The notes below the pieces were generated by a model that was not told where the DNA came from, ran no database searches, and saw only the letters and a list, made by a program, of their open reading frames with translations. A stretch of 64,000 nucleotides of DNA from an uncultured Gammaproteobacteria bacterium (lineage in GTDB: Bacteria; Pseudomonadota; Gammaproteobacteria; Burkholderiales; Usitatibacteraceae). How positions within the stretch are numbered: position 1 is the first letter of the stretch; each line of letters starts with the position of its first letter. The stretch is taken from positions 28,920 through 92,919 of the forward strand of contig CAWAOC010000002.1 in assembly GCA_963783635.1 (NCBI GenBank), written 5' to 3'. Shown in pieces: positions 1 through 64,000 of the stretch. A program made the translations under genes and the position numbers.

Positions 1-1
1 G

Positions 2-835
2 GAGGCCGGCGGCACGATGAAGAGCATCGAGGCGGGGATCGCGATGGTGAAGGAGATGCTCCCGATCGCCAACGCGGTGAAGCGCGAGACGGTCTCCGCC
101 GAGCACATCACGGTCGGCCTGCAGTGCGGGGGCTCCGACGGCTTCTCCGGGCTGTCGGCCAACCCGGCGCTGGGCGTGGCCATGGACATCCTCGTGCGCA
201 ACGGCGGCACGGCCATCCTCTCCGAGACCCCCGAGATCTTCGGCGTCGAGCACACGCTCACGGCGCGCGCGGTGTCGGAGGAAGTGGGCCGCAAGCTCGT
301 GGACCGCATGGACTGGTGGGTCGCCCACACGGCCGGCCGCGACACGCAGAACAACGGCCGCGTGAGCCCCGGGAACCAGGCCGGCGGCATCTCCAACGTC
401 ATCGAGAAATCCCTCGGGGGCGCCAAGAAGGCCGGCAACAGCCCCCTCATGGAGGTCTACCGCTACGCCGAGCCCGTCACCGTGAAGGGCTTCGTCTTCA
501 TGGACACGCCCGGCTACGACCCCGTCTCCGCCACGGGCCAGATCGCCGGCGGCGCGAACCTGATCGCCTTCACCACGGGCCGCGGCTCCTGCTTCGGGTC
601 GCTGCCGGCCCCGACCGTGAAGCTCGCCACCAACACGCCCATGTACCGCCGCATGGAAGACGACATGGACATCAACTGCGGCCCCGTCATCGACGGGGAG
701 TCCACGCTCGAGGCCATGGGCCAGGTGATCTTCGACCGGCTCCTGCGCCACGCCTCCGGCGAGAAGACGAAGAGCGAGCTGCTCGGCGTGGGCGGCAACG
801 AGTTCGTTCCCTGGCCCATCGGCGTGACCGCCTGA
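2..835 (+). CDS. UxaA-family sugar-acid dehydratase (altronate/galactarate dehydratase-like), C-terminal part; 5' end outside window
   Basis: ORF 17..835 stays open to the window edge. The translation (GLQCGGSDGFSG...FMDTPGYDPVSATGQIAGGANLIAFTTGRGS) is the conserved C-terminal domain of UxaA/GarD dehydratases. Sugar-acid neighbours support the call. Confidence 0.8.
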   Translation, partial: EAGGTMKSIEAGIAMVKEMLPIANAVKRETVSAEHITVGLQCGGSDGFSGLSANPALGVAMDILVRNGGTAILSETPEIFGVEHTLTARAVSEEVGRKLVDRMDWWVAHTAGRDTQNNGRVSPGNQAGGISNVIEKSLGGAKKAGNSPLMEVYRYAEPVTVKGFVFMDTPGYDPVSATGQIAGGANLIAFTTGRGSCFGSLPAPTVKLATNTPMYRRMEDDMDINCGPVIDGESTLEAMGQVIFDRLLRHASGEKTKSELLGVGGNEFVPWPIGVTA

Positions 836-877
836 TTCGGCGCCCCGATTCCTCCACCCTTCCTGGAAGCCGACCCC

Positions 878-1813
878 TTGAAACCGACCGTCCTGCAACT
901 GGGCCCTCTCCTGCCGCTCGTGGAAAAGGGCCTCGCCGCGAACTACACCGTCCTCAACCTGGCCGCCGCCCCGGACGCCGCGGCCTTCCTCGCCGCGAAC
1001 GGGCCGCGCGTCGACGCCATCGCCTCCTCGGGCAGGAACGGCGTCAATGCCGCCCTCGTCGACGCGTGCCCGAAGCTCAAGCTGATCTCGCACTTCGGCG
1101 TGGGCTACGACAACGTCGACGTCGAGCACGCGCGGAAGAAGGGCGTGGTCGTCTCGAACACGCCCGACGTCCTCACCGATTGCGTGGCCGACCTCGCCAT
1201 CGCGCTTCTCATCGACGCGGCGCGCGGCATCACCGCCGGCGACCGCTACGTGCGCGCCGGGCGCTGGCTCAAGGGCCCCATGCCGCTCGCCACCAAGGTG
1301 ACCGGCAAGCGGCTCGGGGTCGTGGGCCTCGGCCGCATCGGGCGCGCCATCGCGGCGCGCGCCGAGGGCTTCGACATGGAGATCCGCTACCACAACCGCC
1401 GGCAGAGCCCGGACGCCCCCTACGCCTACGAGCACTCGCTCGCGGAGCTGGCGCGCTGGTGCGACTTCCTGGTGGTCGCCACCGCCGGCGGGGAGGCGAC
1501 CCGCGGGCTCGTCTCGGCCGCCGTGATCGAGGCGCTGGGCACGAAGGGCTTCCTCGTGAACATCGCGCGCGGCTCCGTCGTGGACGAGCCCGCGCTCATC
1601 GCGGCGCTGGCGGAGAAGCGCATCGCGGGCGCGGCGCTCGACGTCTTCGCCGACGAGCCGCGCGTGCCGGATGCGCTCCTCGCCCTGGACAACGTCGTGC
1701 TCACGCCGCACATCGCCAGCGCCACCAAGGACACGCGCGCGGCCATGGGGCAGCTCGTCCTCGACAATCTCGAGAGCTTCTTCAGGGACGGGCGCGCGCT
1801 CACGCCGGTCTGA
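878..1813 (+). CDS. D-isomer-specific 2-hydroxyacid dehydrogenase (glyoxylate/hydroxypyruvate reductase-like)
   Basis: Intact 311-codon ORF with a TTG start. It carries the NAD-binding motif GVVGLGRIGRAIA and the family signature NIARGSVVDE...VLTPHIASAT. Confidence 0.85.
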   Translation: MKPTVLQLGPLLPLVEKGLAANYTVLNLAAAPDAAAFLAANGPRVDAIASSGRNGVNAALVDACPKLKLISHFGVGYDNVDVEHARKKGVVVSNTPDVLTDCVADLAIALLIDAARGITAGDRYVRAGRWLKGPMPLATKVTGKRLGVVGLGRIGRAIAARAEGFDMEIRYHNRRQSPDAPYAYEHSLAELARWCDFLVVATAGGEATRGLVSAAVIEALGTKGFLVNIARGSVVDEPALIAALAEKRIAGAALDVFADEPRVPDALLALDNVVLTPHIASATKDTRAAMGQLVLDNLESFFRDGRALTPV

Positions 1814-1853
1814 AGCCGAACCATCCGCATCCATCCCACCCGGAGATCGACCC

Positions 1854-2825
1854 ATGCACGCCATCCGCAGACTCGCCGCACTCGCCGCCACGCTCCTCTT
1901 CGCCGGCGCCGCCGCGGCGCAGGCCTGGCCCGCCAAGACCCTCAAGATCATCGTGCCGTATCCGCCGGGCGGCACCTCCGACATCCTCGCGCGCTCGCTG
2001 GGCCCCAAGCTCACCGAGGCGTTCGGGCAGACCGTCATCATCGAGAACAAGCCCGGCGCCACGGGCAACATCGGCGCCGACTTCGTCGCCAAGAGCCCGC
2101 CCGACGGCTACACGCTGCTGCTGGGCGACATCGGCTCGCTCGCCATCGCGCCGAGCGTCTTCAAGACCCTGCCCTTCGACCCGGTGAAGGACTTCGCGCC
2201 CGTGATCATGGTGGCGTACTCGCCGCACATCCTCGCCGCCCACCCGTCGGTCGCCGCGAAGGACGCGAAGGAGCTCGTGGCGCTCGCGAAGGCCAAGCCC
2301 AACTCGCTCAACTTCGCGATCTCGGGCATCGGCGGCGCCAACCACCTCGCCGGCATCGAATTCGCCATGCGCACCGGCATCCAGTGGACCTACATCCCCT
2401 ACAAGGGCGGCTCGCAGGCCATCGCCGACGTGATGGGCGGGCAGGCGCAGGTGCTCTTCAACGGCATGCTCGCCACCTACCCCGCGGTGAAGGACGGCAA
2501 GCTCAAGGCGCTCGCCATCTCGAGCGCCAAGCGCTTCGCGGCCGCGCCCGACATTCCCACCGTCGCGGAATCCGCCGGGCTGCCGGGCTTCGAGACGGGC
2601 TCCTTCCAGGGCATCGTCGCCGCCGCGGCCACGCCGCCCGAGATCGTCGCGAAGCTGCACGCCACGATCACGAAGATCCTCGCCACGCCCGAGATGCAGG
2701 ACCGCCTCGCCAAGGCCGGCGCGGAGACGCGTCCCGGCTCGCCCGCCGAGTTCGGCGAGTTCATCAAGAGCGAGAAGGCGCGCTGGGCCAAGGTGGTGAA
2801 GGATTCCGGCGCCAAGTTCGAATAG
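1854..2825 (+). CDS. Bug/TctC-family periplasmic substrate-binding protein (tripartite tricarboxylate transporter)
   Basis: ATG at 1854 lies inside ORF 1671..2825. Signal peptide [24 protein letters not shown] is followed by [17 protein letters not shown], the hallmark Bug-family N-terminus. Confidence 0.85.
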
Positions 2826-2836
2826 GAGACATTGCC

Positions 2837-3610
2837 ATGAACGCCCCCTACCGGTCGCCCCCGAACGCCTTCCGCGCCGCCCTCCTCGCGCACAAGCCCC
2901 TCATCGGCTGCTGGTGCTCGCTCGCCAACCCCAACACGGCGGAAGTGCTGGGGCTGGCGGGGTTCGACTGGCTCCTCATCGACGGCGAGCACGCGCCCAA
3001 CGACGTCACCTCCCTCGTGCCGCAGCTCATGGCCCTGAAGGACAGCCCGAGCGCGCCCGTGGTGCGCCCGCCGTGGAACGAGCCGGTGATCATCAAGCGC
3101 CTGCTCGACGCGGGGTTCCACAATTTCCTCATGCCGTTCGTGGAGTCGGCCGACCAGGCGCGCGCCGCCGTGGCCGCGACGCGCTACCCGCCGCGCGGCA
3201 TCCGCGGCGTCTCCGTTTCCCAGCGCAGCAATCGCTTCGGCACCGTGCCCGACTACCTCAAGATCATCGACGACAGCATCGCGGTCATGGTGCAGATCGA
3301 GAGCCGGCCGGGGCTGGAGGCGGTGGACGCGATCACGGCGGTGGACGGCGTCGACGGGATCTTCGTGGGGCCGCAGGACCTGGCGGCGGCGCTGGGGCAC
3401 CTGGGCAACCCGGCGCATCCGGACGTGCAGGCGGCGATGAAGCACCTCTTCCAGCGCGCCGTCGCCGGCGGGAAATCCGCGGGCACGCTGGCGCCCGTCG
3501 AGGCCGACGCGCGCCGCTACATGGAATGGGGCGCCACGTTCGTGGCGGTGGGCAGCGACCTCGGGCTCTTCCGCGGCGCGACGCAGGCCCTGCGGGACAA
3601 GTTCGCCTGA
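2837..3610 (+). CDS. HpcH/HpaI-family 2-keto-3-deoxy-sugar-acid aldolase (GarL/RhmA-like)
   Basis: ATG at 2837 is preceded by AGGAGA. The translation ([33 protein letters not shown]...VQIES...[10 protein letters not shown]) matches the family. Confidence 0.85.
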
Positions 3611-3612
3611 GG

Positions 3613-3650
3613 CGGTGTCAGACACGGTGTCGACACCGTGTCTGACACCG
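3613..3650. repeat. REP-A copy 1: 38-bp perfect palindrome CGGTGTCAGACACGGTGTC|GACACCGTGTCTGACACCG between convergent genes (bidirectional terminator-like)
   Basis: The reverse complement of the first 19 nt equals the last 19 nt (checked by hand). Related GGTGTCAGA / TCTGACACC hairpins occur at 21778..21830 and 57748..57783. Confidence 0.85.
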
Positions 3651-3654
3651 CGCT

Positions 3655-4852
3655 TCAGGCCGCCTCCCCGGCGGCGTGGCCCGAGGCCCAGGCCCACTGG
3701 AAGTTGTAGCCGCCGAGGTGGCCGGTGACGTCGACCACCTCGCCGATGAAGTAGAGCCCCGGCACCGCGGCCGCCTCCATCGTCTTCGAGGAGAGGCCGC
3801 GCGTGTCCACGCCCCCCAGCGTCACTTCCGCCTTGTTGTAGCCGAGCGTGCCCGAGGGATGCACGGGCCAGTCCGCGAGCCCCTGCGCGGCTTCCTCGAG
3901 CGCCTTGTCGGAGAGCTCCGCCATCGGCTGCGCGAAGCCATGGACCTCGCACCACGCCTGCGCGAAGCGCTTCGGCAGGCGCTCGGCCAGCAGCGTGGCG
4001 AGCTGCGCCTTCGCGCGCCGGTGTTCCGCGAGCCACGCCCGCGCGTCCGTGCCCGGCAGCAGGTTCACGTGGATGGGATCGGCCGCCGGGCCGTCCTGCC
4101 AGTAGGACGACACCTGCAGGATCGCCGGGCCCGACAGGCCGCGGTGCGTGAAGAGGAGGTGCTCGCGGAAGCGCGCGCCCCGGCAGGAGACTTCCGCGTC
4201 CACCGAGACGCCCGAGAGGTCGCCGTAGCGCGCGAGCGCCGCCGGGTCGAAGCTCAGGGGCACGAGCGCGGGCCTCGGCGGCACGATCGCCAGGCCGAAC
4301 TGCTCCGCCACCTTGTAGCCGAAGGGCGTGGCGCCGATCTTCGGCACCGTGAGGCCGCCCGTGGCGATGACGAGCGAGGCGGCGGCGACCGGTCCCGCCG
4401 CGGTGTCGACGCGGAAGCGGCCGCCCTCCCGCGCCACGCCGCGCACCTCGCAGGGCATGCGCCACTCGACGCCCCCGGCGTCGCACTCGGCCTTGAGCAT
4501 CCCGATGACCTGCGTGGCGGAATCGTCGCAGAAGAGCTGGCCCAGCGTCTTCTCGTGGTACGCGATGCGGTGCTTCTCGACGAGCGCGATGAAGTGCCTC
4601 GGCGTGTAGCGCGCCAGGGCCGAGCGGCAGAAGTGCGGGTTCCTCGAGAGGTAGTTGGCGGGCGAGGCGTGCAGGTTGGTGAAGTTGCAGCGCCCGCCGC
4701 CGGAGATGCGGATCTTCTCGCCGAGCTTCGGGTAGTGGTCGACGAGAAGCACGCGCCGGCCGCGGCTGCCCCGCCGTCGCGGCGCACATCATCCCGGCCG
4801 CGCCCGCCCCGATCACGACGACGTCGTACTGCGCTGGGGCGGGGCGGGCCAT
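3655..4852 (-). pseudogene. BaiN/YhiN (HI0933-like) NAD(P)/FAD-dependent oxidoreductase; frame broken once near the 5' end
   Basis: Rossmann N-terminus MARPAPAQYDVVVIGAGAAGMMCAATAGQ is in the frame of ORF 2477..4852. The rest (LLVDHYPKLGEKIRISGGGRCNFTN...GEVVDVTGHLGGYNFQWAWASG) is in ORF 3655..4752. Deleting one base near 4764 restores GQRGRRVLLVDH. Confidence 0.8.
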
Positions 4853-4943
4853 GGTCCCCGCAGTGTAGCAAGCGCGCTTGAGCGCAGGCCGGCCGGCGGG
4901 CTACCCTGTGGCTTGCGCGAACGAAATCATCCCAGGTGCCCCC

Positions 4944-5571
4944 TTGAACGAACACGCAGCGCCCCCGCCGAATGCGACGGCCGACGAAGATGTCCCGGAG
5001 GTGAACCTCACCGAGGAGGACATCGTCGACGCCATGCAGCACATCCCCGGCTACCTCGACATCGCCCCCGGGGATTTCCGGGAGGTCTACCACCTCGCGC
5101 ACCACCACGCGGTCGACCGGCTGCTCGGGGGGCCTGCGCGCCGAGGGGCTGATGCGCCCCGTGGCGACCGCGCTTCCGACCGGCATGATGCTCGACGAGG
5201 CCGCGAGGACGCTGGTGGCCAGCGGGTTCAAGGCCCTCCCCGTCGTCGACGGCGAGGGCCGCGTTGTCGGCATGCTGACCGAGACCGACTTCCTCTGCCG
5301 GCTGCAGGCGGGCACGTTCCTCGAGCTGCTGCTGCGGATGATGGACGACTCGTGCGAGGTGAGCCACCGCTGCCACGAGACGCCCGTGCGCGAGGCCATG
5401 ACCGCGCCCGCCATCACGGTGCGGCCCGAGGCGGGGTTCCGCGACATGATGGCGGCGTTTCGCCGGCACGCGGGCCGCAGCATGCCGGTCGCGGACGCCG
5501 ACGGGAGGCTGCGGGGACTGCTGTTCCGCAAGGACTTCCTCGAGGCCATCGACCGGGAGGCGCACCGGTGA
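4944..5571 (+). pseudogene. CBS-domain protein; frame broken at a G6 run (5127..5132)
   Basis: N-terminal part (NLTEEDIVDAMQHIPGYLDIAPGDFREVYHLAHHHAVDRLLGG) is in the frame of ORF 4878. The CBS pair (ALPVVDGEGRVVGMLTETDF...SMPVADADGRLRGLLFRKDF) is in ORF 5152..5571. The start codon is uncertain (TTG 4944 or 4878). Confidence 0.65.
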
Positions 5572-6119
5572 GCCTTTCCGACGTACTTCCGCAAGATGGG
5601 CGGGACGACCCGCGGCAGCCCGCCGCGGGTGAGCAACGCCGAGATCGCGTGGTCCTGGGCCGGCGCCTTCCTCGGCATCGCCGCGGCGGGGCTCCTGAGC
5701 CAGGCGCTCTTCGACGGCCTCGACCTGCCCGCTCATGATCGGTTCGCTCGGCGCTTCGGCCGTGCTGCTCTTCGGCGCGCCGCGCAGCCCGCTCGCCCAG
5801 CCGCGCAACCTCCTCGGCGGGCACATCCTCTCGGCCATCGTCGGCGTGGCCTGCTGGAAGCTCCTGCACCCGTTCCCCTGGCTCGCGGCGGCGCTCGCCG
5901 TGTCGACGGCGATCGCGGTCATGCACGCCACGAGGACGCTGCATCCGCCGGGCGGCGCCACGGCGCTCATCGCGGTCATCGGCTCGCGCGAGGTGCACGA
6001 GCTGGGCTTCCTCTACGTCCTCGTGCCCGCGCACCCTCGGCCCGCTCGTCCTTCTGGCGGTCGCGCTGGTGATGAACAACATCCCGGGTTCCCGGCGCTA
6101 CCCCGAAGTCTGGTTCTGA
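5568..6119 (+). pseudogene. HPP-family membrane protein; about 3 frame breaks
   Basis: GTG at 5568 overlaps the CBS stop (GTGA). Pieces EIAWSWAGAFLGIAAAGLL, LMIGSLGASAVLLFGAPRSPLAQPRN...HPPGGATALIAV and LGPLVLLAVALVMNNIPGSRRYPEVWF* lie in three frames. The breaks are near 5588, 5729 and 6030. Confidence 0.7.
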
Positions 6120-6128
6120 CCGCGCAAA

Positions 6129-6157
6129 GGAAAAGGCCCGCCGAAGCGGGCCTTTCC
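6129..6157. terminator. GC-rich hairpin AAAGGCCCGC-CGAA-GCGGGCCTTT between convergent HPP and cytochrome genes
   Basis: 10-bp stem with a 4-nt loop. The same core recurs at 14077..14104. Confidence 0.55.
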
Positions 6158-6179
6158 GTGACGCGGGAACCTTGCCGCC

Positions 6180-8081
6180 TTACATCTTCTCCGCTTCGTG
6201 GCAGGTGCCGCAGGCGTTGGTGTACGGGATCGGCATGGCCTTGCCCGGTTCCACGCCCTTCACGCCCTTGTTGGTGATGCGCGGCACGTCGAAGAGGTGC
6301 GAGGTGATGTCGTTCATCCAGTAGTTGGCGCCGCCCTTCCCGTCGATGCCCTTGCCGAGACCCGCGCCCGTCTGCATGGTCTTGGGCATGTGGCAGTCCA
6401 CGCAGGCGATCTTGCGCGTGTGCGGCTCGCCGACGGTCTTGGCGGTGTGCTCCTTCATGTCCACCTTGTGGCAGCTCGCGCACAGGGTGTCCTTCCCGTC
6501 GCGCGCCGCGGCCTTGAGCTGGAACCTGTTGCCGGCCTTGCCGTGCGGGTCGTGGCAGCTGGCGCAGTTGAGGATCTGGTTGTCGTTGATGTAGTGCTTC
6601 GAGCGGACCAGGTCGGTCGCCTGCTGGTGGTGGGACTTGGAGTGCACGCCGTCGGGCCAGAAGTCGCTCTGCGCCGCGTCCTCGCGCGTGGTGTGGTTGA
6701 CCAGGTACTCGTTGCGGCTGATGCCGGGGGTGAGCATGCGGCCATCCTTGTTGATCGGCTGGTCGTTCTTCATGTTGCCCTGCGGACGGCTGTGGCACTG
6801 GTTGCAGATGACCATCGAGCGCTCGGAGGCGAGCTTGGCCGGGTTCACGATCATCGACGCCTTGCGCCGCAGCGGCGCCTTGGCGTGCTCGGAGCCGGGG
6901 CCGTGGCAGCTTTCGCAGCCGATGTTCAGCTCGTTGGGCACGCCGTCGCCGTCGATGTCCATCTCGCCGTTCGGGTCGTTGGCGGCGCTGACCACGAAGC
7001 CGCCTTCCACGGTCGGCGTGAGCGCGTAGCCGGTGTAGTGGCAGGACGCGCACTCGATCTCGAAGGACTTCTTGACCGGCGGATCGGTGAGCTTCTTCGT
7101 GGTCTCGTTGTAGAGCCAGTCGCCGTGGTAGTCGCGCCAGGACTTGCGCGTGCGGTCGGCGTAGGCGTCATTGCCCTCGGTGTTGTACTGCAGGAAGGGA
7201 TAGGTCGAGTCGCCGACGCGGAGCAGGTAGCGCTGCTTGTACACGGGGCCGCCGTAGGTCTTCTCGACGGGGTAGACGCGCGCCTTGTCGGCGGGATCGC
7301 GGAGCGTTCTCGGTGCGCAGCTTGAGCGAGCCGTCCTTGTCCGTGTAGAAGGTCGCGGTGAAGCTCACCGACTTCATGTCGGCGGGCGCCTTCTCCGAGA
7401 CCTGGTACTTGTCGAAGCCGCGGCCCTTGTCGTAGCCGTGGAAGTACATCTTGGTTCCCGCCTGCAGCTTCTTCAGCCCGTCGTTCATGGCCGGGAAGCG
7501 CGACGTGTCCTGCAGCTTGCTGGGCTTGCCCACCACCATGATGCCCTGCTTGTGCGCGGTCTTCGTGAAGTCGACGTAGTCGTCGTGGCACTTCATGCAC
7601 TTCGAGCTGCCGATGAAGGTGGCGTTGGCGGGGGATCTTGCCCGGACACCTGGATCGCGAGCGGCTTCGCCGCGAGCTCGGCCGTGGTCATCGACTTGTT
7701 GGTGAGCGTGCCGCCGGGCAGGTGCCGGTCGTCGTCCGGCACCACGTACACGAAGTACTTGCCGGGGGCGGCGTTGGCGATGCTGAAGCCGCCCTTGCCG
7801 TCCGTCACCGCCTGCTGGTACTTGTCGCCGTGGGCCGCGATGCTGTCGTCCATCGGCTCGTCGTCGTCGACGTTGCGGCGGATGTTGAAGGAGGGCGCCT
7901 TCTTGAGCTTCGCCACGTCGGCCGCGGGCACGAGGAACACCGTCGCGCCGCATTACCGCCCCCTTGCCGCCATCGAGCACCGTCCCGCTGATCGCCTGCG
8001 CCGACGCCGCCGAGCGGGCGCGAAGGCGAGCGCCATCGCTGCCGCCATGCCCGCCAGACCGAACTTTCCGTGAATTCTCAT
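6180..8081 (-). pseudogene. Secreted octaheme c-type cytochrome with N-terminal carboxypeptidase-regulatory-like beta-sandwich domain; about 4 frame breaks
   Basis: Signal peptide MRIHGKFGLAGMAAAMALAFAP is followed by ISGTVLDGGKG...TDGKGGFSIANAAPGKYFVYVV. There are eight CxxCH motifs: CMKCH, CASCH, CESCH, CNQCH, CASCH, CASCH, CVDCH, CGTCH. The pieces lie in ORFs 7953..8183, 7593..7940, 7168..7980 and 6180..7244. Confidence 0.75.
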
Positions 8082-8461
8082 TGCCCCTGCTCCCTTTTGA
8101 CCATCGATTTTCCGCGTCGCGACGGCTCGAGCTTCGGGCTTCGCGACAACTCTTCCTCGAACAATTCCGTGAACAGCTCCCACACCCTTTTCTTGGCCTG
8201 CCGCAGCGCCTTCCTGCCGGCCGCGGTCACCACGTACGTGCGCCTGCTGCGCTTGCCGGCCTTCTCGACCGACGATTTCAGGTAACCCCCGCGCTCGAGC
8301 CCGTGCAGGATCGGGTACATCGTGCCCGGGCTGAGCTTGTAGCCGTGGTGCGCCAGCTCGTCCATCATCCCCTGGCCGAAGATCGGCTCGTGCGAGGCGT
8401 GGTGCAGCACGTGCAGCCGGACCAGCCCCCCGTAGATCTCCTTTTCGCTCATCCTCGGCAC
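8078..8461 (-). CDS. PadR-family transcriptional regulator
   Basis: Intact ORF with YGGLVRLHVLHHASHEPIFGQGMMDELAHHGYKLSPGTMYPILHGLERGGYL, a PadR winged helix. Its TGA (8080..8078) overlaps the cytochrome ATG (8081..8079). An alternative ATG start is at 8452. Confidence 0.85.
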   Translation of the reverse strand: MPRMSEKEIYGGLVRLHVLHHASHEPIFGQGMMDELAHHGYKLSPGTMYPILHGLERGGYLKSSVEKAGKRSRRTYVVTAAGRKALRQAKKRVWELFTELFEEELSRSPKLEPSRRGKSMVKREQGQ

Positions 8462-8476
8462 TCGTTAACGAAGGCC

Positions 8477-8495
8477 GTTATCGACATTCGATAAC
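8477..8495. promoter_or_regulatory. Candidate PadR operator: palindrome GTTATCGA-CAT-TCGATAAC
   Basis: Perfect 8-bp arms sit 16 bp upstream of the padR start. A degenerate relative, GATTATCATTCGGGTAACC, is at 8611..8629 in the same divergent intergenic region. Confidence 0.4.
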
Positions 8496-8542
8496 CTTGG
8501 GGAGCAGTGTAGTCGGGGTCGGGGGGGTATGCGGCGCGGCCG

Positions 8543-8556
8543 GCTGACGCAGATCA
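8543..8556. promoter_or_regulatory. FNR/Anr-like box CTGACGCAGATCAA
   Basis: 8/10 match to TTGAT-N4-ATCAA, about 90 bp upstream of padR. It resembles the boxes at 26014 and 26583. Confidence 0.3.
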
Positions 8557-8672
8557 AATGACGGCGAATCATCGGCCAGCCGGCAGCCGGGCGATCGGCT
8601 GCCCGCGAGGGATTATCATTCGGGTAACCGCGCCGATCGTCGCGCGCCCCAGCCCCGCTCCGAGCCCCCGCC

Positions 8673-11462
8673 ATGGTCACCCGGCTTTTCTCCCGCACTC
8701 CCCTTCACGAGCATCCCGAGGCCGCGCAGCGGATCCTGGGCGTGGAGCAACTCCCCCCCGATTCCGCCGAGCTGGCCGCCCTCGTGGCCGCCGATCCGGC
8801 ACCGGAAGTGCGCGCGGCCGCCGCCGCGCGCTGCGCCGATCTCTCCGCGCTCGCGAACGCCTGGGAGAAGGAAGCCGACGCCGGGGTCCGCGACGCGCTG
8901 GCCGCCGCGCTGGGCCGCGTCCTTTCCGGGACGCCCGACGGCGCCGCCGCCCGCGCGTTCCTCGAGTCCTCCGCCTGCAACGACGCCATCCGCGCCGACG
9001 TGGCCCGCCACGCCAAGGACGCCGACCGGCGCCTCGCCGCCATCGCGAGCCTGCGCGACGAGGCGCTCCTCGTCGAGCTGGCGATTTCCGGCGGGACACG
9101 CGGAAACGCGGCTCGCGGCCGCCGAATGCGTGCGCTCCCCGGAGGGGCTGCGCGCCCTGGTCGACGCCGCCCGCAACAAGGACCGCGGGGTGGCGCGCCT
9201 CGCCAAGCAGCGGCTGGAGGCGCAGCAGGACCGCGAGGGGCAGGCGAGCGAAGCCGACGCGATCCTCGCCCAGCTCGAGGCCCTGGCCGGCACGCCCGGC
9301 CCCATCCTCACGGCCGTGGTGGACCTCAATCGCCGCTGGCAGGCGCTGGACATGCGCGAGGACGCCGCCCGCCTCGAGCGCTGCGACGCCGCGCGCCGCG
9401 CGCTGCAGGCGCGCTTCGACCGCGAGCAGGCCGAGCAGGCGGCGCGCGCGAAGTTCGAGCGCCGCGTGAACGACTGGATCGGCGGCGCTGGCCGCACCCG
9501 ACGGCCCGGACGCGCTCGCCGGCCTGCGCGCCGAGCTCGCCGCCCTTCGCGACGAGGCGGCCGCCCTCGGCGACGAAGCCGGCGCGCGAACGCCTCGCGC
9601 AGGCCGGGACGCGCATCGAAGGCTGGGAGCAGGAACTGAAGGCGCTCGCGGGCGCCGAGGCGCTGGTCGTCGAGGCCGAGCGCCTGGCCGCCGACACCTC
9701 CGTGGACAACGCGCAGCTTCCGGAGCGCTGGCAGGCGCTGGACCGCGCGATCCGCACGCCGGCGCTCACGCGCCGCTTCGAGGCGGCGCTGGTGGTGGTC
9801 GAGCAGCGAAGGCTCGCGCAGGCGCAGGTCGCGCGCGAGGAGACGCACGCCGCGCGAAACCGCGTGCACGCCCTGCTGCTCGCGGCGGAGCAGGCGCTCG
9901 CCGCGGGGCAGCTGCACGCGGCGCGCGCCGCGGTGGACGAGATGAAGACGATCAAGGGCGAGGCCGGCGCGCTGCCGAAGCCGACCCAGCAGCGCATGGG
10001 CCGCGTCGGCCAGCAGCTGGGCGAGCTGGAGCGCTGGGAGTCGTTCGGCCAGCAGAGCGCGCGCCTGCAGCTTTGCGAGCGCGCCGAGGCGATCCTCGCG
10101 CAGGGCCTGGACGCCTCCCGCACGGCCGCGGAAGTGAAGAAGCTGCGCGAGGAATGGAAGGCGCTCGACGCGCAGCACGCGGGCGTGCCGCGCTCGCTGT
10201 GGGAGCGCTTCGACGGCGCCTGCGAGAAGGCCTACGCGCCCGCCGCGCGCCATTTCGCGGAGCTGGCGGCGCAGCGCAAGCTCGCGCGCAAGCAGCGCGA
10301 GGACTTCATCGCCGCCGCCGCCGCGCACGCGCCCACGCTGCTCGGCGAATCGCCGGACCCGCGCGCCATCGAGCGATGGCTGCGCGAGACCGACCGCGCC
10401 TGGCGCGAGGGCGAGCTGGGCAGCGTCGATCCGTCCGCGTGGAAGAAGCTCGACGCGCGCCTCAAGGAAGCGCGTCGCCCCGCTGCGCGCCGTGCTGGGC
10501 GAGGCGCGCGAGCAGGCGAAGAGCGGCCGCCTCGCGCTCATCGCCGAGGTCGAGGCGCTGATGCCGCGCGCCATGGATCGCGAGGCGCCCTCGCTGGTGA
10601 AGGCCATCCAGGCGCGCTGGCAGGAGCACGCCAAGGCCCACCCGCTCGCGCAGCGCGACGAGCGCGGGCTGTGGGAGCGGTTCCGCGCCGCCTGCGACGC
10701 CGTGTTCGAGGCCCGCCACGCCAAGCGCAAGGAGGAGGACGGCCGCAAGGTCGAGGGCCGCCGCTCCCTCGAGGAGATCTGCATCCAGCTCGAGCAGCTC
10801 GCGAAGGCGAGCGACAAGGACGAGAAGGACGTGCGCGCGCAGTTTCGCGACCTGCAGGACCGCTGGCGCGCCGGCGCCCGCGGCGCCGACCCGGCGCTGC
10901 GCGCCGCTCGAGGGGCGGTTCCGCAGCGCGGTGAAGGCGGTGGAGGGGGCGCTCTCGGCGCGCGCGCGGACGCGCGAGGCGGCCGTCTGGAAGACGCTCG
11001 CCGCAGAAGGAACTCCTGTGCGAGGCGCTCGAGGCCGCCGTGCTTTCCGGCGGCGACGCCGGCTCGCCCGACGCGGCGCGCGAGCAGTGGGCCGCCCTGC
11101 CCGAGCTGCCGCCGGCCTGGGAGAAGAAGATGCTCGCGAGGCGCGATGCCGCGCTCGCCGCGCTCGCCGACGCCGCTGCGGCCGGCGCCTACCGCCCGCG
11201 CCTCGAGAAGGGCGCGGAGACCCGCCGCGAGGGGCTCCTCGAGCTCGAGATGGCGATGGGGCTCGAGAGCCCCGCGGACCTCCAGCCGCAGCGGCTGGCG
11301 CTGCAGGTGAAGCTCCTCAAGGAGCGCTTCGGGGGTGCCGCCACCGGCCCGGCCACGACCGGCGATCGCCTGCTCGCGTGGTGCGCGCAGCCCGGCGTCG
11401 TCGACGGGCGCGACGGCGAGCGCCGCGACCGCCTGTTCGCCGCGATGGGGCAGGCGCGATAG
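8673..11462 (+). pseudogene. DUF349-domain protein (about 930 codons); about 7 frame breaks
   Basis: Repeated DUF349-type modules are present: RWQALDRAIRTP, EEWKALDAQHAGVPRSLWERFDGACEKAY, ARWQEHAKAHPLAQRDERGLWERFRAACDAVF. The pieces are spread over ORFs 8673, 9130, 10492, 10931 and 11040. Confidence 0.7.
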
Positions 11463-11491
11463 CGTGGTCGAGGGACGAGCCGGTCGATGAA

Positions 11492-12363
11492 ATGATGCTG
11501 GAGCTTCCCAACCCGTTCGGCGGCGAGGGCGGCGTGATCCGCCTCCTCGAGCCGCGGCAGTGCGACCGCGAGGCGATCGTCGATCGCATCCTCGCCGGCA
11601 CGTACCCGAAGCCGTTCGTGATCGAGGACGACGGCGCGCGCGCGCTCTACTTCACGCGCGCCTTCATCCAGAGCGAGATGCGGCTCGCGGACCCGTACGC
11701 GCTCGAGTTCGCCTACACGCGCAAGATGATGGGCTTCCTCCTCTTCCTCCCCGAGCCGCGCGCGATCCTGCAGCTGGGCCTGGGCGGGGGGTCGCTCGCG
11801 AAGTACTGCCACCGCCACTTCGCCGCGGCGAGGATCACGGTCGTCGAGATCGACCCGGACGTCATCGCCTTCCGCGAGCAGTTCCTCGTGCCGCCCGACG
11901 ACGCGCGCCTCCGGGTCGCTGCAGGGCGACGCCGCGCAGTACGTCGCGCAGTGCGAGGACGACCACGACGTCGTCCTCATCGACGCCTTCGACCGCGACG
12001 GGGTCGCCCCGTCCCTCTGCACGCGCGAGTTCTACCGGGACGTGCGGGGACTCCTCGGGCGCAAGGGCGTCATGGTGGCGAACCTCGTGGGCCGGAAGGA
12101 GGAGCGCCTCGCGCACCTCGAGATGATCCGCACCGTCTTCGACGGCAACGTGATCCTGCTTCCCGTCGCCGACGACGGGAACTACGTCGCCTTCGCGTTC
12201 CGCGACCCGGCCTTCGAGCCGCGCTGGCGCTGGATCGACGGCCAGGCGAAGGCGATGCACGCCCGCTACGGGCTCGATTTCCCGACGTTCGCGGGGAAGC
12301 TGGAGCGAAGCCGCAAGCGCGGCACCCTGCGGCGCGAGATGCTCCGCGCCGCCGTCGCGCTGA
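11492..12363 (+). pseudogene. Spermidine-synthase-like class I SAM-dependent methyltransferase; at least 1 frame break, 3' end uncertain
   Basis: ILQLGLGGGSLAKYCHRHF...ITVVEIDPDVIAFREQF and DVVLIDAFDRDGVAPSLCTREFY lie in two frames. Confidence 0.55.
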
Positions 12364-12371
12364 GCCCGGCT

Positions 12372-13986
12372 TCAGCCCTTGTCCGGATCGGCGGCGGTCA
12401 CGAGCTCGCGCTCGTCGAGCTCTTCCTCGATGATGCGCGCGGTCTCGTCGTTGATCTCGTCGGCCTTGAGCAGCTCGAGGAGCCGCGCGCGCTCCGCCGC
12501 GATGCCGACGAGCCGGAGCTGGCGGGCCGCGGCGATCCGCTCGGTGCGCATCGCCGCGGTTTCCGGCGGGCTCTCGCGCAGGTCCACCTTGCCCTGGTAG
12601 CGCCCGAGCAGCGCGCGCGCGAAGGCCTGGTCCTCGTCCTGCTCGAATCGGTCGGCCGCCGGCTTCACCGCGGCGATGGCCGCCTTGGCGAGCTCCACGC
12701 GGGCGTGCGCCTCCTCGCGCGGGCCCTCCGGATCGTCCTTGGCCTGCAGGCGCGGGATGATCCAGGGAAGCGTCAGGCCGTTGAGCCCCAGCGTGAGGAT
12801 GATGGTGGCCGCCGCGAGGAAGACGACCAGGTCGCGCTCCGGGAACGGCGTGCCGGCCTGCGTGAACAGCGGCACCGCGAGCGCGGTGGCGAGCGTGATG
12901 GAGCCCCGCACCGCCGCCCAGCCCACGAGGAACATGCGCCGCGGATCCGGGCCTTCGGCTGCCGCCCGCCCAGCCCCAGCCGAAATAGAACCGCGCGTAG
13001 CCCGACGCCCAGACCCAGCGCGAGGCGCAGGACCATGAGCACCGCCCACAGCGCGATCGCCCAGTACGCCAGGTGCAGGGCGTCGTGGTTGGCCACGCCG
13101 GCGATCATCTGCCGCAACTGCAGGCCGAGCAGCACGAAGACGAGGCCGTTGAAGAACCACGCGATCATCCGCCAGACCTCGCGCGCGTGGCGGCGGCTTT
13201 CCGGGGAGAGCCCCTTCACTTCCTGGCCGCCGGCCCACAGCCCGGAGGCGACCACCGCGAGGATGCCCGAGACGTGCAGGGCTTCCGCCACGAGGTAGGC
13301 CGCGTAGGGGACGAGGACGGTGAGCAGCGTCTGCACGACCGGGTCGTCCTTCTCCATGCGGATGAGGCGCTCGCGGAACTTGCGCCCGAGCCACTCGATC
13401 ATGATGCCGACGCACAGGCCGCCGCCCGGACAGGATGACGAACTGGCCCGTCACCAGGTCCATCGGACGTGTGTCCCGCGGCCAGGGCGGCCGCCACGGC
13501 GAGCTTGAAGGCGACCAGTCCCGTGGCGTCGTTGAGCAGGCTCTCGGCGTTCACGATGTGCGTCACGCGCGCCGGCAGCGGCATGGTGGCCGTCGTGGCC
13601 ACCGTCGCGACGGCGTCGGTCGGCGAGACGATCGCCCCGAGGGTGAACGCGACCGCGAGGGGAATGGACGGGATGAGCCAGTGGATGAAGTAGCCCACCG
13701 CGACGACGGTGAGCACCACGAGGCCGAGCGCCAGCAGCAGCACGGGCTTCAGGACATGCAGCAGGTCGCGCCGCGGCAGCACGCGCGCGTCCGCGAAGAG
13801 CAGCGGGGGAATGAAGAGCAGGAGGAACACCTCCGGGTCGACCTTCACGGCCTGCAGCCCCGGCAGGAACGAGGCGACGGCGCCCACGACCACGAGGAAG
13901 ATCGGCAGGGGCATGCGCGACCAGGGCGCGATGACGCCCCCGACGGCGGTCAGGACGATGACGGGGGCGAGGTCGATGACTTGCAT
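12372..13986 (-). pseudogene. CPA1-family Na+/H+ antiporter; at least 3 frame breaks
   Basis: The start is MQVIDLAPVIVLTAVGG. The TM core contains TLGAIVSPTDAVATVA and NAESLLNDATGLVAFK. A C-terminal cytoplasmic domain ends AADPDKG*. The pieces lie in ORFs 13399..13986, 12773..13402 and 12372..13463. Confidence 0.8.
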
Positions 13987-14076
13987 GGCGGTGGGATCGG
14001 GCAGCGCGCGGGAATCCGCGGCCGAGTGCCATGATCGCCTTCTTCGCCACGGGGGTATTGCGGCAGCGCAAGAAGC

Positions 14077-14104
14077 GGAAAGGCCCGCCGAAGCGGGCCT
14101 TTCC
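14077..14104 (-). terminator. Hairpin GGAAAGGCCCGC-CGAA-GCGGGCCTTTCC downstream of groEL
   Basis: 12-bp stem lying 24 bp after the groEL stop. No clear U-tract follows. Confidence 0.45.
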
Positions 14105-14127
14105 GGTACGCAACGGTACAGCCTGGA

Positions 14128-16103
<1,976 letters not shown>

Positions 16104-16180
16104 TTGTGAACTCCTCGGTTGGTCTGGGTGATTCGGACTGGCTTCCAGGGATGGGATCCCCGGCGCGAATTAGGCGGGCA

Positions 16181-16207
16181 TTAGCACTCACCCGCAGCGA
16201 GTGCTAA
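16181..16207. promoter_or_regulatory. CIRCE operator (HrcA site) TTAGCACTC-N9-GAGTGCTAA
   Basis: Perfect match to the CIRCE consensus in the groES leader. Confidence 0.85.
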
Positions 16208-16235
16208 TAATAGGGCCGGCGCCCGCGAACTTCAA
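16207..16235 (-). promoter_or_regulatory. groESL promoter: TTGAAG-N17-TATTAT (also reads as sigma32-like CTTGAAG-N14-CCCTATTA)
   Basis: On the minus strand the -35 is 16235..16230 and the -10 is 16212..16207. The -10 abuts CIRCE. Confidence 0.5.
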
Positions 16236-16404
16236 GTGCGTGGCTCCCGGAATACCCGATGATAGTGGGCGCTCACAGCACTACTCCCGGGGGGTGCCCC
16301 GCAGGAGGTATTGCCGGCGGGCCGGCCGGTTCGGGCTAGATGGAGGGGCCGCCGCTTCGCGCCCGGGGCAACCGACTCCCCTCCATTCCTCCGGAAGCCA
16401 CCCC

Positions 16405-16962
16405 ATGAAGAAGCCCCTCCTCGCCATCGCCCTCCTGGCCGCCATGCCCGCCTCTGGCCGACGACCTCGCTGCCCGAGGCGCGCCAGGTCGCCAGCGCCG
16501 TCCCGCCCAAGCTCCTCGCCGTCCTCACGGCCGAAATGGCCAAGAGCGGCCCGGAAGGCGCCATCGGCGTCTGCCGCGAACAGGCGCCGCAGATGGCCAA
16601 GGCCGCCTCCGAGCAGACCGGGTGGTCGATCCGCCGCGTGAGCCTCAACAACCGCAACCCGAAGGCCGTTCCCGATGCCTGGGAACGCGCCGTCCTCGAG
16701 GATTTCGACCGCCGCGCCGCCGCCGGCGAGACGCCCGGCGACCCTGGAGAAGGGCGAGGTGGTGACGGAGGAGGGCAGGAAGTCCTACCGCTACATGAAG
16801 GCCCTGCCCACCCAGGCCCTGTGCTCCAGTGCCACGGCGCCCAGGCGAGCCTCTCCGCCGGCCGTGAAGGAGAAGCTCTCGGCCCTCTATCCCCAGGACA
16901 AGGCGATGGGCTACTCGGTCGGGCAGATCCGCGGCGCGATGACGATCAGGAAGCCGCTCTGA
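16405..16962 (+). pseudogene. DUF3365 (Tll0287-like) periplasmic c-type haem protein; several frame breaks
   Basis: Signal peptide MKKPLLAIALLAAMPA is followed by AIGVCREQAPQMAKAASEQTGWSIRRVSLNNRNP and LYPQDKAMGYSVGQIRGAMTIRKPL*. The haem motif CLQCHG is readable only by switching frame at about 16824 and back at about 16855. Confidence 0.6.
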
Positions 16963-17808
16963 TCAGTCGACGCGGGTCTCGGCCACGCCGGACTCCGCTT
17001 CGCGCCAGGTTGAGGTGGTTCTCCGCGAGCGCCAGGAGGCTCGCGGACGACGCCGGGCAGGCTGCCGCCGTAGGTGGCGACGGCGATCGCGAGCTCCGGC
17101 TTGCGAAGGCCCAGGTTCGCCACCAGGGTCCCGCGAAGGCGCTCGACGACGAGCAGGGGCTCGGGCGCCTTGCACTCGACGAGCAGGACCGCGAAGCGCC
17201 TCGGGGCGAGCCGCGCCACCGAGTCGCACTCGCGCACCTGCGACTGCATCGCGCGGGCGGCGGCGGCGAAGTGCCCGCGCCCCTCGGCCTTCGATCTCGC
17301 CCAGGTCGAAGAGGAGCAGCGCGAGCGGCCGGCGATAGCGCTTCGATCGCCGCACCTCCGCCTCGAAGAGCCGGTCGAATTCGCGCCGCGACAGCGCGCC
17401 CGTTTCGCTGTCCACCCGCGCGAGCGCCCGCAGCCCGTCGACGAATGCGCCGGTGGCGCGCCACCAGGTAGCGCCACGAAGAGGAACAGCGCGAAGGTCG
17501 GACAGGATGTCCCAGGCCACCAGCGCCCGCGGGTCGCCGGGCCCCCGCGAGGCGATGGCGACGAAGGCCCAGGCGAGCACCCGGTCGCCGGCGATCGCCG
17601 AAGCCGGCGCGCGCGCCCAGGTATCCACGCCGCCGAGCGCGACGGGGACCAGGTAGAAGAGGTGCAGCGAGATGCCCCGCCCCGCGACGAAGTCGAGCGC
17701 CAGGATCGCCGGCACCAGGGCGACGAGCAGGATCAGCAGGCCGGAGCGCTCGCCGATGGACCAGGGGGAATCGATGCGCAGGTCGTGATCGTGTCGGGTG
17801 AGGGCCAT
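16963..17808 (-). pseudogene. Membrane-anchored GGDEF-like domain protein with degenerate active site; about 2 frame breaks
   Basis: TM-rich N-terminus, then VDSETGALSRREFDRLFEAEVRRSKRYRRPLALLLFDL. The GGDEF position reads SVARLAPRRFAVLLVE (APRRF). Confidence 0.55.
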
Positions 17809-17876
17809 GGCGGGCCGGGAGGGCGGTCGGCCCCATCATCGCAAGCCCTCCCCGCCGGGGCTTGCGGGGCGTCAAG

Positions 17877-18506
17877 TCACGAGCCGGTCGCTCCGGCCGA
17901 ACTGGTAGACGACGCGGCGGGAAGCGCCGGGCTTCGTCGGCGCGGCGAGGATGCGGGCAGGGCGGGTTGCGGTAGCCGCCCTGCTCCAGCGTCGAGGTCC
18001 TCGGCCACCTCCGCCCAGACGCCGCCGCGCACCGGGCGGAACATCCACTGCACGTAGCCCGAGCGCGCCGCCGCGTCGATGAGCTCCTCGCCGTCGGGCA
18101 CCTCGGCCACGATCGGCGGCTGGCCCTCGATGGCGATGGGGAGGTTGCCGAAGGCGCCCATGCACTCCAGCGACTCCTGCGCGCTCGAGCCGGGGCGGAA
18201 GAAGGGCGGCGCCTCGCGGCGGGCAAGGTCCCACGAGCCCAGCTCCCACGCCACGTCGAGCACCGCGTTCTCGAGCTCCTCGAAGCGGTCCCAGCGGTCG
18301 TTCACCTGCAGCGCGGAGCTCGGCACCGGCTGGTAGGCGACGACGTTGGCGTCGGTCACGTCCGCGAGCCGCGTCTCGACGAAGCCGTGCCAGTGCAGCG
18401 TGAGGACGAAGGGCGTGTTGGCGTAGGGCACCGCCGCCACGCTCACGCCCACGAGCGGCAGGCGGTTGGCGATGAGCTGCGTCTCGATGCAGTCGAGCAG
18501 TTGCAT
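17877..18506 (-). CDS. Hypothetical protein (C-terminal end uncertain)
   Basis: ATG at 18506 is preceded by AGGAGGAA. The translation MQLLDCIETQLIANRLPLVGVSVAAVPYANTPFVLTLHWHGF... matches no family I recognise. Confidence 0.45.
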   Translation of the reverse strand: MQLLDCIETQLIANRLPLVGVSVAAVPYANTPFVLTLHWHGFVETRLADVTDANVVAYQPVPSSALQVNDRWDRFEELENAVLDVAWELGSWDLARREAPPFFRPGSSAQESLECMGAFGNLPIAIEGQPPIVAEVPDGEELIDAAARSGYVQWMFRPVRGGVWAEVAEDLDAGAGRLPQPALPASSPRRRSPALPAASSTSSAGATGS

Positions 18507-18709
18507 GGTCCGGTTCCTCCTCGGGTTCGAAAGAAAGGGGCCGCGAAAACCGATCGCCACGGGGCGAAGCCAGTTGCGCGCGCGATTCCTTGTCGCATGG
18601 ATCGCGCGGCGCGTGTTGCTAGCACTCGCGGCGCGGTGGTTGCCAGCAGTTCGCGGCCCCCGGGGGCAGACGGCCCGAGGCGCGATAAAATGCCCCCACA
18701 CGTACCCGA

Positions 18710-19049
18710 GTGAACGGCCATCGCATGCCATTGCTGGGACCGAAGGAAAAGGCCGAGCTGGAGCGGCTGATACTCGACGCGTTCGACGCGTACTGGAACG
18801 CGCACGGCTCGAACGGGCTGCTCGCCCCGGGCATGAGCGTCCTGCTCGACACGACCGGGCCGTCGATCGTCGACGTCGCCCGCCCACGAACGCGCTGGCC
18901 GCGGTGGAAATCCGCACGCTCTTCACGGCGCTCTGCCACCTGTCGGCCGACGGGCCGGGCATCGATGCCGCAAGGACAGCCTCGCCTCGCTCGCCACGGA
19001 AGCCACGAGCTCGCTCGCCACGCAGGTCAACCGCCTCGCGTCCGACTGA
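18710..19049 (+). pseudogene. Small hypothetical protein upstream of bioA; about 2 frame breaks
   Basis: MPLLGPKEKAELERLILDAFDAYWNAHGSNGLLAPGMSVLLDTTGPSIVDV continues in other frames to a TGA at 19047..19049. Confidence 0.3.
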
Positions 19050-19056
19050 CGCCGCC

Positions 19057-20384
19057 GTGGCCAACCGCGACATCGTCGCTCGCAGCCTCGCGGCGGTCTG
19101 GCACCCCTGCACGCAGATGAAGCAGCACGAGCGCTTCCCGCCGGTGCCGGTGGCGCGCGCGAGCGGCGTCTGGCTCGAGGATTTCGAGGGGCACCGCTTC
19201 GTCGACGGCGTGAGCTCCTGGTGGGTGAACCTCTTCGGGCACGCGAACCCCGCGATCAACGCGGCCATCGCCGACCAGATGGACACGCTCGAGCACGCGA
19301 TGCTCGCGGGCTTCACGCACGAGCCGGTGGTCGAGCTCTCCGAGCGCCTCGCGCGGCATCGCCCCGGGCCGGCTCGGCCACGCCTTCTACGCCTCCGACG
19401 GCGCCTCCGCCACGGAGATCGCGATCAAGATGGCCTGCCACTACTGGCTCAATCGCGGCCAGCCCGGGAGGAACCGCATCGTGTACCTCGAGGGCGGCTA
19501 CCACGGCGAGACGCTCGGGGCGCTCTCGGTCACCGACGTGGCGGCCTTCCGCGACGCCTACGCGGCCCTGCTGCGCCGCAACCTCGTCACGCCCTTCCCC
19601 GCGCGCCACGCCGGCAGCAAGGAGTTCCAGTGCGAGAACTGCGCCATCGAGGCCGCGGGCGCGCTCGCGAAGCTGCTCGAGGAGAAGTCGGAGAGCATCG
19701 CGGCCCTCATCCTCGAGCCCATGGTGCAGGGGGCGAGCGGCATGCGCATGTACCACCCGCATTTCCTGCGGCGCGCGCGCGAGCTGTGCGACGACCACGA
19801 CGTGCTCCTCATCGCCGACGAGATCATGACCGGCTTCGGGCGCACGGGCACGATGTTCGCCTGCGAGCAGGCCGGCATCGCCCCGGACCTCCTGTGCCTG
19901 TCGAAGGGCATCACCGGCGGCTACCTGCCGCTTTCCTGCGTGCTCTCGACCGACGAGGTCTACGGCGCCTTCTACGACGACGCGGTCGCGCGCGCCTTCC
20001 TGCACTCGCACTCCTACACGGGCAACCCGCTCGCCTGCCGCGCGGCGTGCGCGGTGCTGGACCTCTTCGACGAGGGGCGGCGTGCTCGAGGCGAACCGCG
20101 AGAAGGCCGCGCGCTTCGACGCGATCGCCGCCCCCCTCGCGCAGCCACCCGGCCGTGCGCGACTGGCGCCGCCTCGGCATGATCTGGGCCTTCGAGGTGG
20201 CACGCGACGACCCCGCGTTCGCGCGGCGCGCCTTCGAGATCGCGATGCGCCACCACGCGCTCGCTGCGCCCCATCGGCAACACCGTCTACTTCATGCCGC
20301 CCTACGTCGACGGACGAGGAGGCCTTCGCGGTCCTCGTGCAGGCCGGCACGGCCATCGCGGACGAGCTCGGCAAGCGCGCATGA
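19057..20384 (+). pseudogene. bioA: Adenosylmethionine-8-amino-7-oxononanoate aminotransferase; about 4 frame breaks
   Basis: VWHPCTQMKQHE...SSWWVNLFGHANP...LEGGYHGETLGALS...LIADEIMTGFGRTG...LSKGITGGYLPLS...HSHSYTGNPLAC. An extra G near 19355 breaks LARIAPGRLGHAFYASDG. Confidence 0.85.
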
Positions 20385-21775
20385 AGCGATTCCTGGCCGC
20401 CCTCCTCCTGCGTGCCCGCGCTCGCGGCCGCCGAACTGCCGGCGCCCGTGCGCGAGGCGCTCGCGAGGGCGGGCGTGCCGGAGTCCGCGGTGGGCGCCGT
20501 CGTCGAGCCCGTGGCGGGCGGCAAGCGCCTCGTCGCGCACCTCGCGGACCGCCCCCTCAATCCCGCCTCGACGATCAAGCTCGTCACCACCTTCGCCGGG
20601 CTGGACCTGCTCGGCCCGGCCTACACCTTCAAGACGGACGTGCTCGTGAAGGGCGAGCTCGCGGGCGGCGTGCTCGCGGGCGACCTGGTCCTCAGGGGCG
20701 GCGGCGACCCGAAGCTCACCTACGACCGCCTGTGGCAGCTCGCGCACCAGCTGCGCGCGCGCGGGCTGCGCGAGATCCGCGGCGACGTGATCCTCGACCG
20801 CTCCTACTTCGCGCCGGCGCCGCACGACCCCGCGAAGTTCGACGGCGAGTCGCGGCGCGCCTACAACGTGGGGCCCGACGCGCTCCTCGTGAACTTCAAG
20901 GCGATCGACTTCCGCTTCGTGCCCGACGGGGCCGGCGTCCGCGTGGTGGGCGAGCCCGACTTCCCGAACGTGGAGATCGCGAGCCGCGTGCAGCTCGCGA
21001 AGGGGCCCTGCAACAACTGGCGCCACGGGCTCAAGGTACGAGATCGACGAGAACGGGCTGCTCGCGACGGTCGCTCTTCTCCGGCACCTATCCGGCCGAC
21101 TGCGGCGAGAAGGCCTGGCCCCTCTCCGTCTTCGACGCCGACCGCTACGCCGAGGCCGCCTTCCGCTGGATCTGGAGCGAGGCGGGCGGGCGCTTCGCGG
21201 GCAAGGTGCGCGCGGGCGCGACCCCGCCGGAAGCCGTGCTCTTCCACCGCTTCGAGTCCGAGCCGCTGGCCTCGCTGGTGCGCGACATCAACAAGTACTC
21301 GAACAACGTGATGGCGCGGCAGCTCTTCCTCACGCTCTCGGCGGAGAAGTCCGGCGCGCCGGGCGAGGCCGCGGCGAGCGCGCGGATCGTCCGCGACTGG
21401 CTCGCGGCGAAGGGCATCGAGGCGCCCGGCCTCGTGATCGAGAACGGCTCCGGGCTCTCGCGCGCCGACCGCATCTCCGCCGGCGCGCTGGCCGCCGTCA
21501 TGCGCGCGGCGTGGGCGGGCCCGGTGATGCCGGAGCTCGTCTCGTCGCTTTCGCTCTTCGCGGTGGACGGGACCTTCAAGACGAAGAACGGCGCCTTCGC
21601 GGGGCAGGCCCACCTGAAGGGCGGCACGCTCACGGGGGTGCAGGCCGTCGCGGGCTTCGTGCTCGACGCGAAGGGCAACCGCTGGGTGGTGGTGATGATC
21701 GTGAACCACGACAACGCCAACCGCGCGCAGGGCGCGCTCGACGCGCTGGTCGACTGGACCTGGCGCAAGCGATGA
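20381..21775 (+). pseudogene. dacB: D-alanyl-D-alanine carboxypeptidase/endopeptidase (PBP4 family); about 2-3 frame breaks
   Basis: The ATG overlaps the bioA stop (ATGA). Family motifs include NPASTIKLVTTFAGLDLLGP (SxxK), VIENGSGLSR and FVLDAKGNRWVVVMIVNH. Confidence 0.85.
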
Positions 21776-21777
21776 CG

Positions 21778-21830
21778 CGGTGTCAGATCACGTCGCTCGG
21801 TGTCAGACGCCGCAGAGTAATCTGACACCG
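21778..21830. repeat. REP-A copy 2 (two CGGTGTCAGA units plus TCTGACACCG; 10-bp stem hairpin 21798..21830)
   Basis: Read directly. It is followed by CTTCAGGCC, which contains the stop codon of the convergent decarboxylase gene, exactly as at copy 1. Confidence 0.65.
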
Positions 21831-21832
21831 CT

Positions 21833-23462
21833 TCAGGCCTGATCCGCGAGATCGCGTCGGCGAAGCGGCGCAGCGTCGGCGACAGCGCCCCCGGCGCGAG
21901 ACGCACGTCGAGGAGGTGGAAGCGCCCGGGCCGCGCCACGGCGGTCTCCAGCGCCTGCGCGAGCTCCGCCCGCGTGCGCACGAGGTGGCCCGCCCCGCCC
22001 AGGGCGTCCGCGATCCGCGCGAGGTTCCACGTGCCCAGCGCGTTGTAGCGTCGCGTCCGGCCGGAATGCGGAGAGCATTCCCCAGCCGCCGTTGTTCAGG
22101 ACGACCACGATGGGGTCCCACCCGTAGCGGCGCGCAGTGCCCGAGCTCCATGCCCGGTCATCTGGAACGCGCCGTCGCCCACCAGCACCAGCGGGCGCCG
22201 CCCGCTCGCCGCCTGCACGCCGAGGCCCGCGGGAACGCCGAAGCCCATCGTCGCGTAGTAGCCGGGCGCCACGTGGTCGGTCTGCACGAGGTCCATGGCG
22301 GTGAAGAGGCAATCGCCCACGTCGGTCGCCACCGGCATGAGGCCGTGCGCGTCCATGAGGTCGTTCATCGCCCGCGCCACGTCGAGCGGCACGACGGGCG
22401 CGCCGTCGCGCACGAGGCCGCGCGGCGCCTCGACCAGGGCCATCGCCCGCGCGGACGGCGAGCGGCTGCGCGCGCTCGAGGAGCGCCTCCACGAGCGCGC
22501 GCGAGCGGGATGTCGGGATAGGTGTGGAAGCCGAGCGTCACGTGCCCGTCGAACGCCTGGATCGCGCGCCGCAGGTCCACGCGCCGCGCCGACACGCCGA
22601 AGTTGGTGTCGGAGACGATCACGCCCAGCAGCAGCAGCGCGTCGGAATCCTCGACGAGGGCCGAGACCTCCGGCGTGCCCGGCGAGGCCGAGGTAGGTGC
22701 CCACGAGCGGCGCATCCGCGTTCTCGAGGAGCCCGCGTCCCATGAGGCTCGTGACGACGGGGATGCCGAGGCGGCGCGCGAGGGCCGCCACCTGCGACTC
22801 GAGCCCGAAGCGGCGCACCTCCACGTCCACCATCAGCACGGGCGAGCGCGGCGGCGGCGAGGCGCGCGAGGATCTCGTCGGCGCAGGCCGCCAGCGCCTC
22901 GCGATCGACGGGCGCGGCGCGGCTCGGGACGGGCCGGCGCGCAGGCGGCGTTCACCTTGTCGCGCGGCAGCTCCAGGTAGACGGGCTGCGAATGGCGCCG
23001 CGCCGAGGCCAGCACGCGCGCGATGCGGGCGCCCGCGGTGGCCGGGTCGTCGAGGCGCGCCTGGTCGCAGGTCACCTGGCGGAACATCTCGTACTGGGAA
23101 TCGAGCGTCTTGGCCTGGTGGTGCAGCAGCAGCCCCGTGCCGCGCTCGTGGGTGCCGGGCGCGCCCGAGACCACCACCACGGGCGACTTCTCCGCGAAGG
23201 CGGAGGCGACGGCGTTCACGATGTTGAAGGCCCCGGCGCCGTAGGTGACGGCGGCCACCGAGGGCGCGCAGCGCATGCGCGCCGCCGCGTCCGCGGCGAA
23301 GCCCACCGACGGCTCGTGCGAGAGCGTGTAGAGCGGCAGCCGCCCGTCCGCGACGATCGCGTCGAAGAACGGCAGCGCGAAGTCGCCCGGGATGCCGAAG
23401 ATCTCGCGGGCCCCCGCGCCCTCGAGCGCGCCCAGCAGCGCCGCCGCGATCGTGGTCTTCAC
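21833..23462 (-). pseudogene. Thiamine-diphosphate-dependent alpha-keto-acid decarboxylase (IpdC/PPDC-like); about 6 frame breaks
   Basis: The start is MKTTIAAALLGALEGAGAREIFGIPGDFALPFFD...HEPSVGFAADAAARM. It also carries the TPP motif VLVGDGAFQMT. The pieces lie in ORFs 22833, 22096, 22365, 21833 and 21145. Confidence 0.7.
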
Positions 23463-23481
23463 GCGCGCTCGCGCCGGGCCT

Positions 23482-23944
23482 TCAGCGCGTCCCCGGGGCG
23501 ATGATGCGCATCGCCCGCCTGAGGAGCCCGCGCGTGCGCGGGATGTCGATCGTGTCGAGCGTGTTCTTCACGAGCAGCGCGATCTCGGTGTCGCCCTCGA
23601 CGAGCGAGCCGGCGATTGAAGAAGAGCGTGTCCGGATCGGCCTCGCGGGCCGCCAGCGCCGCGTAGTCCCACGCCACCGCGCGGAAGCGCAGCACGGGCT
23701 CGGCGGCGCTCGCCACCGGCACGAAGCGGCGAGCGCGCACGCGGAAGAGCAGCTCCATGCCCGCGTCCTCGACGACGATCGCGAAGGTGTGGCCCTCCAG
23801 GCGCTCGAGGACCTCCGCCGGGAACTTGCGGCGAAGGGTCAGGTTCAGCCCCGTCGCGAAGGCGATGGAGGCAGGCAGGCGCGGCAGGCGCCTTCCCACG
23901 GCGCGGACCGGCGCCGGAAGGCGATGGGCAGCGGCGACGTTCAT
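23482..23944 (-). pseudogene. ubiT: SCP2-domain protein, UbiT-like (O2-independent ubiquinone synthesis accessory factor); 1 frame break
   Basis: The ATG (23944..23942) overlaps the ubiV stop. The translation is MNVAAAHRLPAPVRAVGRRLPRLPASIAFATGLNLTLRRKFPAEVLERLEGHTFAIVVEDAG..., then VVEGDTEIALLVKNTLDTIDIP after a shift near 23610. The call rests on SCP2-like sequence plus ubiUV context. Confidence 0.6.
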
Positions 23945-24895
23945 GGGCGCACCTCCGTTTCGGGGACGTGTTCGCGAACACGTCCCCGTTCGAGTTCGAT
24001 GCCGGGCTTGCCGTGCCAGTAGCCGTCGCAGGCCGCGGCGGGCATGAGGGGCGCCAGGCGGGCGACCGCCTCGGCCGCGCCCAGCGCGCCGGACACCGCG
24101 TCGCGGAAGACGGCGACGACTTCGCCCGTGTGCTGCGATTGCGGCGAAAGGCGAAGGACATTCGCGCCCGCCGCGCGCGCCTCGTCGAGGACGGGCGCGA
24201 GGCTCTGCACGCTGGCCGACTGCGTCTGCACGCCGTTCAGGACGAGGAAGTGCTCGCCGTCCTGCGTGTCGAGGGCCAGGCCGTCCGGATGCTCGATGCA
24301 GCGGAACTCGCAGTGGTCCTTGGTGAGGTTGTTGTAGCGCGCCGTGAAGCAGCGCGCCGACACCGCCAGCGGCAGGCGCCCGTAGGCGAAGACCTCGGTC
24401 TCGATGCCCGGCGGGCCCTTCGGCCACGACGGCCGCGATCCCGTCGCGCGAAAGCTCCACGGGCGCCACCCAGCGCGTGGCCCCGAGCCCGGCGAGGAGC
24501 GCGAGCGTGCCGGCGTTGTAGACGTTGAGGAACGGCCCCGCGACGAACGGCCCCTTCCCGGCCAGCGCGCGCACCGCGGCCATGTCGTTCGCCTCGACGC
24601 GGAAGGCGCCGTTGTCGACGACCGCGTGCATCGTGCGCAGGTCCGCGTCGCTCTCGATCAGCTCGGCCGTGGAGAGGACCACCTCCTTGCCGGCGCGGGC
24701 GAGGTCCTCCCCGATGGCGATCCAGTCGGCGAGCTTGAGCTCCCGCCGGCGCGAGCAGACGGTCTCGCCGAGGTAGACCGAGTCCACGGGCCAGCCCGCG
24801 GCGTCGCGATAGAACGCGAGCACGGTCTCGCGCGGCCAGTAGTAGAGGAGGGGCCCGAGGGCGAGCTTCGTCTTTTCCATGGCGGTCGCGTTCAT
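23941..24895 (-). pseudogene. ubiV: U32-family protein UbiV-like; 1 frame break
   Basis: MNATAMEKTKLALGPLLYYWPRETVLAFY...LGETVCSRRREL and FAYGRLPLAVSARCFTARYNNLTKDHCEFRC...GYWHGKPG lie in two frames. The gene is translationally coupled to ubiU (ATGA at 24892..24895). Confidence 0.7.
23962..23987. repeat. REP-B copy 1: 26-bp perfect palindrome GGGGACGTGTTCG|CGAACACGTCCCC
   Basis: Checked by hand. Further copies are at 34264..34287 (24 bp perfect) and 46849..46874 (1 mismatch). This copy lies inside the last 15 codons of the ubiV frame. Confidence 0.85.
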
Positions 24896-25931
24896 TTCCA
24901 GGGCCGGTGGTAGGCGCCGAGCGTGCACTGGCGCCCCTCGGAGATGCCCGCGAGCGCCTCCTGCCACGCCGGCTTCACGCGGAAGCGCTGCGGCTCGCGC
25001 GCGCAGTCGTCGAGCGCCTCGCGCCAGACGCGCGTCACGGTCTCCACGTACACGGGGCTGCGCTGGCGCCCCTCGATCTTGATCGCCTTCACGCCCATCG
25101 CCTGCAGGCGCGGCAGCAGCTCCAGCGTGTTGAGGCTCGTGGGCTCCTCGAACGGGTAGTAGGTGTCGCCGTTCACCACGAAGCGGCCGCGGCAGAGCGT
25201 CGGGTAGCCCGGGTGGTCCTCCTCGCCGAAGCGGTCGATGAGGACGCCGCCCGAGGCGCGACTCGAGCCCCCGCGGCGACTGCTGCCAGCGGATCGCCTT
25301 CGCCGGCGAGCAGCCGCCGTGGGTGTTGGGCGATTCCCCCGTCGCGTAGGACGACAGCGCGCAGCGCCCCTCGACCATGATCGACAGGCTCCCGAAGCCG
25401 AACACCTCGATGTCCACCGGCGTGCGCTGGATCGCCTTCTCCGCCTGCTCGACGGAGAGCACGCGCGGCAGCACGGCGCGCTTGATGCCGAAGTGCTCGT
25501 GGTAGAAGTTGATCGCCTCGTGGCTGGTGGCCGAGCCCTGCACGGAGAGGTGCAGCCGCAGTTGCGGATGCGTCTTCGCGGCATAGGCGAGGAGACCCGC
25601 GTCGGCCACGATGATCGCGTCCACGCCGAGGTCCGCGGCGCGGTCCACGGCGGCGCGCCACTTCCGCCAGGTCGACGGCTGCGGGAAGGTGTTGAGCGCG
25701 ACCAGCACCTGCGCGCCCGCGGCGGTGCGCGTACTCGATGCCGTCGCGGATCGACCGGTCGTCGAAGTTGAGCCCGGCGAAGTTGCGCGCGTTCGTCTCG
25801 TCCTTGAAGCCCAGGTAGACGTCGTCGGCGCCGTTGTCGACCGCCACCCTGAGCGCCGGCGGCGTGCCGGCCGGGCACACCAGCCTCATGCGCGCGGGAG
25901 CCTGCGGGGAAAGCGGAGCGGCCTGGGCCAT
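24892..25931 (-). pseudogene. ubiU: U32-family protein UbiU-like; 2 frame breaks
   Basis: Three pieces lie in three frames: MRLVCPAGTPPALRVAVDNGADDVYLGFKDETNARNFAGLNF, NTFPQPSTWRKW...LHLSVQGSATSHEAINFY...SLSIMVEGRCALSSY and GYPTLCRGRF...AIKIEGRQRSPVYV. Confidence 0.75.
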
Positions 25932-25948
25932 GGTCACCTCGGATCTCT

Positions 25949-25972
25949 GTACCCGGTACATGTACCGGGTAC
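25949..25972. promoter_or_regulatory. 24-bp perfect palindrome GTACCCGGTACA|TGTACCGGGTAC in the ubiU leader
   Basis: It lies 18 bp upstream of the ubiU ATG. It is built from two 11-mers of the form GTACC(C/G)GGTAC, and the same 11-mer recurs at 49040..49050. Confidence 0.45.
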
Positions 25973-26013
25973 ACGGGAAACCGGACAGGGTAGACCCCGC
26001 CCCCCCGATTTCC

Positions 26014-26027
26014 TTGAGACAGATCAG
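26014..26027. promoter_or_regulatory. FNR/Anr-like box TTGAGACAGATCAG upstream of ubiU
   Basis: 8/10 match to TTGAT-N4-ATCAA, centred about 89 bp upstream of the ubiU ATG. It is 13/14 identical to the box at 26583. Confidence 0.4.
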
Positions 26028-26547
26028 GAAAAGCGAAGAAAGGCGCCCGGGCCTAGCCCCGCTGCGCACTCGCGCTGCGTCAGCCGGACGGCGCGCCGCA
26101 GGATGCGCCGCGTGCGCACCACGTCGATGCCCTCGAGCGCCTTGTGCACCTCGGCCGCGATGTCCGGGTCGCCCACCACGACGAGGTCGTGCAGGAAGAG
26201 GCCGTCGTCGGGCGCGTCCTCCGGCGCGGCGAGCGTGGCGAAATCGGAGGCGTTCACGCGGAAGCGCAGCGGCTCCTCCCCGGCGTGGGGCACGGGCACG
26301 AAGCGGCGCTCGCTGAAGCGGAACGCCATCACGAGGTCGAGGTCGCGCACCTCGATCGAGAACGGCCGCTCACCCAGGTGCTCGAAGACCTGCGACCGGC
26401 AGGCGCTTGCGCACGAGGAGGTTCAGCACCGCCGCCACGACGGCCGACGAGGGCACGTGGGGCAGTTTCCTCACGAGGCTTCGGATCGGCGGCGGGAGCA
26501 CCGCGCGCCGCTTCACCCCGCGCAGCGGCATGAGAGGGGCGTTCATG
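26024..26547 (-). pseudogene. Second SCP2-domain (UbiT-like) protein; 1 frame break
   Basis: MNAPLMPLRGVKRRAVLPPPIRSLVRKLPHVPSSAVVAAVLNLLVRK is followed by VFEHLGERPFSIEVRDLDLVMAFRFSERRFVPV...LFLHDLVVVGDPDIAAEVHKALEGIDV. It is a paralogue of the gene at 23482..23944. Confidence 0.6.
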
Positions 26548-26582
26548 ATCTTTCACGCTAGCGCGTGGCCCCGGAAAGGTGT

Positions 26583-26596
26583 TGAGGCAGATCAGC
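26583..26596. promoter_or_regulatory. FNR/Anr-like box TTGAGGCAGATCAG upstream of the second SCP2 gene
   Basis: 8/10 match to the FNR consensus, centred about 42 bp upstream of the ATG at 26547. Confidence 0.4.
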
Positions 26597-26609
26597 AATC
26601 GCGCCAATC

Positions 26610-27376
26610 TCACTCGCGATGCCGCCTCCAGCGCGTGAACGCGGCCACGGTGGCCAGCGCCGCGACGGTGGCGAGCGAAAACGCGGCCGCGATGCCAAGC
26701 GTGGCGAGCGTCACGCTCACCACGAGGAAGAACGCGGTGAAGCCGGTGAGCCCCGCGACGAAGCCGCGCTGCAGCCGCGCGAGCGCGTCGGCGCCGTAGA
26801 GCTTCAGCGTGAAGGGCGGCATGATCGAGCCGGTGATCGGCAGCGACAGGAGGATGCCGCTCACCGTGGGCCCGAGGGCCGCCGCGCCGAAGAGGATCGC
26901 GGCGGCGAGCGCCAGCGCCGCCGCGAGGCGCAGCCACAGCTCCACCGCGGGGATCGCGGGAAGCGTGGCCGCATCGCGCGGCCGCGGCAGGAATCGCGAG
27001 GCGAGCGGCGAGCCCGCCGACCGCGAACGCGAGCGCCGTGGCCGGGCCCAGCGGAAGCGTGCCCACGCCGACCGAGATCGCGGCGTAGGCGGTCCAGCCC
27101 GCCGCGAGCCCGGCGAGCGCGCCCGGCCGCCCGCCCCGCGACGGAAAAGGCCAGCATGTGCCCCGCCTGCCCCGCGACCGCCGCCATCGTGACCAGCGCC
27201 GAGCGCGCGGCGAAATCCGGGCCCGTGGTCGATCGCGAGGTAGAGCGTGATCGGCCCGCCGATCATCGGGAAGCCGCCGAGGTAGCCCGAGACGGCATGC
27301 CCCCAGCGCCGCGCCGCCAGGCTCGCGAGCCACACGGCGAACGGGACGAGGGCCAGCTTGAGGGCGAGAAGCGCGG
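26610..27376 (-). pseudogene. Hypothetical polytopic membrane protein; about 3 frame breaks, start uncertain
   Basis: Hydrophobic segments ALLALKLALVPFAVWLASLAARRWGHAVSGYLGGFPMIGGPITLYLAI ... ILLSLPITGSIMPPFTLKLYGADA ... ATVAAFTRWRRHRE* lie in three frames. Confidence 0.45.
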
Positions 27377-28588
27377 TCAGGGTCGGTTGCCGCCGGCGAC
27401 CATGCGGTACTCGTACAGGCGGCACTCGATGGCGCCGTTGTAGAGCACGGTTCGCTTCGTGGCGGAGAGGCGGATGAGCTTCGGCAGGTCCGGGTCGCCG
27501 GAGAAGATGTAGGCGGTCCAGCCCGCGAACTTCTGCTTGAGGAGGTGGCCGAGCTCCGGGTAGAACTTCGCGAGCTCCTCCTTCTCGCCCAGGCGCACGC
27601 CGTAGGGCGGGTTGGTGACGAGGAGCCCCGCCGGGCGCCGGCGCGGAGAGCTCGAGGAGGTTCGCCTGCTTGAGCGAGACGACCTCCTCCAGGCCCATGT
27701 CGCGCAGGTTCGCGCGCGCGTTGTCGAGGGTGCGCCCGTAGAGGTCGGAGCCGTGGATGGCCCGCGGCCCGACGGGCTGCGCCCGGGCCGAGGAGGCCGC
27801 CTTCACCTTCTCCCAGGCCGCCGGGTCGAAGCGCGTGAGCGCTCGAACCCGAAGGGGCGGCCGCGGCCGGGCGCGAGTCCCAGCGCCATTTCCGCCGCCT
27901 CGATGAGGATCGTGCCCGCGCCGCACATCGGATCGAGGAGCGGCTGGTCCGGCGTCCACCCCGAGAGCCGCAGCAGGCCCGCGGCGAGGTTCTTCTTGAG
28001 CGGCGCCTCGCCCGTCTTGTCGCGCCGGCCGCGCTTGAAGAGCGGCTCGCCGCTCGTGTCGAGGTAGAGCGTGCACCACTTCGCGTCGAGGAAGACGTGC
28101 ACGCGCACGTCGGGCTCGCGCGAGGAGACGTCCGGGCGCTTGCCCAGCGCCTCGCGGAAGGCGTCGGCGATCGCGTCCTTCACCTTGAGCGTGATGAAGT
28201 CGATGCTCTTCACCGGCGCCTTGACCGAGTTGGTCTCGACCTTGAAGGTGCGCTCGATGCCGAAGTGGGCGTGCCAGCGCACGCGCCTCGCGCCCTCGTA
28301 GATGTCGTTCTCGTTGCGGTAGTCGAAGCGCGAGACGCGCGCGAGGATGCGCGTGGCCAGCCGCGACTCGAGGTTGGCGACGTAGGCGATCTCGAACGGG
28401 CCCTCGAACTCCACGCCCGCCTCCCCCGCCTTGATCTCCTGCGCGCCGAAGCCGGCCAGCTCCTCGGCGAGCGCGCCCGCGAGGCCCCGCGGGCAGGTCG
28501 CGAAGAACTGCACGGCGGACGGGTCCTTGCGCGTCACCTCGACGGCGGCGGCGGGGGCCGGGACCTTCCTGCGGGTGAGCGTGGCCAT
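27377..28588 (-). pseudogene. THUMP-domain class I SAM-dependent RNA methyltransferase (UPF0020/RlmL-N-like); 2 frame breaks
   Basis: FFATCPRGLAGALAEELAGFGA..., then DPMCGAGTILIEAA, then LLVTNPPYGVRLGEKEEL, ending YEYRMVAGGNRP*. Confidence 0.75.
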
Positions 28589-28596
28589 GGGCTGCC

Positions 28597-29010
28597 TCAG
28601 AACGGCTTCACGACGACGAGGATCACGATGGCCACCAGATAGAGCAGCGGAATTTCATTGATCCAGCGGTAGAAGACATGGGAGCGCGTGTTGGCGTCGC
28701 GCGCGAAGACGCCCACGAAGTGCCCCAGCCAGAAATGGTGCGCGAGGAGGAGCGCCACGAGGGCGAGCTTGGCGTGCAGCCATCCGCCCTTGAACCCCCA
28801 GCCCAGCCAGAGCCACGTGCCGAGCGCGATCGTGAGCGCCATGCAGGGCATCATGATGCCGCGGTAGAGCTTGCGCTCCATGACCTTGAACCGCTCGCGC
28901 GAGGCCTCGTCCCCGGCCATCGCGTGATAGACGAAAAGCCGGGGCAAGTAGAATAGGCCCGCGTACCAGGCCACCAGGAAGACGATGTGGAAGGATTTGA
29001 CCCAGAGCAT
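28597..29010 (-). CDS. hemJ: Protoporphyrinogen oxidase HemJ (UPF0093/CopD-like family)
   Basis: Intact 137-codon ORF: MLWVKSFHIVFLVAWYAGLFYLPRLFVYH...KLYRGIMMP...WLHAKL. Confidence 0.8.
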   Translation of the reverse strand: MLWVKSFHIVFLVAWYAGLFYLPRLFVYHAMAGDEASRERFKVMERKLYRGIMMPCMALTIALGTWLWLGWGFKGGWLHAKLALVALLLAHHFWLGHFVGVFARDANTRSHVFYRWINEIPLLYLVAIVILVVVKPF

Positions 29011-29082
29011 GGGGGGACGGCCGGGGCGGAACTAAGCTCCCGAATGCCGCTCTATGCGTTGATTTCCCTGGATTCTACCGTG

Positions 29083-31247
29083 ATGCACCGATCGCTCCCC
29101 ATTTGCTTCGCCCTTCTCCTCGGCCTCGCCCTGGCCGGCTCGCCCGCCGCGCAGGCCGCGCCGGTGAGGACCGAGCACGTGGAAGCGGAGCTGCGCGCCG
29201 AGCACGCGACCGTCGGCGCCGGGCAAGCCCGTCACCGTGGGCCTGCGGCTGAAGATGGACGAGCACTGGCACACCTACTGGAAGAATCCGGGCGACTCGG
29301 GCCTGCCCACGAAGATCCGCTGGACGCTGCCCGAAGGCTGGAGCGCCGGCCCGTTCCAGTGGCCCTACCCCGAGGGCCAGCGCGTGGGCCCGCTCATGAA
29401 CTACGGCTACTCGGACGAGGTGATGCTCCTCGCCGAGCTCACGCCGCCCGCCGACGCGAAGCCCGGCCCCGTCACCATCAAGGGCGACGCCGACTGGCTG
29501 GTCTGCAAGGACATCTGCATCCCCGAGAAGGCCACGCTCACGCTCGCCCTCGCGGTGGCCGCGGGCGAGTCCCGGCGCCACGGGCGGCGACTCCGCTCTT
29601 CGCGAAGGCGCGCGCGCGCCTGCCCGTCGCGGCCGGCGGATGGACGTCGCGAGGCCACGATCTCGGGCGCCAAGCTCACGCTGCGCGTCCTGCCGCCGGC
29701 GGGCGCCGTCGCCCCGGCGAAGGTGGCCTACTTCCCGCATCGCGAGAATTTCATCGACCACCCCGCGCCGCAGGTCCTCACGCGCGACGGCAACGGCTTC
29801 CGCCTCGACGTGAAGCTCATGGAGCCCGTGGCGGCCGGCATCGCGAATGCCGCCGGCGTGCTCGTCGGCGAAAGCTCCTGGCCGGGATCGCCCGGCCGCA
29901 AGGCGGTGGAACTCGCGCTGCCCGTCGTCGCAACGCTTCCCGCGGTCGCGGCACCCGTGGGCGTCCCGGCCGGCGAAGCGGGCGGCAGCCTCGCCCTCGC
30001 GCTCGTGTTCGCGCTGGCCGGCGGGCTCCTGCTCAACCTCATGCCCTGCGTCTTCCCCGTGCTCGGCATCAAGGTGATGGGCTTCGTGCGGCATGCCCAC
30101 GGGGACGCGCGCGCGCTGTGGCTGCAGGGCGCGGTCTTCTCGGCCGGCGTGCTCGTCTCGTTCCTCGTCCTCGCGGGGCTGCTGCTCGCCCTGCGCTCGG
30201 GCGGGACGGAGCTCGGGCTGGGGCTTCCAGCTGCAGTCGCCCGCGTTCGTGACGCTGCTGGCCGCCCTCTTCTTCCTGATGGCGCTCAACCTCTTCGGCC
30301 TCTTCGAGTGGGGCGGGTTCGCGCAGTCGATGACCTCGAACCTCTCCGCGCAGGGCCGCTACGCCGACGCGTTCCTCGCGGGCGTGCTGGCCACGGTGGT
30401 CGCCACGCCCTGCACGGCGCCGTTCATGGGCGCGGCGGTGGGGTTCACGCTCGCGCAGCCGGCCGCCGTGTCGCTCGCGGTGTTCGCGATGCTGGGCGCG
30501 GGCATGGCCCTGCCGGTGCTGGTCGCTTTCGTTCTTCCCCGGGGCGCTGCGCAGGCTCCCGAAGCCCGGCCCGTGGATGGAGACCTTCAAGCAGGCGATG
30601 GCCTTCCCGCTCTTCGCCACCGTGGCCTGGCTCGCCTGGGTGCTGGGCGCGCAGGCGGGCAACGACGCGGTGCTCGCGCTGCTGGGGGGGCTCCTCGTGC
30701 TCGCCATCGGCGCGTGGATCTACGGGCGCTGGGCGCGGTCGGAAAGCCTCGCGCGCCTCGTCTTCGCCGCGCTCTTCGCCGCGGCCGGCCTGTGGCTCGC
30801 CTGGCCGGGCGCGCAACGCCTCGCCCGGCGAGGCGCGCGCCGCGGTCGCCGAAGGCCGGCGAGATCGCGTGGCAGGCGTGGTCGCCGGAGAAGCTCGCGG
30901 AACTGCGCGCGGCCGGCACGCCCGTGTTCGTCGATTTCACCGCCGCCTGGTGCGTCACCTGCCAGGTGAACAAGCGCGTGGCGCTCAACCGCGAGGAGGT
31001 CGTGAAGGCGCTCGCCGATCGCGGCGTCGTGGCGCTCAAGGCGGACTGGACGAACCACGATCCGCGCATCACCGCGGCGCTGGCGGAGCTGGGCCGCAAC
31101 GCCCTCCCCGTCTATGCGCTCTACGCGCCCGGCCAGCCGCAGCCGAAGCTGCTGCCCGAGGTGCTCACCGCCTCCCTCGTCGTCGCCGAGATCTCGAAGC
31201 TGCCCGCGCCGAAGCCGGCCGCCACCGCCAACCTCGACCCACGCTGA
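29083..31247 (+). pseudogene. dsbD: DsbD-family thiol:disulfide interchange protein (N-terminal DsbD-alpha-like, TM core, C-terminal thioredoxin); about 6 frame breaks
   Basis: HWHTYWKNPGDSGLPT...DWLVCKDICIPE, then LLLNLMPCVFPVLGIK, then VVATPCTAPFMGAAVGF, then the C-terminal FVDFTAAWCVTCQVNK. Confidence 0.8.
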
Positions 31248-31263
31248 TATCCCGGAGACCCCC

Positions 31264-31866
31264 ATGAAGAGAGCCTCCCTGCTCGCCATTTCCATCGCAT
31301 CGCTCTTCGCCGGCACCGCGCTCGCGGCCGCCGTCGTCGGGCAGCCCGCGCCCGCCTTCACCGCCACCGACCTCGCGGGCAAGCCCGTGAGCCTCGCCGA
31401 CTTCAAGGGCAGGACGGTCGTGCTCGAGTGGCACAACTTCGGCTGCCCGTTCGTGCAGAAGCACTACAGGAGCGGCAACATGCAGGCCCTGCAGAAGAAG
31501 TACGGCGGCGAGGTCGTGTGGCTCTCGGTGAACTCCACGAACGCCGGGCACCAGGACTACCAGTCGCCCGCGCAGCTCACGAAGGCGCTGGCCGAGGCCG
31601 GCGCCGCGCCCACGCGCTTCGTGATGGACGAGCCCGGGACCGTCGGCCTCGCCTACGGCGCCAAGGTGACGCCGCACATGTACATCATCGATCCCGCCGG
31701 GAAGGTGGTCTACAACGGCGCCATCGACGACAAGCGCTCCGCGGACGTGGCCGACGTGAAGACGGCGAAGAACTTCGTGGTCGCCGCGCTGGACGAGCTG
31801 AAGGCCGGCAAGCCGGTCACCAACGCCTCCAACGCCCCGTACGGCTGCACCATCAAGTACAAGTAA
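31264..31866 (+). CDS. Secreted thioredoxin-fold (redoxin/AhpC-TSA-like) protein
   Basis: Intact 200-codon ORF with a signal peptide, then GQPAPAFTATDLAGKPVSLADFKGRTVVLEWHNFGCPFVQKHY. Confidence 0.8.
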   Translation: MKRASLLAISIASLFAGTALAAAVVGQPAPAFTATDLAGKPVSLADFKGRTVVLEWHNFGCPFVQKHYRSGNMQALQKKYGGEVVWLSVNSTNAGHQDYQSPAQLTKALAEAGAAPTRFVMDEPGTVGLAYGAKVTPHMYIIDPAGKVVYNGAIDDKRSADVADVKTAKNFVVAALDELKAGKPVTNASNAPYGCTIKYK

Positions 31867-31874
31867 CCCGCTTC

Positions 31875-31946
31875 CGTACCAGGCTACACGTGCCGGCTCA
31901 CGTACCGGGCTCACGTGCCAGGTACGCGTGCCAGGCACGTTGGCTG
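31875..31946. repeat. Degenerate tandem array, 5-6 units of a 12-13-mer CACGTRCCRGGYW
   Basis: The units read cgtaccaggcta | cacgtgccggct | cacgtaccgggct | cacgtgccaggta | cgcgtgccaggca | cgttggctgg. Confidence 0.6.
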
Positions 31947-31971
31947 GAAGGCCCGCCTCGCGCGGGCCTTC
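31947..31971 (+). terminator. Hairpin GAAGGCCCGC-CTCGC-GCGGGCCTTC followed by a T-rich stretch
   Basis: 10-bp stem. A near-identical copy is at 33596..33620. Confidence 0.5.
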
Positions 31972-32017
31972 GTCGTTTATGCGGGCGCTCGTGCAGGCGG
32001 CTTAAGCTGGATGTAGG

Positions 32018-33547
32018 ATGCCCGTTTGGTCCGCCGACTGGCTGCACCGCGAGGCCCTTGCCCTGCGCGACGTCCTTTCCCGCCGCATGCACCAGCGCGA
32101 TTTCGCGGCGCTGCAGCCGCACGAGCAGGCCGCCGTCGACGCGCTCGTGAAGGAGGAGATGCGCCGCAACACCTATGACGCGAGTCACCGGCACGCTCAC
32201 CGTCTCCCCCGGGCGCGCCGCGGCCATCGCGCGACCACGCAAGCGCATTACGAGGGCCTCTTCGGCAGCCGAGCCCGCCCTCGACAAGCTTCGCGAGCAG
32301 TACGCGATGATGCACGGACGCCCTGCCCGTCCGCAGGACCGCCGCAGCGCTTTCCGCCTTCTTCTTCTGGTCGGCCTGGTCCGCCGCCACGGACCGCCCC
32401 GGCGAGACGGGCCTGTCCTACACGAGCAACTGGCCGCACGAGCCCATCGTCGGCAACGTCCTGCCCGCTTCCGCCTCGATCTGGTCCATCGTGAGCATCG
32501 TGCTCCTCATCGCGGGCATCGCCGGGATGCTCTGGTACCACTCCGTGAACCACGAGCCGGCCGACCCGTCGGCGCCGCCGAAGAAAGACCCGCTCCTCGC
32601 CCTCGTCGCCACGCCGTCCATGAAGGCCGTGCGCAAGTACTTCTTCGTCGTCATCGGCCTCATCCTGAGTGCAGATCGGGATGGGCGCCATCACCGCCCA
32701 CTACGCGGTCGAGGGACAGGCCTTCTTCGGCCTGCCCCTCGGGAGAGGTCCTCCCCTACACCGTGAGCCGGACCATCCACACCCAGTTCGGCATCTTCTG
32801 GATCGCCACCGCCTGGCTCGCCACCGGCCTCTACATCGCGCCGCTGCTCTCCGGCCACGAGCCGAAGCTGCAGAAGCTGGGCGTGGACGCGCTCTTCTAC
32901 GCGCTGCTCCTCATCGTCGTGGGCTCCACCGCCACGAGCTGGCTGGGAACGCTGCAGCGCCAGAGGCTTCGAGTTCACCTTCTGGGTGGGCAACCAGGGC
33001 CTGGAGTTCACGAGCATGGGGCGCGTCTGGCAGATCCTGCTCTTCGTGGGGCTCCTCTTCTGGCTCTACCTCATGGGCCGCGCGCTGTGGCCGGCGCTGA
33101 AAGACGCCCGTCGGAGACGCGCGGGCTCATCGCGATGGTGTTCCTCTCGGCCGCCTGCATCGGGCTCTTCTACTCCGCCTCGCTCACCTGGGGCCAGCGC
33201 ACGCACTACGCGATGGTCGAGTACTGGCGCTGGTGGCTCGTGCACCTCTGGGTGGAGGGCTTCTTCGAGGTCTTCGCGACGGCCGTCGTGGCGCTCATCT
33301 TCACGCGCCTGGGCCTCATCCGCGCCTCGACCGCCAACAAGAGCGATCGTGCTCGAGACCATCGTCTTCCTCTTCGGCGGCATCCTGGGCACGCTGCACC
33401 ATCTCTACTGGACGGGCACGCCCACCTCGGTCATCGCCGTGGGCGCCGTGTTCTCCGCCCTGGAAGTCGTGCCGCTCGCGCTCATCGGGCTCGAAGGGCT
33501 GGAACACCTACCAGCGCTCGAAGGCGGCGCCCTGGGTTTCCGCCTAG
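32018..33547 (+). pseudogene. norB: Quinol-dependent nitric oxide reductase (qNor, NorB) remnant: truncated at both ends and multiply frameshifted
   Basis: It begins at WSADWLHREA and contains NWPHEPIVGN, ITAHYAVEGQAFFG, TRTIHTQFGIFWIAT, MVEYWRWWLVHLWVEGFFEVFAT and GTLHHLYWTG. It stops after LEVVPLALIGLEGWNTYQRSKAAPWVS. The N-terminal TM and periplasmic start, and the last third of the protein, are absent. Confidence 0.8.
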
Positions 33548-33595
33548 CAAGTGGACGCCAGCTATGCACGGCGCCGAGCTGCCCGCCTACATGCC

Positions 33596-33620
33596 GAAGG
33601 CCCGCCACGCGCGGGCCTTC
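33596..33620 (+). terminator. Hairpin GAAGGCCCGC-CACGC-GCGGGCCTTC (copy of 31947..31971)
   Basis: Read directly. It lies just after the norB remnant. Confidence 0.45.
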
Positions 33621-33789
33621 GCCTATTCCGGGCACGCGGGGCGACGGTTCTTTCCGGCGGCGCTGGGCCGGGACCCGAGGGGTGGCCGGTGCGCCGGCGT
33701 AGGTGCAGCCGGGTTAACCGGGATGTAGGATGCGGGTTAAGCGGGCGGTCCGGATCCCGGCCCGCCCGTTCCCGAAGCGAGACCCCTCC

Positions 33790-34256
33790 ATGCGCCTGAC
33801 GACCTTCACCGACTACAGCCTGCGCGTGCTCATGTTCGTGGCGACGCACCCCGAAGGGCGCACGACCATCGCCGAGATCGCGCGGACCTACGGCATCTCC
33901 GAGCACCACCTCACCAAGGTGGTGCACTTCCTCGGCAAGCGGGCTACCTCGAGAACATCCGCGGCCGCGGGGGCGGGCTCATGCTGGCCCGGGCCCCGAC
34001 GGCGATCAACGTGGGCGAGCTGGTGAAGCTCACCGAGGGCGGCGACGTGCCGGCGGAGTGCTTCGAGCGCAAGACCAACGCCTGCACGATCACCGCCGAC
34101 TGCAAGCTCAAGTTCGCGCTGGCGGAAGCCGTCGACGCGTTCTACGCGGCCCTGCGCAAGTACACCCTCGAGGACGTGGTGAAGAACCGCAAGGCGCTCG
34201 CCAAGGTCCTCTTCGTCACCCGGCCGGTCCGCCGGGCGGCGCGCGCCGCGTCCTAG
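33790..34256 (+). pseudogene. nsrR: Rrf2-family transcriptional regulator, NsrR-like; 1 frame break (1-bp deletion near 33940)
   Basis: MRLTTFTDYSLRVLMFVATHPEGRTTIAEIARTYGISEHHLTKVVHFLGK is followed by GYLENIRGRGGGLMLA. A three-Cys cluster, ECFERKTNACTITADC, is present. The gene is adjacent to norB. Confidence 0.7.
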
Positions 34257-34263
34257 CCGCTTC

Positions 34264-34287
34264 GGGACGTGTTCGCGAACACGTCCC
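34264..34287. repeat. REP-B copy 2 (GGGACGTGTTCG|CGAACACGTCCC)
   Basis: 24-bp perfect palindrome between the convergent nsrR and ABC-2 permease genes. Confidence 0.8.
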
Positions 34288-34292
34288 CGATT

Positions 34293-35059
34293 TCAGGCGA
34301 GCAGCCGCCGCCGGAAGAGCCTCAGCGCGATCCCGAAGCCCGCGATTCCCCAGGCCGCGAGCACGGCCGCGTGCAGGAACCCGTCCTGCGGCCAGTGGCC
34401 CAGGAAGAGCGGCCGGCCGATGGCGATGGCGTGCGTGAGCGGCAGCGCGGAGGCCACGGCCTGCACCCACCCCGGCAGCCCCGACAGCGGGAAGAAGACG
34501 CCGCACAGCAGCATCTGCGGCGTGAGCACCAGCGTGAACCAGTAGGTGAAGAAGTCGTAGCTCTTCGCGAACGCCGTCATCACGAGGCCCATGCCCGCGA
34601 ACGAGAGCCCGATGAGGAACGCGAGCGGCACGATGAGCACCATCGTCCACGACTGCGAAAGCCCCAGCGCGATGGCCACCAGCAGGATCGCGGTCCCGGA
34701 GAGCAGGCTCTTCGAGGCGGCCCAGATCCACTCCGCGAGCACCACGTCCTCGAGGGAGACGGGCGCGTTCATGATGCCCTCCCAGGTGCGCTGCACGTGC
34801 ATGCGCGCGAAGCCCGAGTAGAGCGCCTCGAAGGAAGCCGCCAGCATCGTCGTGTAGCAGATGGTGCCGCCCGCGAGGAAGGCGATGTACTTCACGCCCT
34901 CCACCTCCGGGATCATCGTGGAGAAGCCCAGGCCGAAGCCGAGCAGGTAGAAGAGCGGGTCGATGATGTTGCCCGCGATGCTGGCCGCCGCGAGCTTGCG
35001 CCACACGAGGTAGTTGCGCCGCCAGACCGCCACCCAGCGCCCGGCGAGGACGGTCGCGA

Positions 35060-35063
<4 letters not shown>
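34293..35063 (-). CDS. ABC-2 type exporter permease (NodJ-like)
   Basis: ATG at 35063 lies within ORF 34293..35285. Six hydrophobic segments are visible in [24 protein letters not shown].... The gene overlaps the ATPase stop. Confidence 0.85.
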
Positions 35064-35976
<913 letters not shown>

Positions 35977-35987
35977 CGCCCGGCCCC

Positions 35988-36657
35988 TCAGGCGCCGGGA
36001 CGCACGAGGCGCCCGACGAGGTCGCGGATGACGTGGAGCTTGCCGTGGAAGAAGTGGTCCGCGCCGGGCACGACGAGCACGGGCACGTCGCGCAGCGCGC
36101 CCCAGGCGAAGGAGTCGGCGATGGGCGTCGTCTCGTCCTTGTCGCCGTGGAAGACGATCGTGTTGGCCGAGGTGTGCCGGCCCGGGGCGCCCAGGTTCGG
36201 GTCGTCGGGCTGCGGGAACTCGCCCAGGCCGTGCCCGGTGAGGCGGCGGAAGGCCGGGGCCACCAGCACGAGGTGGGCGAAATCGATGCGCCCGCTCGCG
36301 CGCAGCGCCACCCCGCCGCCGAAGGAGAACCCCGCCATCCACAGCGGCAGCTCGCCGACCGCGCGCGCCGCGTGCGCCGCCACCTCGAGGAAGTCGTCGG
36401 TCTCGCCGCGCCCCTCGTCGTGCCGGCCCTCGCTCGCGCCCACGCCGCGGAAGTTGAACCGGAAGGTCGCCGCCCCCCGGTCCGTGAACGCGCGGGCGAC
36501 GCGTCGTCACCACCTTGTTGTCCATGGCGCCGCCGAAGAGCGGGTGCGGATGCGCGACGACCGCGATGGCCACCGGGTGCTCGGGAATCGCGTAGGCGAT
36601 CTCGATGGCCCCCGCGGGCCCTTCGACCGTCGCGCGATGGGTCCCGGCCGCCTTCAA
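35988..36657 (-). pseudogene. Alpha/beta-fold hydrolase; 1 frame break
   Basis: [18 protein letters not shown], then the nucleophile elbow GFSFGG, then [12 protein letters not shown]. Confidence 0.6.
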
Positions 36658-36962
36658 ATGCGCAGCCTCTCCACGACGCGGCCGTTCACGAGGTGCTCCT
36701 CGATGATCTCGTCGATGTCCGCCTTGTCCACGTAGGTGTACCAGGTCGCCTCGGGATAGACCACGAGCACCGGGCCCTCCTCGCAGCGATCGAGGCAGCC
36801 GGCCTGGTTCACGCGCACCTTGCCCTCGCCCGCGAGGCCCAGCGCCTTCACGCGCCCCTTGCAGTAGTCGCGCATGCCGGCGGCGTCGTGGTTCGCGCAG
36901 CACGCCTCGGGCGCCTCGCGCTGGTTCTGGCAGAAGAAGACGTGGTGCTTGTAGTAGCTCAT
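36654..36962 (-). CDS. Thioredoxin-like (2Fe-2S) ferredoxin
   Basis: The ATG at 36962 gives [16 protein letters not shown]...CC...[20 protein letters not shown], the typical four-Cys pattern. Confidence 0.8.
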
Positions 36963-36985
36963 GGGCGATCCGTCGCTCGGGGCCG

Positions 36986-38040
36986 TCATTGTATCGGCTC
37001 GTCGCGCCGCCACACGAAGAGCGCGCACAGCCACGCGAGCGCCAGCACCGGCCACGACTCGTGGAGATAGCGCGTGAGCGTGGCGAAGGTGGCGAGCTGC
37101 CCGTAGGGCCAGCTGAAGAGCCGCAGGAAGTCGCCGAGCGCGCTGTAGGCGCCGAAGATCTTGGCGAAGAGCGCCCCGGCGAGCGTGAGGACGATGGCGA
37201 GGTAGATGCGCGCGGTCCGGCCGCAGCCCGCGCAGCGGCGCGAAGGCGAGCGAGTCCCGCGGCGAGGCCCAGCACGCGGCCCTCCGTCACCCAGCCCGCG
37301 GACAGGTGGGGCTTCAGCATCACGCGAGGCCATCGCGAACTTGCACCACAGCGCCGACGTGAGGAGGAGCAGCGTCCAGCGCAGCGCCCCGCCCGGCCCC
37401 TTGCAGCACGACCGACACGAAGAACCCGAAGCCCGCCACCGAGAGCGCGACCGATCCCGCCGTGACCAGGAAGTCGCCCGGATGCGGGACGCCTTCGCCG
37501 CCGATGTTGCCCGCCTCGAAGAAGGGCAGCGCGGGGTTGAGCTGCGCGAGGAGCCACAGCACCACGAGCACGAGCCCCGCATCGCCCCAGCCGCCGGCCG
37601 CCACGAGGCGCTCCCGCGCCTGCGCCAGCGGATGCGCGACCAGCGGTGCGCAGCGGCTCGGCGAAGACGAGCGTGCCGGCGAAGGCGCCCGCCGTGTTGG
37701 CGGCGACGTCGTAGAGCGAGGCGACGCGAGTGGGCACGAAGAGCTGCAGGGCCTCCATGGCGAGGCTGAAGGCCGCGCACCACGCCGACCGCCTTCGCCC
37801 GCGCGGTCCAGGGCGCGGCTCGGCCCCGCAGGACGAGGCAGGCGAGCGCGCCCAGCGGCATGTAGACGACGACGTTCAGCGCCACGTCGAACTCGAGCAG
37901 CACCTTCGGCCGCAGGAAGATCGCGAGCGCGTCCGGCCCCGGCATGCGCAGCGGCAGGAACGGGTACAGGCTCGCGTAGGCGACGAGCAGCGCCCAGACC
38001 GCGAGCGCCCCGCGATGGCGGGCGGCGTCAGCCGACAGGC
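36986..38040 (-). pseudogene. VanZ-like family membrane protein; about 5 frame breaks, start uncertain
   Basis: LYPFLPLRMPGPD...[45 protein letters not shown] and the C-terminal hydrophobic part ending VWRRDEPIQ* lie in different frames. Confidence 0.45.
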
Positions 38041-38550
38041 TTGAGCCCCTTGCGGTAGGCCGCCGGAGCGCTCGACGTAGTGCTCCGCGATCCAGGTGTT
38101 GTTGGCGATGTCCTCGGGGGTGAGGTGGCGCACGACCTTGCCCGGCACGCCGAGCACGAGCGAGCCGTCGGGGATGTGCTTGCCCTCGGGCACGAGGGCG
38201 CCGGCGCCGATGAGGCAGTTCTTCCCGATGACGGCCCGGTTGAGGATGATCGCGCCGATGCCGATGAGGGAGTTCTCCCCGATGGTGCAGCCGTGCAGCA
38301 TCACCATGTGGCCGACGCTCACGTTCCTCTCGAGGACGACGGGGATGCCGAGGTCGGTGTGGATCACCGAGCCGTCCTGCACGTTCACGTTCTCGCCGAG
38401 CGTGATGAGCTCGTTGTCGCCGCGCAGCGTGCACCCCCACCAGACGTTGGCGCCCTTCTTCATGAGCACCGAGCCGATGACGGCGGCGTTGGGGGCGACG
38501 AAGTTGTCGCCTTCGAGGACGGGCTTGCGGTCATCCAGTTCGTAGATCAT
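38028..38550 (-). pseudogene. Gamma-class carbonic anhydrase / hexapeptide-repeat (YrdA/PaaY-like) protein; 1 frame break near the 3' end
   Basis: MIYELDDRKPVLEGDNFVAPNAAVIGSV...CTLRGDNELITLGENVNVQDGSVIHTD...GHMVMLHGCTIG. Confidence 0.8.
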
Positions 38551-38615
38551 GGGGCGCCAGGGAAAGGGGTCGGATCCCATTTTCGCAAGGAAAACGGGAT
38601 CCGATGCACCCTTTT

Positions 38616-39368
38616 TTACATCTGCTTGAAGAGGTGCGAGTAGATGCGCGAGACGGTGAGGGTCTCGTCCTTGCCCTTCACCTTGATGTGCGCCTGGCCG
38701 CGGAAGTCGCGCGTGACGCCCGCGATCGCGTTCACGTTCACGATGGCGGAACGGTGGATCTGCCAGAAGGTGTCGGGGTCGAGGCCGTCGAGGAGCTCGC
38801 GGATGGGCGTCTTGATGAGCGCCTCGGAGTCCGCCGTCACCACGCGCGTGTACTTTTCATCCGACTGGAAGAAGAGCACCTCGGCCACGGGAATGAGGCG
38901 CAGGTTCTGCCCGAAGCTCGCCTTGATCCACTGCAGCTTCTCCTTGCCCGCGCCGCCGCGCAGCTGCGTCGCGAGCTGCGAGACGATGGCGTTGAGGTCC
39001 GGCGGCGGGCTCGCGAGCTTGGCCTTCAGGCGCTCGATCGTCACCGCGAGGCGCTCGTCGGTGTAGGGCTTGAGGATGTAGTCGACCGCGCCCGTCTCGA
39101 AGGCCTGGATGGCGTACTGGTCGTAGGCGGTCACGAAGACGACGTGCGCGCGGTTGCCCACGTGGCGCGCGACCTCCACGCCCGTCATCTCCGGCATCTG
39201 GATGTCGAGGAACATGAAGTCGGGCGCGCGGTCCTCGAGCGCCTCCAGCGCCGCGGCGCCGTCCTCCACGGACGCGATGACCTCGAGCTCCGGCCAGAGC
39301 TTCTCGAGCTTCGACTCGAGCTGCTCGCGCAGGATCGGCTCGTCTTCGGCGAGGATGGCGGTCGGCAT
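38616..39368 (-). CDS. LytTR-family response regulator (RR1)
   Basis: Intact 250-codon ORF. The receiver domain reads ILAEDEPILR...FLDIQMPEMTG...VFVTAYDQYA. The LytTR domain reads IPVAEVLFFQSDEKYTRVVT...FWQIHRSAIVN. Confidence 0.9.
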   Translation of the reverse strand: MPTAILAEDEPILREQLESKLEKLWPELEVIASVEDGAAALEALEDRAPDFMFLDIQMPEMTGVEVARHVGNRAHVVFVTAYDQYAIQAFETGAVDYILKPYTDERLAVTIERLKAKLASPPPDLNAIVSQLATQLRGGAGKEKLQWIKASFGQNLRLIPVAEVLFFQSDEKYTRVVTADSEALIKTPIRELLDGLDPDTFWQIHRSAIVNVNAIAGVTRDFRGQAHIKVKGKDETLTVSRIYSHLFKQM

Positions 39369-39377
39369 GCGCGAATC

Positions 39378-40930
39378 CTACCGCTTGAGCGCCCGCTTGA
39401 GGATCTTGCCGGTGGCGGTCATCGGCAGCGACTCCACGATCTCCACGATGCGCGGGTACTTGAAGCTCGCCATCCGCTCCTTGCACCACGCGATGACCGC
39501 CTCCGGCGTGGCCTGCTTGCCGGGGCGCAGCACGATCACGGCCTTCACCTCCTCGCCGTGGGTCTCGTGCGGCACGCCGATGACGGCCACCTGCGCGATG
39601 GCCTCGTGGGTCATCATCACCTCCTCGAGCTCGCGCGGATAGACGTTGAAGCCGCCGCGGATCACCATGTCCTTCAGGCGGTCGACGATGTAGAAGTTGC
39701 CCGCCTCGTCCATCTTGCCGATGTCGCCGGTGTGGAACCAGCCGTCGCGGATCGCCGCGGCGGTCGCCTGCGGGTTGCGGTAGTAGCCCTTCATCACGTT
39801 GTGGCCGCGGATCACGATCTCGCCCGGCTGGCCGGGCGGCAGCGGCGCGCCGGCCTCGTCCACGATGCGCATCTGCGTGCCCCAGATGGCCTGGCCGACG
39901 CTGCCGGGGATGCGCGGGGCGTCGAAGGAGCTGAACGTGGCCACGGGGCTCGTCTCCGAGAGCCCGTAGCCCTCGAAGATCGGGATCGCGAAGCGCTCCT
40001 CGAAGCGGCGCATCACCTCCACCGGCATCGCGGCGCCGCCCGAGATGCCCACGCGCAGCTTCGCCGCGATGGCCTTCAGGTCGTGGCGCTCCTCGGCGCC
40101 GGGCAGGTTCAGGATCGCCATGTACATCGTCGGCACGCCCGCGAAGATGGTCACCCCGTGCTTCTGCATGCGCGGCGAGCGCGGCGTCCGGGTCGAAGCG
40201 CGGCAGCAGCACCATCGAGGCGCCGCACCACAGCACGGCGTTCATCTGCACGCTCTGGCCGAAGGAATGGAAGAGCGGCAGCGCCACCAGGTGGCAGTCC
40301 GCCGCGCCCATCCGCGCGATCATGCAGGAGTTGAAGGCGTTCATCGCCAGGTTGGCGTGCGAGAGCTCCGCGCCCTTGGGCCGGCCCGTGGTCCCCGAGG
40401 TGTAGAGGATGACGGCGGTGTCGTTCGCGTCGGCTTCGGCGCAGGGGCCCTCGCCGGGCTGGCCGTGCATGAAGGCGCCCAGCGTTCGCGCCCCCTCGAT
40501 CGGGGAGGGCTTGGCGGGGTCGCCCGTGATCACGACGAACTCGGGGCACTTGCCGTACTGCACGAAGCCCGCGTGGCCTTCCTTCCCCAGCGGCAGGTCG
40601 GCGCTGCCCTCGAAGCAGAAGAACAGCCTTCGCCTGCGCGTCCTCGAGCTGGTAGGCGATCTCGGGCGCCTTGCCGAGGATGCTCACCGGCACGACCGTG
40701 GCGCCGGCCTTGAGGATGCCGTAGTAGACGATCGGGAAATACGGCAGGTTCGGGCACGCCAGCGCCACGTTGTCGCCGCGGCCGATGCCCAGCGCGCGCA
40801 GCCCGTTCGCCACGCGGTTGGCGGCCGCGTCCAGCTCCGCGTAGGTGATGGTGCGGTCGGCGAAGAAGATCGCCGCCTTGCCGGGGTGCACCTGGGCGCC
40901 CCGCTCGAGGCCCTGGGCCAGGTTGATCAT
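39378..40930 (-). pseudogene. Long-chain fatty acid-CoA ligase (AMP-binding, FadD-like); 2 frame breaks
   Basis: AMP-binding motif ILYTSGTTGRPKGAELSH, plus EGYGLSETSP, WFHTGDIG and ATGKILKR. The breaks are near 40625 and 40170. Confidence 0.85.
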
Positions 40931-40947
40931 CGACGATCCTCCGTTGC

Positions 40948-42096
40948 TCAGAGCGAGCGGGAAATGAGTTCCTTCATGATCTCGTTCGAGCCGCCGTAGA
41001 TGCGGGATACCCGCGCGTCGGCCCAGGCGCGCGCGATGGGATATTCCCACATGTAGCCGTTGCCGCCGTGCAATTGCAGGCAGGCGTCGATCACCTTGCA
41101 CTGCAGGTCCGTGCACCAGTACTTCGCCATGGAGGCGGTGGCCGCGTCGAGCGTGCCGGCGAGCACGAGCTCCAGGCAGCGGTCGACGAACACGCGCGCG
41201 ATCTGCAGCTCCGTCTTCGCCTCCGCGAGCGTGAAGCGCGTGTTCTGGAACTCCAGGATCGTCTTCCCGAAGGCCTTGCGGTCGCGGCAGTAGTCGAGCG
41301 TCCAGTCGAGCGCCGCCTCGGCGAGCGCCACCGCCGTGAGGGCGATCTGCAGCCGCTCCCAGGGCAGTTCCTGCATCAGGTAGGCGAAGCCCCGGCCTTC
41401 CTCGCCGAGGCGGTGGCCCGCGGGCACGCGGACGCCGTCGAAGAAGAGCTCGCCCGTGTCCTGCGCCTTGAGGCCCACCTTCTCGAGCCGGCGGCCCTTG
41501 GTGAAGCCCGCCATGGTGGTATCGACCACGAAGAGGCTCGTGCCGCTGGCGCCGCGCGAGGCGTCGGTCTTCGCCGCCACGACCACGAGGTCGCAGTGGA
41601 AGCCGTTGGTGATGAAGGTCTTGGCGCCGTTGAGCACGTAGTGGTCGCCGTCGCGCACGGCGGTGGCGCGGATGCCCTGCAGGTCGGAGCCGGCGCCCGG
41701 CTCGGTCATCGCGATGGCGCCGATCAGCTCACCCGTCGCCATTCTCGGCAGGTAGGCGCGCTTGAGGTCCTCGGTGCCGTAGTGCAGGAGGTAGGGCGCG
41801 ACGATGTCCGAGTGCAGCGACCATCCGAGGAGGCTCACCGCCCCCAGCCGCGCGGTCTCCTCGAAGACCACGACGCTGTAGCGCCGGTCCGCGCCCGCGC
41901 CGCCGTACTCCTCCGGCATCGTCGGGCACAGGAACCCGGCCGCGCCGCCCTTCAGCCAGATGTCGCGGTCGATGAAGCCCTGCTTCTCGTGGCGCTCGCG
42001 GTGCGGCAGCACCTCGGTGACGACGAAGCGGCGCAGGGCATCGCGGAATTGTTCGTGCTCGGGCTCGAAGAGCGTGCGCGGGATGGAGAAGGCCAT
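40948..42096 (-). CDS. Acyl-CoA dehydrogenase
   Basis: Intact 382-codon ORF: AIAMTEPGAGSDLQGI...FITNG...QLHGGNGYMWEYPIARAWADARVSRIYGGSNEIM. Confidence 0.9.
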   Translation of the reverse strand: MAFSIPRTLFEPEHEQFRDALRRFVVTEVLPHRERHEKQGFIDRDIWLKGGAAGFLCPTMPEEYGGAGADRRYSVVVFEETARLGAVSLLGWSLHSDIVAPYLLHYGTEDLKRAYLPRMATGELIGAIAMTEPGAGSDLQGIRATAVRDGDHYVLNGAKTFITNGFHCDLVVVAAKTDASRGASGTSLFVVDTTMAGFTKGRRLEKVGLKAQDTGELFFDGVRVPAGHRLGEEGRGFAYLMQELPWERLQIALTAVALAEAALDWTLDYCRDRKAFGKTILEFQNTRFTLAEAKTELQIARVFVDRCLELVLAGTLDAATASMAKYWCTDLQCKVIDACLQLHGGNGYMWEYPIARAWADARVSRIYGGSNEIMKELISRSL

Positions 42097-42105
42097 CCGG
42101 GCATT

Positions 42106-44320
42106 CTAACCGGCGGGCGGCTCTTCCCTGGGCAGCGGGGGCGGCGTGGACGGCGGCGCAGGCGCGGCGGGCGCCGGCGGCGGCGCCGGCTGCATCACGG
42201 GCTCGACCTTGGGCCGCGGCGCCGGGGCCGGCTCGGGCACTTTCGTCTTGCGGAAGAGCCACCAGCCGAACAGCCCCAGGAGGGCCACCGGCGCGAGCGC
42301 GGGCGACAGGGCGATCAGGACGACCACCGGGATGAAGATCGCCAGCGCCAGGAAGAGCCAGCCCAGGCCGTAGACGATCGCGGCCAGGATGCCCAGCACG
42401 AGCACGATGGCGGCGAAGGCGATCACGATCCCCGCGGCGCCGAGGAGCGCCCCGCCCGGGCCCGTGAGCGTCTCCGAGCCCACCTGCACCGGCATGGCGC
42501 CCGTGAGCACGGCGAAGACGCGCGAGGCCGGCCAGCACGGCGGCCACCACCACCAGGGCCACGAAGGTGAACGACAGGCGTCTTCCGCCAGGTGCGCTCG
42601 GCCTTGCCGACCACGGCGATCACCTTGCCGGCCCGCGTCTTCGGCTCGGCCGGCTGGGCGGGCGCGGCATCGGCGGCGAAGGCGCCCGTGCCGACCGGCG
42701 GCATCGCGGCCGGCGGCTTGAGTCCCTCCAGCGGCGCCTCGATGGTGGCGATGACGCCCGTGGGCGAGTTCGACTCCAGCGTGAGCTTCGCCTTCTCGCC
42801 GTAGAGCGCGACCAGCCGCTCGCGGATGTTGGCGAGCCCCACGCCCGCGCCGACGGTGTCGCCGAAGCCCGCGGCCGGTGTCCGACACCGTGAGGCGCAG
42901 CTTCCCGTCCTGCGCCTGCGCGGAGATGAGCACGGCGCCGCCCTCGCGCTGCGGCTCCAGGCCGTGCTTGATGGCGTTCTCGACGAGCGAGGGCAGCATG
43001 AGCGGCGGGAAGGGCGTGGCCAGCAGGCTCTCGGGCACGGAGATCTCGAAGGAGAGCCGCTTGCCCATGCGCATCTGCAGGATGTTGAGGTAGGCGCGCA
43101 CCAGCTCGACCTCCTGCCCGACGGTCGAGATCGACTCGCGCATCTTCGGCAGCGCGTTGCGCAGGTACTGGATGAGGTGGCCCACCATCGTGTGGGCCCG
43201 CGCCGGGTCCACCTCGGTGAGCGCCTGCACGTTGGCGAGCGTGTTGTAGAGGAAGTGCGGCTCCACCTGCGCCTGGAGGGCCTGCAGCTTCGCCTCCGTC
43301 ACCTGCTGGCTCATGCGGTGGTACTCGGCCTCCTTCCTCTTCAGGTCGGCCATGCGCTGGGCGGCGCGCGAGCGGTCGATGAAGAACTTCGCGATGGCGG
43401 TGAGGATGAAGAGCGGGATGAAGATCAGCACGAGGGCCGCGCCGATGCCGATCTTCTTCAGGTCCCCGCTCACGTTCTGGCGGATCTGCGCGCGCAGCTC
43501 CGGCGGCAGCGGCGCCACCACCACGCCGCCGGGACCCCCGATGTGGACGCCGCCGATGGCGGGCGGGGTGGGCGGCTCCGGCGGCTTCGGCGACGCGCCC
43601 TTGGTCGCGTCGTCGAGGTCGATCGTGATGGAGCCGCTCGGCCCCTTGCCGCCGGAGCCGAACTTGAGCACTTCGACGCGCGGCTTCTCGCCGGGCGCCG
43701 GTCTTGCGGGATCGATGTCGACCAGCGCGCGGTCCTTGCCGGGGCCCACGTCGATGACGATCCGCTTGGGCGCCCTGGCTCGCTGCCGGTCCCTGGCGAG
43801 CGCCTTCTTCGCCTCCTCCTCGGCCTCCTTGGCCGACTTGAGCGACTGCTCGAGCGCCTCCCTCACCTTCGTGTTCTCGACGCCGGCGTCCTTGAGCGCC
43901 TCCTCGGCGCTGCGGCGGGCCTCCTCGATGGCCGTGGCGGCATCGCGGGCCGCCTCCCGCGCCGTGTCGACCGCCTCGCGCTTGGCCCGGAGGACCTCGC
44001 GGCCGGCGTCGCGCAGTTCCGCGCGGGCGCTGTCGAGCTCCTCGAGGGCGCGGTCGAGCTCCTCGCGGCGGGCCGGGTCGGAGGTGGCCCCGCGCATGGC
44101 GAGGATCGTGCTCCTGCGCGATGTCCATGGCCCCTTCGGCGAAGGTGTTGTCGATCTCGCGCTTGATGGCCTTGTTCTCGTCCGGCGTCGCGCCTTCCTT
44201 CCGGTACTCGATGAGGTGGAAGGGGGTCACGAAGACGGCGAGCGCGATCACGACGGCGAAGCCGCCGAAGACGAGGCCCCACCAGGGCGTGCGGTGGATG
44301 AAGTCGGAAAGGGGTTTCAT
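42106..44320 (-). pseudogene. LytS/YehU-type sensor histidine kinase (HK1) with atypical N- and C-terminal regions; at least 3-5 frame breaks
   Basis: Motifs are QVEPHFLYNTLANV (His_kinase PF06580 type), LVENAIKHG and GVGLANIRERL. One N-terminal TM is followed by about 200 residues of charged coiled-coil-like sequence and a second TM. A hydrophobic, Pro-rich tail follows the ATPase domain. Confidence 0.8.
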
Positions 44321-44371
44321 GGATTCGGGGATCGCGGCGCCCCCGGAAGATACCCGGAAGGGCGCCAATGG

Positions 44372-44482
44372 TCAGTAGTCTTCGAGCATCGCCACGGCGG
44401 CGATGGCCACCGACAGCATCAGCACGCCGTAGAAGACGAACAGCGAGGAAAGCGACGGTGCGAGCGACTGGATGAACGACAT
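44372..44482 (-). CDS. 36-codon hydrophobic ORF (MSFIQSLAPSLSSLFVFYGVLMLSVAIAAVAMLEDY)
   Basis: The ATG is preceded by CAGGGAGCC. One predicted TM. It lies 51 bp upstream of HK1 and downstream of the repeat-containing promoter-like region. No homology is known to me. Confidence 0.4.
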   Translation of the reverse strand: MSFIQSLAPSLSSLFVFYGVLMLSVAIAAVAMLEDY

Positions 44483-44532
44483 GGTCCGGCTCCCTGTGGT
44501 CTTTGGGCCCCTCCGGGGGGCTCGATGGAGCC

Positions 44533-44604
44533 AGATTAGGGGGGTGCCGGGGCCGGGGCGACGGGCAGGCGCCGAAATGCAGGAAACGGGGGGCGAAATG
44601 CAGG
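44533..44604 (-). promoter_or_regulatory. Promoter-like region: CCTGCATTTCG-N10-CCTGCATTTCG-N34-TAATCT (minus strand)
   Basis: Plus-strand repeats are at 44594..44604 and 44573..44583, with the -10 at 44533..44538. The repeats have 21-bp phasing. There is no good -35, consistent with activator dependence. Confidence 0.55.
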
Positions 44605-44635
44605 CGGCGGGGACGGCCGGCATTGAAGCCCGAGC

Positions 44636-45422
44636 CTACATCTGCTTGAACAGGTGGGTGAAGTTGCGGGAGACGATGAGCGTCTCCCGGTGGCCCTTGA
44701 GGGCGATCTCGGCCTGGTCCTTGAGCCCCCGGCGGACGGAGGCGATGTGGTCCACGTTCACGATGGTGGCGCGGTGGACCTGCCAGAACTTCTCGGGGTC
44801 GAGCTCGTCGAGGAGCTCCTTGATGGGCTTGCGGATGAGCGTCTCGGCCTCGCACGTCACCACCCGCGTGTACTTCTCGTCGGACTGGAAGAAGAGGATC
44901 TCCTCGACGGGGATGAGGCGCACGCTCTGCCCCACGCTCGCCTTGATCCAGCGCAGGTGGTCGCCGTTGCGCGCGGCGCGAGGCGGCTCGCCAGGCGCTC
45001 GACCAGGTCGTCCATGGCCGGCGGGGCGCCGGAGAGCCGCTCCCGCAGCCGCTCGACCGTGGTCGCCAGGCGCTCCTCGTTGAAGGGCTTCAGGACGTAG
45101 TCGATGGCCCCCTGCTCGAAGGCCTCGACCGCGTACTGGTCGAAGGCGGTCACGAAGACGACGTGCGCGCGCTTGCCGACCACGCGCGCGGCCTCCAGGC
45201 CGTTCACGCCGGGCATGTGGATGTCGAGGAAGAAGAGGCTCGGGGCGTGCGTCGCGACCACCTGCTCGATGTCGCGGCCGTTCTCCATCTCGTGGACGAT
45301 GGCGAGCTCGGGCCAGAGCCGGGCCAGCCGCGCGCGCAGCTGCGCCCTCAGCAGGGGTTCGTCGTCGGCGATGACGGCGCTTGCGCGACCACGATCCGCG
45401 GTGACGGCGTCGGCGTTCCCAT
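44636..45422 (-). pseudogene. LytTR-family response regulator (RR2); about 2 frame breaks
   Basis: VIADDEPLLRAQL...FLDIHMPGVNG...VFVTAFDQYA, then RWIKASVGQSVRLIPVEEILFFQSDEKYTRVVT...FWQVHRATIVN. Confidence 0.8.
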
Positions 45423-45434
45423 GGGGCGGCAGTA

Positions 45435-46537
45435 TCAGGCACACGCGCTCGCAACGGAAGATGCCGGCGCCGGCGCGCCAGCCGGGGCGGGGACGTCCAC
45501 CTCGATCGTCGCCACCACGCCGCGCGGCACGTTCTCCTCGATCACGAGGCGGGCGCCCGTCCCGTAGAGGGCCTTCAGGCGCTCGCGGATGTTCGTGAGG
45601 CCCACCCCGGTGCCCTTCTTCGGCGAGATGCCCTCGCCCGTGTCCGCCACCGACAGGCGCAGGCGCCCGCCCTCCTCCCGCGGCGCGGATGGTGATCGTG
45701 CCCGCCTCGCAGCAGGGATCGACGCCGTGGATCACCGCGTTCTCGACGAGGGTGATGAGCATCATGGGCGGGAACGGCCGGCAGCGCAGGTCCTCGGGGA
45801 CGTCGAGCACGTAGTCGAGCCGCGAGCCCATGCGCATGCGGTGGATGTCGAGGAAGGCCTTCGACATGTCGATCTCGCGGCCGACGGTGGTGGAGTCCTC
45901 CCGCATGCGCGGCAGCGCCGCGCGCAGGTACTGGATGAGGCTTTCCAGCATGCGCGAGGCCGAGGCCGGATCGGTCTCGACGAGGTGCTGGACGTTCGCG
46001 AGCGTGTTGAACAGGAAGTGCGGCTCCACCTGCGCCTGCATGAGGGCGAGCTGGGCCTGCAGGACGTTCTTCTCGAGCTGCGCGCGCTCGGCCTGGGCGC
46101 GGGCGAGCTCCGCCGCGCTGGCGCGATTGCCGCTCGCGGAAGACGTAGACCCACACGGCCATGCACCCGAAGCCGATGCCCAGCCCCATGGTGATGAGCA
46201 CGCCGTAGTAGCGCTCGGTGAACATCGTCGCGATGTCGCGGCCCTTCACCACGCCGGCGAGCATCGTGCCGAGGAAGGAGCCCACGACGATCGAGGCGAC
46301 CTGGATCGCCCAGCGCGGCAGGCGCTGGCCGCGCAGGTTCGTGGCGACGGTGAAGAGGACCATGCTGGTGTAGCCCACGCACAGGGCGCTCACGAGCAGG
46401 TCGAGGTAGGTGTTGGCGAAGAACCAGACGATGGCCGCCGCCGCCCAGACGCACAGGACCGTGACCAGCAGCACGCGCCTGGGCGTGAGTCCCTCGAGGA
46501 GGTAGGCGTAGCGGTTCACGGCGGCCGGGGAGGACAT
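45435..46537 (-). pseudogene. LytS-type sensor histidine kinase (HK2), about 4 N-terminal TM segments; about 2 frame breaks
   Basis: QVEPHFLFNTLANVQHL, LVENAVIHG and GVGLTNIRERLKALYG are present. It ends 12 bp upstream of RR2. Confidence 0.8.
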
Positions 46538-46848
46538 GAAGTCGCCGGAAGGGTATCAGTTGCCGGCGGTGCTGACGCGGTCGCGCGGCTTCCAGCGGCC
46601 GGCGATGCCCGGGCGGGAGGCGGTGAAGAACTGCGCCGGCCTTTGCGACACCGGGCGGAGCGGTTCCGGGGTCCCGAGGCGGGCGATCCAGGGTGCGGGC
46701 AGGGGGCGGGTGGGTCGGTTCATGGGCGGGCTCTCTGGATTCGAAGGCTACGCGGGGCGATTCGCCGAAACCACCGTCCTGCGACGAAACGCGCCGGCGG
46801 GGGATCGGAATGCGCCGGGACAGGGCATTTGGGGAGGGTCAGGCTTTC

Positions 46849-46874
46849 GGGGACGTGTCCGCGAACACGTCCCC
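46849..46874. repeat. REP-B copy 3 (GGGGACGTGTCCGCGAACACGTCCCC, 1 mismatch)
   Basis: Read directly. It is intergenic. Confidence 0.8.
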
Positions 46875-46900
46875 AAAAAAGACCCGGCCGAAGCCGGGCA
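46875..46900 (-). terminator. Rho-independent terminator CCCGGC-TTCG-GCCGGG + TCTTTTTT (minus strand)
   Basis: Canonical GC stem, tetraloop and T6 tract, 27 bp downstream of the small ORF stop at 46927. Confidence 0.65.
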
Positions 46901-46926
46901 GGGGGATCGAACTACTTGGGGAGAAT

Positions 46927-47055
46927 TCAGGCGCCGACGACCATGGCGCCGACGGTGACCGCGAAGGTGAGCGCAAACCAACCGGCGATGACCGCCGTGA
47001 TCGCCGTGGAAACCCGGAAGGCGCGTGGCGGAACGACCCGGTCGAGGGTGGCCAT
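46927..47055 (-). CDS. 42-codon hydrophobic ORF (MATLDRVVPPRAFRVSTAITAVIAGWFALTFAVTVGAMVVGA)
   Basis: The ATG is preceded by AAGGGGGAC. One predicted TM. A terminator follows. Confidence 0.35.
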   Translation of the reverse strand: MATLDRVVPPRAFRVSTAITAVIAGWFALTFAVTVGAMVVGA

Positions 47056-47065
47056 GGCGTCCCCC

Positions 47066-47358
47066 TTACGGGCGGAAGGCGAAGGGCAGCGCGACTTCGA
47101 GCGACGGGCCGCCGGTCGAGCCGGACCGCGGCGGTGCGGGTCGACCGGGCGGGGCTGCCCGCGTTGCCGTTTTCGGCGGTCACGGTGAGCTTCATGGCGC
47201 CATCGTTCGAGAGGGTCACGGCGTTTCCGTGCGCTGCGCTCGCGGGCCGGCTTCGCGATGGCTTCGTGCGTGGTCACCATCCAGCCCACCAGCAGGGCGG
47301 CGGTGACGGCGGCCAGCGACGAAACACCGATCAGGTCCAGCTTCTCGACTTTGCTCAT
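47066..47358 (-). pseudogene. Small signal-anchored hypothetical protein (about 97 codons if two frame breaks are bridged)
   Basis: The ATG at 47358 is preceded by GAGGGAGAG. The translation is MSKVEKLDLIGVSSLAAVTAALLVGWMVTTHEAIAKPA, then HGNAVTLSNDGAMKLTVTAENGNAG, with a possible end ...GGPSLEVALPFAFRP* at 47066. The reconstruction is speculative. Confidence 0.3.
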
Positions 47359-47411
47359 GGCGACTCTCCCTCTACGGCTCGGCACCCGGCGGGTGCGTTC
47401 GACTTGCCGCC

Positions 47412-47482
47412 AGATTAAGGAGGCGCGAGGGGGGCCTGAAGCGGAAAGCGACGAAATGCGGAAAAGGAGGGGCGAAACGCCG
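47412..47482 (-). promoter_or_regulatory. Paralogous promoter-like region: CGGCGTTTCG-N11-CCGCATTTCG-N34-TAATCT (minus strand)
   Basis: Plus-strand repeats are at 47473..47482 and 47452..47461, with the -10 at 47412..47417. Phasing (21 bp) and repeat-to-minus-10 distance (34 bp) are the same as at 44533..44604. Both regions share CCAGATTA(A/G)GG. Confidence 0.5.
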
Positions 47483-47518
47483 CCGGACGGGGGGTATGCG
47501 GAATCCCGGCCGCGGAAA

Positions 47519-48968
47519 TCAGGCCCCGGCGTGGGTGCCGTGCCGGGCGTCCTTCACCAGCTGCGGGGCGTAGGACCCCACGGCGATCCCGATGGCGGAG
47601 GCCGCGAGCCCGACGATCTGGGGCGGGATCTCGGCGTCCGCGAAGAACTTCTCGCAGATGCCCCAGACCACCAGGCCCACCACCGAGGAGACGAGCGCGC
47701 CCTGGGTGGAGGCGCGGTGCCAGTAGATGCCGCAGACGAGCGGCACGAAGGCCCCCACCAGCGTCACCTTGTAGGCGTTCTGCACCATCTCGTACATGGT
47801 GCTCGTGTTGTTGAGCGCGAACACGAGCACGCCCGCGGTGAAGAAGACGAGCACCGTGCGCAGCATCACCAGGAAGCGCTTGTCGCTCATGTTGCCGAAG
47901 AGCGGCTTCACCACGTTCTCGGTGAAGAGCGCCGTGGGCGCCAGGAGCGCGCCCGAGGCCGTGGACAGGATCGCCGACAGCAGCGCCCCGAAGAACATCA
48001 CCTGCGCGAAGATCGGCGTATGGGCGAGGACGAGGTTGGGCAGGATGAGCTGCACCTCCCGCCCTTCCGTCTTGAGGAGCGGCTCGACCATCTTCGGGTC
48101 GACGAGGAGGGCCGCGTAGGCGAGGAAGATCGGCACGAAGGCGAAGCAGAAGTACGCCGCCGCCCCCAGGAGCGAGCCCTTGATCGCGGTCTTCTCGTTC
48201 TTGGCGCTCGTCACGCGCTGGAAGACGTCCTGCTGCGGGATCGAGCCCACGGCCATCGTGACCCAGGCCGCGACGAACGCCCACCACTCCTTGCTCCCGC
48301 CCGTCGGCCAGAACTGGAACTTGCCGGCGGCGGAGGCGTGCGAGACCACCGTCCCGAACCCGCCCGCCATGCCCGAGACGAGCACCGCCACGTAGATGAG
48401 GCCCACCACGATGACCACCGACTGGAAGAGGTCCGTCAGCGCCACCGACCACATGCCGCCGAAGGTGGTGTAGACGAGGACGATCACCGCGCCGATGAGG
48501 ATGCCCTGGTCGAGGCGAGATGGCGCCCTGCGAGAGGGAGTTGAAGACGATGCCCAGCGCCGTGAGCTGGGCCGAGGTCCACCCGAGGTAGGAAAGGGTC
48601 ACCGCGAGGCTCGTGAGGACCTCCACCCCCTTGCCGTAGCGCTTCTTGTAGAAGTCGCCGATGGTGAGGAGGTCCATGCGGTAGAACGCGCGGGCGAAGA
48701 AGAGCGCCACGAAGACGAGGCAGAAGCTCGCCCCGAACGGGTCCGCCGGGATGCCGCCCAGGCCGTCCTTCACGAAGGTCGCCGAGACGGAGAGCACCGT
48801 CTCCGCCCCGAACCAGGTGGCGAAGACCGTCGCCGTGTTCATGTACAGCGGCAGGCCGCGGCCGGCCACCAGGTAGTCCTTGGAGTTCGAGACGAACTTC
48901 GCCGCGTACAGGCCGATGGCGATGGTGACGACGAGGTAGGCGAGCGTGAAGAAGACGAGCGTGGTCAT
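47519..48968 (-). pseudogene. Sodium:solute symporter (SSS) family transporter; 1 frame break near 48510
   Basis: MTTLVFFTLAYLVVTIAIGLYAAKFVSNSKDYLVAGRGLP...TWFGAETVL continues in ORF 47519..48487. Confidence 0.85.
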
Positions 48969-49087
48969 GGCGGGGCGGCCCGGAAGGATTGCGCGCGAGT
49001 CTAGCAAAAACGATGTTGCACCGCAGTAACCGTCCGTACGTACCCGGTACAGGTCACCTGCGTCCCCAAATGGTACGGTTCCCGACC

Positions 49088-49906
49088 TTACTTGATCCCC
49101 GCCTGCATGAACGACTGCATGAACTGGCGCTGGAAGAGGAGGAAGGCGACGAGCAGCGGCGAGACCGCCATGAGCGTCCCCGCGCTGATCACCGCCCAGT
49201 CGACGCCGGATTCGGGCGCGCCGAAGATCGCGAGGCCGACGGTGAGCGGGCGCGTGTTCACGGAGTTGGTGATGATGAGCGGCCACAGGAAGTTGTTCCA
49301 GTGGTAGCTCACGGAGACGAGCGCGTAGGCGAGGTAGGTCGGCCGCGCGAGCGGGACGTAGACCCGCCACAGGACGCCCATCATCGAGCAGCCCTCGACG
49401 CGCGCCGCCTCCTCGAGCTCGCGCGGGATCGTCTTGAAGGTCTGGCGCATGAGGAAGATGCCGAAGGCGCTCGCCATGTACGGGAGTCCTATGCCGAGGA
49501 TGGTGTCCACGAGGCCCAGCCTCGCCATGGTGAGGTAGTTCTCCACGATCAGCACCTCGGGCATCACCATCAGCTGCACGAGCACCAGCCCGAAGGCGAC
49601 GTTGCGCCCGGCGAAATCGAAGCGCGCGAAGGCGAAGCCCGCCAGCGTGCACAGCACGAGCTGCGCGGCGAGGACCATCGTCACGAGGATGAGGGTGTTC
49701 AGGAAATGGCGCGGGAACGGCGCGTAGGTCCACGCCTTGCGGAAGTTGTCGAGCGTGAGCGGCCCGAAGGGGTCGAAGTGCGTGGCCATCGCCGCCGAGT
49801 GGAACGCCGCCCAGAACGCGTAGGCGAGCGGCGCGATCCAGAGGATGGCGAGGAGCCAGGCCGCGGCCGTCTCCAGGAGCGGGAGCTGCCTGGCCAGCGA
49901 CCCTCA
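49088..49906 (-). pseudogene. CUT1-type ABC sugar transporter permease (MalG/UgpE-like); frame break within the first codons
   Basis: ORF 49088..49789 contains the EAA loop (ELEEAARVEGCSMMGVLWRVYVPLARP). The N-terminal TM (LARQLPLLETAAAWLLAILWIAPLAYAFW) is in another frame after the ATG at 49906. Confidence 0.85.
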
Positions 49907-50767
49907 TCGGTAGTGCACCCGCTTCTCGATCAGCTGGAACTGCACGATCGCCATGGCCGCCAGCATCGCCAGCAGCACCACCGTGAGCGTCGAGGCGTAG
50001 GACGTCTCGAAGAAGCTGAACGCCACCTGGTAGATGTAGTAGAGGAGCAGGTTCGACGCGTTGTCCGGGCCGCCCTTGGTGAGGATGAAGAGGTGGTCCA
50101 CGAGCTTGAACGAGTTGATGGTCGCGTTCACCAGCACGAAGAGCGTCGTGGGCATGAGGAGCGGGAACGTCACGCGGCGGAAGTAGTACCAGCGCGAGGC
50201 GCCCTCGATCTTCGCCGCCTCCTCGAGCTCCGGCGACAGCGACTGCAGCGCGGCGAGGTAGAAGATCATGAAGAAGCCCGCCTCCTTCCACACCGTCATC
50301 ACGGCGAGGCAGCCCATCACCGTGTTCGGGTCGCCGAGCCAGTTGTGGCTGGGCATCCCGAAGATCGCGGTGACCTTGTCGATGAGGCCGATCTGGGGCG
50401 TGTAGAAGAAGAGCCACAGGTTCGCCACCGCGACCATCGGCAGGATGGTCGGCGTGAAGTAGCTCATGCGCACGAGCGCGCGCGCCGGCAGCTTGTCGTT
50501 CACCCAGATCGCCATGAGGAGGGCCAGCGCGATCGAGGTCGGGATCGTGCCGAGCGCGAAGGCGAGGTTGTTGCGCAGGACCTGCCAGAAGATCGGGTCG
50601 TCGGCCAGCAGCGCGTAGTTCGCGAGGCCGACGAACCGGGACGGCCGCACCACCGTGCCGGTGGAAAAGAAGCTGTCGATCAGCGTCGCGACAGCGGGGT
50701 AGTGCGTGAAGCCGATGAGCAGGATGGCTGCCGGGGTCAGCAGCAGCCATCCATACACATTCCTCAT
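49904..50767 (-). CDS. CUT1-type ABC sugar transporter permease (MalF/UgpA-like)
   Basis: Intact 287-codon ORF with the EAA loop ELEEAAKIEGASRWYYFRRVTFPLL. Confidence 0.9.
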   Translation of the reverse strand: MRNVYGWLLLTPAAILLIGFTHYPAVATLIDSFFSTGTVVRPSRFVGLANYALLADDPIFWQVLRNNLAFALGTIPTSIALALLMAIWVNDKLPARALVRMSYFTPTILPMVAVANLWLFFYTPQIGLIDKVTAIFGMPSHNWLGDPNTVMGCLAVMTVWKEAGFFMIFYLAALQSLSPELEEAAKIEGASRWYYFRRVTFPLLMPTTLFVLVNATINSFKLVDHLFILTKGGPDNASNLLLYYIYQVAFSFFETSYASTLTVVLLAMLAAMAIVQFQLIEKRVHYR

Positions 50768-50774
50768 CGGGCGG

Positions 50775-52050
50775 TCAGCGGTACGGCTTCAGCAGCTTGT
50801 CGGCTTCCGCTTGCGCCGCCTTCAGCGCGTCGGCCGGCTGCTTCTGGCCGGTGAGCGAGGCCTGGATGGCGTCGTCGAGGAGCTTGCGCACGCGGCCCGT
50901 CTGGAACGTGGAGAGCTCGGGGGTGGCGTACTGGAACTGGTCGCGCGCGACCACGGCCGGCGGGAACTCCGCGGCGTAGGCCTTGAGCTTCGGCGTGTCG
51001 TAGGCCGCGGGCGAGATGCCCACGTAGCCGGTGGCCATGCTCCAGTCGGCGGCGCGCTCGGGCGCCGTCATGAACTTCACGAAGGCGAGCGCGGCCTTGC
51101 GCTCCTCCGGCGTCGTCTTCTTGAAGAGGTAGAAGTTGCCGCCGCCGGTGGGCGAGCCGCGCTGCTTGGAGGCGGGCAGCATGGCCACGCCGAACGGGAA
51201 CTTGGCCGAGCCCTTCACCGCGGTGAGGTTGCCCGTCGTGTGCCACATGATCGCGGTCTTGCCTTCGGTGAAGGCCTGGCGCAGCGTCCCCCACTCCACG
51301 GTGCCTTCCGGCATCACCTTGTACCTGGCGCCCAGGTCGCGCCAGTACTGCAGCGCGGAGATCACGTCCGGGTGCGCGTAGTTCGTCTGGTTGCCGTCGC
51401 GGTTCATGAGGTCCTGGCCGTTCTGGCGCGCGAACGCCTGGAACATCCAGTACGCGTAGCCGGTGGAGGGCACCATGACGCCCCAGCGCTGCACGTTGCC
51501 CGAGGCGTCCTTCTTCACGAGCTTCTGCGCCATCTGCGTCATCTCGGTCCAGTTGGCCGGGGCCTTCTCCGGGTCGAGGCCGGCTTCCTTGAACGCGTCC
51601 TTGTTCCAGTACATCACGATCGTCGAGCGCTGGAACGGGATGCCGTAGACCTTGCCCTTGTAGGTGCCGTTCATCATCAGCGCCGGGTAGAAGGACTTGA
51701 TCCAGGCCTTGTCCTCGGCGGAGGTGGCGACGTCGTCCCAGGGCATGATCACGTCCTGCTCGAGGAGCTCGTAGATGTCGATCGAGAAGAGCACCGAGAT
51801 CTGCGCGGGCTGGCCGGCCTTCAGCGCCGCGAGCGCCTTGATGCGCGCGTCGTCGTAGTTGCCGGCGTAGATCGGCTTCACCTTCACGCCGGGATTCTGC
51901 CTTCTCGAAATCCGCCGCGTAGCCGTCGATCACCTTGGTGAGCGGGCCGCCGACGGCGATCGGGTAATAGAAGGTGATTTCCGTGTCGGCCCGCGCCGCC
52001 TGGGCGAAGGCCATGAGCGCTGCCGTGAGCAATGCCAGTATCGACCGCAT
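50775..52050 (-). pseudogene. ABC sugar transporter extracellular solute-binding protein (family 1); 1 frame break near 51895
   Basis: Signal peptide MRSILALLTAALMAFAQAARA is followed by EITFYYPIAVGGPL. ORF 50775..51887 carries the remainder. Confidence 0.85.
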
Positions 52051-52133
52051 GTTGTCTCTCCCCTTCGTCGTTCGTAGCAAGCCCGGACTTTCCCTTTTAC
52101 AGCCTAGCGATCCAGTCTGGGCGCGCGCTTGAC

Positions 52134-53230
<1,097 letters not shown>

Positions 53231-53381
53231 GCGCCTTCCTTGCTGGGTTCCGGCAAGACAAGCGCGATTCTATCGTGCCGATGGAACGAAACGCGCATTT
53301 CGGGGAATGAACGGTAACCCGCGCCCCGGCGCCGCGCCGGATAATTCGCGTGTCCCGTTCAACGCGTCATTCGCCCTCGAC

Positions 53382-54137
53382 ATGTCCACTCGCATTCACG
53401 CTCCTGCGCTCGCCCTGGCCGGCGCCCTCGCCTGCCTTCCGGCCCATTCCTCGTCGCGGATCTCGCCGCCCGAGCCCTCCGAATTCGACCTCGTGAACCT
53501 GCGCATGACGGTGGATTCCTGCGCGTTCGCGCCCGAGACCGTTTCCGTCTCCTCCGGCGGCGGCACGATCCGCGTCGCGCATCGCCCGCGTCAGTGCCTC
53601 CTGCCCGGCGAGCCGCGCATCGTCGACATCCGGCTGGGCGCGCTGCCCATCGGCGACTGGCGGGTGGAGGTCCATCCCGACGGCGATCCTGCCGGGCCCG
53701 TCGAGGAGCGCATCGACTTCTCCGTGCGCGGCCGGCCGCAGATCGCCGTGTTCCCGCCGCCGCCGCGGCCGCTCACCGACTATTCCGGGCAGTGGTACCG
53801 CCCGGCCGAGGCGGGATGGGGACTCACGGTCGACCAGAGCCCGACGAACGTGGTGTTCGCGGCGTGGTACGTCTACGACGCGGCCGGCAGCCCGACCTGG
53901 TACACGATCCAGGGCGGGCAATGGACGAGCGCCGCGACCTGGTCCGGCACGGTCTATCGCACCTCGGGCCCGCCGTTTTTCGGCGCCGACTTCGACCCGG
54001 CGCGCGTCGCCGTCACGCCGGCCGGGCAGGCCGCCCTCGACTTCACCCAGCGCCCGGGCGAGGAAGGGTTCGCGACCCTCACCTACACGGTCGGCGGCAC
54101 GCAGGGAACCAAGCGCATCACGCGGCTGGCGTTCTAG
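53382..54137 (+). CDS. Hypothetical secreted protein
   Basis: Intact ORF with ATG at 53382 and signal peptide MSTRIHAPALALAGALACLPAHS. The C-terminal half is Trp/Tyr-rich (GQWYRPAEAGWGLTVDQ...AAWYVYDAAGSPTWYTIQGGQW). I recognise no family. Confidence 0.5.
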   Translation: MSTRIHAPALALAGALACLPAHSSSRISPPEPSEFDLVNLRMTVDSCAFAPETVSVSSGGGTIRVAHRPRQCLLPGEPRIVDIRLGALPIGDWRVEVHPDGDPAGPVEERIDFSVRGRPQIAVFPPPPRPLTDYSGQWYRPAEAGWGLTVDQSPTNVVFAAWYVYDAAGSPTWYTIQGGQWTSAATWSGTVYRTSGPPFFGADFDPARVAVTPAGQAALDFTQRPGEEGFATLTYTVGGTQGTKRITRLAF

Positions 54138-54155
54138 GATTTCCCTCACCCCCGA

Positions 54156-54181
54156 CCCCTCTCCCGCGAGCGGGAGAGGGG
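54156..54181. repeat. REP-type hairpin CCCCTCTCCCGC-GA-GCGGGAGAGGGG (preceded by CCCTCACCCCCGA)
   Basis: 12-bp arms. It resembles the CCCTCTCCC...GGGAGAGGG extragenic palindromes common in proteobacterial genomes (from memory). Confidence 0.6.
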
Positions 54182-54195
54182 GAGATAATGGGGGC

Positions 54196-55047
54196 ATGAA
54201 GCTCATCACCTGGAACCTCCAGTGGGGACGCGGCATCGACGGCCGCGTCGACCTCGCGCGCATCGTGGCGCACGCGCGCTCGATGGCGGACTTCGACGTG
54301 CTGAACGTGCAGGAGATCGCGGACAACTTCCCCGGCCTCGAGGGCAACGACGACGCGGACCAGTTCGCGCAGCTCGCCGCCCTGCTGCCCGGCTTCACGG
54401 CGATCCCCGGCTACGGCGTGGACCTGGACGGCCCCGGGCGGCGGCGGCGCTTCGGCAACATGATCCTCACGCGGCTGCCGGTCATCTCGGTGCGCCGCCA
54501 TGCGCTGCCGTGGCCCGCGGACCCGGGCAAGGAATCGATGCCGCGCGTGGCCATCGAGGCAACGCTCCGGCTTCCCCTCGGCCCCGTGCGCGTGACGACC
54601 ACGCATCTCGAGTACTACTCGCCGGTGCAGCGCACGGCGCAGGCGGTGCGGCTGCGGGAGCTGCACGACGAGGCGTGCGACCGCGCGGCGCGCCCCGGCT
54701 ACCCGACCGCGGAGGACGGCCCCTTCGACCTCACCGCGCAGACGCCCTCGGCGATCCTCACGGCGGACTTCAACTTCCCGCCCGAGAACCCCGCGTACGA
54801 CGAGATCGGCAAGCCGCTCGCGAGCGGCGGCCCCGCCTATCGCGACGCGTGGGTCCACCTGAACGGCCGGCGCGCGCACGAGCCCACCTTCTGCGTGCAC
54901 GACCACCGCTACGCGAAGGAGCCTTACTGCTGCGATTTCGTCTTCGTGAGCGAGGACCTGGTGCCGCGCGTGCGCGCGATCCGGGTCGACCTCGACACGC
55001 AGGTCTCCGACCACCAGCCGGTCCTGCTCGATTTCGACGAGCGATGA
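54196..55047 (+). CDS. Endonuclease/exonuclease/phosphatase (EEP) family protein
   Basis: Intact 283-codon ORF: MKLITWNLQWG...DVLNVQE...TTHLEY...ILTADFNF...VSDHQPVLLDF. Confidence 0.85.
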   Translation: MKLITWNLQWGRGIDGRVDLARIVAHARSMADFDVLNVQEIADNFPGLEGNDDADQFAQLAALLPGFTAIPGYGVDLDGPGRRRRFGNMILTRLPVISVRRHALPWPADPGKESMPRVAIEATLRLPLGPVRVTTTHLEYYSPVQRTAQAVRLRELHDEACDRAARPGYPTAEDGPFDLTAQTPSAILTADFNFPPENPAYDEIGKPLASGGPAYRDAWVHLNGRRAHEPTFCVHDHRYAKEPYCCDFVFVSEDLVPRVRAIRVDLDTQVSDHQPVLLDFDER

Positions 55048-56104
55048 TCCGGGCGCTCGCGGTCCTTCTGCTCGCCTGGGCCGTGCCGGTCCTGGCCCAG
55101 TCGTCGCCGGCCGCGCCCTGCGCGGTCACGCGACAAGCCCTGCCTCATGAAGGCGATGAAGGCGCACCCGGTGCGGACCCCGGCCTTCTGGAAGCCCACC
55201 CTCGCCCGCCCCATCGCCGAGCGGCTCGGTCCCGCGCCCGGCGGCGCTGGTCGAGTACCTGCAACTCGACAATGCGCCTCAACGGCTTCTCCGAGAACCC
55301 GCGCCCGAGCCGGCTGGCGGACGATTTCCTCGCCGACGTGCGCGGCGCCATCGCGGACCTGCCGCCGGCCGTCCGCCGCGCCTTCGACGACAGGTTCGCC
55401 GGCGTCTGGTTCGTGGACGATCTCGGCGGCACGGGCTTCACCGACATGTTCCTCGATGCCGGGGGCCAGCCCGTGGGCGGCTTCATCGTCCTCGACGCCG
55501 CGGTGCTCGGGAAATTCACCGCGAACGCGTGGGCCACGTGGAAGGAGAACACGCCGTTCAAGCCCGCGGAGGGCTGGAAGCTCGAGGCGCGCATCGAGGA
55601 GGCCGCCGGCGACAACCGGCGAGGCGCCATCCGCTACATCCTGCTGCACGAGCTGGGGCACGTGCTCTCGATCAACCGCGACATCCATCCGCGGTGGGAC
55701 CGGCCGCCCAACGAGGTCCCGGCAGGCGGCGCGCTTCCCGTTCTTCGACCTGTCCTGGACGATCGACCGGAAGCAGAATCGCTACGTGTCGAAGTTCGAC
55801 GGCGACTTCCCCGACGCGCCGCTCGGTCGTCTACTACCTGCGGCGCAAGCTCGAGCGCGAGCGGACATGGTCGCCGGCCTACGAGAGCCTCGCGAGGACG
55901 AACTTCCCCACGCTCTACGCCGCGACCAGCCCCGGCGACGACTTCGCCGAGTCCTTCGTGAGCTACGTGCACACCGTGCTCATGAAGCGGCCGTGGGAGA
56001 TCACCATGCGCAAGGACGGCAAGGTCGCGAAGACCTACCGCACCTGCTGGGAAGAGGCGCGCTGCGCCGCGAAGCGCAAGATCCTGGAGGACCTGCTCCG
56101 CTAG
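55044..56104 (+). pseudogene. Secreted hypothetical protein with HExxH motif (putative zinc-dependent hydrolase); about 4 frame breaks
   Basis: The ATG overlaps the EEP stop (ATGA). Signal peptide MIRALAVLLLAWAVPVLAQ, then IRYILLHELGHVLS, then DDFAESFVSYVH, ending KILEDLLR*. Confidence 0.5.
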
Positions 56105-56121
56105 AAGCATTTCGGTGACAT

Positions 56122-56189
56122 GGGGTCAGGTTACTTTACGCGTCGCCCGGCAATGCCGGGACTCGAGGACCGTAAAGTAACCTGACCCC
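56122..56189. repeat. REP-C: 19-bp perfect inverted arms GGGGTCAGGTTACTTTACG / CGTAAAGTAACCTGACCCC around a 30-nt loop with an inner hairpin CCCGGCA-A-TGCCGGG
   Basis: Read directly. It lies between the convergent HExxH gene and ubiB. Confidence 0.8.
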
Positions 56190-56205
56190 GATTCTCGTCC
56201 CAAAA

Positions 56206-57725
56206 TCACATGCCCTGGATGGCGAGGCCGATGACCATCGCGCCGAGGACGATCGCGATGGCGAGGAGGATCCCCGTCTGCCGGCGCTGGGTGGCCTCGA
56301 GGCGCTGGATCGCGCGCTCGATGCGCCCCGGCGCGTCGTCGGAGAGGATCTTGTGCACGAGCCGCGGCAGCTCCGGGACGAGCTTCGACCAGCGCGGCGC
56401 CTCGTGCTTGAGCTGCCGCCAGAGCGCGCGCGGCCCGAGCTGCTCGCTCATCCAGCGCTCCAGGATGGGCTGCGCGGCGCTCCGCAGGTCGAGCTCCGGG
56501 TCGAGGTGGCGGCCCAGCCCTTCCACCTGGAGAAGCGTCTTCTGCAGCAGCACCAGCTGCGGCTGGATGTCCATGCGGAAGCGCCGGCCCACCTCGAAGA
56601 GGCGCAGCAGGAGCTTGCCGAAGTAGATGTCCTTCAGCGGCTTGTCGAAGATCGGCTCGCACACGGAGCGGATCGCGCCCTCGAACTCCTCCAGCCCGGT
56701 GTCGGCCGGCACCCACCCCGCCTCGATGTGGGCCAGCGCCACCGCCTTGTAGTCGCGCTTGAAGAAGGCGATGAAGATCATCGCGAGGCAGTTCTTGTCC
56801 ACCTCCGGCAGCGCCCCCATGATCCCGTAGTCGATGCCGCAGTAGCGCCCGTCGCGCGCGACGAAGATGTTGCCGGGGTGCATGTCGGCGTGGAAGAAGC
56901 CGTCGCGGAACACCTGCGTGAAGAAGATCTCCACGCCGTTGCGGCCGAGCGTGGCGGTGTCGATGCCGTTCGCGCGGATCTGCTCGAGGTCGTTCACGGG
57001 GATGGCGTCGATGCGCTCCATCACCATCACCTCCCGCGTGCACCAGTCGAAGTACACGTCCGGCACGTAGAGGATCCTGCTGCCCGCGAAGTTGCGCCGC
57101 ACCGTGCTCATGCTGGAGGCCTCGCGCAGGAGGTCCAGCTCGTCGTGGATGATCTTGTCGAACTCGTTCACGACCTCGCGGGCCCGCAGCAGGTCGCTCA
57201 GGGGATGCAGCCGCTCGATGAGGCCCGCCACGACGTAGAGGAGCCCCGTGTCGTTGTCGATCGTCTCCACGATGCGGGGCCGCAGGATCTTCACCGCCAC
57301 CTCGCGGCCGTCGGGCAGCTCCGCGAAATGCACCTGGGCGACGGAGGCGCTCGCCACGGGCGTCAGGTCGAAGTTCCGGAAGACCTCCGTGTAGGGCTTG
57401 CCGTAGGCGCGGTCGAGCGTCTCGACGACCTGCTGCCGCCGGGAAGGGCGGCACGCTGTCCTGCAGCTTCGAGAGCTCGTCGGTGATGTCGGTGGGGATC
57501 GAGGTCGGGGCGGATGGACAGGAGCTGCCCGAACTTCACGAAGATCGGGCCCAGTTCCTGGAAGGCAACGCGCAGCCGCACCCCGCGCGGGCCCGACCGG
57601 TCCGCCCAGAAGAAGGCCACCCGGAAGGCGAGGCGCACGAGCGAGCTGCCCCGCCCGACGATGAATTCGTCGAGGCCGTGGCGACCGATCGTGGAAACGA
57701 TGCGAAGGAACCGGAAGAACCGCAT
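56206..57725 (-). pseudogene. ubiB: Ubiquinone biosynthesis regulatory protein kinase UbiB (ABC1 family); 2 frame breaks near the 5' end
   Basis: [19 protein letters not shown], then ASVAQVHFAELPDGREVAVKILRP, HADMHPGNIFV, IDYGIMG, and a C-terminal TM. Confidence 0.85.
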
Positions 57726-57747
57726 GGAAGCGCGATTCTACCGTCCC

Positions 57748-57783
57748 GCGGTGTCAGAACTGCGACACCGTGTCTGACACCGC
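57748..57783. repeat. REP-A copy 3: CGCGGTGTCAGA-N12-TCTGACACCGCG hairpin
   Basis: 12-bp stem between the msrA stop and the ubiB start. Confidence 0.7.
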
Positions 57784-57788
57784 GGGGG

Positions 57789-58330
57789 TTACTTCTTCAG
57801 GCGGTCGATGAAGTGCTTGCGGAACTTGGCCACCTTCGGCTCCACGACGAAGGTGCAGTAGGGATTCTGCGAGCCCACGCGCGCGAAGTACTCCTGGTGG
57901 TAGTCCTCGGCCTGCCAGAACGTGGCGGCCGGGACCACCTCGGTGACGATCGGGTTCGACCAGAGCTTCTTCGGCGTCGAGCGTCGCGATCGTCTCCCGC
58001 GCCGCCTTTTCCTGTTCCGGCGTATGGAAGAAGATGGCCGAGCGGTACTGGGTGCCCACGTCGTTGCCCTGGCGGTTGGGCGTCGTGGGATCGTGGATCG
58101 TGAAGAAAACCGCCAGAAGATCGCGGAAATTCACCACATCGGCGTCGAACGTCACCCGGACCACCTCCGCGTGGCCGGTCTCGCCGGTGCAGATGTCCTC
58201 GTAGGTCGGGTTCGGCCGTTGGCCCCCCATGTACCCCGATTCGACGCTGATCCACCCCCGAAAGCTGGTCGAAGACCGCCTCCAGGCACCAGAAGCACCC
58301 GCCGGCCAGGGTCGCCGTTTCCGTCGCCAT
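57789..58330 (-). pseudogene. msrA: Peptide-methionine (S)-S-oxide reductase; 2 frame breaks
   Basis: [20 protein letters not shown], then [42 protein letters not shown] and EDYHQEYF. Confidence 0.85.
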
Positions 58331-58366
58331 CGGCCGTCTCCCGCAAGAATCGCGCCCGAAATCGGG

Positions 58367-58423
58367 CCACTATAGGTTGAAAAAACTGGACAGAAATCCC
58401 GACACGACCACAAAATGTGGGGG
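58367..58423. promoter_or_regulatory. Two NrdR-box-like 16-mers (CCACTATAGGTTGAAA 58367..58382; CCACAAAATGTGGGGG 58408..58423)
   Basis: By my alignment each matches about 8 of the 10 core positions of acaCwAtATaTwGtgt. The 41-bp start-to-start spacing is longer than the usual 31-32 bp. Confidence 0.3.
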
Positions 58424-58443
58424 TTCGACGCCATGCCCGCCAC

Positions 58444-58457
58444 TTGATCTGGGTCAA
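58444..58457. promoter_or_regulatory. FNR/Anr-like box TTGATCTGGGTCAA upstream of nrdJ
   Basis: 9/10 match to TTGAT-N4-ATCAA, centred about 100 bp upstream of the nrdJ ATG. Confidence 0.35.
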
Positions 58458-58550
58458 CCGGAAAAGGGGGTCGGCTGGCAAGAATCGTTGCTCTGCCCGC
58501 CCAAGAAGCTGGCGAGTTCACTTTATAACGCAGTCGAGGGGGATCACCTT

Positions 58551-61415
58551 ATGAGCGTGGCCAAGTCCCGCCGTTCCGCAGCCGACATCTCGAAGCTGCC
58601 CGCCCAGGAAATCAGCACCGAAGTCCTCGTCGAGAAGTACGCCAAGGACGGCGAAACCTCGATCCGCGAAGTGCGGGTGCGCGTGGCCAAGGCCCTGGCG
58701 GCCAACGAGAACGAGGACCGCCGGGCCTTCTGGGAGGCCAAGTTCCTCGAAGCCCAGGAAAACGGATTCATCCCCGCCGGCCGCATCAATTCCGCCGCCG
58801 GCACCAGCCTCACCGCCACGCTCATCAACTGCTTCGTGCAGCCGGTGGGCGACTCCATCACCGAGATCGTCGACGGGCGCCCCGGCATCTACACGGCGCT
58901 GGCCGAAGCCGCGGAGACGATGCGCCGCGGCGGCGGCGTGGGCTACGACTTCTCCTCCATCCGCCCCGAGGGCGCGTGGGTCAAGGGCACCAACTCGCGC
59001 GCGAGCGGGCCGGTTTCGTACATGCGCGTGTTCGACCAGTCGTGCGAAACGGTCGAGAGCGCGGGCGCGCGCCGCGGCGCGCAGATGGGCGTGCTGCGCT
59101 GCGACCACCCGGACATCGAGCGCTTCATCCACGCCAAGGACCAGGGCGACCTCACCAACTTCAACGTCTCCGTGGGCGTCACCGACGCGTTCATGAAGGC
59201 CGTGGAAGCCAACGGCGACGTGGAGCTGGTGCACCGCGCCGAGCCCTCGCAGGAAGTGAAGGACGGCGGCGGCTACCAGCGCGGCGACGGGCTGTGGGTG
59301 TACCGCAAGGTGCGCGCCCAGGACCTGTGGGACCAGGTCATGCGCTCGACCTACGACCACGCCGAGCCGGGCATCCTCTTCCTCGACCGCATCAACCGCG
59401 ACAACAACCTGTATTACTGCGAGGCCATCGAGGCGACGAACCCGTGCGCCGAGCAGCCCCTGCCCGCCTACGGCTGCTGCTGCCTGGGCTCCATCGACGT
59501 GGCGCGCTTCGTGAAGAGCCCGTTCGAGGACGACTGCGCCTTCGACTTCGAGGGCTTCGGCAAGGTGATCGACGCCTCCGTGCGCATGCTGGACAACGTG
59601 CTCGACGTGACGCCCTGGCCGCTGCCCGCGCAGAAGAAGGAAGCCTCGAACAAGCGCCGCGTGGGCCTGGGCTACACGGGGCTGGGCGATGCGCTCCTGA
59701 TGCTTCGCCTCGCCTACGACACGGACGACGCGCGCGCCATGGGCGCGAAGATCACCGAGTACATGCGCGACCGCGCGTACGAGGCGAGCGTGGAGCTGGC
59801 CCGCGAGCGCGGCGCCTTCCCGCTCTTCAACGCCGACCTCTACCTCTCCGGCGGCAACTTCGCCTCGCGCCTGCCGCAGGAGATCAAGGACAAGATCCGC
59901 AAGCACGGCATCCGCAACTCCCACCTCCTGTCGATCGCGCCCACCGGCACGATCTCGCTCGCCTTCGCCGACAACGCCTCCAACGGCATCGAGCCGCCCT
60001 TCTCCTGGACCTACACGCGCAAGAAGCGCATGGCCGACGGCACGCACAAGGAGTTCCGCGTCGAGGACCACGCCTTCCGCCTGTTCAAGTTCCTGAACGG
60101 CGAGGACGCGAAGCTGCCGGAGTGGTTCGTGACCGCGCTCGAGATCTCCGCGGAAGCGCACAAGGCGATGGTGGCCGCCGTGGCGCCGTTCATCGACACC
60201 AGCATCTCGAAGACGGTGAACGTGCCCGAGGACTACCCCTACTCCGAGTTCGAGGGGCTCTACCTCTCGGCGTGGAAGTCGGGCCTGAAGGGCCTGGCCA
60301 CCTACCGGCCCAACAGCGTGCTCGGCTCCGTGCTGTCGACGGAACCCGCGAAGCCGGCCGAGCCCGCGCGCGCCGAGCTGCCGGTGGACACGATGAACCG
60401 GCGCCTGTCGATCAAGTCGCTGCCCGAGCCCGTGCTCGCGAGCCTGCGCTGGCCCGGCCGCCCGGAGCTGCCCGAGGGCAACCCGGCGTGGACGTACATG
60501 ATCGATTCGCCCGTGGGCAAGTTCGCGCTCTTCATCGGCCACGTGGAGGGCGAGACGCACCGCGCCTTCCCGTTCGAGGTCTGGGTGAACGGCGCCGAGC
60601 AGCCGCGCGGCCTGGGGGCGGTGGCGAAGACGCTTTCCATGGACATGCGCGCCAACGACCGCGCCTGGCTCAAGATGAAGCTCGACGCGCTGGCGCTCAC
60701 CGTGGGCGACGACGGCTTCGACATGCGCATGCCGCCGCACGGCGAGAAGCGGCGCGTGCCCAGCATGGTCTCCGCGCTCGGGCAGGTCGTGCGCTGGCGA
60801 TGCGAGTCGCTCAAGGCCTTCGACGACGCGGGCGCCTCCCCCCTGCTGGACGCCCTCTTCAGCCTCGAGGAGCCGCGCACCGGCACCGACGGCACGCTCG
60901 CCTGGACGGTGGACATCGCGAACCCCGCCTCGGGCGAGGAATTCGTGATGGGCCTGAAGGAAATGCACATGCCCGACGGCGGCACGCGGCCCTACTCGAT
61001 GTGGCTCTCGGGGCACTACCCGCGCGCGCTCGACGGGCTGGCGAAGCTCCTCTCGCTCGACATGCGCGTGATGGACCCGGCCTGGATCGGCATGAAGCTT
61101 CGCAAGCTCCTCGACTACAGCGAGCCGCTGGGCGACTTCATGGCCTTCGTGCCCGGCCAGCGCCGGCAGCAGAACTGGTCCTCCACCGTCGCGTACCTCG
61201 CGCGCCTGGTCATCCACCGCTACTCGATGCTGGGCGTCCTCGACGAGAACGGCTACCCCAAGCAGGAGATGGGCATCCTCGAGTCGCCGCGGCGCGGGGA
61301 CGAGCCCGCGCTCATGAAGGGCACCAAGTGCGGCGAGTGCGGGAACATGACCGTCATCCGCAAGGACGGCTGCGATTTCTGCAGCGCGTGCGGGTGGGTG
61401 GGGGCGTGCGGATAG
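58551..61415 (+). CDS. nrdJ: Class II (adenosylcobalamin-dependent) ribonucleoside-diphosphate reductase
   Basis: The ATG at 58551 follows GAGGGGGA, giving an intact 954 codons. Motifs are [15 protein letters not shown], the active-site NPCAEQPL, and a C-terminal Cys-rich tail [23 protein letters not shown]. Confidence 0.9.
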
Positions 61416-61484
61416 CGCCTGCCGCAAGCTGGCGACGGGGACAGTTGATAGGGATTCGCGAGATCCGAGACCCCGACGCACGCC

Positions 61485-61733
61485 ATGAACGCCCCCTCCG
61501 AACGCCCGCCCCTGCCCGATCGCCTGTCCGTGGATCCGCGCAGCCCCCACCACGTGGCCGCCGTGCTCGAGCACGACATCGGCATCCGCCTGAACGACCA
61601 TGAACGCAGGGACGTGGAGGAGTACTGCATCAGCGAGGGCTGGGTCAAGGTGCAGGCGGGCAAGGCGGTGGACCGCAAGGGGCACCCGCTGCTGATCAAG
61701 CTCAAGGGCAAGGTCGAGGCGTTTTACCGGTAG
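61485..61733 (+). CDS. DUF3297-family small protein
   Basis: Intact 82-codon ORF: PDRLSVDPRSPHH...IRLNDHERRDVEEYCISEGWVKV. The family assignment is from memory. Confidence 0.6.
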   Translation: MNAPSERPPLPDRLSVDPRSPHHVAAVLEHDIGIRLNDHERRDVEEYCISEGWVKVQAGKAVDRKGHPLLIKLKGKVEAFYR

Positions 61734-61795
61734 GCACGCCGCGGCAGGGCCGCGATCCCTCCGCCGTATCAGGGAGGGAAACGCGACAGCGGCGC

Positions 61796-62290
61796 TCATT
61801 TCGGCGACGAACCCCGGCACTCGAGCGGCAGTTGGCTCGACGGGATGTCCGTCTCGTCGCGGCCGCGAATCTCCATGCCGTTGGGCACGGGAACGTCGTG
61901 GCAGATCCAGGCGATGGGCACCAGGGGCTGGTCCGCCACGATGGCCGGCCGCAGCGTCACGCGCTTGCCATCCAGCGCCTTGCCGGCGTTGTTCCCGTAG
62001 GTGAGGGTGATCGCCCCGCCATCGACGTTCACGTCCTTCACGAGGTTGCCGACGATCTTGTCGCGCGGCGGGATGGCGGCGGCCGCATTGTCCGCGGGCA
62101 TCTCCGCCTTGGCGGTCCACGCGGCCTGCACGCCCTGCTTGGCGAGGTCGGCGAGTACCAGACCCTCCTTCACCTGCTTCTTGAGCGCGGTGTCCCGCAT
62201 GGACGGGAACGCGAGGGCGGCCAGGATCGCGAAAACGGCGAGCACCAGCAGGAGCTCGATCCAGGTGAAGCCGGCGGAGTTTCTGCGCAT
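61796..62290 (-). CDS. Type IV pilin / pseudopilin with prepilin N-methylation motif
   Basis: The ATG at 62290 gives MRRNSAGFTWIELLLVLAVFAILAALAFP (G/FxxxE cleavage-methylation motif). A C-terminal Cys pair is present (C130, C158). No other pilus genes are in the window. Confidence 0.85.
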   Translation of the reverse strand: MRRNSAGFTWIELLLVLAVFAILAALAFPSMRDTALKKQVKEGLVLADLAKQGVQAAWTAKAEMPADNAAAAIPPRDKIVGNLVKDVNVDGGAITLTYGNNAGKALDGKRVTLRPAIVADQPLVPIAWICHDVPVPNGMEIRGRDETDIPSSQLPLECRGSSPK

Positions 62291-62343
62291 GGACGCGATG
62301 ATACGACGCTTCCCTGCCCGCGCCGTGCCTCGCCGGTCGCTTC

Positions 62344-63846
62344 CTATCCGGCCTTTTGCCGGTTCAGGCGCAGCATCAATCCCGCGGCGAGGATGGCGGC
62401 GGTGGCGCCGAGTATCCACAGCGACGTCGGCCGCTCGAGGAAGATCCCGAGCGACCCGCGCGAGATGGTGAGCGTCTGGCGCAGCGACTGCTCCGCCAGG
62501 GGTCCCAGGACGAGCGCCAGCACCAGCGCCGCGGGCGAATAGCCATAGAGCTTCATGAAGAATCCCACGAGGCCGGCGACGAACATCAGCCCGGTCTCGA
62601 TGAGGCTGCCGTTCACGCTGTAGGTGCCGATGGTGCAGATGAGGATCACCGCCGGCGCGAGGATCCGGTAGGGCACCTTGATCATCTGCACGAACAGCGG
62701 GATGGCGAAGACGTTGAGCGCGAGCAGCGCCATGTTGCCCAGGTACATGCTGGCGATGAGGCCCCAGGCGAACTCGGGCTTCTGCGTCATGAGCAGCGGG
62801 CCCGGCGTCAGTCCCCACATGAGGAACGCGGCGAGCAGCACGGCGGTCGAGGCCGAGCCGGGGAGGCCGAGGGAGAGGAGCGGCACCATCGCGCCCGACG
62901 AGGCCGCGTTGTTGGCCGCCTCCGGCCCGGCCAGGCCCTCCATCGCGCCCTTGCCGAATCGCTCCGGCGTGCGGGACACGGATTTCTCGAGCGTGTACGA
63001 CATGAACGCCGCGATCGTCGCGCCCGCGCCCGGGATGACGCCGATGAAGAAACCCAGCATCGAGCCGCGGAGGATGGCGAACTTGGAAATGGCGTAATCG
63101 CGCCGCTCCGGCCAGAAGCGCTTCTCGTTCTGGTACTGGACGATGCCGCCGGCCCCCGAGAGGTGCTGCCCCCGGTAGAAGGCGTAGTAGAGCTCGCCGA
63201 GGCCGAACAGCCCGATGGCGATCGGGATGAAGTCGATGCCGCCGATCATCTCGGCCGACTGGAACGTGAAGCGCGTCTGGCCGGTTTCGAGGTCGACGCC
63301 GACGGTGCCGAGCGCGAAGCCGATCAGCGCCGAAATCACGCCATAGCGCCAGTTGCCGCCGATCATGACGATGAGCGTCATCAGCCCCATCATGACCAGC
63401 AGGAAGAACTCGGGGGGGCCGAAGCTGCGCGTCACCAGGGCGAAGAGCGGCGCGAGGACCGTGATCAGGATGACGCCGATGGTGCCGCCGATGAACGAGG
63501 CGACCGCCTGCATGACGAGCGCCGGTCCGGCGCGGCCCTGCTGGGCGAGGGGATAGCCGTCGAAGGTGCTCGCGACGGAGGCGGACTCGCCCGGCGTATT
63601 GAGCAGGATCGAGGTGATCGTCCCGCCGTACATCGAGCCGTAGTAGATGGCCGAGAGCATGATCACGGCGCCGGTCGGATCCATGCCGAAGGTGATGGGC
63701 AGCAGGATCGAGATTCCGGCCGAGGGGCCGAAGCCGGGGATGATGCCCACGACCATGCCGAGCATGACGCCGATGAAGAGGAGGCCGAGGTTGACCGGTG
63801 TTATGGCGACCGACAGCCCGAGCAGCAGGTTGGCGAAGATGTCCAT
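62344..63846 (-). CDS. tctA: Tripartite tricarboxylate transporter large permease TctA
   Basis: Intact ORF. The likely start is MDIFANLLLGL at 63846, directly after the tctB stop. The ORF-track start at 63894 is the alternative. Confidence 0.9.
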   Translation of the reverse strand: MDIFANLLLGLSVAITPVNLGLLFIGVMLGMVVGIIPGFGPSAGISILLPITFGMDPTGAVIMLSAIYYGSMYGGTITSILLNTPGESASVASTFDGYPLAQQGRAGPALVMQAVASFIGGTIGVILITVLAPLFALVTRSFGPPEFFLLVMMGLMTLIVMIGGNWRYGVISALIGFALGTVGVDLETGQTRFTFQSAEMIGGIDFIPIAIGLFGLGELYYAFYRGQHLSGAGGIVQYQNEKRFWPERRDYAISKFAILRGSMLGFFIGVIPGAGATIAAFMSYTLEKSVSRTPERFGKGAMEGLAGPEAANNAASSGAMVPLLSLGLPGSASTAVLLAAFLMWGLTPGPLLMTQKPEFAWGLIASMYLGNMALLALNVFAIPLFVQMIKVPYRILAPAVILICTIGTYSVNGSLIETGLMFVAGLVGFFMKLYGYSPAALVLALVLGPLAEQSLRQTLTISRGSLGIFLERPTSLWILGATAAILAAGLMLRLNRQKAG

Positions 63847-64000
63847 CAGAACGGGAGCGGCAGCAGGCCGCGCGGCATCGAGGCCCTGAGCCACACGTCG
63901 AAGACCAGGTAGATGCCGAGCGGCATGAGAACGGCGATGAGCGCGTTCTGCAGCGGCCGCCCGCGGTTGAGGATCCAGAGCGAGGCCGCCATGAAGACCA
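63847..64000 (-). CDS. tctB: TctB-family small permease, 3' part (5' end outside window)
   Basis: My translation of the minus strand is ...VFMAASLWILNRGRPLQNALIAVLMPLGIYLVFDVWLRASMPRGLLPLPF*. The stop is at 63849..63847. This ORF is not in the ORF track because it is open at the window edge. Confidence 0.6.

What the first reader, a model, noticed from the sequence alone, without database searches (positions are those of the whole stretch)
38616..44482. Two-component system split by an acyl-CoA dehydrogenase and an acyl-CoA ligase in one tightly packed operon
The minus-strand order is small ORF, then HK1, ACAD, FadD-like ligase and LytTR RR1. The gaps are 51, 9, 17 and 9 bp, so the kinase and its presumptive partner regulator are separated by two fatty-acid-activating and oxidising enzymes.

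I know of no described LytS/LytTR system with embedded acyl-CoA enzymes. By analogy only (the DSF/Rpf system uses an acyl-CoA ligase for signal turnover), the enzymes could make, modify or destroy a fatty-acid-derived signal sensed by HK1. Alternatively the TCS may control fatty-acid use.
Basis: partly seen in the sequence, partly recalled or inferred. Interest (0 to 1): 0.65.

Follow-up and report, generated by a model that had tools for sequence, protein, structure and literature searches.

The report
Fatty-acid enzymes inserted in a sensor operon
A soil and sediment betaproteobacterium carries two ordinary fatty-acid-degrading enzymes inserted exactly between a sensor kinase and its partner regulator, so they are probably switched on with the sensor; relatives often lack the insert, which makes it optional cargo rather than part of the signalling machinery.

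Summary
Five of those seven sites were checked and are single extra bases absent from independent short-read DNA or RNA contigs. Frame switches pervade the whole window, so these are assembly errors.

HK1 (PF06580 kinase) and RR1 (REC+LytTR) are a cognate pair. They are adjacent in 59 related loci, usually about 9 nt apart. In one Usitatibacteraceae sublineage, an LCAD-type acyl-CoA dehydrogenase and a long-chain fatty-acid-CoA ligase sit at that junction.

All four states occur among close relatives: both enzymes, ACAD only, ligase only, or neither. Each enzyme forms one clade seen only at this position. ACAD is under purifying selection.

A conserved 9-12-9 direct repeat typical of LytTR sites precedes the operon. 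No internal promoter or terminator was detected. Metatranscriptome contigs bridge two of the four junctions.

Best reading: the enzymes are dispensable cargo expressed from an autoregulated TCS operon. The DSF-like signal-turnover idea is not supported. This is a new variant of a known kind, of modest interest.

The parts
44574..44603 (-). Putative LytTR-regulator binding site: direct repeat CTGCATTTC-12 nt-CTGCATTTC
   Evidence: Exact 9-12-9 repeat. Only one other match in the window, with 3 mismatches (0.02 expected by chance). Conserved in 17 aligned loci, including U. rugosus, while the flanking non-coding DNA is not. The architecture matches LytTR autoregulatory sites in PMC6193735. Binding has not been tested.
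44533..44538 (-). Candidate -10 hexamer TAATCT, with a weak -35-like TCGCCC 17 nt upstream and 12 nt downstream of the repeat
   Evidence: The CCTAATCTGG block is conserved across loci and was read directly from the sequence. The consensus sigma-70 scan did not call it, so this is inference.
44372..44482 (-). 36-aa single-TM peptide gene (MSFIQSL...AMLEDY)
   Evidence: The ORF is present at this position in relatives at 64-97% identity, with a conserved C-terminal LEDY. It was called as a 36-aa gene in L001, L164, L166, L167 and L170. An RNA contig spans its junction with HK1.
44341..44360 (-). Conserved about 20-nt element CTTCCGGGTATCTTCCGGGG between the small ORF and HK1
   Evidence: Nearly invariant in 15 of 17 aligned loci, whereas its flanks vary. 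Function unknown.
42106..44320 (-). HK1: sensor histidine kinase. It has TM1, a helical extracytoplasmic region, TM2, PF06580 His_kinase plus HATPase_c, and a C-terminal multi-helix TM domain. Here it is broken by about five 1-nt insertions.
   Evidence: Pfam hits. The mended 738-aa protein aligns at 96-100% coverage and 72-77% identity with intact homologs of about 700-730 aa. H-box His, N, G1 and G2 boxes are invariant. AF2 model of homolog P0001.
42097..42105 (-). 9-nt HK1-ACAD spacer AATGCCCGG. The ACAD start codon sits where the RR1 start codon sits in genomes without the insert.
   Evidence: Junction comparison: the ancestral form is TAG-AATCGCGGC-ATGGCG(RR1); the window has TAG-AATGCCCGG-ATGGCC(ACAD).
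40948..42096 (-). LCAD-type acyl-CoA dehydrogenase, 382 aa, intact
   Evidence: Three ACAD Pfam domains. Best PDB matches are 2pg0 and human ACADL 8w0t, E about 1e-122, with the catalytic-Glu motif QELPxERL aligned. It belongs to a clade of about 49 clusters at 81-100% identity. dN/dS is 0.07-0.26.
39378..40930 (-). Long-chain fatty-acid-CoA ligase of about 516 aa, broken here by 1-nt insertions at about 40627 and 40171
   Evidence: AMP-binding and AMP-binding_C domains spread across three frames. NCBIfam NF004837 scores 485 bits against a cut-off of 476. Full-length identity to intact homologs is 80-84%, and 95% to P0246, which reads through both sites. Independent contigs lack the extra bases.
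39369..39377 (-). 9-nt ligase-RR1 spacer GATTCGCGC, a second copy of the TAG+9 nt+ATG junction
   Evidence: Identical in L172. It resembles the ancestral HK1-RR1 spacer. A DNA contig from run X2 spans this junction.
38616..39368 (-). RR1: response regulator with REC plus LytTR DNA-binding domain, 250 aa, intact
   Evidence: Pfam PF00072 and PF04397. The best NCBIfam match is BtsR, below its cut-off. Orthologs at 90-95% identity lie directly after HK1 in close relatives.

Best explanation
This is a real operon of an uncultured Usitatibacteraceae-like betaproteobacterium. It encodes a 36-aa membrane peptide, an unusual PF06580-type sensor kinase (HK1), an LCAD-type acyl-CoA dehydrogenase, a long-chain fatty-acid-CoA ligase and a LytTR response regulator (RR1). 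Only parts of it have been seen as RNA.

HK1 and RR1 are an old cognate pair whose genes normally abut. In one sublineage the two enzyme genes were placed precisely at the HK1-RR1 junction. The ACAD start codon now occupies the position of the former RR1 start codon, and the stop+9 nt+ATG junction is repeated after the ligase.

The operon is preceded by a conserved 9-12-9 direct repeat of the kind LytTR regulators bind. It shows no recognisable internal promoter or terminator. I therefore infer positive autoregulation: phosphorylated RR1 (or its paralog RR2) activates the operon and with it the two enzymes. Those enzymes catalyse entry into beta-oxidation, first free fatty acid to acyl-CoA, then to trans-2-enoyl-CoA.

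The enzymes are accessory cargo placed under TCS control. They are not parts of the signalling device, because they have been lost singly or together many times while the TCS persists.

Shown: gene identities, cognate adjacency in relatives, variable presence of the cassette, purifying selection on ACAD, conservation of the repeat, RNA contigs across two junctions, and the artefactual nature of five of the seven frameshifts.

Inferred: who binds the repeat, co-transcription across the other two junctions, the substrates, and the stimulus sensed by HK1.
For: Identities.

Cognate pair: HK1 and RR1 are adjacent in 59 loci, including the complete genomes CP053069 and CP019169.

The same four-gene order occurs intact in L172 (GCA_036274935; gaps 48, 14, 9), in L164 and in L083. 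ACAD-only loci are L002, L084, L168-L171. Ligase-only loci are L012 and L174.

Every looked-up member of the ACAD clade (at least 83% identity) and of the ligase clade (at least 79%) lies at this junction. The next relatives (76% and 72%) lie in unrelated contexts.

In HK1 and RR1 trees, loci with and without the cassette are interspersed and the outgroups lack it. ACAD dN/dS is 0.07-0.26. Junction anatomy and the L003 scar or precursor.

LytTR-type repeat: with the architecture per PMC6193735. No internal promoter-like or terminator-like sites.

RNA contigs bridge ACAD-ligase in three metatranscriptomes and small ORF-HK1 in one.

Frameshifts are artefacts at the five sites that could be checked.
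Against: There is no experimental link between RR1 and the repeat. RR2, encoded just upstream, could bind it instead.

No RNA contigs covered the HK1-ACAD or ligase-RR1 junctions. Metatranscriptomes can contain DNA.

One RNA contig (44530-44608) overlaps the proposed promoter, which suggests read-through from upstream or DNA carry-over.

The consensus promoter scan is insensitive at 70% G+C, so an internal promoter cannot be excluded. In ligase-only relatives a hairpin followed by a T-run lies after HK1.

The remaining beta-oxidation enzymes (hydratase/dehydrogenase, thiolase) are not in the locus. The trees are neighbour-joining without bootstrap support. The high loss rate could also mean the cargo is nearly neutral.
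Confidence: 0.6

Rival explanations
1. Signal-turnover or signal-synthesis module. The ligase and ACAD would activate and modify or destroy a fatty-acid-derived signal that HK1 senses, by analogy with RpfB in DSF turnover.
For: The enzymes are physically embedded in the TCS operon. That order is retained in several lineages whose HK1 sequences are about 72-75% identical to the window's. A ligase of the same superfamily turns over DSF in Xanthomonas (own knowledge). HK1 has large membrane and extracytoplasmic parts with no known ligand.
Against: The same HK1-RR1 pair exists without either enzyme in 59 loci, and in half of the closest relatives. Each enzyme can also be lost alone. No RpfF/crotonase-type synthase, hybrid kinase or HD-GYP partner is present. 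Both enzymes are close (72-76%) to ordinary betaproteobacterial beta-oxidation enzymes in non-TCS contexts.
Confidence: 0.12
2. Functionally unlinked hitch-hikers. The HK1-RR1 junction is simply a permissive insertion and deletion hot spot. The enzymes are expressed there but bear no adaptive relation to what the TCS senses, and are on their way to being lost.
For: Distribution is patchy, with at least four to five inferred losses. The ligase is internally deleted in the 98%-related strain L167. Short repeated junction sequences on both sides of the cassette could mediate precise excision.
Against: ACAD is under purifying selection (dN/dS 0.07-0.26) across lineages whose HK1 has diverged to 66-75% identity with the window. 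The enzymes are intact in L172 and in the Illumina contigs. The tight 9-17-nt spacing is preserved. Transcripts were detected in three metatranscriptomes.
Confidence: 0.2
3. The kinase and ligase are genuine pseudogenes, meaning a decaying operon in this strain.
For: About seven frameshifts in the two genes of the window. L164's ligase is called as two ORFs, and L167's is truncated. Two of the HK1 shifts (near 42865 and below 42520) could not be checked against independent contigs.
Against: GC3 stays at about 0.95-1.0 across every shift. Frame switches occur at similar density throughout the 64 kb. Independent DNA and RNA contigs at 95-99% identity lack the extra base at 40171, 40627, 42520 and 42579, and one contig has a single gap across about 44105. 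P0246 reads through both ligase sites.
Confidence: 0.05

Closest known systems
AlgZ(FimS)/AlgR of Pseudomonas aeruginosa, and BtsS/BtsR and YpdA/YpdB of E. coli (proteobacterial PF06580-kinase/LytTR-regulator systems)
   Same: The kinase has a PF06580 His_kinase plus HATPase_c core. The regulator has REC plus LytTR. The genes abut in the ancestral state. RR1's best NCBIfam match is BtsR. The neighbouring HK2 (about 360 aa) and RR2 have the AlgZ/AlgR size and layout.
   Different: HK1 lacks the 5TM LytS-type sensor domain. It has a helical extracytoplasmic region of about 250 aa and a C-terminal multi-helix membrane domain after the ATPase. RR1 is below the BtsR cut-off (136 against 246 bits). 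No known member carries acyl-CoA enzymes between kinase and regulator (and own knowledge).
LytTR autoregulatory promoters (AgrA P2/P3; HdrR/BrsR LytTR regulatory systems, PMC6193735)
   Same: Two 9-bp direct repeats separated by 12 bp lie about 10 bp upstream of a weak -35, in front of the regulator's own operon.
   Different: The repeat sequence (CTGCATTTC) differs from the Firmicute ACCxCTTAx-type consensus. Binding and autoregulation are untested here.
AtoS/AtoC-atoDAEB of E. coli (a two-component system controlling short-chain fatty-acid catabolism)
   Same: The proposed logic is the same: a TCS switches on enzymes that activate and degrade fatty acids (own knowledge).
   Different: The families differ: a PAS/HisKA kinase and an NtrC-type sigma-54 activator. 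The catabolic genes form a separate operon rather than sitting inside the TCS operon. The enzymes also differ (CoA-transferase, thiolase).
Rpf/DSF system (RpfF synthase, RpfC/RpfG, RpfB ligase) of Xanthomonas
   Same: An ANL-superfamily fatty-acyl-CoA ligase is genetically linked to a sensory system.
   Different: There is no RpfF-type crotonase, no hybrid kinase and no HD-GYP regulator. The enzymes here are dispensable for the TCS.
Housekeeping beta-oxidation entry enzymes: LCAD-type ACAD (human ACADL, Geobacillus 2pg0) and FadD-type long-chain acyl-CoA synthetase
   Same: Full-length matches. The catalytic Glu motif and the ANL motifs (TSGTTGRPKG, GYGLSET, TGD, final Lys) are present.
   Different: They form their own clades, found only at the HK1-RR1 junction of one Usitatibacteraceae sublineage.

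Membership tests
PF06580-kinase/LytTR-regulator two-component systems (LytS/AlgZ class) | The kinase has a PF06580 His_kinase (DHp with conserved His) followed by HATPase_c | tested here: met
   PF06580 E 2.3e-22, plus HATPase_c. Homologs carry both domains. His355, and the N, G1 and G2 boxes, are invariant in 25 sequences.
PF06580-kinase/LytTR-regulator two-component systems (LytS/AlgZ class) | The regulator has a receiver domain with the phospho-accepting Asp, plus a LytTR DNA-binding domain | tested here: met
   PF00072 E 3.7e-22 and PF04397 E 5.1e-23. The acidic pocket (EDE), Asp in FLDIQMP and Lys in ILKP were read directly.
PF06580-kinase/LytTR-regulator two-component systems (LytS/AlgZ class) | Kinase and regulator are a cognate, co-inherited pair | tested here: met
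   Orthologs are directly adjacent in 59 loci. Phosphotransfer itself is not testable with these tools.
LytS/BtsS/YpdA subfamily proper | N-terminal 5TM receptor domain (5TMR_LYT, PF07694), and for BtsR the equivalog score | tested here: not met
   No PF07694 hit. HK1 has two TM helices plus a helical region at the N-terminus. RR1 scores 136 bits against the BtsR cut-off of 246.
Acyl-CoA dehydrogenase, LCAD-like | N, middle and C-terminal ACAD domains, with the catalytic Glu at the LCAD/IVD position | tested here: met
   All three Pfam domains. Aligns with human ACADL over residues 7-381, E 1.7e-122, with QELPwERL aligned to KELPqERL. The role of that Glu is from own knowledge. Chain-length preference is not testable here.
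Long-chain fatty-acid-CoA ligase (ANL superfamily, PRK06187 subfamily) | AMP-binding plus AMP-binding_C domains, a score above the NCBIfam cut-off, and the core motifs | tested here: met
   NF004837 scores 485.3 against 476. Met only after removing the two 1-nt insertions shown to be artefacts.
DSF/Rpf quorum-sensing cluster | RpfF crotonase-type synthase, with an RpfC hybrid kinase and an RpfG HD-GYP regulator | tested here: not met
   None of these domains occurs in the operon or in the flanking genes of the window or of relatives.
Autoregulated LytTR operon | [quoted passage not shown] | tested here: inconclusive
   The repeat is present, conserved and statistically unexpected, and its architecture matches PMC6193735. 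Binding and activation are not testable with these tools.

The most novel reading that the evidence does not exclude
HK1, together with its 36-aa membrane peptide and its odd C-terminal membrane domain, may sense free fatty acids or lipid perturbation of the membrane. The embedded ligase and dehydrogenase would then remove that very stimulus. The result would be a self-contained sense-and-consume (or signal-quenching) feedback module, which different strains tune by keeping one enzyme, both or neither.
Probability: 0.12. Interest if true: 0.7.

Novelty: new variant of a known kind. Interest (0 to 1): 0.36.

Why it matters
The locus is a natural series showing how a metabolic function is wired to a sensory system. 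A two-gene cassette was dropped exactly at the stop-start junction of a kinase-regulator pair, inherited the operon's autoregulated promoter, and was then trimmed or excised repeatedly.

The series of states (neither enzyme, ACAD, ligase, both) within one bacterial family makes the question testable: does a TCS gain a new output simply by operon capture?

It also flags an uncharacterised, widespread betaproteobacterial kinase family (4724 proteins with E <= 0.001 among the 8000 candidates scored). That family has an unusual architecture and a conserved micro-peptide partner.

Practically, the window comes from an error-rich assembly, so ORF-based annotation of it will miscall many genes as broken.

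Tried and rejected
- Mechanical ORF lists and Pfam on raw ORFs gave fragments and spurious long Arg- and Pro-rich ORFs at 70% G+C. I replaced them with GC3 frame tracking and conceptual mending.
- The sigma-70 consensus scan found no promoter anywhere in 10 kb. It is uninformative at this G+C, so the candidate promoter rests on conservation instead.
- Neighbours of the 68-76% ACAD homologs were searched for a pre-existing ACAD-ligase pair as a donor. None was found; only 26-36% ligases were occasionally nearby.
- RNA contigs were sought across the HK1-ACAD and ligase-RR1 junctions. None covered them.
- AlphaFold2 of an HK1 homolog gave only moderate confidence (pLDDT 66, pTM 0.36). I did not run a fold search on it.
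- Literature searches for LytTR plus acyl-CoA dehydrogenase, and for Usitatibacter, returned nothing relevant.
- I considered and rejected an assembly chimera. The order is reproduced in independent Illumina assemblies and contigs.
- I considered recent horizontal transfer of the cassette. G+C and GC3 are indistinguishable from the flanks, so any transfer is old.

Full report
**1. What is in the sequence**

The window is about 70% G+C, so mechanical ORF lists are full of spurious long frames.

- a 36-aa ORF (44482..44372);
- a histidine kinase, HK1 (44320..42106; PF06580 His_kinase plus HATPase_c);
- an acyl-CoA dehydrogenase (42096..40948; 382 aa);
- an AMP-binding ligase (40930..39378);
- a REC+LytTR response regulator, RR1 (39368..38616; 250 aa).

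The gaps are 51, 9, 17 and 9 nt, as reported.

The ligase runs through three frames, with shifts near 40627 and 40171. HK1 switches frame about five times, near 44105, 42865, 42579, 42520 and once more below 42520.

**2. The frameshifts are assembly errors**

- GC3 stays at about 0.95-1.0 on both sides of every shift.
- The whole 64-kb window changes frame roughly every 500 nt on the same strand.
- Logan contigs from four unrelated wetland and sediment metagenomes, 95-99% identical to the window, lack one base at 40171 and 40627, and at 38062/3 in the next gene.
- Another DNA contig and an RNA contig lack one base at 42520 and 42579/42520. An RNA contig lacks one at 40170. One 187-nt DNA contig has a single gap across about 44105.
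- The shifts near 42865 and below 42520 were not covered by any contig, so they are unchecked.
- A 95%-identical ligase from JGI assemblies (P0246) reads straight through both ligase sites.
- After conceptual removal of the extra bases, HK1 (738 aa) aligns over 96-100% of its length with intact homologs of 700-730 aa. The ligase (518 aa) aligns over 100% with intact homologs of 516-519 aa.

The genes should be treated as intact in nature.

**3. Gene identities**

ACAD. It has all three ACAD domains. Its closest solved relatives are Geobacillus 2pg0 and human long-chain ACAD (E about 1e-122), with the LCAD catalytic-Glu motif aligned.

Ligase. It passes the NCBIfam cut-off for the PRK06187 long-chain-fatty-acid-CoA ligase subfamily (485 against 476 bits). 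It carries the ANL core motifs.

RR1. It is a complete receiver plus LytTR protein. Its best named relative is BtsR, below that model's cut-off.

HK1. It has the invariant H, N, G1 and G2 boxes but not the 5TM LytS sensor domain. An AlphaFold2 model of a homolog has moderate confidence (pLDDT 66). Together with the alignment it shows, in order:

- TM1;
- about 130 residues of long helices;
- a disordered Pro/Gly-rich stretch;
- TM2, continuous with the DHp helix;
- the ATPase domain;
- a linker;
- a conserved C-terminal domain of three long membrane helices.

Named hits place the organism in Usitatibacteraceae (Betaproteobacteria), from soil, wetland and sediment metagenomes.

**4. HK1 and RR1 are a cognate pair that was split**

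A species-dereplicated genome scan and targeted look-ups gave 59 loci in which the RR1 ortholog directly follows the HK1 ortholog. These include the complete genomes of Usitatibacter rugosus (CP053069; 9-nt spacer) and strain GR16-43 (CP019169).

The wider neighbourhood is also conserved: an SSF transporter, small membrane ORFs, HK2-RR2, the 36-aa ORF, HK1-RR1, sometimes HK3-RR3, a hexapeptide protein and a VanZ-like protein.

**5. The enzymes are a variable cassette confined to one sublineage**

The four-gene order HK1-ACAD-ligase-RR1 recurs in several assemblies:

- L172, a clean Illumina MAG (GCA_036274935): 717, 382, 516 and 250 aa; gaps 48, 14 and 9 nt;
- L164 (GCA_054403255);
- L083, a 97%-identical JGI contig;
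- L167, a 98%-related strain, with an internally deleted ligase.

Other states also occur. HK1-ACAD-RR1 is found in L002, L084 and L168-L171. HK1-ligase(-RR1) is found in L012 and L174, and L173 shows ligase-RR1. HK1-RR1 is found in equally close relatives L003, L004, L015, L038, L163, L165 and L166, whose RR1 is 90-94% identical to the window's.

ACAD homologs form a tight clade, all 382 aa and 81-100% identical, and then drop to 76% (Dechloromonas and Azonexus, in non-TCS contexts). Ligase homologs form a clade at 79-95% and then a 72% continuum. Every member of either clade whose context I could see lies at this junction.

In neighbour-joining trees of HK1 and RR1, loci with and without the enzymes are interspersed and the outgroups lack them. 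The simplest history is one gain followed by several partial or complete losses. The trees are unbootstrapped, and gene flow between strains is an alternative.

ACAD evolves under purifying selection (pairwise dN/dS 0.07-0.26). G+C and GC3 match the flanks, so the cassette is not a recent arrival.

**6. Anatomy of the insertion**

The ancestral junction reads HK1...CCGGTTAG-AATCGCGGC-ATGGCGAACCCCACCGCG (RR1).

In the window, HK1's TAG is followed by AATGCCCGG and then ATGGCC of ACAD. The ligase's TAG is followed by GATTCGCGC and then ATGCCGACCGCC of RR1. A stop+9 nt+ATG junction therefore flanks the cassette on both sides, and ACAD has taken over RR1's translation-initiation position.

Neither 9-nt spacer has a clear Shine-Dalgarno sequence, which suggests translational coupling. 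The ACAD-ligase spacer has GGAGG.

L164 keeps a decayed RR1 5' stub and a 60-nt spacer after its ligase. L003, which has no enzymes, carries the same stub and spacer directly after HK1. L003 is therefore either a deletion scar or the pre-insertion state.

Ligase-only loci share the HK1-proximal spacer of L172 and L002. This points to deletion of ACAD rather than a second insertion. Excision by recombination between the repeated junctions is my inference.

**7. Expression signals**

Aligning the region upstream of the 36-aa ORF from 17 loci shows one strongly conserved non-coding block. It reads CTGCATTTC-12 nt-CTGCATTTC (44603..44574), then 12 nt, a weak -35-like TCGCCC, 17 nt and TAATCT (44538..44533).

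The only other match in the window, with three mismatches, lies at 47482..47453, in front of the small ORFs and HK2-RR2. Chance expectation is 0.02.

Two 9-bp direct repeats 12 bp apart, about 10 bp upstream of the -35, is the architecture through which LytTR regulators activate their own operons (PMC6193735).

No promoter-like or terminator-like site lies between 44482 and 38616, though that scan is weak at this G+C.

In three metatranscriptomes, contigs at 95-98% identity bridge the ACAD-ligase junction. One bridges the small ORF-HK1 junction. Further contigs cover HK1, ACAD, the ligase and RR1. The HK1-ACAD and ligase-RR1 junctions were not covered, and DNA carry-over cannot be excluded.

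**8. Interpretation**

The best-supported reading (confidence about 0.6) is an autoregulated LytTR-type TCS operon that has captured the two entry enzymes of fatty-acid beta-oxidation. Their expression would follow whatever HK1 senses. They are optional cargo rather than part of the signalling mechanism.

The DSF-like signal-turnover idea is not excluded but lacks support. The TCS persists without the enzymes, each enzyme is individually dispensable, there is no synthase, and the enzymes are ordinary in sequence.

A neutral hitch-hiker reading is weakened by purifying selection and by retention across diverged lineages. The high loss rate keeps it alive.

True pseudogenisation is effectively refuted for the ligase and for three of the five HK1 sites. 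An assembly chimera is refuted.

**9. Novelty**

I found no description of a PF06580/LytTR system with acyl-CoA enzymes between kinase and regulator. The components are all of known kinds, and the most likely logic has precedents such as AtoSC: a TCS controlling catabolic genes.

I rate it a new variant of a known kind, of moderate to low interest. The more interesting by-products are the natural gain/loss series at a stop-start junction, and the uncharacterised HK1 family with its micro-peptide and C-terminal membrane domain.

Noticed in passing
whole window; e.g. 38062, 40171, 40627, 42520, 42579, ~42865, ~44105, 44969, ~45481, ~45678, ~46111: Coding frames switch about every 500 nt on the same strand throughout the 64 kb. 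Where checked, the cause is a single extra base absent from independent short-read contigs. This looks like an unpolished long-read assembly, and many genes will be miscalled as pseudogenes.
   Followed up: partly
window 44636-46560 (-): A second kinase-regulator pair, HK2-RR2, lies directly upstream. HK2 is PF06580 type, about 360 aa and AlgZ/FimS-like in size; RR2 is REC+LytTR. Both are also frameshifted here. Relatives carry two or three such pairs in tandem (HK2-RR2, HK1-RR1, HK3-RR3).
   Followed up: partly
window 47453-47482 (-) and 46880-47400 (-): A degenerate copy of the 9-12-9 repeat (CGGCGTTTC-12-CCGCATTTC) precedes two small membrane ORFs (about 96 aa, and 42 aa: MATLDRVV...). These are conserved upstream of HK2 in relatives. 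A terminator-like hairpin at 46899..46882 follows them.
   Followed up: partly
window 44372-44482 and 44341-44360 (-): The 36-aa single-TM peptide, with a conserved C-terminal LEDY, precedes HK1 in most relatives. It is shortened to 24 aa in one subclade and diverges in L005. It is followed by a nearly invariant 20-nt element, CTTCCGGGTATCTTCCGGGG. It may be a kinase-modulating micro-protein and an RNA or DNA element of unknown function.
   Followed up: partly
window 42106-42620 (-); homologs in alignments A1/A3: HK1 carries a conserved domain of three long membrane helices C-terminal to its ATPase domain, plus a Pro-rich tail. This is an unusual placement for membrane segments in a histidine kinase. 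The search returned 4724 proteins with E <= 0.001 among the 8000 candidates scored; how many share the full architecture was not checked.
   Followed up: partly
L167 (ERZ25039597 contig_20483) 5300-7430 and 11150-12236: L167 is a strain with 98%-identical ACAD and RR1. Only the ligase ends remain (residues about 8-190 and 470-517). The HK2-RR2 position is occupied by a LytTR fragment plus an AidB-like 548-aa acyl-CoA dehydrogenase. That assembly is also frameshift-ridden, so this may be partly artefact.
   Followed up: no
L012 1285-1425; L174 275-395: In ligase-only relatives the HK1-ligase spacer contains a G+C-rich hairpin followed by a T-rich run (GGGGACGTCTCGTGCCGTCCCC GTTTTCTT). This is a possible terminator or attenuator between kinase and ligase, and it is absent from the window.
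   Followed up: no
window 37876-38580 (-): A hexapeptide-repeat protein (gamma-carbonic-anhydrase/PaaY-like, about 173 aa) starts 35 nt after RR1. It is conserved downstream of the TCS cluster in nearly all relatives. Its C-terminus is frameshifted here at about 38062.
   Followed up: partly
window 6183-7304 (-), 14116-15750 (-), 58584-61817 (+): Other recognisable genes in the window are a multihaem c-type cytochrome (many CxxCH motifs), GroEL, and a long ribonucleotide-reductase-like ORF that has four in-frame stops in this assembly.
   Followed up: no

Follow-up and report, generated by a model that had tools for sequence, protein, structure and literature searches.

A conserved pair of direct repeats as the probable LytTR activator operator of a LytS-type kinase operon in Usitatibacteraceae-like betaproteobacteria

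Does a pair of perfect 11-bp direct repeats, found in the gap between a response regulator gene and a tiny hydrophobic open reading frame, represent the operator of a LytTR regulator and, if so, which genes would it control? The repeats are located in a 64,000-nucleotide stretch of DNA from an uncultured bacterium, hereafter the window, with a G+C content of ~70%. The site, named site A, consists of two perfect CCTGCATTTCG copies on the minus strand with a 10-nt spacer and 21-bp phasing, and its proximal copy is followed, after 34 nt, by TAATCT (44538..44533). It is contained in a 153-bp gap that runs from the TAG stop codon of RR2, ending at 44636, to the ATG of s36 at 44482. The positions that a sequence-only reading of the window had given for the repeats, the -10, the RR2 stop, the Shine-Dalgarno, and the ATG were all verified on the minus strand, and so was its description of 11-bp direct repeats with LytTR-operator geometry, the perfect 11-mer occurring twice at 21-bp phasing with a conserved core of ~12 nt. 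The elements of this region are as follows.

44605..44625, minus strand: weak third upstream half-site, GCCGGCCGTC, at ~20-bp phasing, degenerate in the window
44594..44604, minus strand: distal half-site of site A, CCTGCATTTCG, at about -78..-68 relative to the inferred start
44573..44583, minus strand: proximal half-site of site A, CCTGCATTTCG, at about -57..-47, the better conserved half
44556..44561, minus strand: degenerate -35-like hexamer TCGCCC, separated by 11 nt from the proximal repeat and by 17 nt from the -10
44533..44538, minus strand: -10-like hexamer TAATCT, with a TAnnnT geometry across loci
44372..44482, minus strand: s36, a 36-codon single-helix membrane microprotein, MSFIQSLAPSLSSLFVFYGVLMLSVAIAAVAMLEDY, whose stop ends at 44372

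Taken alone, the site A repeat is weak evidence because such repeats are common in the window, where perfect 11-mers recur within 12-40 bp at about ten places. The exact CCTGCATTTCG 11-mer is found in just these two copies in 64 kb.

Site A is flanked by genes encoding histidine kinases and LytTR regulators.

45435..46537, minus strand: HK1, a kinase with His_kinase (PF06580) and HATPase_c domains, frameshifted
44636..45422, minus strand: RR2, a Response_reg + LytTR regulator, the partner of HK1, with two small indels
42106..44320, minus strand: HK2, a LytS-type histidine kinase, with several frameshifts in the window
40948..42096, minus strand: ACAD, an acyl-CoA dehydrogenase
39378..40930, minus strand: ACS, an acyl-CoA synthetase (AMP-binding), with two frameshifts
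38616..39368, minus strand: RR1, the second Response_reg + LytTR regulator, with HK2 as its conserved partner

The presence of two LytTR regulators in the same gene string, as proposed in the sequence-only reading, was borne out by Pfam, in which RR1 and RR2 match PF04397 (E = 5e-23 and 4.5e-22, respectively). HK1 is a small kinase of ~360 aa, in which four predicted transmembrane helices, read from the translation, precede PF06580. For HK2, the Pfam content is limited to His_kinase PF06580 and HATPase_c, and the translation reads as a first transmembrane helix, ~250 charged residues, a second transmembrane helix, the kinase domains, and a C-terminal tail with multiple transmembrane segments. 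Downstream of site A, the intergenic gaps are short (9 nt between HK2 and ACAD, 17 nt between ACAD and ACS, and 9 nt between ACS and RR1), and the repeats therefore appear to front one compact operon, s36-HK2-ACAD-ACS-RR1. The s36-HK2 intergenic block is conserved as sequence. Just upstream of HK2, a CTGACC-N17-TATCTT block might precede a further, weaker start. An RNA hairpin considered for the stretch from the end of s36 to the beginning of HK2 was discarded, since its minimum free energy is -23.7 kcal/mol but its z is -0.65, and RNAalifold gave no covarying structure. The coding sequences contain many small indels, and the proteins were reconstructed across frames; of the two RR2 frameshifts, one is a deletion of 1 nt and the other an insertion of CA (2 nt), and neither is a homopolymer slip. 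With so many small indels, single-base spacings are unsafe when taken from the window alone, and those of site A are corroborated by orthologues.

Orthologous loci were collected by fetching two via homologues and 68 more by scanning genomes with the N-terminal part that is specific to HK2. The HK2 family is large, with at least 120 relatives at 52% identity or more, and its named sources are mostly Betaproteobacteria or Usitatibacter/Usitatibacteraceae metagenome-assembled genomes, plus Usitatibacter rugosus and two labelled Lysobacter sp. Across these loci, genes and sites follow a conserved order of SSF transporter, site B (a second operator, described below), small proteins, HK1, RR2, site A, (s36), HK2, and RR1, and a LytTR regulator is paired with the operator in all the complete orthologous loci. 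According to tblastn maps of 70 loci, ACAD is present in four loci only (the window, L001, L003, and L005), and ACS in the window only. The acyl-CoA genes thus represent a lineage-specific insertion and not part of the core system, which places the fatty-acyl-CoA context emphasized in the sequence-only reading outside of what is conserved.

The repeats themselves, whose lack of conservation in orthologous loci had been named in advance as grounds for giving up the reading, are present in these loci. A site A pair with no more than 5/22 mismatches to TCTGCATTTCG and a phasing of exactly 21 bp was found in 47/71 orthologous upstream regions, and the same threshold yielded 6 pairs when the phasing was set to 20 bp and none at 22 bp. 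Control regions contained no pair with 5 or 6 mismatches, whether reversed (0/71), coding (0/66), or shuffled (0/355). Overall, the site A pair is conserved in ~60 related genomes. The half-site consensus among orthologous pairs is about yCTGCAwTyCG, and the proximal half-site (tTCTGCAwTyCG.C) is near-invariant across 62 aligned instances, with columns C23, G25, C26, and T29 identical in 62/62 loci. Columns that were not used for choosing the sites are conserved as well (spacer CCC, T21, and C34), but the flanks are not. Furthermore, site A is retained where the HK2 N-terminus is merely 45-50% identical and where the flanks are not conserved.

We also built a position weight matrix from site A and used it for a pair scan over 728 kb on both strands. 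This identified 78 pairs at 21 bp, every one of which coincides with site A or site B and has the orientation of the operon, the site A matches being partly circular because the matrix was trained on site A, with the site B matches and the controls being independent. Over the same 728 kb, the other strand and the reversed controls gave essentially no pairs. Another 11 pairs were at 20 bp, each upstream of the distal repeat, because some loci have a third upstream half-site, which is clear in some relatives.

Site B is a paralogous operator upstream of the HK1/RR2 genes, and its surroundings are the following.

47452..47483, minus strand: site B, GCGGCGTTTCG-N10-TCCGCATTTCG, found by the motif-pair scan and conserved in 32 loci
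47412..47417, minus strand: -10-like TAATCT of site B, 34 nt past the proximal repeat
46927..47358, minus strand: operon B (B1 + B2w), downstream of site B
47358..47066, minus strand: B1, a membrane-anchored protein of ~96 aa, frameshifted
47055..46927, minus strand: B2w, a 42-aa hydrophobic membrane microprotein
46872..46899, minus strand: intrinsic terminator between B2w and HK1, also in L001

The anatomy of site B is that of site A, with 21-bp phasing, N10, and exactly N34 before TAATCTGGC. It was recovered independently in the 32 loci, where it forms a near-invariant block, TCCGCATTTCGTCGCTTTCCGCTTC. A third paralogous pair was found in locus L030, and in every case, including site B and the L030 pair, the operator pair co-occurs with LytTR regulators. 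These findings, namely site B, the conservation in orthologues, and the specificity of the matrix, convincingly show that the site A repeats are real and not a product of chance.

How is the site positioned relative to a promoter? In the 62 aligned loci, a TAnnnT starts 34 nt after the proximal repeat in 42 loci, 35 nt in 15, and 33 nt in 1, and within the range of 0-49 nt it was seen at no further offset. In the same proportions, and in 57/62 loci, a T.G triplet begins 11 or 12 nt past the repeat, leaving a 17-nt spacer to the -10. The result is a fixed order of sigma-70 type in 57-58/62 loci, i.e., repeat, N11/12, T.Gnnn, N17, and TAnnnT, in which the operator lies just upstream of the -35-like element. 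Assuming that transcription starts ~7 nt after the -10, the half-site centres would be near -52 and -73. The sequence-only reading had seen no usable -35, which holds only in part: a degenerate TCGCCC is found in the window at the canonical 17 nt from the -10, and distant relatives have an explicit TTGAGA-N17-TATTCT. In the cultured relative Usitatibacter rugosus (locus L002), the -10-like hexamer is TAGATT. A consensus promoter scan gave nothing at 9/12 matches, so the promoter is visible only through comparative geometry. We infer that site A is followed by a weak promoter of predicted sigma-70 type, with a start site deduced from this geometry. A sigma-54 reading of TAATCTGGC...GC was rejected by inspection, since the GG/GC spacing misfits at both site A and site B.

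The first gene behind site A, s36, which is the 36-codon hydrophobic frame of the sequence-only reading, is a genuine conserved gene. In 22 loci its length is exactly 36 codons, its GC content by codon position 1/2/3 is 0.62/0.38/0.92, and it is preceded by a conserved GGGAG Shine-Dalgarno (44494..44490), 7 nt ahead of the ATG. The protein consists of little more than a single transmembrane helix with L-E-D-Y at its end. Its conserved residues are G-V-L, S, and L-x-D-Y, and natural in-frame versions of 24 aa retain the helix alone. No double-glycine leader, processing motif, or AgrD-like tail was found in it, and it has no Pfam or NCBIfam match. A homologue search with a natural 43-aa variant returned eleven 36-aa "hypothetical" proteins and nothing else. 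About half of the loci, the distant ones, are missing s36 and keep the operator, HK2, and RR1; there, HK2 starts ~85 nt after the repeats, which leaves no room for s36. From these properties, s36 plausibly assists HK2 or modulates it by feedback rather than serving as a secreted signal. A possible parallel is feedback of the MgrB-PhoQ type, in which the response regulator induces a very small membrane protein with one helix that modulates the kinase. Both MgrB and s36 are tiny single-helix proteins and show no sequence similarity, and s36 is encoded next to its kinase, with which it is predicted to be cotranscribed, and not at another place as in the MgrB case.

Published LytTR sites consist of paired 8-13-bp direct repeats ~12 bp apart with a critical spacing, most of them upstream of the -35 and activating (PMC4847170, PMC4064291, PMC11347149). 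A close parallel to site A is the operator of Escherichia coli YpdB (PyrR), which reads GGCATTTCAT-N11-GGCATTTCAT in the yhjX promoter. It has in common with site A the 21-bp phasing and the GCATTTC core, and the flanks differ. YpdB is a Response_reg+LytTR regulator with a PF06580 kinase that activates a sigma-70 promoter, and RR1 and RR2 with their PF06580 kinases belong to the same families. There are differences too. The proximal repeat is ~18 nt from the -10 in PyhjX versus 34 nt at site A, and it overlaps the -35 region in PyhjX, whereas at site A it ends 11 nt upstream of it. The exact mode of activation may therefore differ from that of PyhjX because the proximal repeat is further from the -35. 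Moreover, the YpdB target is a transporter gene, whereas here the putative targets are the operon that encodes the regulator itself and genes for small membrane proteins. RR1 and YpdB are 29% identical, RR1 and RR2 score 131 and 135 against the NCBIfam BtsR equivalog cut-off of 246 bits and also miss the LytR cut-off, and HK1 and HK2 gave no Pfam match to the 5TM-LytS or GAF sensor domains that are a feature of BtsS/YpdA. Judged from these comparisons, the system in the window is related to, yet distinct from, BtsS/BtsR and YpdA/YpdB.

A second likeness is to the one-component regulators RcoM1 and CoxC, since the RcoM motif TTCNNGCA fits the 5' part of the site A half-site, TTCCTGCA (tTTCTGCA). 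RcoM1/CoxC repeats (TTCNNGCA / TTNNNGCN) are direct, with 12-13-nt spacers, and sometimes there are three of them (PMC11347149), which recalls the occasional third repeat here. RcoM1 and CoxC are one-component sensors (haem/PAS or MHYT), whereas RR1 and RR2 are response regulators. An exact-pattern scan of metagenomes for GCATTTCG-N13-GCATTTCG gave 120 matches, mostly unrelated tandem repeats or coding sequence, in which the true relatives were L158, L166, and L187 only, and it provided no new target genes for this system. The scan also placed the pair beside other, unrelated LytTR proteins, namely a CoxC-like MHYT-LytTR gene adjoining a coxM-like gene (L092), LytTR regulator and kinase genes of low GC content that precede ABC transporter genes, and a LytS/LytTR operon in which small membrane proteins come first.

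AlgZ(FimS)/AlgR of Pseudomonas resembles HK1/RR2 in combining a small four-TM PF06580 kinase with a LytTR regulator. Unlike site A, however, AlgR sites (CCGTTCGTC) are mostly single and not 21-bp-phased direct repeats (PMC4064291), and a likeness of the CCGTTCGTC consensus to the site A half-site was discarded, as the two align only with a gap. The agr/com/pln systems (AgrA, ComE, and PlnC/D) share with the locus a LytTR regulator, direct repeats ~12 bp apart, a weak promoter, and a small first ORF, and the gene order of plnABCD likewise starts with a small ORF and includes two LytTR regulators. They differ by their AgrC/ComD-type kinase, their processing/export genes, and the leader of their peptide, whereas the locus has PF06580 kinases and neither of the other two. 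Regulators of these systems act through paired direct repeats and are positively autoregulated (PMC4847170, PMC4064291). In view of the GCATTTC core and 21-bp phasing found in YpdB, and of the 5' part found in RcoM, the statement in the sequence-only reading that no such circuit was recognised as described is overstated.

These results bear on several competing explanations. That the repeats arose by chance and have no function is a negligible prospect; the frequency of repeated 11-mers in the window speaks for it, but it is refuted by the conservation in orthologues, the paralogous site B, the specificity for strand and position, and the fixed promoter geometry. It is quite improbable that the repeats are bound by a factor other than a LytTR protein, or form a conserved DNA element with no relation to RR1/RR2. 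Binding by these regulators is deduced from sequence, and the GC-rich intergenic regions of close relatives may be conserved for other reasons, but the site is kept at 45-50% identity of the HK2 N-terminus while the flanks vary, its direct repeats are strictly phased at 21 bp, it constantly co-occurs with LytTR regulators (site B and the L030 pair included), and its core motif is common to experimentally defined LytTR sites. A LytTR operator that serves repression or negative autoregulation is unlikely. The model for this would be CoxC, a LytTR protein that represses through related direct repeats, of which a relative is encoded beside GCATTTCG-N13-GCATTTCG in L092. However, the CoxC repeats overlap the -35 (PMC11347149), whereas site A ends 11-12 nt upstream of it in 57/62 loci, and the core promoter is weak in the window clade; upstream repeats combined with a weak core promoter are typical of activator-dependent promoters (PMC11347149).

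The sequence-only reading had favoured an agr/com-style circuit. In such a loop, s36 (perhaps together with B2w) would be a pheromone precursor, exported as a hydrophobic peptide and sensed by HK2, with the LytTR regulator closing the loop, and the system would resemble agr/pln with LytS-type kinases and no known processing enzyme. The order of small ORF, kinase, and LytTR regulator behind a direct-repeat operator does resemble plnABCD and agr, and s36 is a real conserved gene that comes first in the predicted induced operon. We nevertheless consider this very improbable. HK1 and HK2 are PF06580 kinases of the LytS/YehU type and not of the AgrC/ComD type (HPK10). No gene for an AgrB-like protein or a C39-peptidase/ABC exporter was found among the conserved neighbours, ~6-8 kb on each side, a search that combined gene calls with Pfam in L001 and L002 and, in 70 loci, tblastn mapping of the proteins encoded by the cluster itself; nothing was seen in these neighbourhoods apart from SSF, small proteins, HK/RR pairs, ACAD, and housekeeping genes. 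In addition, s36 is a single hydrophobic helix plus L-E-D-Y without a leader, of which the 24-aa versions keep the helix only, and about half of the loci possess the operator and HK2-RR1 yet have no room for s36, which is thus dispensable across the family.

We therefore return to an activator operator. Site A is probably the site at which a LytTR response regulator activates s36-HK2-(ACAD-ACS)-RR1, and the autoregulated LytTR promoter for a small peptide and a kinase that the sequence-only reading had put forward is well supported comparatively by the geometry, the conservation, and the presence of RR1 in the operon. RR1 is the likely binder, which would make the system autoregulatory, and input from RR2 at site A is possible. 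In L038, L045, L048, and L055, HK2-RR1 and site A are present without HK1/RR2 within 4-6 kb upstream, which favours RR1 as the binder, although genomes that seem to lack an HK1/RR2 pair could have one elsewhere. RR1 and RR2 are 58% identical, and at what we take to be the base-contacting positions of the AgrA-DNA structure they carry the same residues, a hint only, considering that the alignment of RR1/RR2 to AgrA is weak (E about 0.3). Such like contact residues would fit the similar half-sites at sites A and B.

The sequences themselves establish the anatomy of the sites, their conservation, their specificity for strand and position, the domain content, and the coding status of s36. From these we infer a model that covers DNA binding, which regulator binds, activation and not repression as the direction of control, where transcription starts, and what s36 does. 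A phosphorylated LytTR regulator would bind as a tandem dimer to the direct repeats, of which there are two or sometimes three, and would recruit RNA polymerase, thereby activating s36-HK2-ACAD-ACS-RR1, which would amount to positive autoregulation of the HK2/RR1 two-component system. RR2 may also bind site A, which would create a cascade from HK1/RR2 to HK2/RR1. Site B would drive the two small membrane proteins upstream of HK1/RR2, and s36 would be coinduced with HK2 and have an accessory or feedback role.

Taken together, the locus appears to follow a known regulatory design, and it points neither to a new kind of mechanism nor to a new peptide-signalling circuit. Its value is that site A gives a well-supported and testable model of the cis-element and promoter for a widespread, uncharacterised LytS/LytTR pair of Usitatibacteraceae-like soil and water betaproteobacteria, mostly uncultured, from which 68 genome loci were recovered. 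A GCATTTC-type half-site at 21 bp may be common to YpdB, the 5' part of RcoM/CoxC sites, these regulators, and a Firmicute-like system, and if this is true it would help regulon prediction. The most interesting loose end of the locus is its conserved membrane microproteins of 36 and 42 aa, which as the first genes of predicted LytTR-controlled operons are candidates for modulators of the kinases.

Site B, a predicted LytTR operator built of 21-bp-phased direct repeats, precedes a short stretch of conserved genes and signals:

46927..47358, minus strand: conserved two-gene unit, B1 plus a 42-aa microprotein (B2w)
46872..46899, minus strand: conserved intrinsic terminator at the end of this unit, 5' of the kinase gene HK1

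Site B would drive B1 and the microprotein as one conserved unit. B1 is a membrane-anchored protein of ~96 aa with the motifs DG.MKLTVTA and PSLEVALPFAFRP, the microprotein displays the motif AGWFALTF, and searches of Pfam and NCBIfam returned no match for either of them.

The second kinase of the string, HK2 (42106..44320), has a domain layout that is unusual among PF06580 kinases. Its TM1 and TM2 are separated by ~250 highly charged residues, and a membrane tail of four or five helices lies C-terminal of the ATPase domain. Both features are kept in the homologues examined (from P0001-P0120), and Pfam holds no model for either the charged inter-TM region or the membrane tail. The gene is preceded by s36, a 36-codon membrane microprotein ORF, and the interval between them contains a conserved block:

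44321..44371, minus strand: s36 stop to HK2 start, with the block CC(G/C)GGTATC(T/G)TCC

Across 16 relatives this block shows little or no variation. Taken with the context of the s36 stop codon, its sequence is CTGACC-N17-TATCTT, which could be a weak internal promoter that provides basal expression of HK2 and its partner regulator RR1. A hairpin in the same interval is unsupported (z = -0.65), and no covariation for it was found in the relatives' alignment.

Small indels break almost all genes of 38600..48500 into different reading frames, including RR2, HK1, HK2, the acyl-CoA synthetase, B1 and the transporter gene SSF, which points to error-prone assembly or pseudogenisation. In RR2, comparison with four relatives places the indels at ~45408 and 44969..44968; one is the loss of 1 nt and the other a 2-nt insertion of CA, and neither is a homopolymer slip. 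Annotation by ORFs is untrustworthy for this window.

Other perfect short direct repeats also occur in the window, the second of them in the charged, repetitive segment of HK2:

~14142..14185: tandem array of 9/12-bp repeats, GCCGCCCATGCC
44032..44065: GTCGAGCTCCTCG, repeated at 21 bp within the HK2 coding region

Several relatives (L030; L002, 11061-12961; also L012, L013, L021, L026 and L036) encode a third paralogous pair of LytS-type kinase and LytTR regulator directly 3' of RR1, which in L030 has its own 21-bp-phased repeats upstream (..CCCTTTCA..N..CCTTCGTTTCGTC, 8905-8939). Beyond these loci, a metagenome pattern scan found the same half-site pair adjoining other LytTR proteins:

L092, 4882-4910, also L078 and L190: GCATTTCG-N13-GCATTTCG
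L178, 2342-2370: the same pair
L116 and L124: the same pair

One example is a CoxC-like MHYT-LytTR gene directly 5' of a coxM-like gene (L092). In another, low-GC genes for a LytTR regulator and a kinase come before the pair, which leads into TATAAT and then genes for ABC transporters. A further example is a LytS/LytTR operon whose first genes encode small two-helix membrane proteins. This distribution suggests that the GCATTTCG-type half-site represents a widely shared class.

Follow-up and report, generated by a model that had tools for sequence, protein, structure and literature searches.

A candidate LytTR-dependent promoter ahead of small membrane-protein genes in a Usitatibacteraceae two-component locus

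On the minus strand of a 64,000-nt stretch of Usitatibacteraceae DNA (hereafter the window, meant at its full length), two short direct repeats precede a -10-like hexamer between a sodium:solute symporter gene and genes for small hydrophobic proteins, close to two histidine kinase/response regulator (HK/RR) pairs. What kind of element this is, which protein might act on it and what it might control are the questions raised by this locus. An original prediction, made from the letters of the DNA, had described the element (here S2) as a paralogous copy of a second repeat promoter (S1) that heads two small ORFs and ends at a terminator. We compared S2 with its surroundings, with homologous loci and with known systems. 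It is best read, with a probability of about 0.8, as an activator-dependent sigma-70-type promoter whose operator consists of paired LytTR half-sites. As an element S2 is real and well conserved, and of an ordinary, known kind; its small-protein output is uncharacterised.

Sequence and geometry of S2 and its sister promoters

Direct reading of the minus strand gave GCGTTTCG-N13-GCATTTCG-N34-TAATCT at 47480-47412. This agrees with the original prediction, in which the same minus-strand block was written as 10-mers: CGGCGTTTCG (47482-47473), N11, CCGCATTTCG (47461-47452), N34 and TAATCT (47417-47412). If TAATCT is taken as -12 to -7, the distal half-site lies at about -75 to -68 and the proximal half-site with its conserved extension at about -54 to -39, the half-site centres being near -71 and -50. 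A promoter scanner detected no -35/-10 consensus promoter at S2, and no good -35 was found; this is what one would expect of a promoter that has a good -10 alone and depends on an activator. Given the indels in the window (see below), statements on single-base spacing rest on agreement with relatives.

S1 reads, as 10-mers, CTGCATTTCG, 11 nt, CTGCATTTCG, 34 nt, TAATCT (44603-44533). The architecture predicted to be common to S1 and S2 was borne out: both have the same kind of half-sites, and direct reading confirmed the 21-bp phasing and N34 distance (S1: 44601-44533) as well as the shared -10 context; the spacers between the repeats are alike at 9 of 13 positions. The count of two promoters has to be revised, because a third, S3 at 46813-46745, had been missed. 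The sequence GCRTTTCGKCGC occurs just three times in the 64 kb, in S1, S2 and S3. In relatives the S3 sequence before HK2 has a near-invariant proximal GCGTTTCGTCGCA and a degenerate distal half-site. The position of S3 ahead of sp55-HK2-RR2 implies a putative positive autoregulation.

The likeness of S1 and S2 had been interpreted as a duplicated regulatory module. The HK/RR gene pairs themselves are paralogous, with 54-67% identity. Alignment of the two promoter regions, which had been proposed as a check, gave a divided answer: half-sites, spacer and -10 were alike, but the remainder was no closer than composition predicts (17/34 identities in N34, permutation p=0.12; 10/30 and 14/40 in the flanks). 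Since the similarity is confined to the functional elements and is not significant beyond them, paralogy of the promoter DNA is not shown, and we did not retain descent from a common promoter. The needs of one LytTR-type regulator and of RNA polymerase would account for the shared geometry, so that co-regulated operators suffice and no duplication is required.

Further elements were noted as well. The S1 homologues of loci L005 (~1244-1275) and L009 (~10318-10350) carry an extra half-site-like copy (CGTTTCGCC / CATTTCGCC) ~20-21 bp before the distal repeat, which suggests a candidate three-site operator in these loci; in the window, the extra upstream copy of S1 is degenerate. Downstream of the -10, the S2 leader contains a hairpin, one pair of which covaries from A-U to G-C (4 vs 4 loci), and an analogous hairpin lies at the same distance past the -10 in the S1 leader (~44505-44522, minus strand). 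Both are GC-rich, and their stems differ among genomes yet remain paired. A U-run is absent downstream, so these hairpins are not terminators; they may act as a 5' stabiliser or as a pause/regulatory element. Finally, a head-to-head palindrome of the same half-site (CGAAACGC|GCATTTCG) is located on the plus strand at ~53287-53302, 14 nt upstream of a TAGAAT sequence. It belongs to the divergent intergenic stretch that precedes the ABC-importer operon, and it is conserved in L002 (~1533-1546). This palindrome may be a fourth site for the regulator, whose geometry would then be different and possibly repressive, or it may have nothing to do with the system.

Table 1. Features of the S2 locus in the window.
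Feature	Coordinates	Strand	Description and basis
SSF	47519..48968	-	Sodium:solute symporter; Pfam, synteny; conserved neighbour
S2 distal half-site GCGTTTCG	47473..47480	-	Direct reading; near-invariant in 32 orthologous loci
S2 proximal half-site GCATTTCG with conserved extension TCGCTTTC	47444..47459	-	Invariant alignment block
S2 -10 hexamer TAATCT	47412..47417	-	Exactly 34 nt past the proximal half-site
S2 5'-leader hairpin GCACCC-GCC-GGGTGC	47382..47396	-	6 pairs
sp97	47066..47358	-	Gene for a ~96-aa signal-anchored protein; tblastn of intact orthologues, GC3, family alignment, codon-position-3 bias
sp42	46927..47055	-	Intact ORF for a 42-aa single-TM protein (...AGWFALTFA...); second in the S2 operon
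Intrinsic terminator	46875..46899	-	GCCCGGC-TTCG-GCCGGGT then CTTTTTT; scanner match; 7-bp stem, 4-nt loop, T6
S3	46745..46813	-	GCATTCCG-N13-GCGTTTCG-TCGC, N34, TAGCCT; geometry identical to S1/S2
sp55	46556..46723	-	55-aa Pro/Arg-rich ORF ending ...RPGIAGRWKPRDRV...; immediately upstream of HK2
HK2	45435..46537	-	Four-TM block, PF06580 His_kinase and HATPase_c; Pfam
RR2	44636..45393	-	Response_reg and LytTR (PF04397); Pfam; candidate binder of S1-S3
S1	44533..44601	-	GCATTTCG-N13-GCATTTCG-GCGC, N34, TAATCT; conserved ~30-140 nt past the RR2 stop in 33 loci
sp36	44372..44482	-	36-aa hydrophobic protein (...FYGVLMLS...MLEDY); first gene past S1
HK1	42106..44320	-	~700 aa, PF06580 and HATPase_c, extra C-terminal TM region; Pfam
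RR1	38616..39377	-	Response_reg and LytTR (PF04397); Pfam; 94% identical to L002 RR1

Conservation of the promoters in related loci

A scan of reference genomes with the LytTR domain of RR2 yielded 77 loci from Usitatibacteraceae and other Betaproteobacteria, mostly MAGs together with the complete genome GR16-43 (single loci are given by their L numbers). An alignment of S2 from 32 related Usitatibacteraceae loci showed a (near-)invariant block GCGTTTCG-N13-GCATTTCG-TCGCTTTC, an invariant T, A and final T in the -10 hexamer and zero gaps between the repeats and the -10. The 30 nt upstream were unconserved, and ~20 nt after the extension, in the middle of N34, were variable. S1 showed the same footprint behaviour in the relatives. 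A phylogenetic footprint with fixed -10 spacing upholds the earlier claim that S2 is a promoter and not a product of chance.

Strict matches to the box in 970 kb of related DNA were all found on the strand of the regulator and at S1 or S2 positions. With a relaxed box and a required -10, 59 of 66 matches fell on S1, S2 or S3 positions, and the remaining 7 were these units again, in loci that are rearranged or more distant. The combination of promoter and small ORFs recurred in related genomes, as the original prediction had proposed to check, within a conserved synteny: SSF, [S2], small TM protein(s), [S3], (sp55), HK2, RR2, [S1], (sp36), HK1, RR1. The closest relatives have S2, a strong SD and an intact 95-100-aa protein followed by a 41-42-aa protein; more distant relatives have a single 72-105-aa protein. 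L001 has neither the terminator nor S3, and its S2 stands immediately before sp97-sp42-sp55-HK2-RR2, an arrangement that ties S2 to the HK2/RR2 pair.

A scan of metagenomes for the full box returned at least 120 stretches, at least 48 of which also have TAnnnT at N34. Seventy-two matches, among the matches listed, lack the -10 and were set aside as probable chance hits, the database being very large. About 25 contigs among the matches listed form a second lineage with an identical box, N34 and TAATGT or TAATCT (including L082, L085, L088, L092, L137, L153 and L155). Here the box is followed by a ~70-aa signal-anchored protein, an RR and an HK, the reverse of the HK-RR order. The ~70-aa protein has a basic N-terminus, a TM helix and the sequence '...ERVVIVAKR', an architecture similar to that of sp97; homology to the sp97 family was not significant in a profile-profile comparison (probability 0.5%, E=0.12).

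Small proteins, kinases and regulators of the locus

On the minus strand, an ABC importer (SBP, two permeases) and SSF, whose end lies 39 nt before the distal half-site of S2 (47480), are followed by S2-sp97-sp42-terminator, S3-sp55-HK2-RR2, S1-sp36-HK1, an acyl-CoA dehydrogenase, an acyl-CoA ligase and RR1. Comparison with the intact L002 orthologues revealed frame breaks in SSF (1), sp97 (2), HK2 (2), RR2 (1) and HK1 (3), and 0 in RR1. The nine breaks lie within ~7.5 kb, near 48505, 47240, 47110, 46080, 45680, 44970, 44116, 42873 and 42550. They are probably assembly indels, every fragment having 70-95% amino-acid identity to the intact orthologues. Pseudogenes were considered as an explanation and rejected, because the fragments keep this identity and the breaks affect most locus genes checked against intact orthologues. 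With assembly indels, ORF-based annotation of window positions 38600-49000 is fragmented, and the gene models rest on relatives.

The first gene of the S2 operon is a case in point. It had been predicted as a 97-codon ORF at 47358-47066, but this span of 293 nt is not a multiple of 3, and the ATG at 47358, read in a straight frame, runs to a stop at 46927. According to GC3 and tblastn, sp97 is spread in the window over three successive frames (47358-47239, 47234-47106 and 47113-47069): GC3 switches frame twice, with the breaks near 47240 and 47110, and intact orthologues match in tblastn in frames -2, -3 and -1 in succession. The gene is intact in L001, L002, L008, L009, L011 and L015. A profile search found at least 626 members of the sp97 family, all annotated as 'hypothetical' and none with a Pfam domain. 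In their alignment one TM helix contains a Trp that never varies, and the C-terminus carries the motif '...TITVEAxR' (TV-A strand motif); AlphaFold gave a confident TM helix with an extended remainder (mean pLDDT 67.5) and no fold. Three context look-ups starting from sp97-family proteins each placed the protein between SSF and a PF06580-HK/LytTR-RR pair, with a separately called 34-36-aa gene between two kinase/regulator pairs; in these three look-ups, the family is always found beside this kinase/regulator pair.

The other predicted parts of the operon held up well. The 42-codon ORF at 47055-46927 is intact and conserved, with 41-42 aa in 8 close loci, 58-76% identity and 54% of the differences at codon position 3. 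The Rho-independent terminator was found by the scanner with its stem at 46899-46882 and a T-run to 46875; it is conserved in 7 of 8 close relatives, L001 lacking it, with stem changes that preserve pairing. Two more small ORFs precede the kinases. sp55 has orthologues of 53-61 aa, with the ending RPGIxxRWKPRDRV, in ~16 loci with coding-like substitutions, is not hydrophobic and lacks a signal sequence. sp36 is conserved in ~19 loci, again with coding-like substitutions, and was called as a 34-36-aa gene in independent assemblies. Across the four small ORFs, 49-60% of pairwise differences fall on codon position 3 and 15-24% on position 2; this bias shows that all four are translated and under selection. 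Pfam searches with sp97, sp42, sp36 and sp55 gave nothing above noise, and Rfam at E<=1 had no match over the locus.

For the kinases, the original prediction of tiny hydrophobic ORFs next to LytS-like kinases was right in part: small hydrophobic ORFs and adjacent kinases are present, but the kinases are of the PF06580 type without the 5TMR-LYT and GAF domains of LytS. In the intact orthologues of HK2 and HK1, Pfam detected PF06580 and HATPase_c only; 5TMR-LYT and GAF were absent. The N-terminus of HK2 has four hydrophobic stretches by direct reading, and its intact L002 orthologue is 363 aa long with PF06580 starting at residue 158. HK1 has an unusual domain arrangement (L002 10741-12870), with an N-terminal TM segment, ~200 aa of charged, coiled-coil-like sequence and a second TM segment ahead of the PF06580 core, then an extra multi-TM region and a Pro-rich tail at the C-terminus; a weak, sub-threshold match to the PP0621 family was also seen.

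RR1 and RR2 are 66% identical in their LytTR domains. The best NCBIfam matches of RR2 were BtsR and LytR, with both RR2 and RR1 below the cut-offs (BtsR model: 130-133 bits vs a cut-off of 246). A PDB sequence search with RR2 returned receiver-domain matches only, which are uninformative on DNA recognition. The acyl-CoA dehydrogenase and AMP-binding acyl-CoA ligase genes lie between HK1 and RR1 at 39378-42096 (minus strand) of the window; a dehydrogenase is likewise inserted there in L003, and in most relatives RR1 directly follows HK1. The inserted acyl-CoA genes and the conserved SSF hint at a link to organic-acid or fatty-acid metabolism.

A short ORF behind a LytTR box and ahead of a kinase gene is a familiar layout. 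In agr, comCDE and plnABCD, LytTR boxes (9-10 nt, spacer 12 nt) stand ahead of a short ORF and an HK-RR operon and mediate positive autoregulation; plnABCD has two regulators. The S2 locus resembles these systems in the placement of its boxes and, like plnABCD, has two regulators. One might thus take S1-S3 as LytTR operators and the small ORFs, which lie directly before each kinase in a comCDE/plnABCD-like order, as peptide signals sensed by the kinase that follows, in an autoinduction of the agr/com/pln kind. We regard this as improbable. The kinases belong to the PF06580 family and not to the AgrC/ComD type, and the conserved neighbourhood is devoid of peptide-processing or export genes. Instead of resembling secreted peptides, sp97, sp42 and sp36 consist largely of a TM helix and look membrane-retained; sp55 has no signal sequence, and a double-glycine leader was not seen.

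Known LytTR systems and a proposed regulon

LytTR operators have been defined as two direct (or inverted) repeats of 9-11 nt, 11-13 nt apart (PMC4847170). S1, S2 and S3 all have this form, with 10-mers set 11 nt apart (or, counted as 8-nt cores, N13) in 21-bp phase. LytTR-domain regulators, RR2 and RR1, are encoded within the system, and the operator lies just upstream of a core promoter with a good -10 and a poor -35, the conserved TAnnnT being found at an ungapped N34 in 32 loci.

The closest match was found in YpdA/YpdB (PyrS/PyrR)-yhjX, where the YpdB half-site in PyhjX is GGCATTTCAT and cooperative binding to two sites recruits RNA polymerase (PMC4847170). By direct reading, PyhjX of E. 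coli K-12 is GCATTTCA-N13-GCATTTCA-N34-TATGGT, the -10 being our own reading of TAnnnT. Both systems share the core GCATTTC, the 21-bp phasing and a T-rich stretch just past the proximal repeat; the equality of N34 rests on the TAnnnT read in PyhjX. The flanking bases differ, with (C/T)(C/G/T)GCATTTCG here versus GGCATTTCAT, and RR2 is only 25% identical to YpdB, which does not amount to orthology to YpdB/BtsR; the shared half-site core could be convergent. Unlike the LytS-type YpdA, with 5TMR-LYT and GAF, HK2 and HK1 lack both domains, and the candidate targets here are mini-proteins and the system's own genes, with three operators in one locus, versus an MFS transporter. Judged on these differences, the S2 locus is not a YpdAB system.

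HK2 can be likened by architecture to AlgZ(FimS) of Pseudomonas aeruginosa, a ~360-aa PF06580/HATPase kinase with a ~150-aa four-TM N-terminus and a LytTR partner (PMC4064291): it has four TM segments within ~150 aa, no periplasmic or GAF domain and a PF06580 core. AlgR sites are single 9-mers, CCGTTCGTC, between -702 and +391 (PMC4064291). The S2 proximal site GCGTTTCGTC has TTCGTC in common with this 9-mer, although only 7/9 positions match ungapped, and S1-S3 differ from AlgR operators in that they are paired in phase and keep a constant distance to the -10. The neighbourhood here contains no alginate or pilus genes.

With regard to the small proteins, MgrB-PhoQ and ScrA-SaeS are pairs in which a small membrane protein from the regulon of a sensor kinase modulates that kinase (PMC8404706, PMC12239555). 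Very small single-pass membrane proteins are also found here, their membership of the regulon being deduced from the box only. They differ from MgrB and ScrA in having neither sequence similarity nor a Pfam match, in being four different mini-proteins and in that two are predicted to be co-transcribed with a kinase.

These comparisons bear on another explanation, in which the repeats are operators of a different, unlinked transcription factor controlling the locus. Some other regulator families also use direct repeats in 21-bp phase, and the palindrome at ~53287-53302, conserved in L002, is atypical for LytTR. This explanation is a poor candidate, however, as LytTR regulator genes accompany the box in two separate lineages and the box agrees with the operator definition published for LytTR and with the half-site core of YpdB, and lies ahead of the regulator's own operon in the classic layout of autoregulation.

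Part of the S2 block could alternatively be the intrinsic terminator of the SSF gene, made up of a hairpin around the distal repeat and of the TTTT behind it. The scanner indeed flagged a 5-bp hairpin with a T-rich tail at 47484-47471, and 13 of 32 relatives, with strong cases in L011 and L059, have a possible hairpin of <= -8 kcal/mol whose end lies immediately before the T-run. Such a hairpin is lacking in the other 19 of 32 loci, comparison with shuffles gives a mean z-score of only -0.9, and the conserved bases are those of the half-site itself and not its pairing partners. The motif is moreover found again 21 bp further downstream and in S1 and S3, places without a comparable gene end. 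A terminator is therefore a very unlikely account of the conserved block, and the distal repeat may have a dual role in some genomes.

The control against shuffled sequence that the original prediction had called for was passed. In the window, GCRTTTCG-N13-GCATTTCG had 2 exact matches and 1 match with two mismatches, versus 0.10 expected from dinucleotide shuffles. The full geometry (<=2 mismatches in the half-sites, TAnnnT exactly 34 nt downstream) matched three times, at 47480, 46813 and 44601, all on the minus strand and within 3 kb. A functionless chance resemblance in GC-rich intergenic DNA, for which the high GC content alone would speak, is practically negligible given 0 of 300 second-order Markov simulations with even one full-geometry match versus 3 observed, and position-specific conservation in dozens of genomes.

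For S2 as an activator-dependent promoter with paired LytTR half-sites we propose the following model. Two phosphorylated LytTR regulators (RR2 and/or its paralogue RR1) would bind cooperatively to GCGTTTCG and GCATTTCG, which lie 21 bp apart on the same helix face with their centres near -71 and -50, and would recruit RNA polymerase to a promoter with TAATCT and no usable -35. The predicted transcript would start near 47405 with a 5' hairpin, encode the ~96-aa signal-anchored and the 42-aa single-TM protein and end at the terminator at ~46875. S3 would drive sp55-HK2-RR2 in a positive autoregulation, and S1 would drive sp36-HK1 and probably what follows up to and including RR1. The locus would thereby form a small, self-contained regulon of two paralogous PF06580-kinase/LytTR-regulator pairs and four mini-proteins. 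The analysis establishes the sequence architecture, its conservation, the gene content and selection on the small ORFs at the protein level; which regulator binds, activation upon binding and the role of the small proteins we infer from the sequences. By analogy with MgrB-PhoQ, the mini-proteins might be membrane partners or feedback modulators of the intramembrane-sensing kinases, a role that we put forward tentatively, at roughly one-in-three odds in our judgement. Broader, and somewhat doubtful, is the idea that the sp97 family, together with sp42, sp36 and sp55 of this clade and the ~70-aa protein of the second lineage, could be integral third components that gate or feed back on AlgZ-like PF06580 kinases, within a widespread autoregulated module with YpdB-like boxes.

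The analysis provides a testable regulon for a pair of uncharacterised two-component systems in Usitatibacteraceae, which are represented here almost exclusively by soil and sediment MAGs. This regulon comprises three operators with a defined half-site and four conserved mini-proteins that are missed by most annotation pipelines. A YpdB-like half-site and spacing next to a regulator with only 25% identity to YpdB is also relevant to DNA recognition by LytTR domains. If the mini-proteins do modulate the kinases, the MgrB paradigm would extend to the PF06580/LytTR class; if they are indeed third components, a widespread module of small protein, PF06580 kinase and LytTR regulator would exist that is invisible to current annotation.
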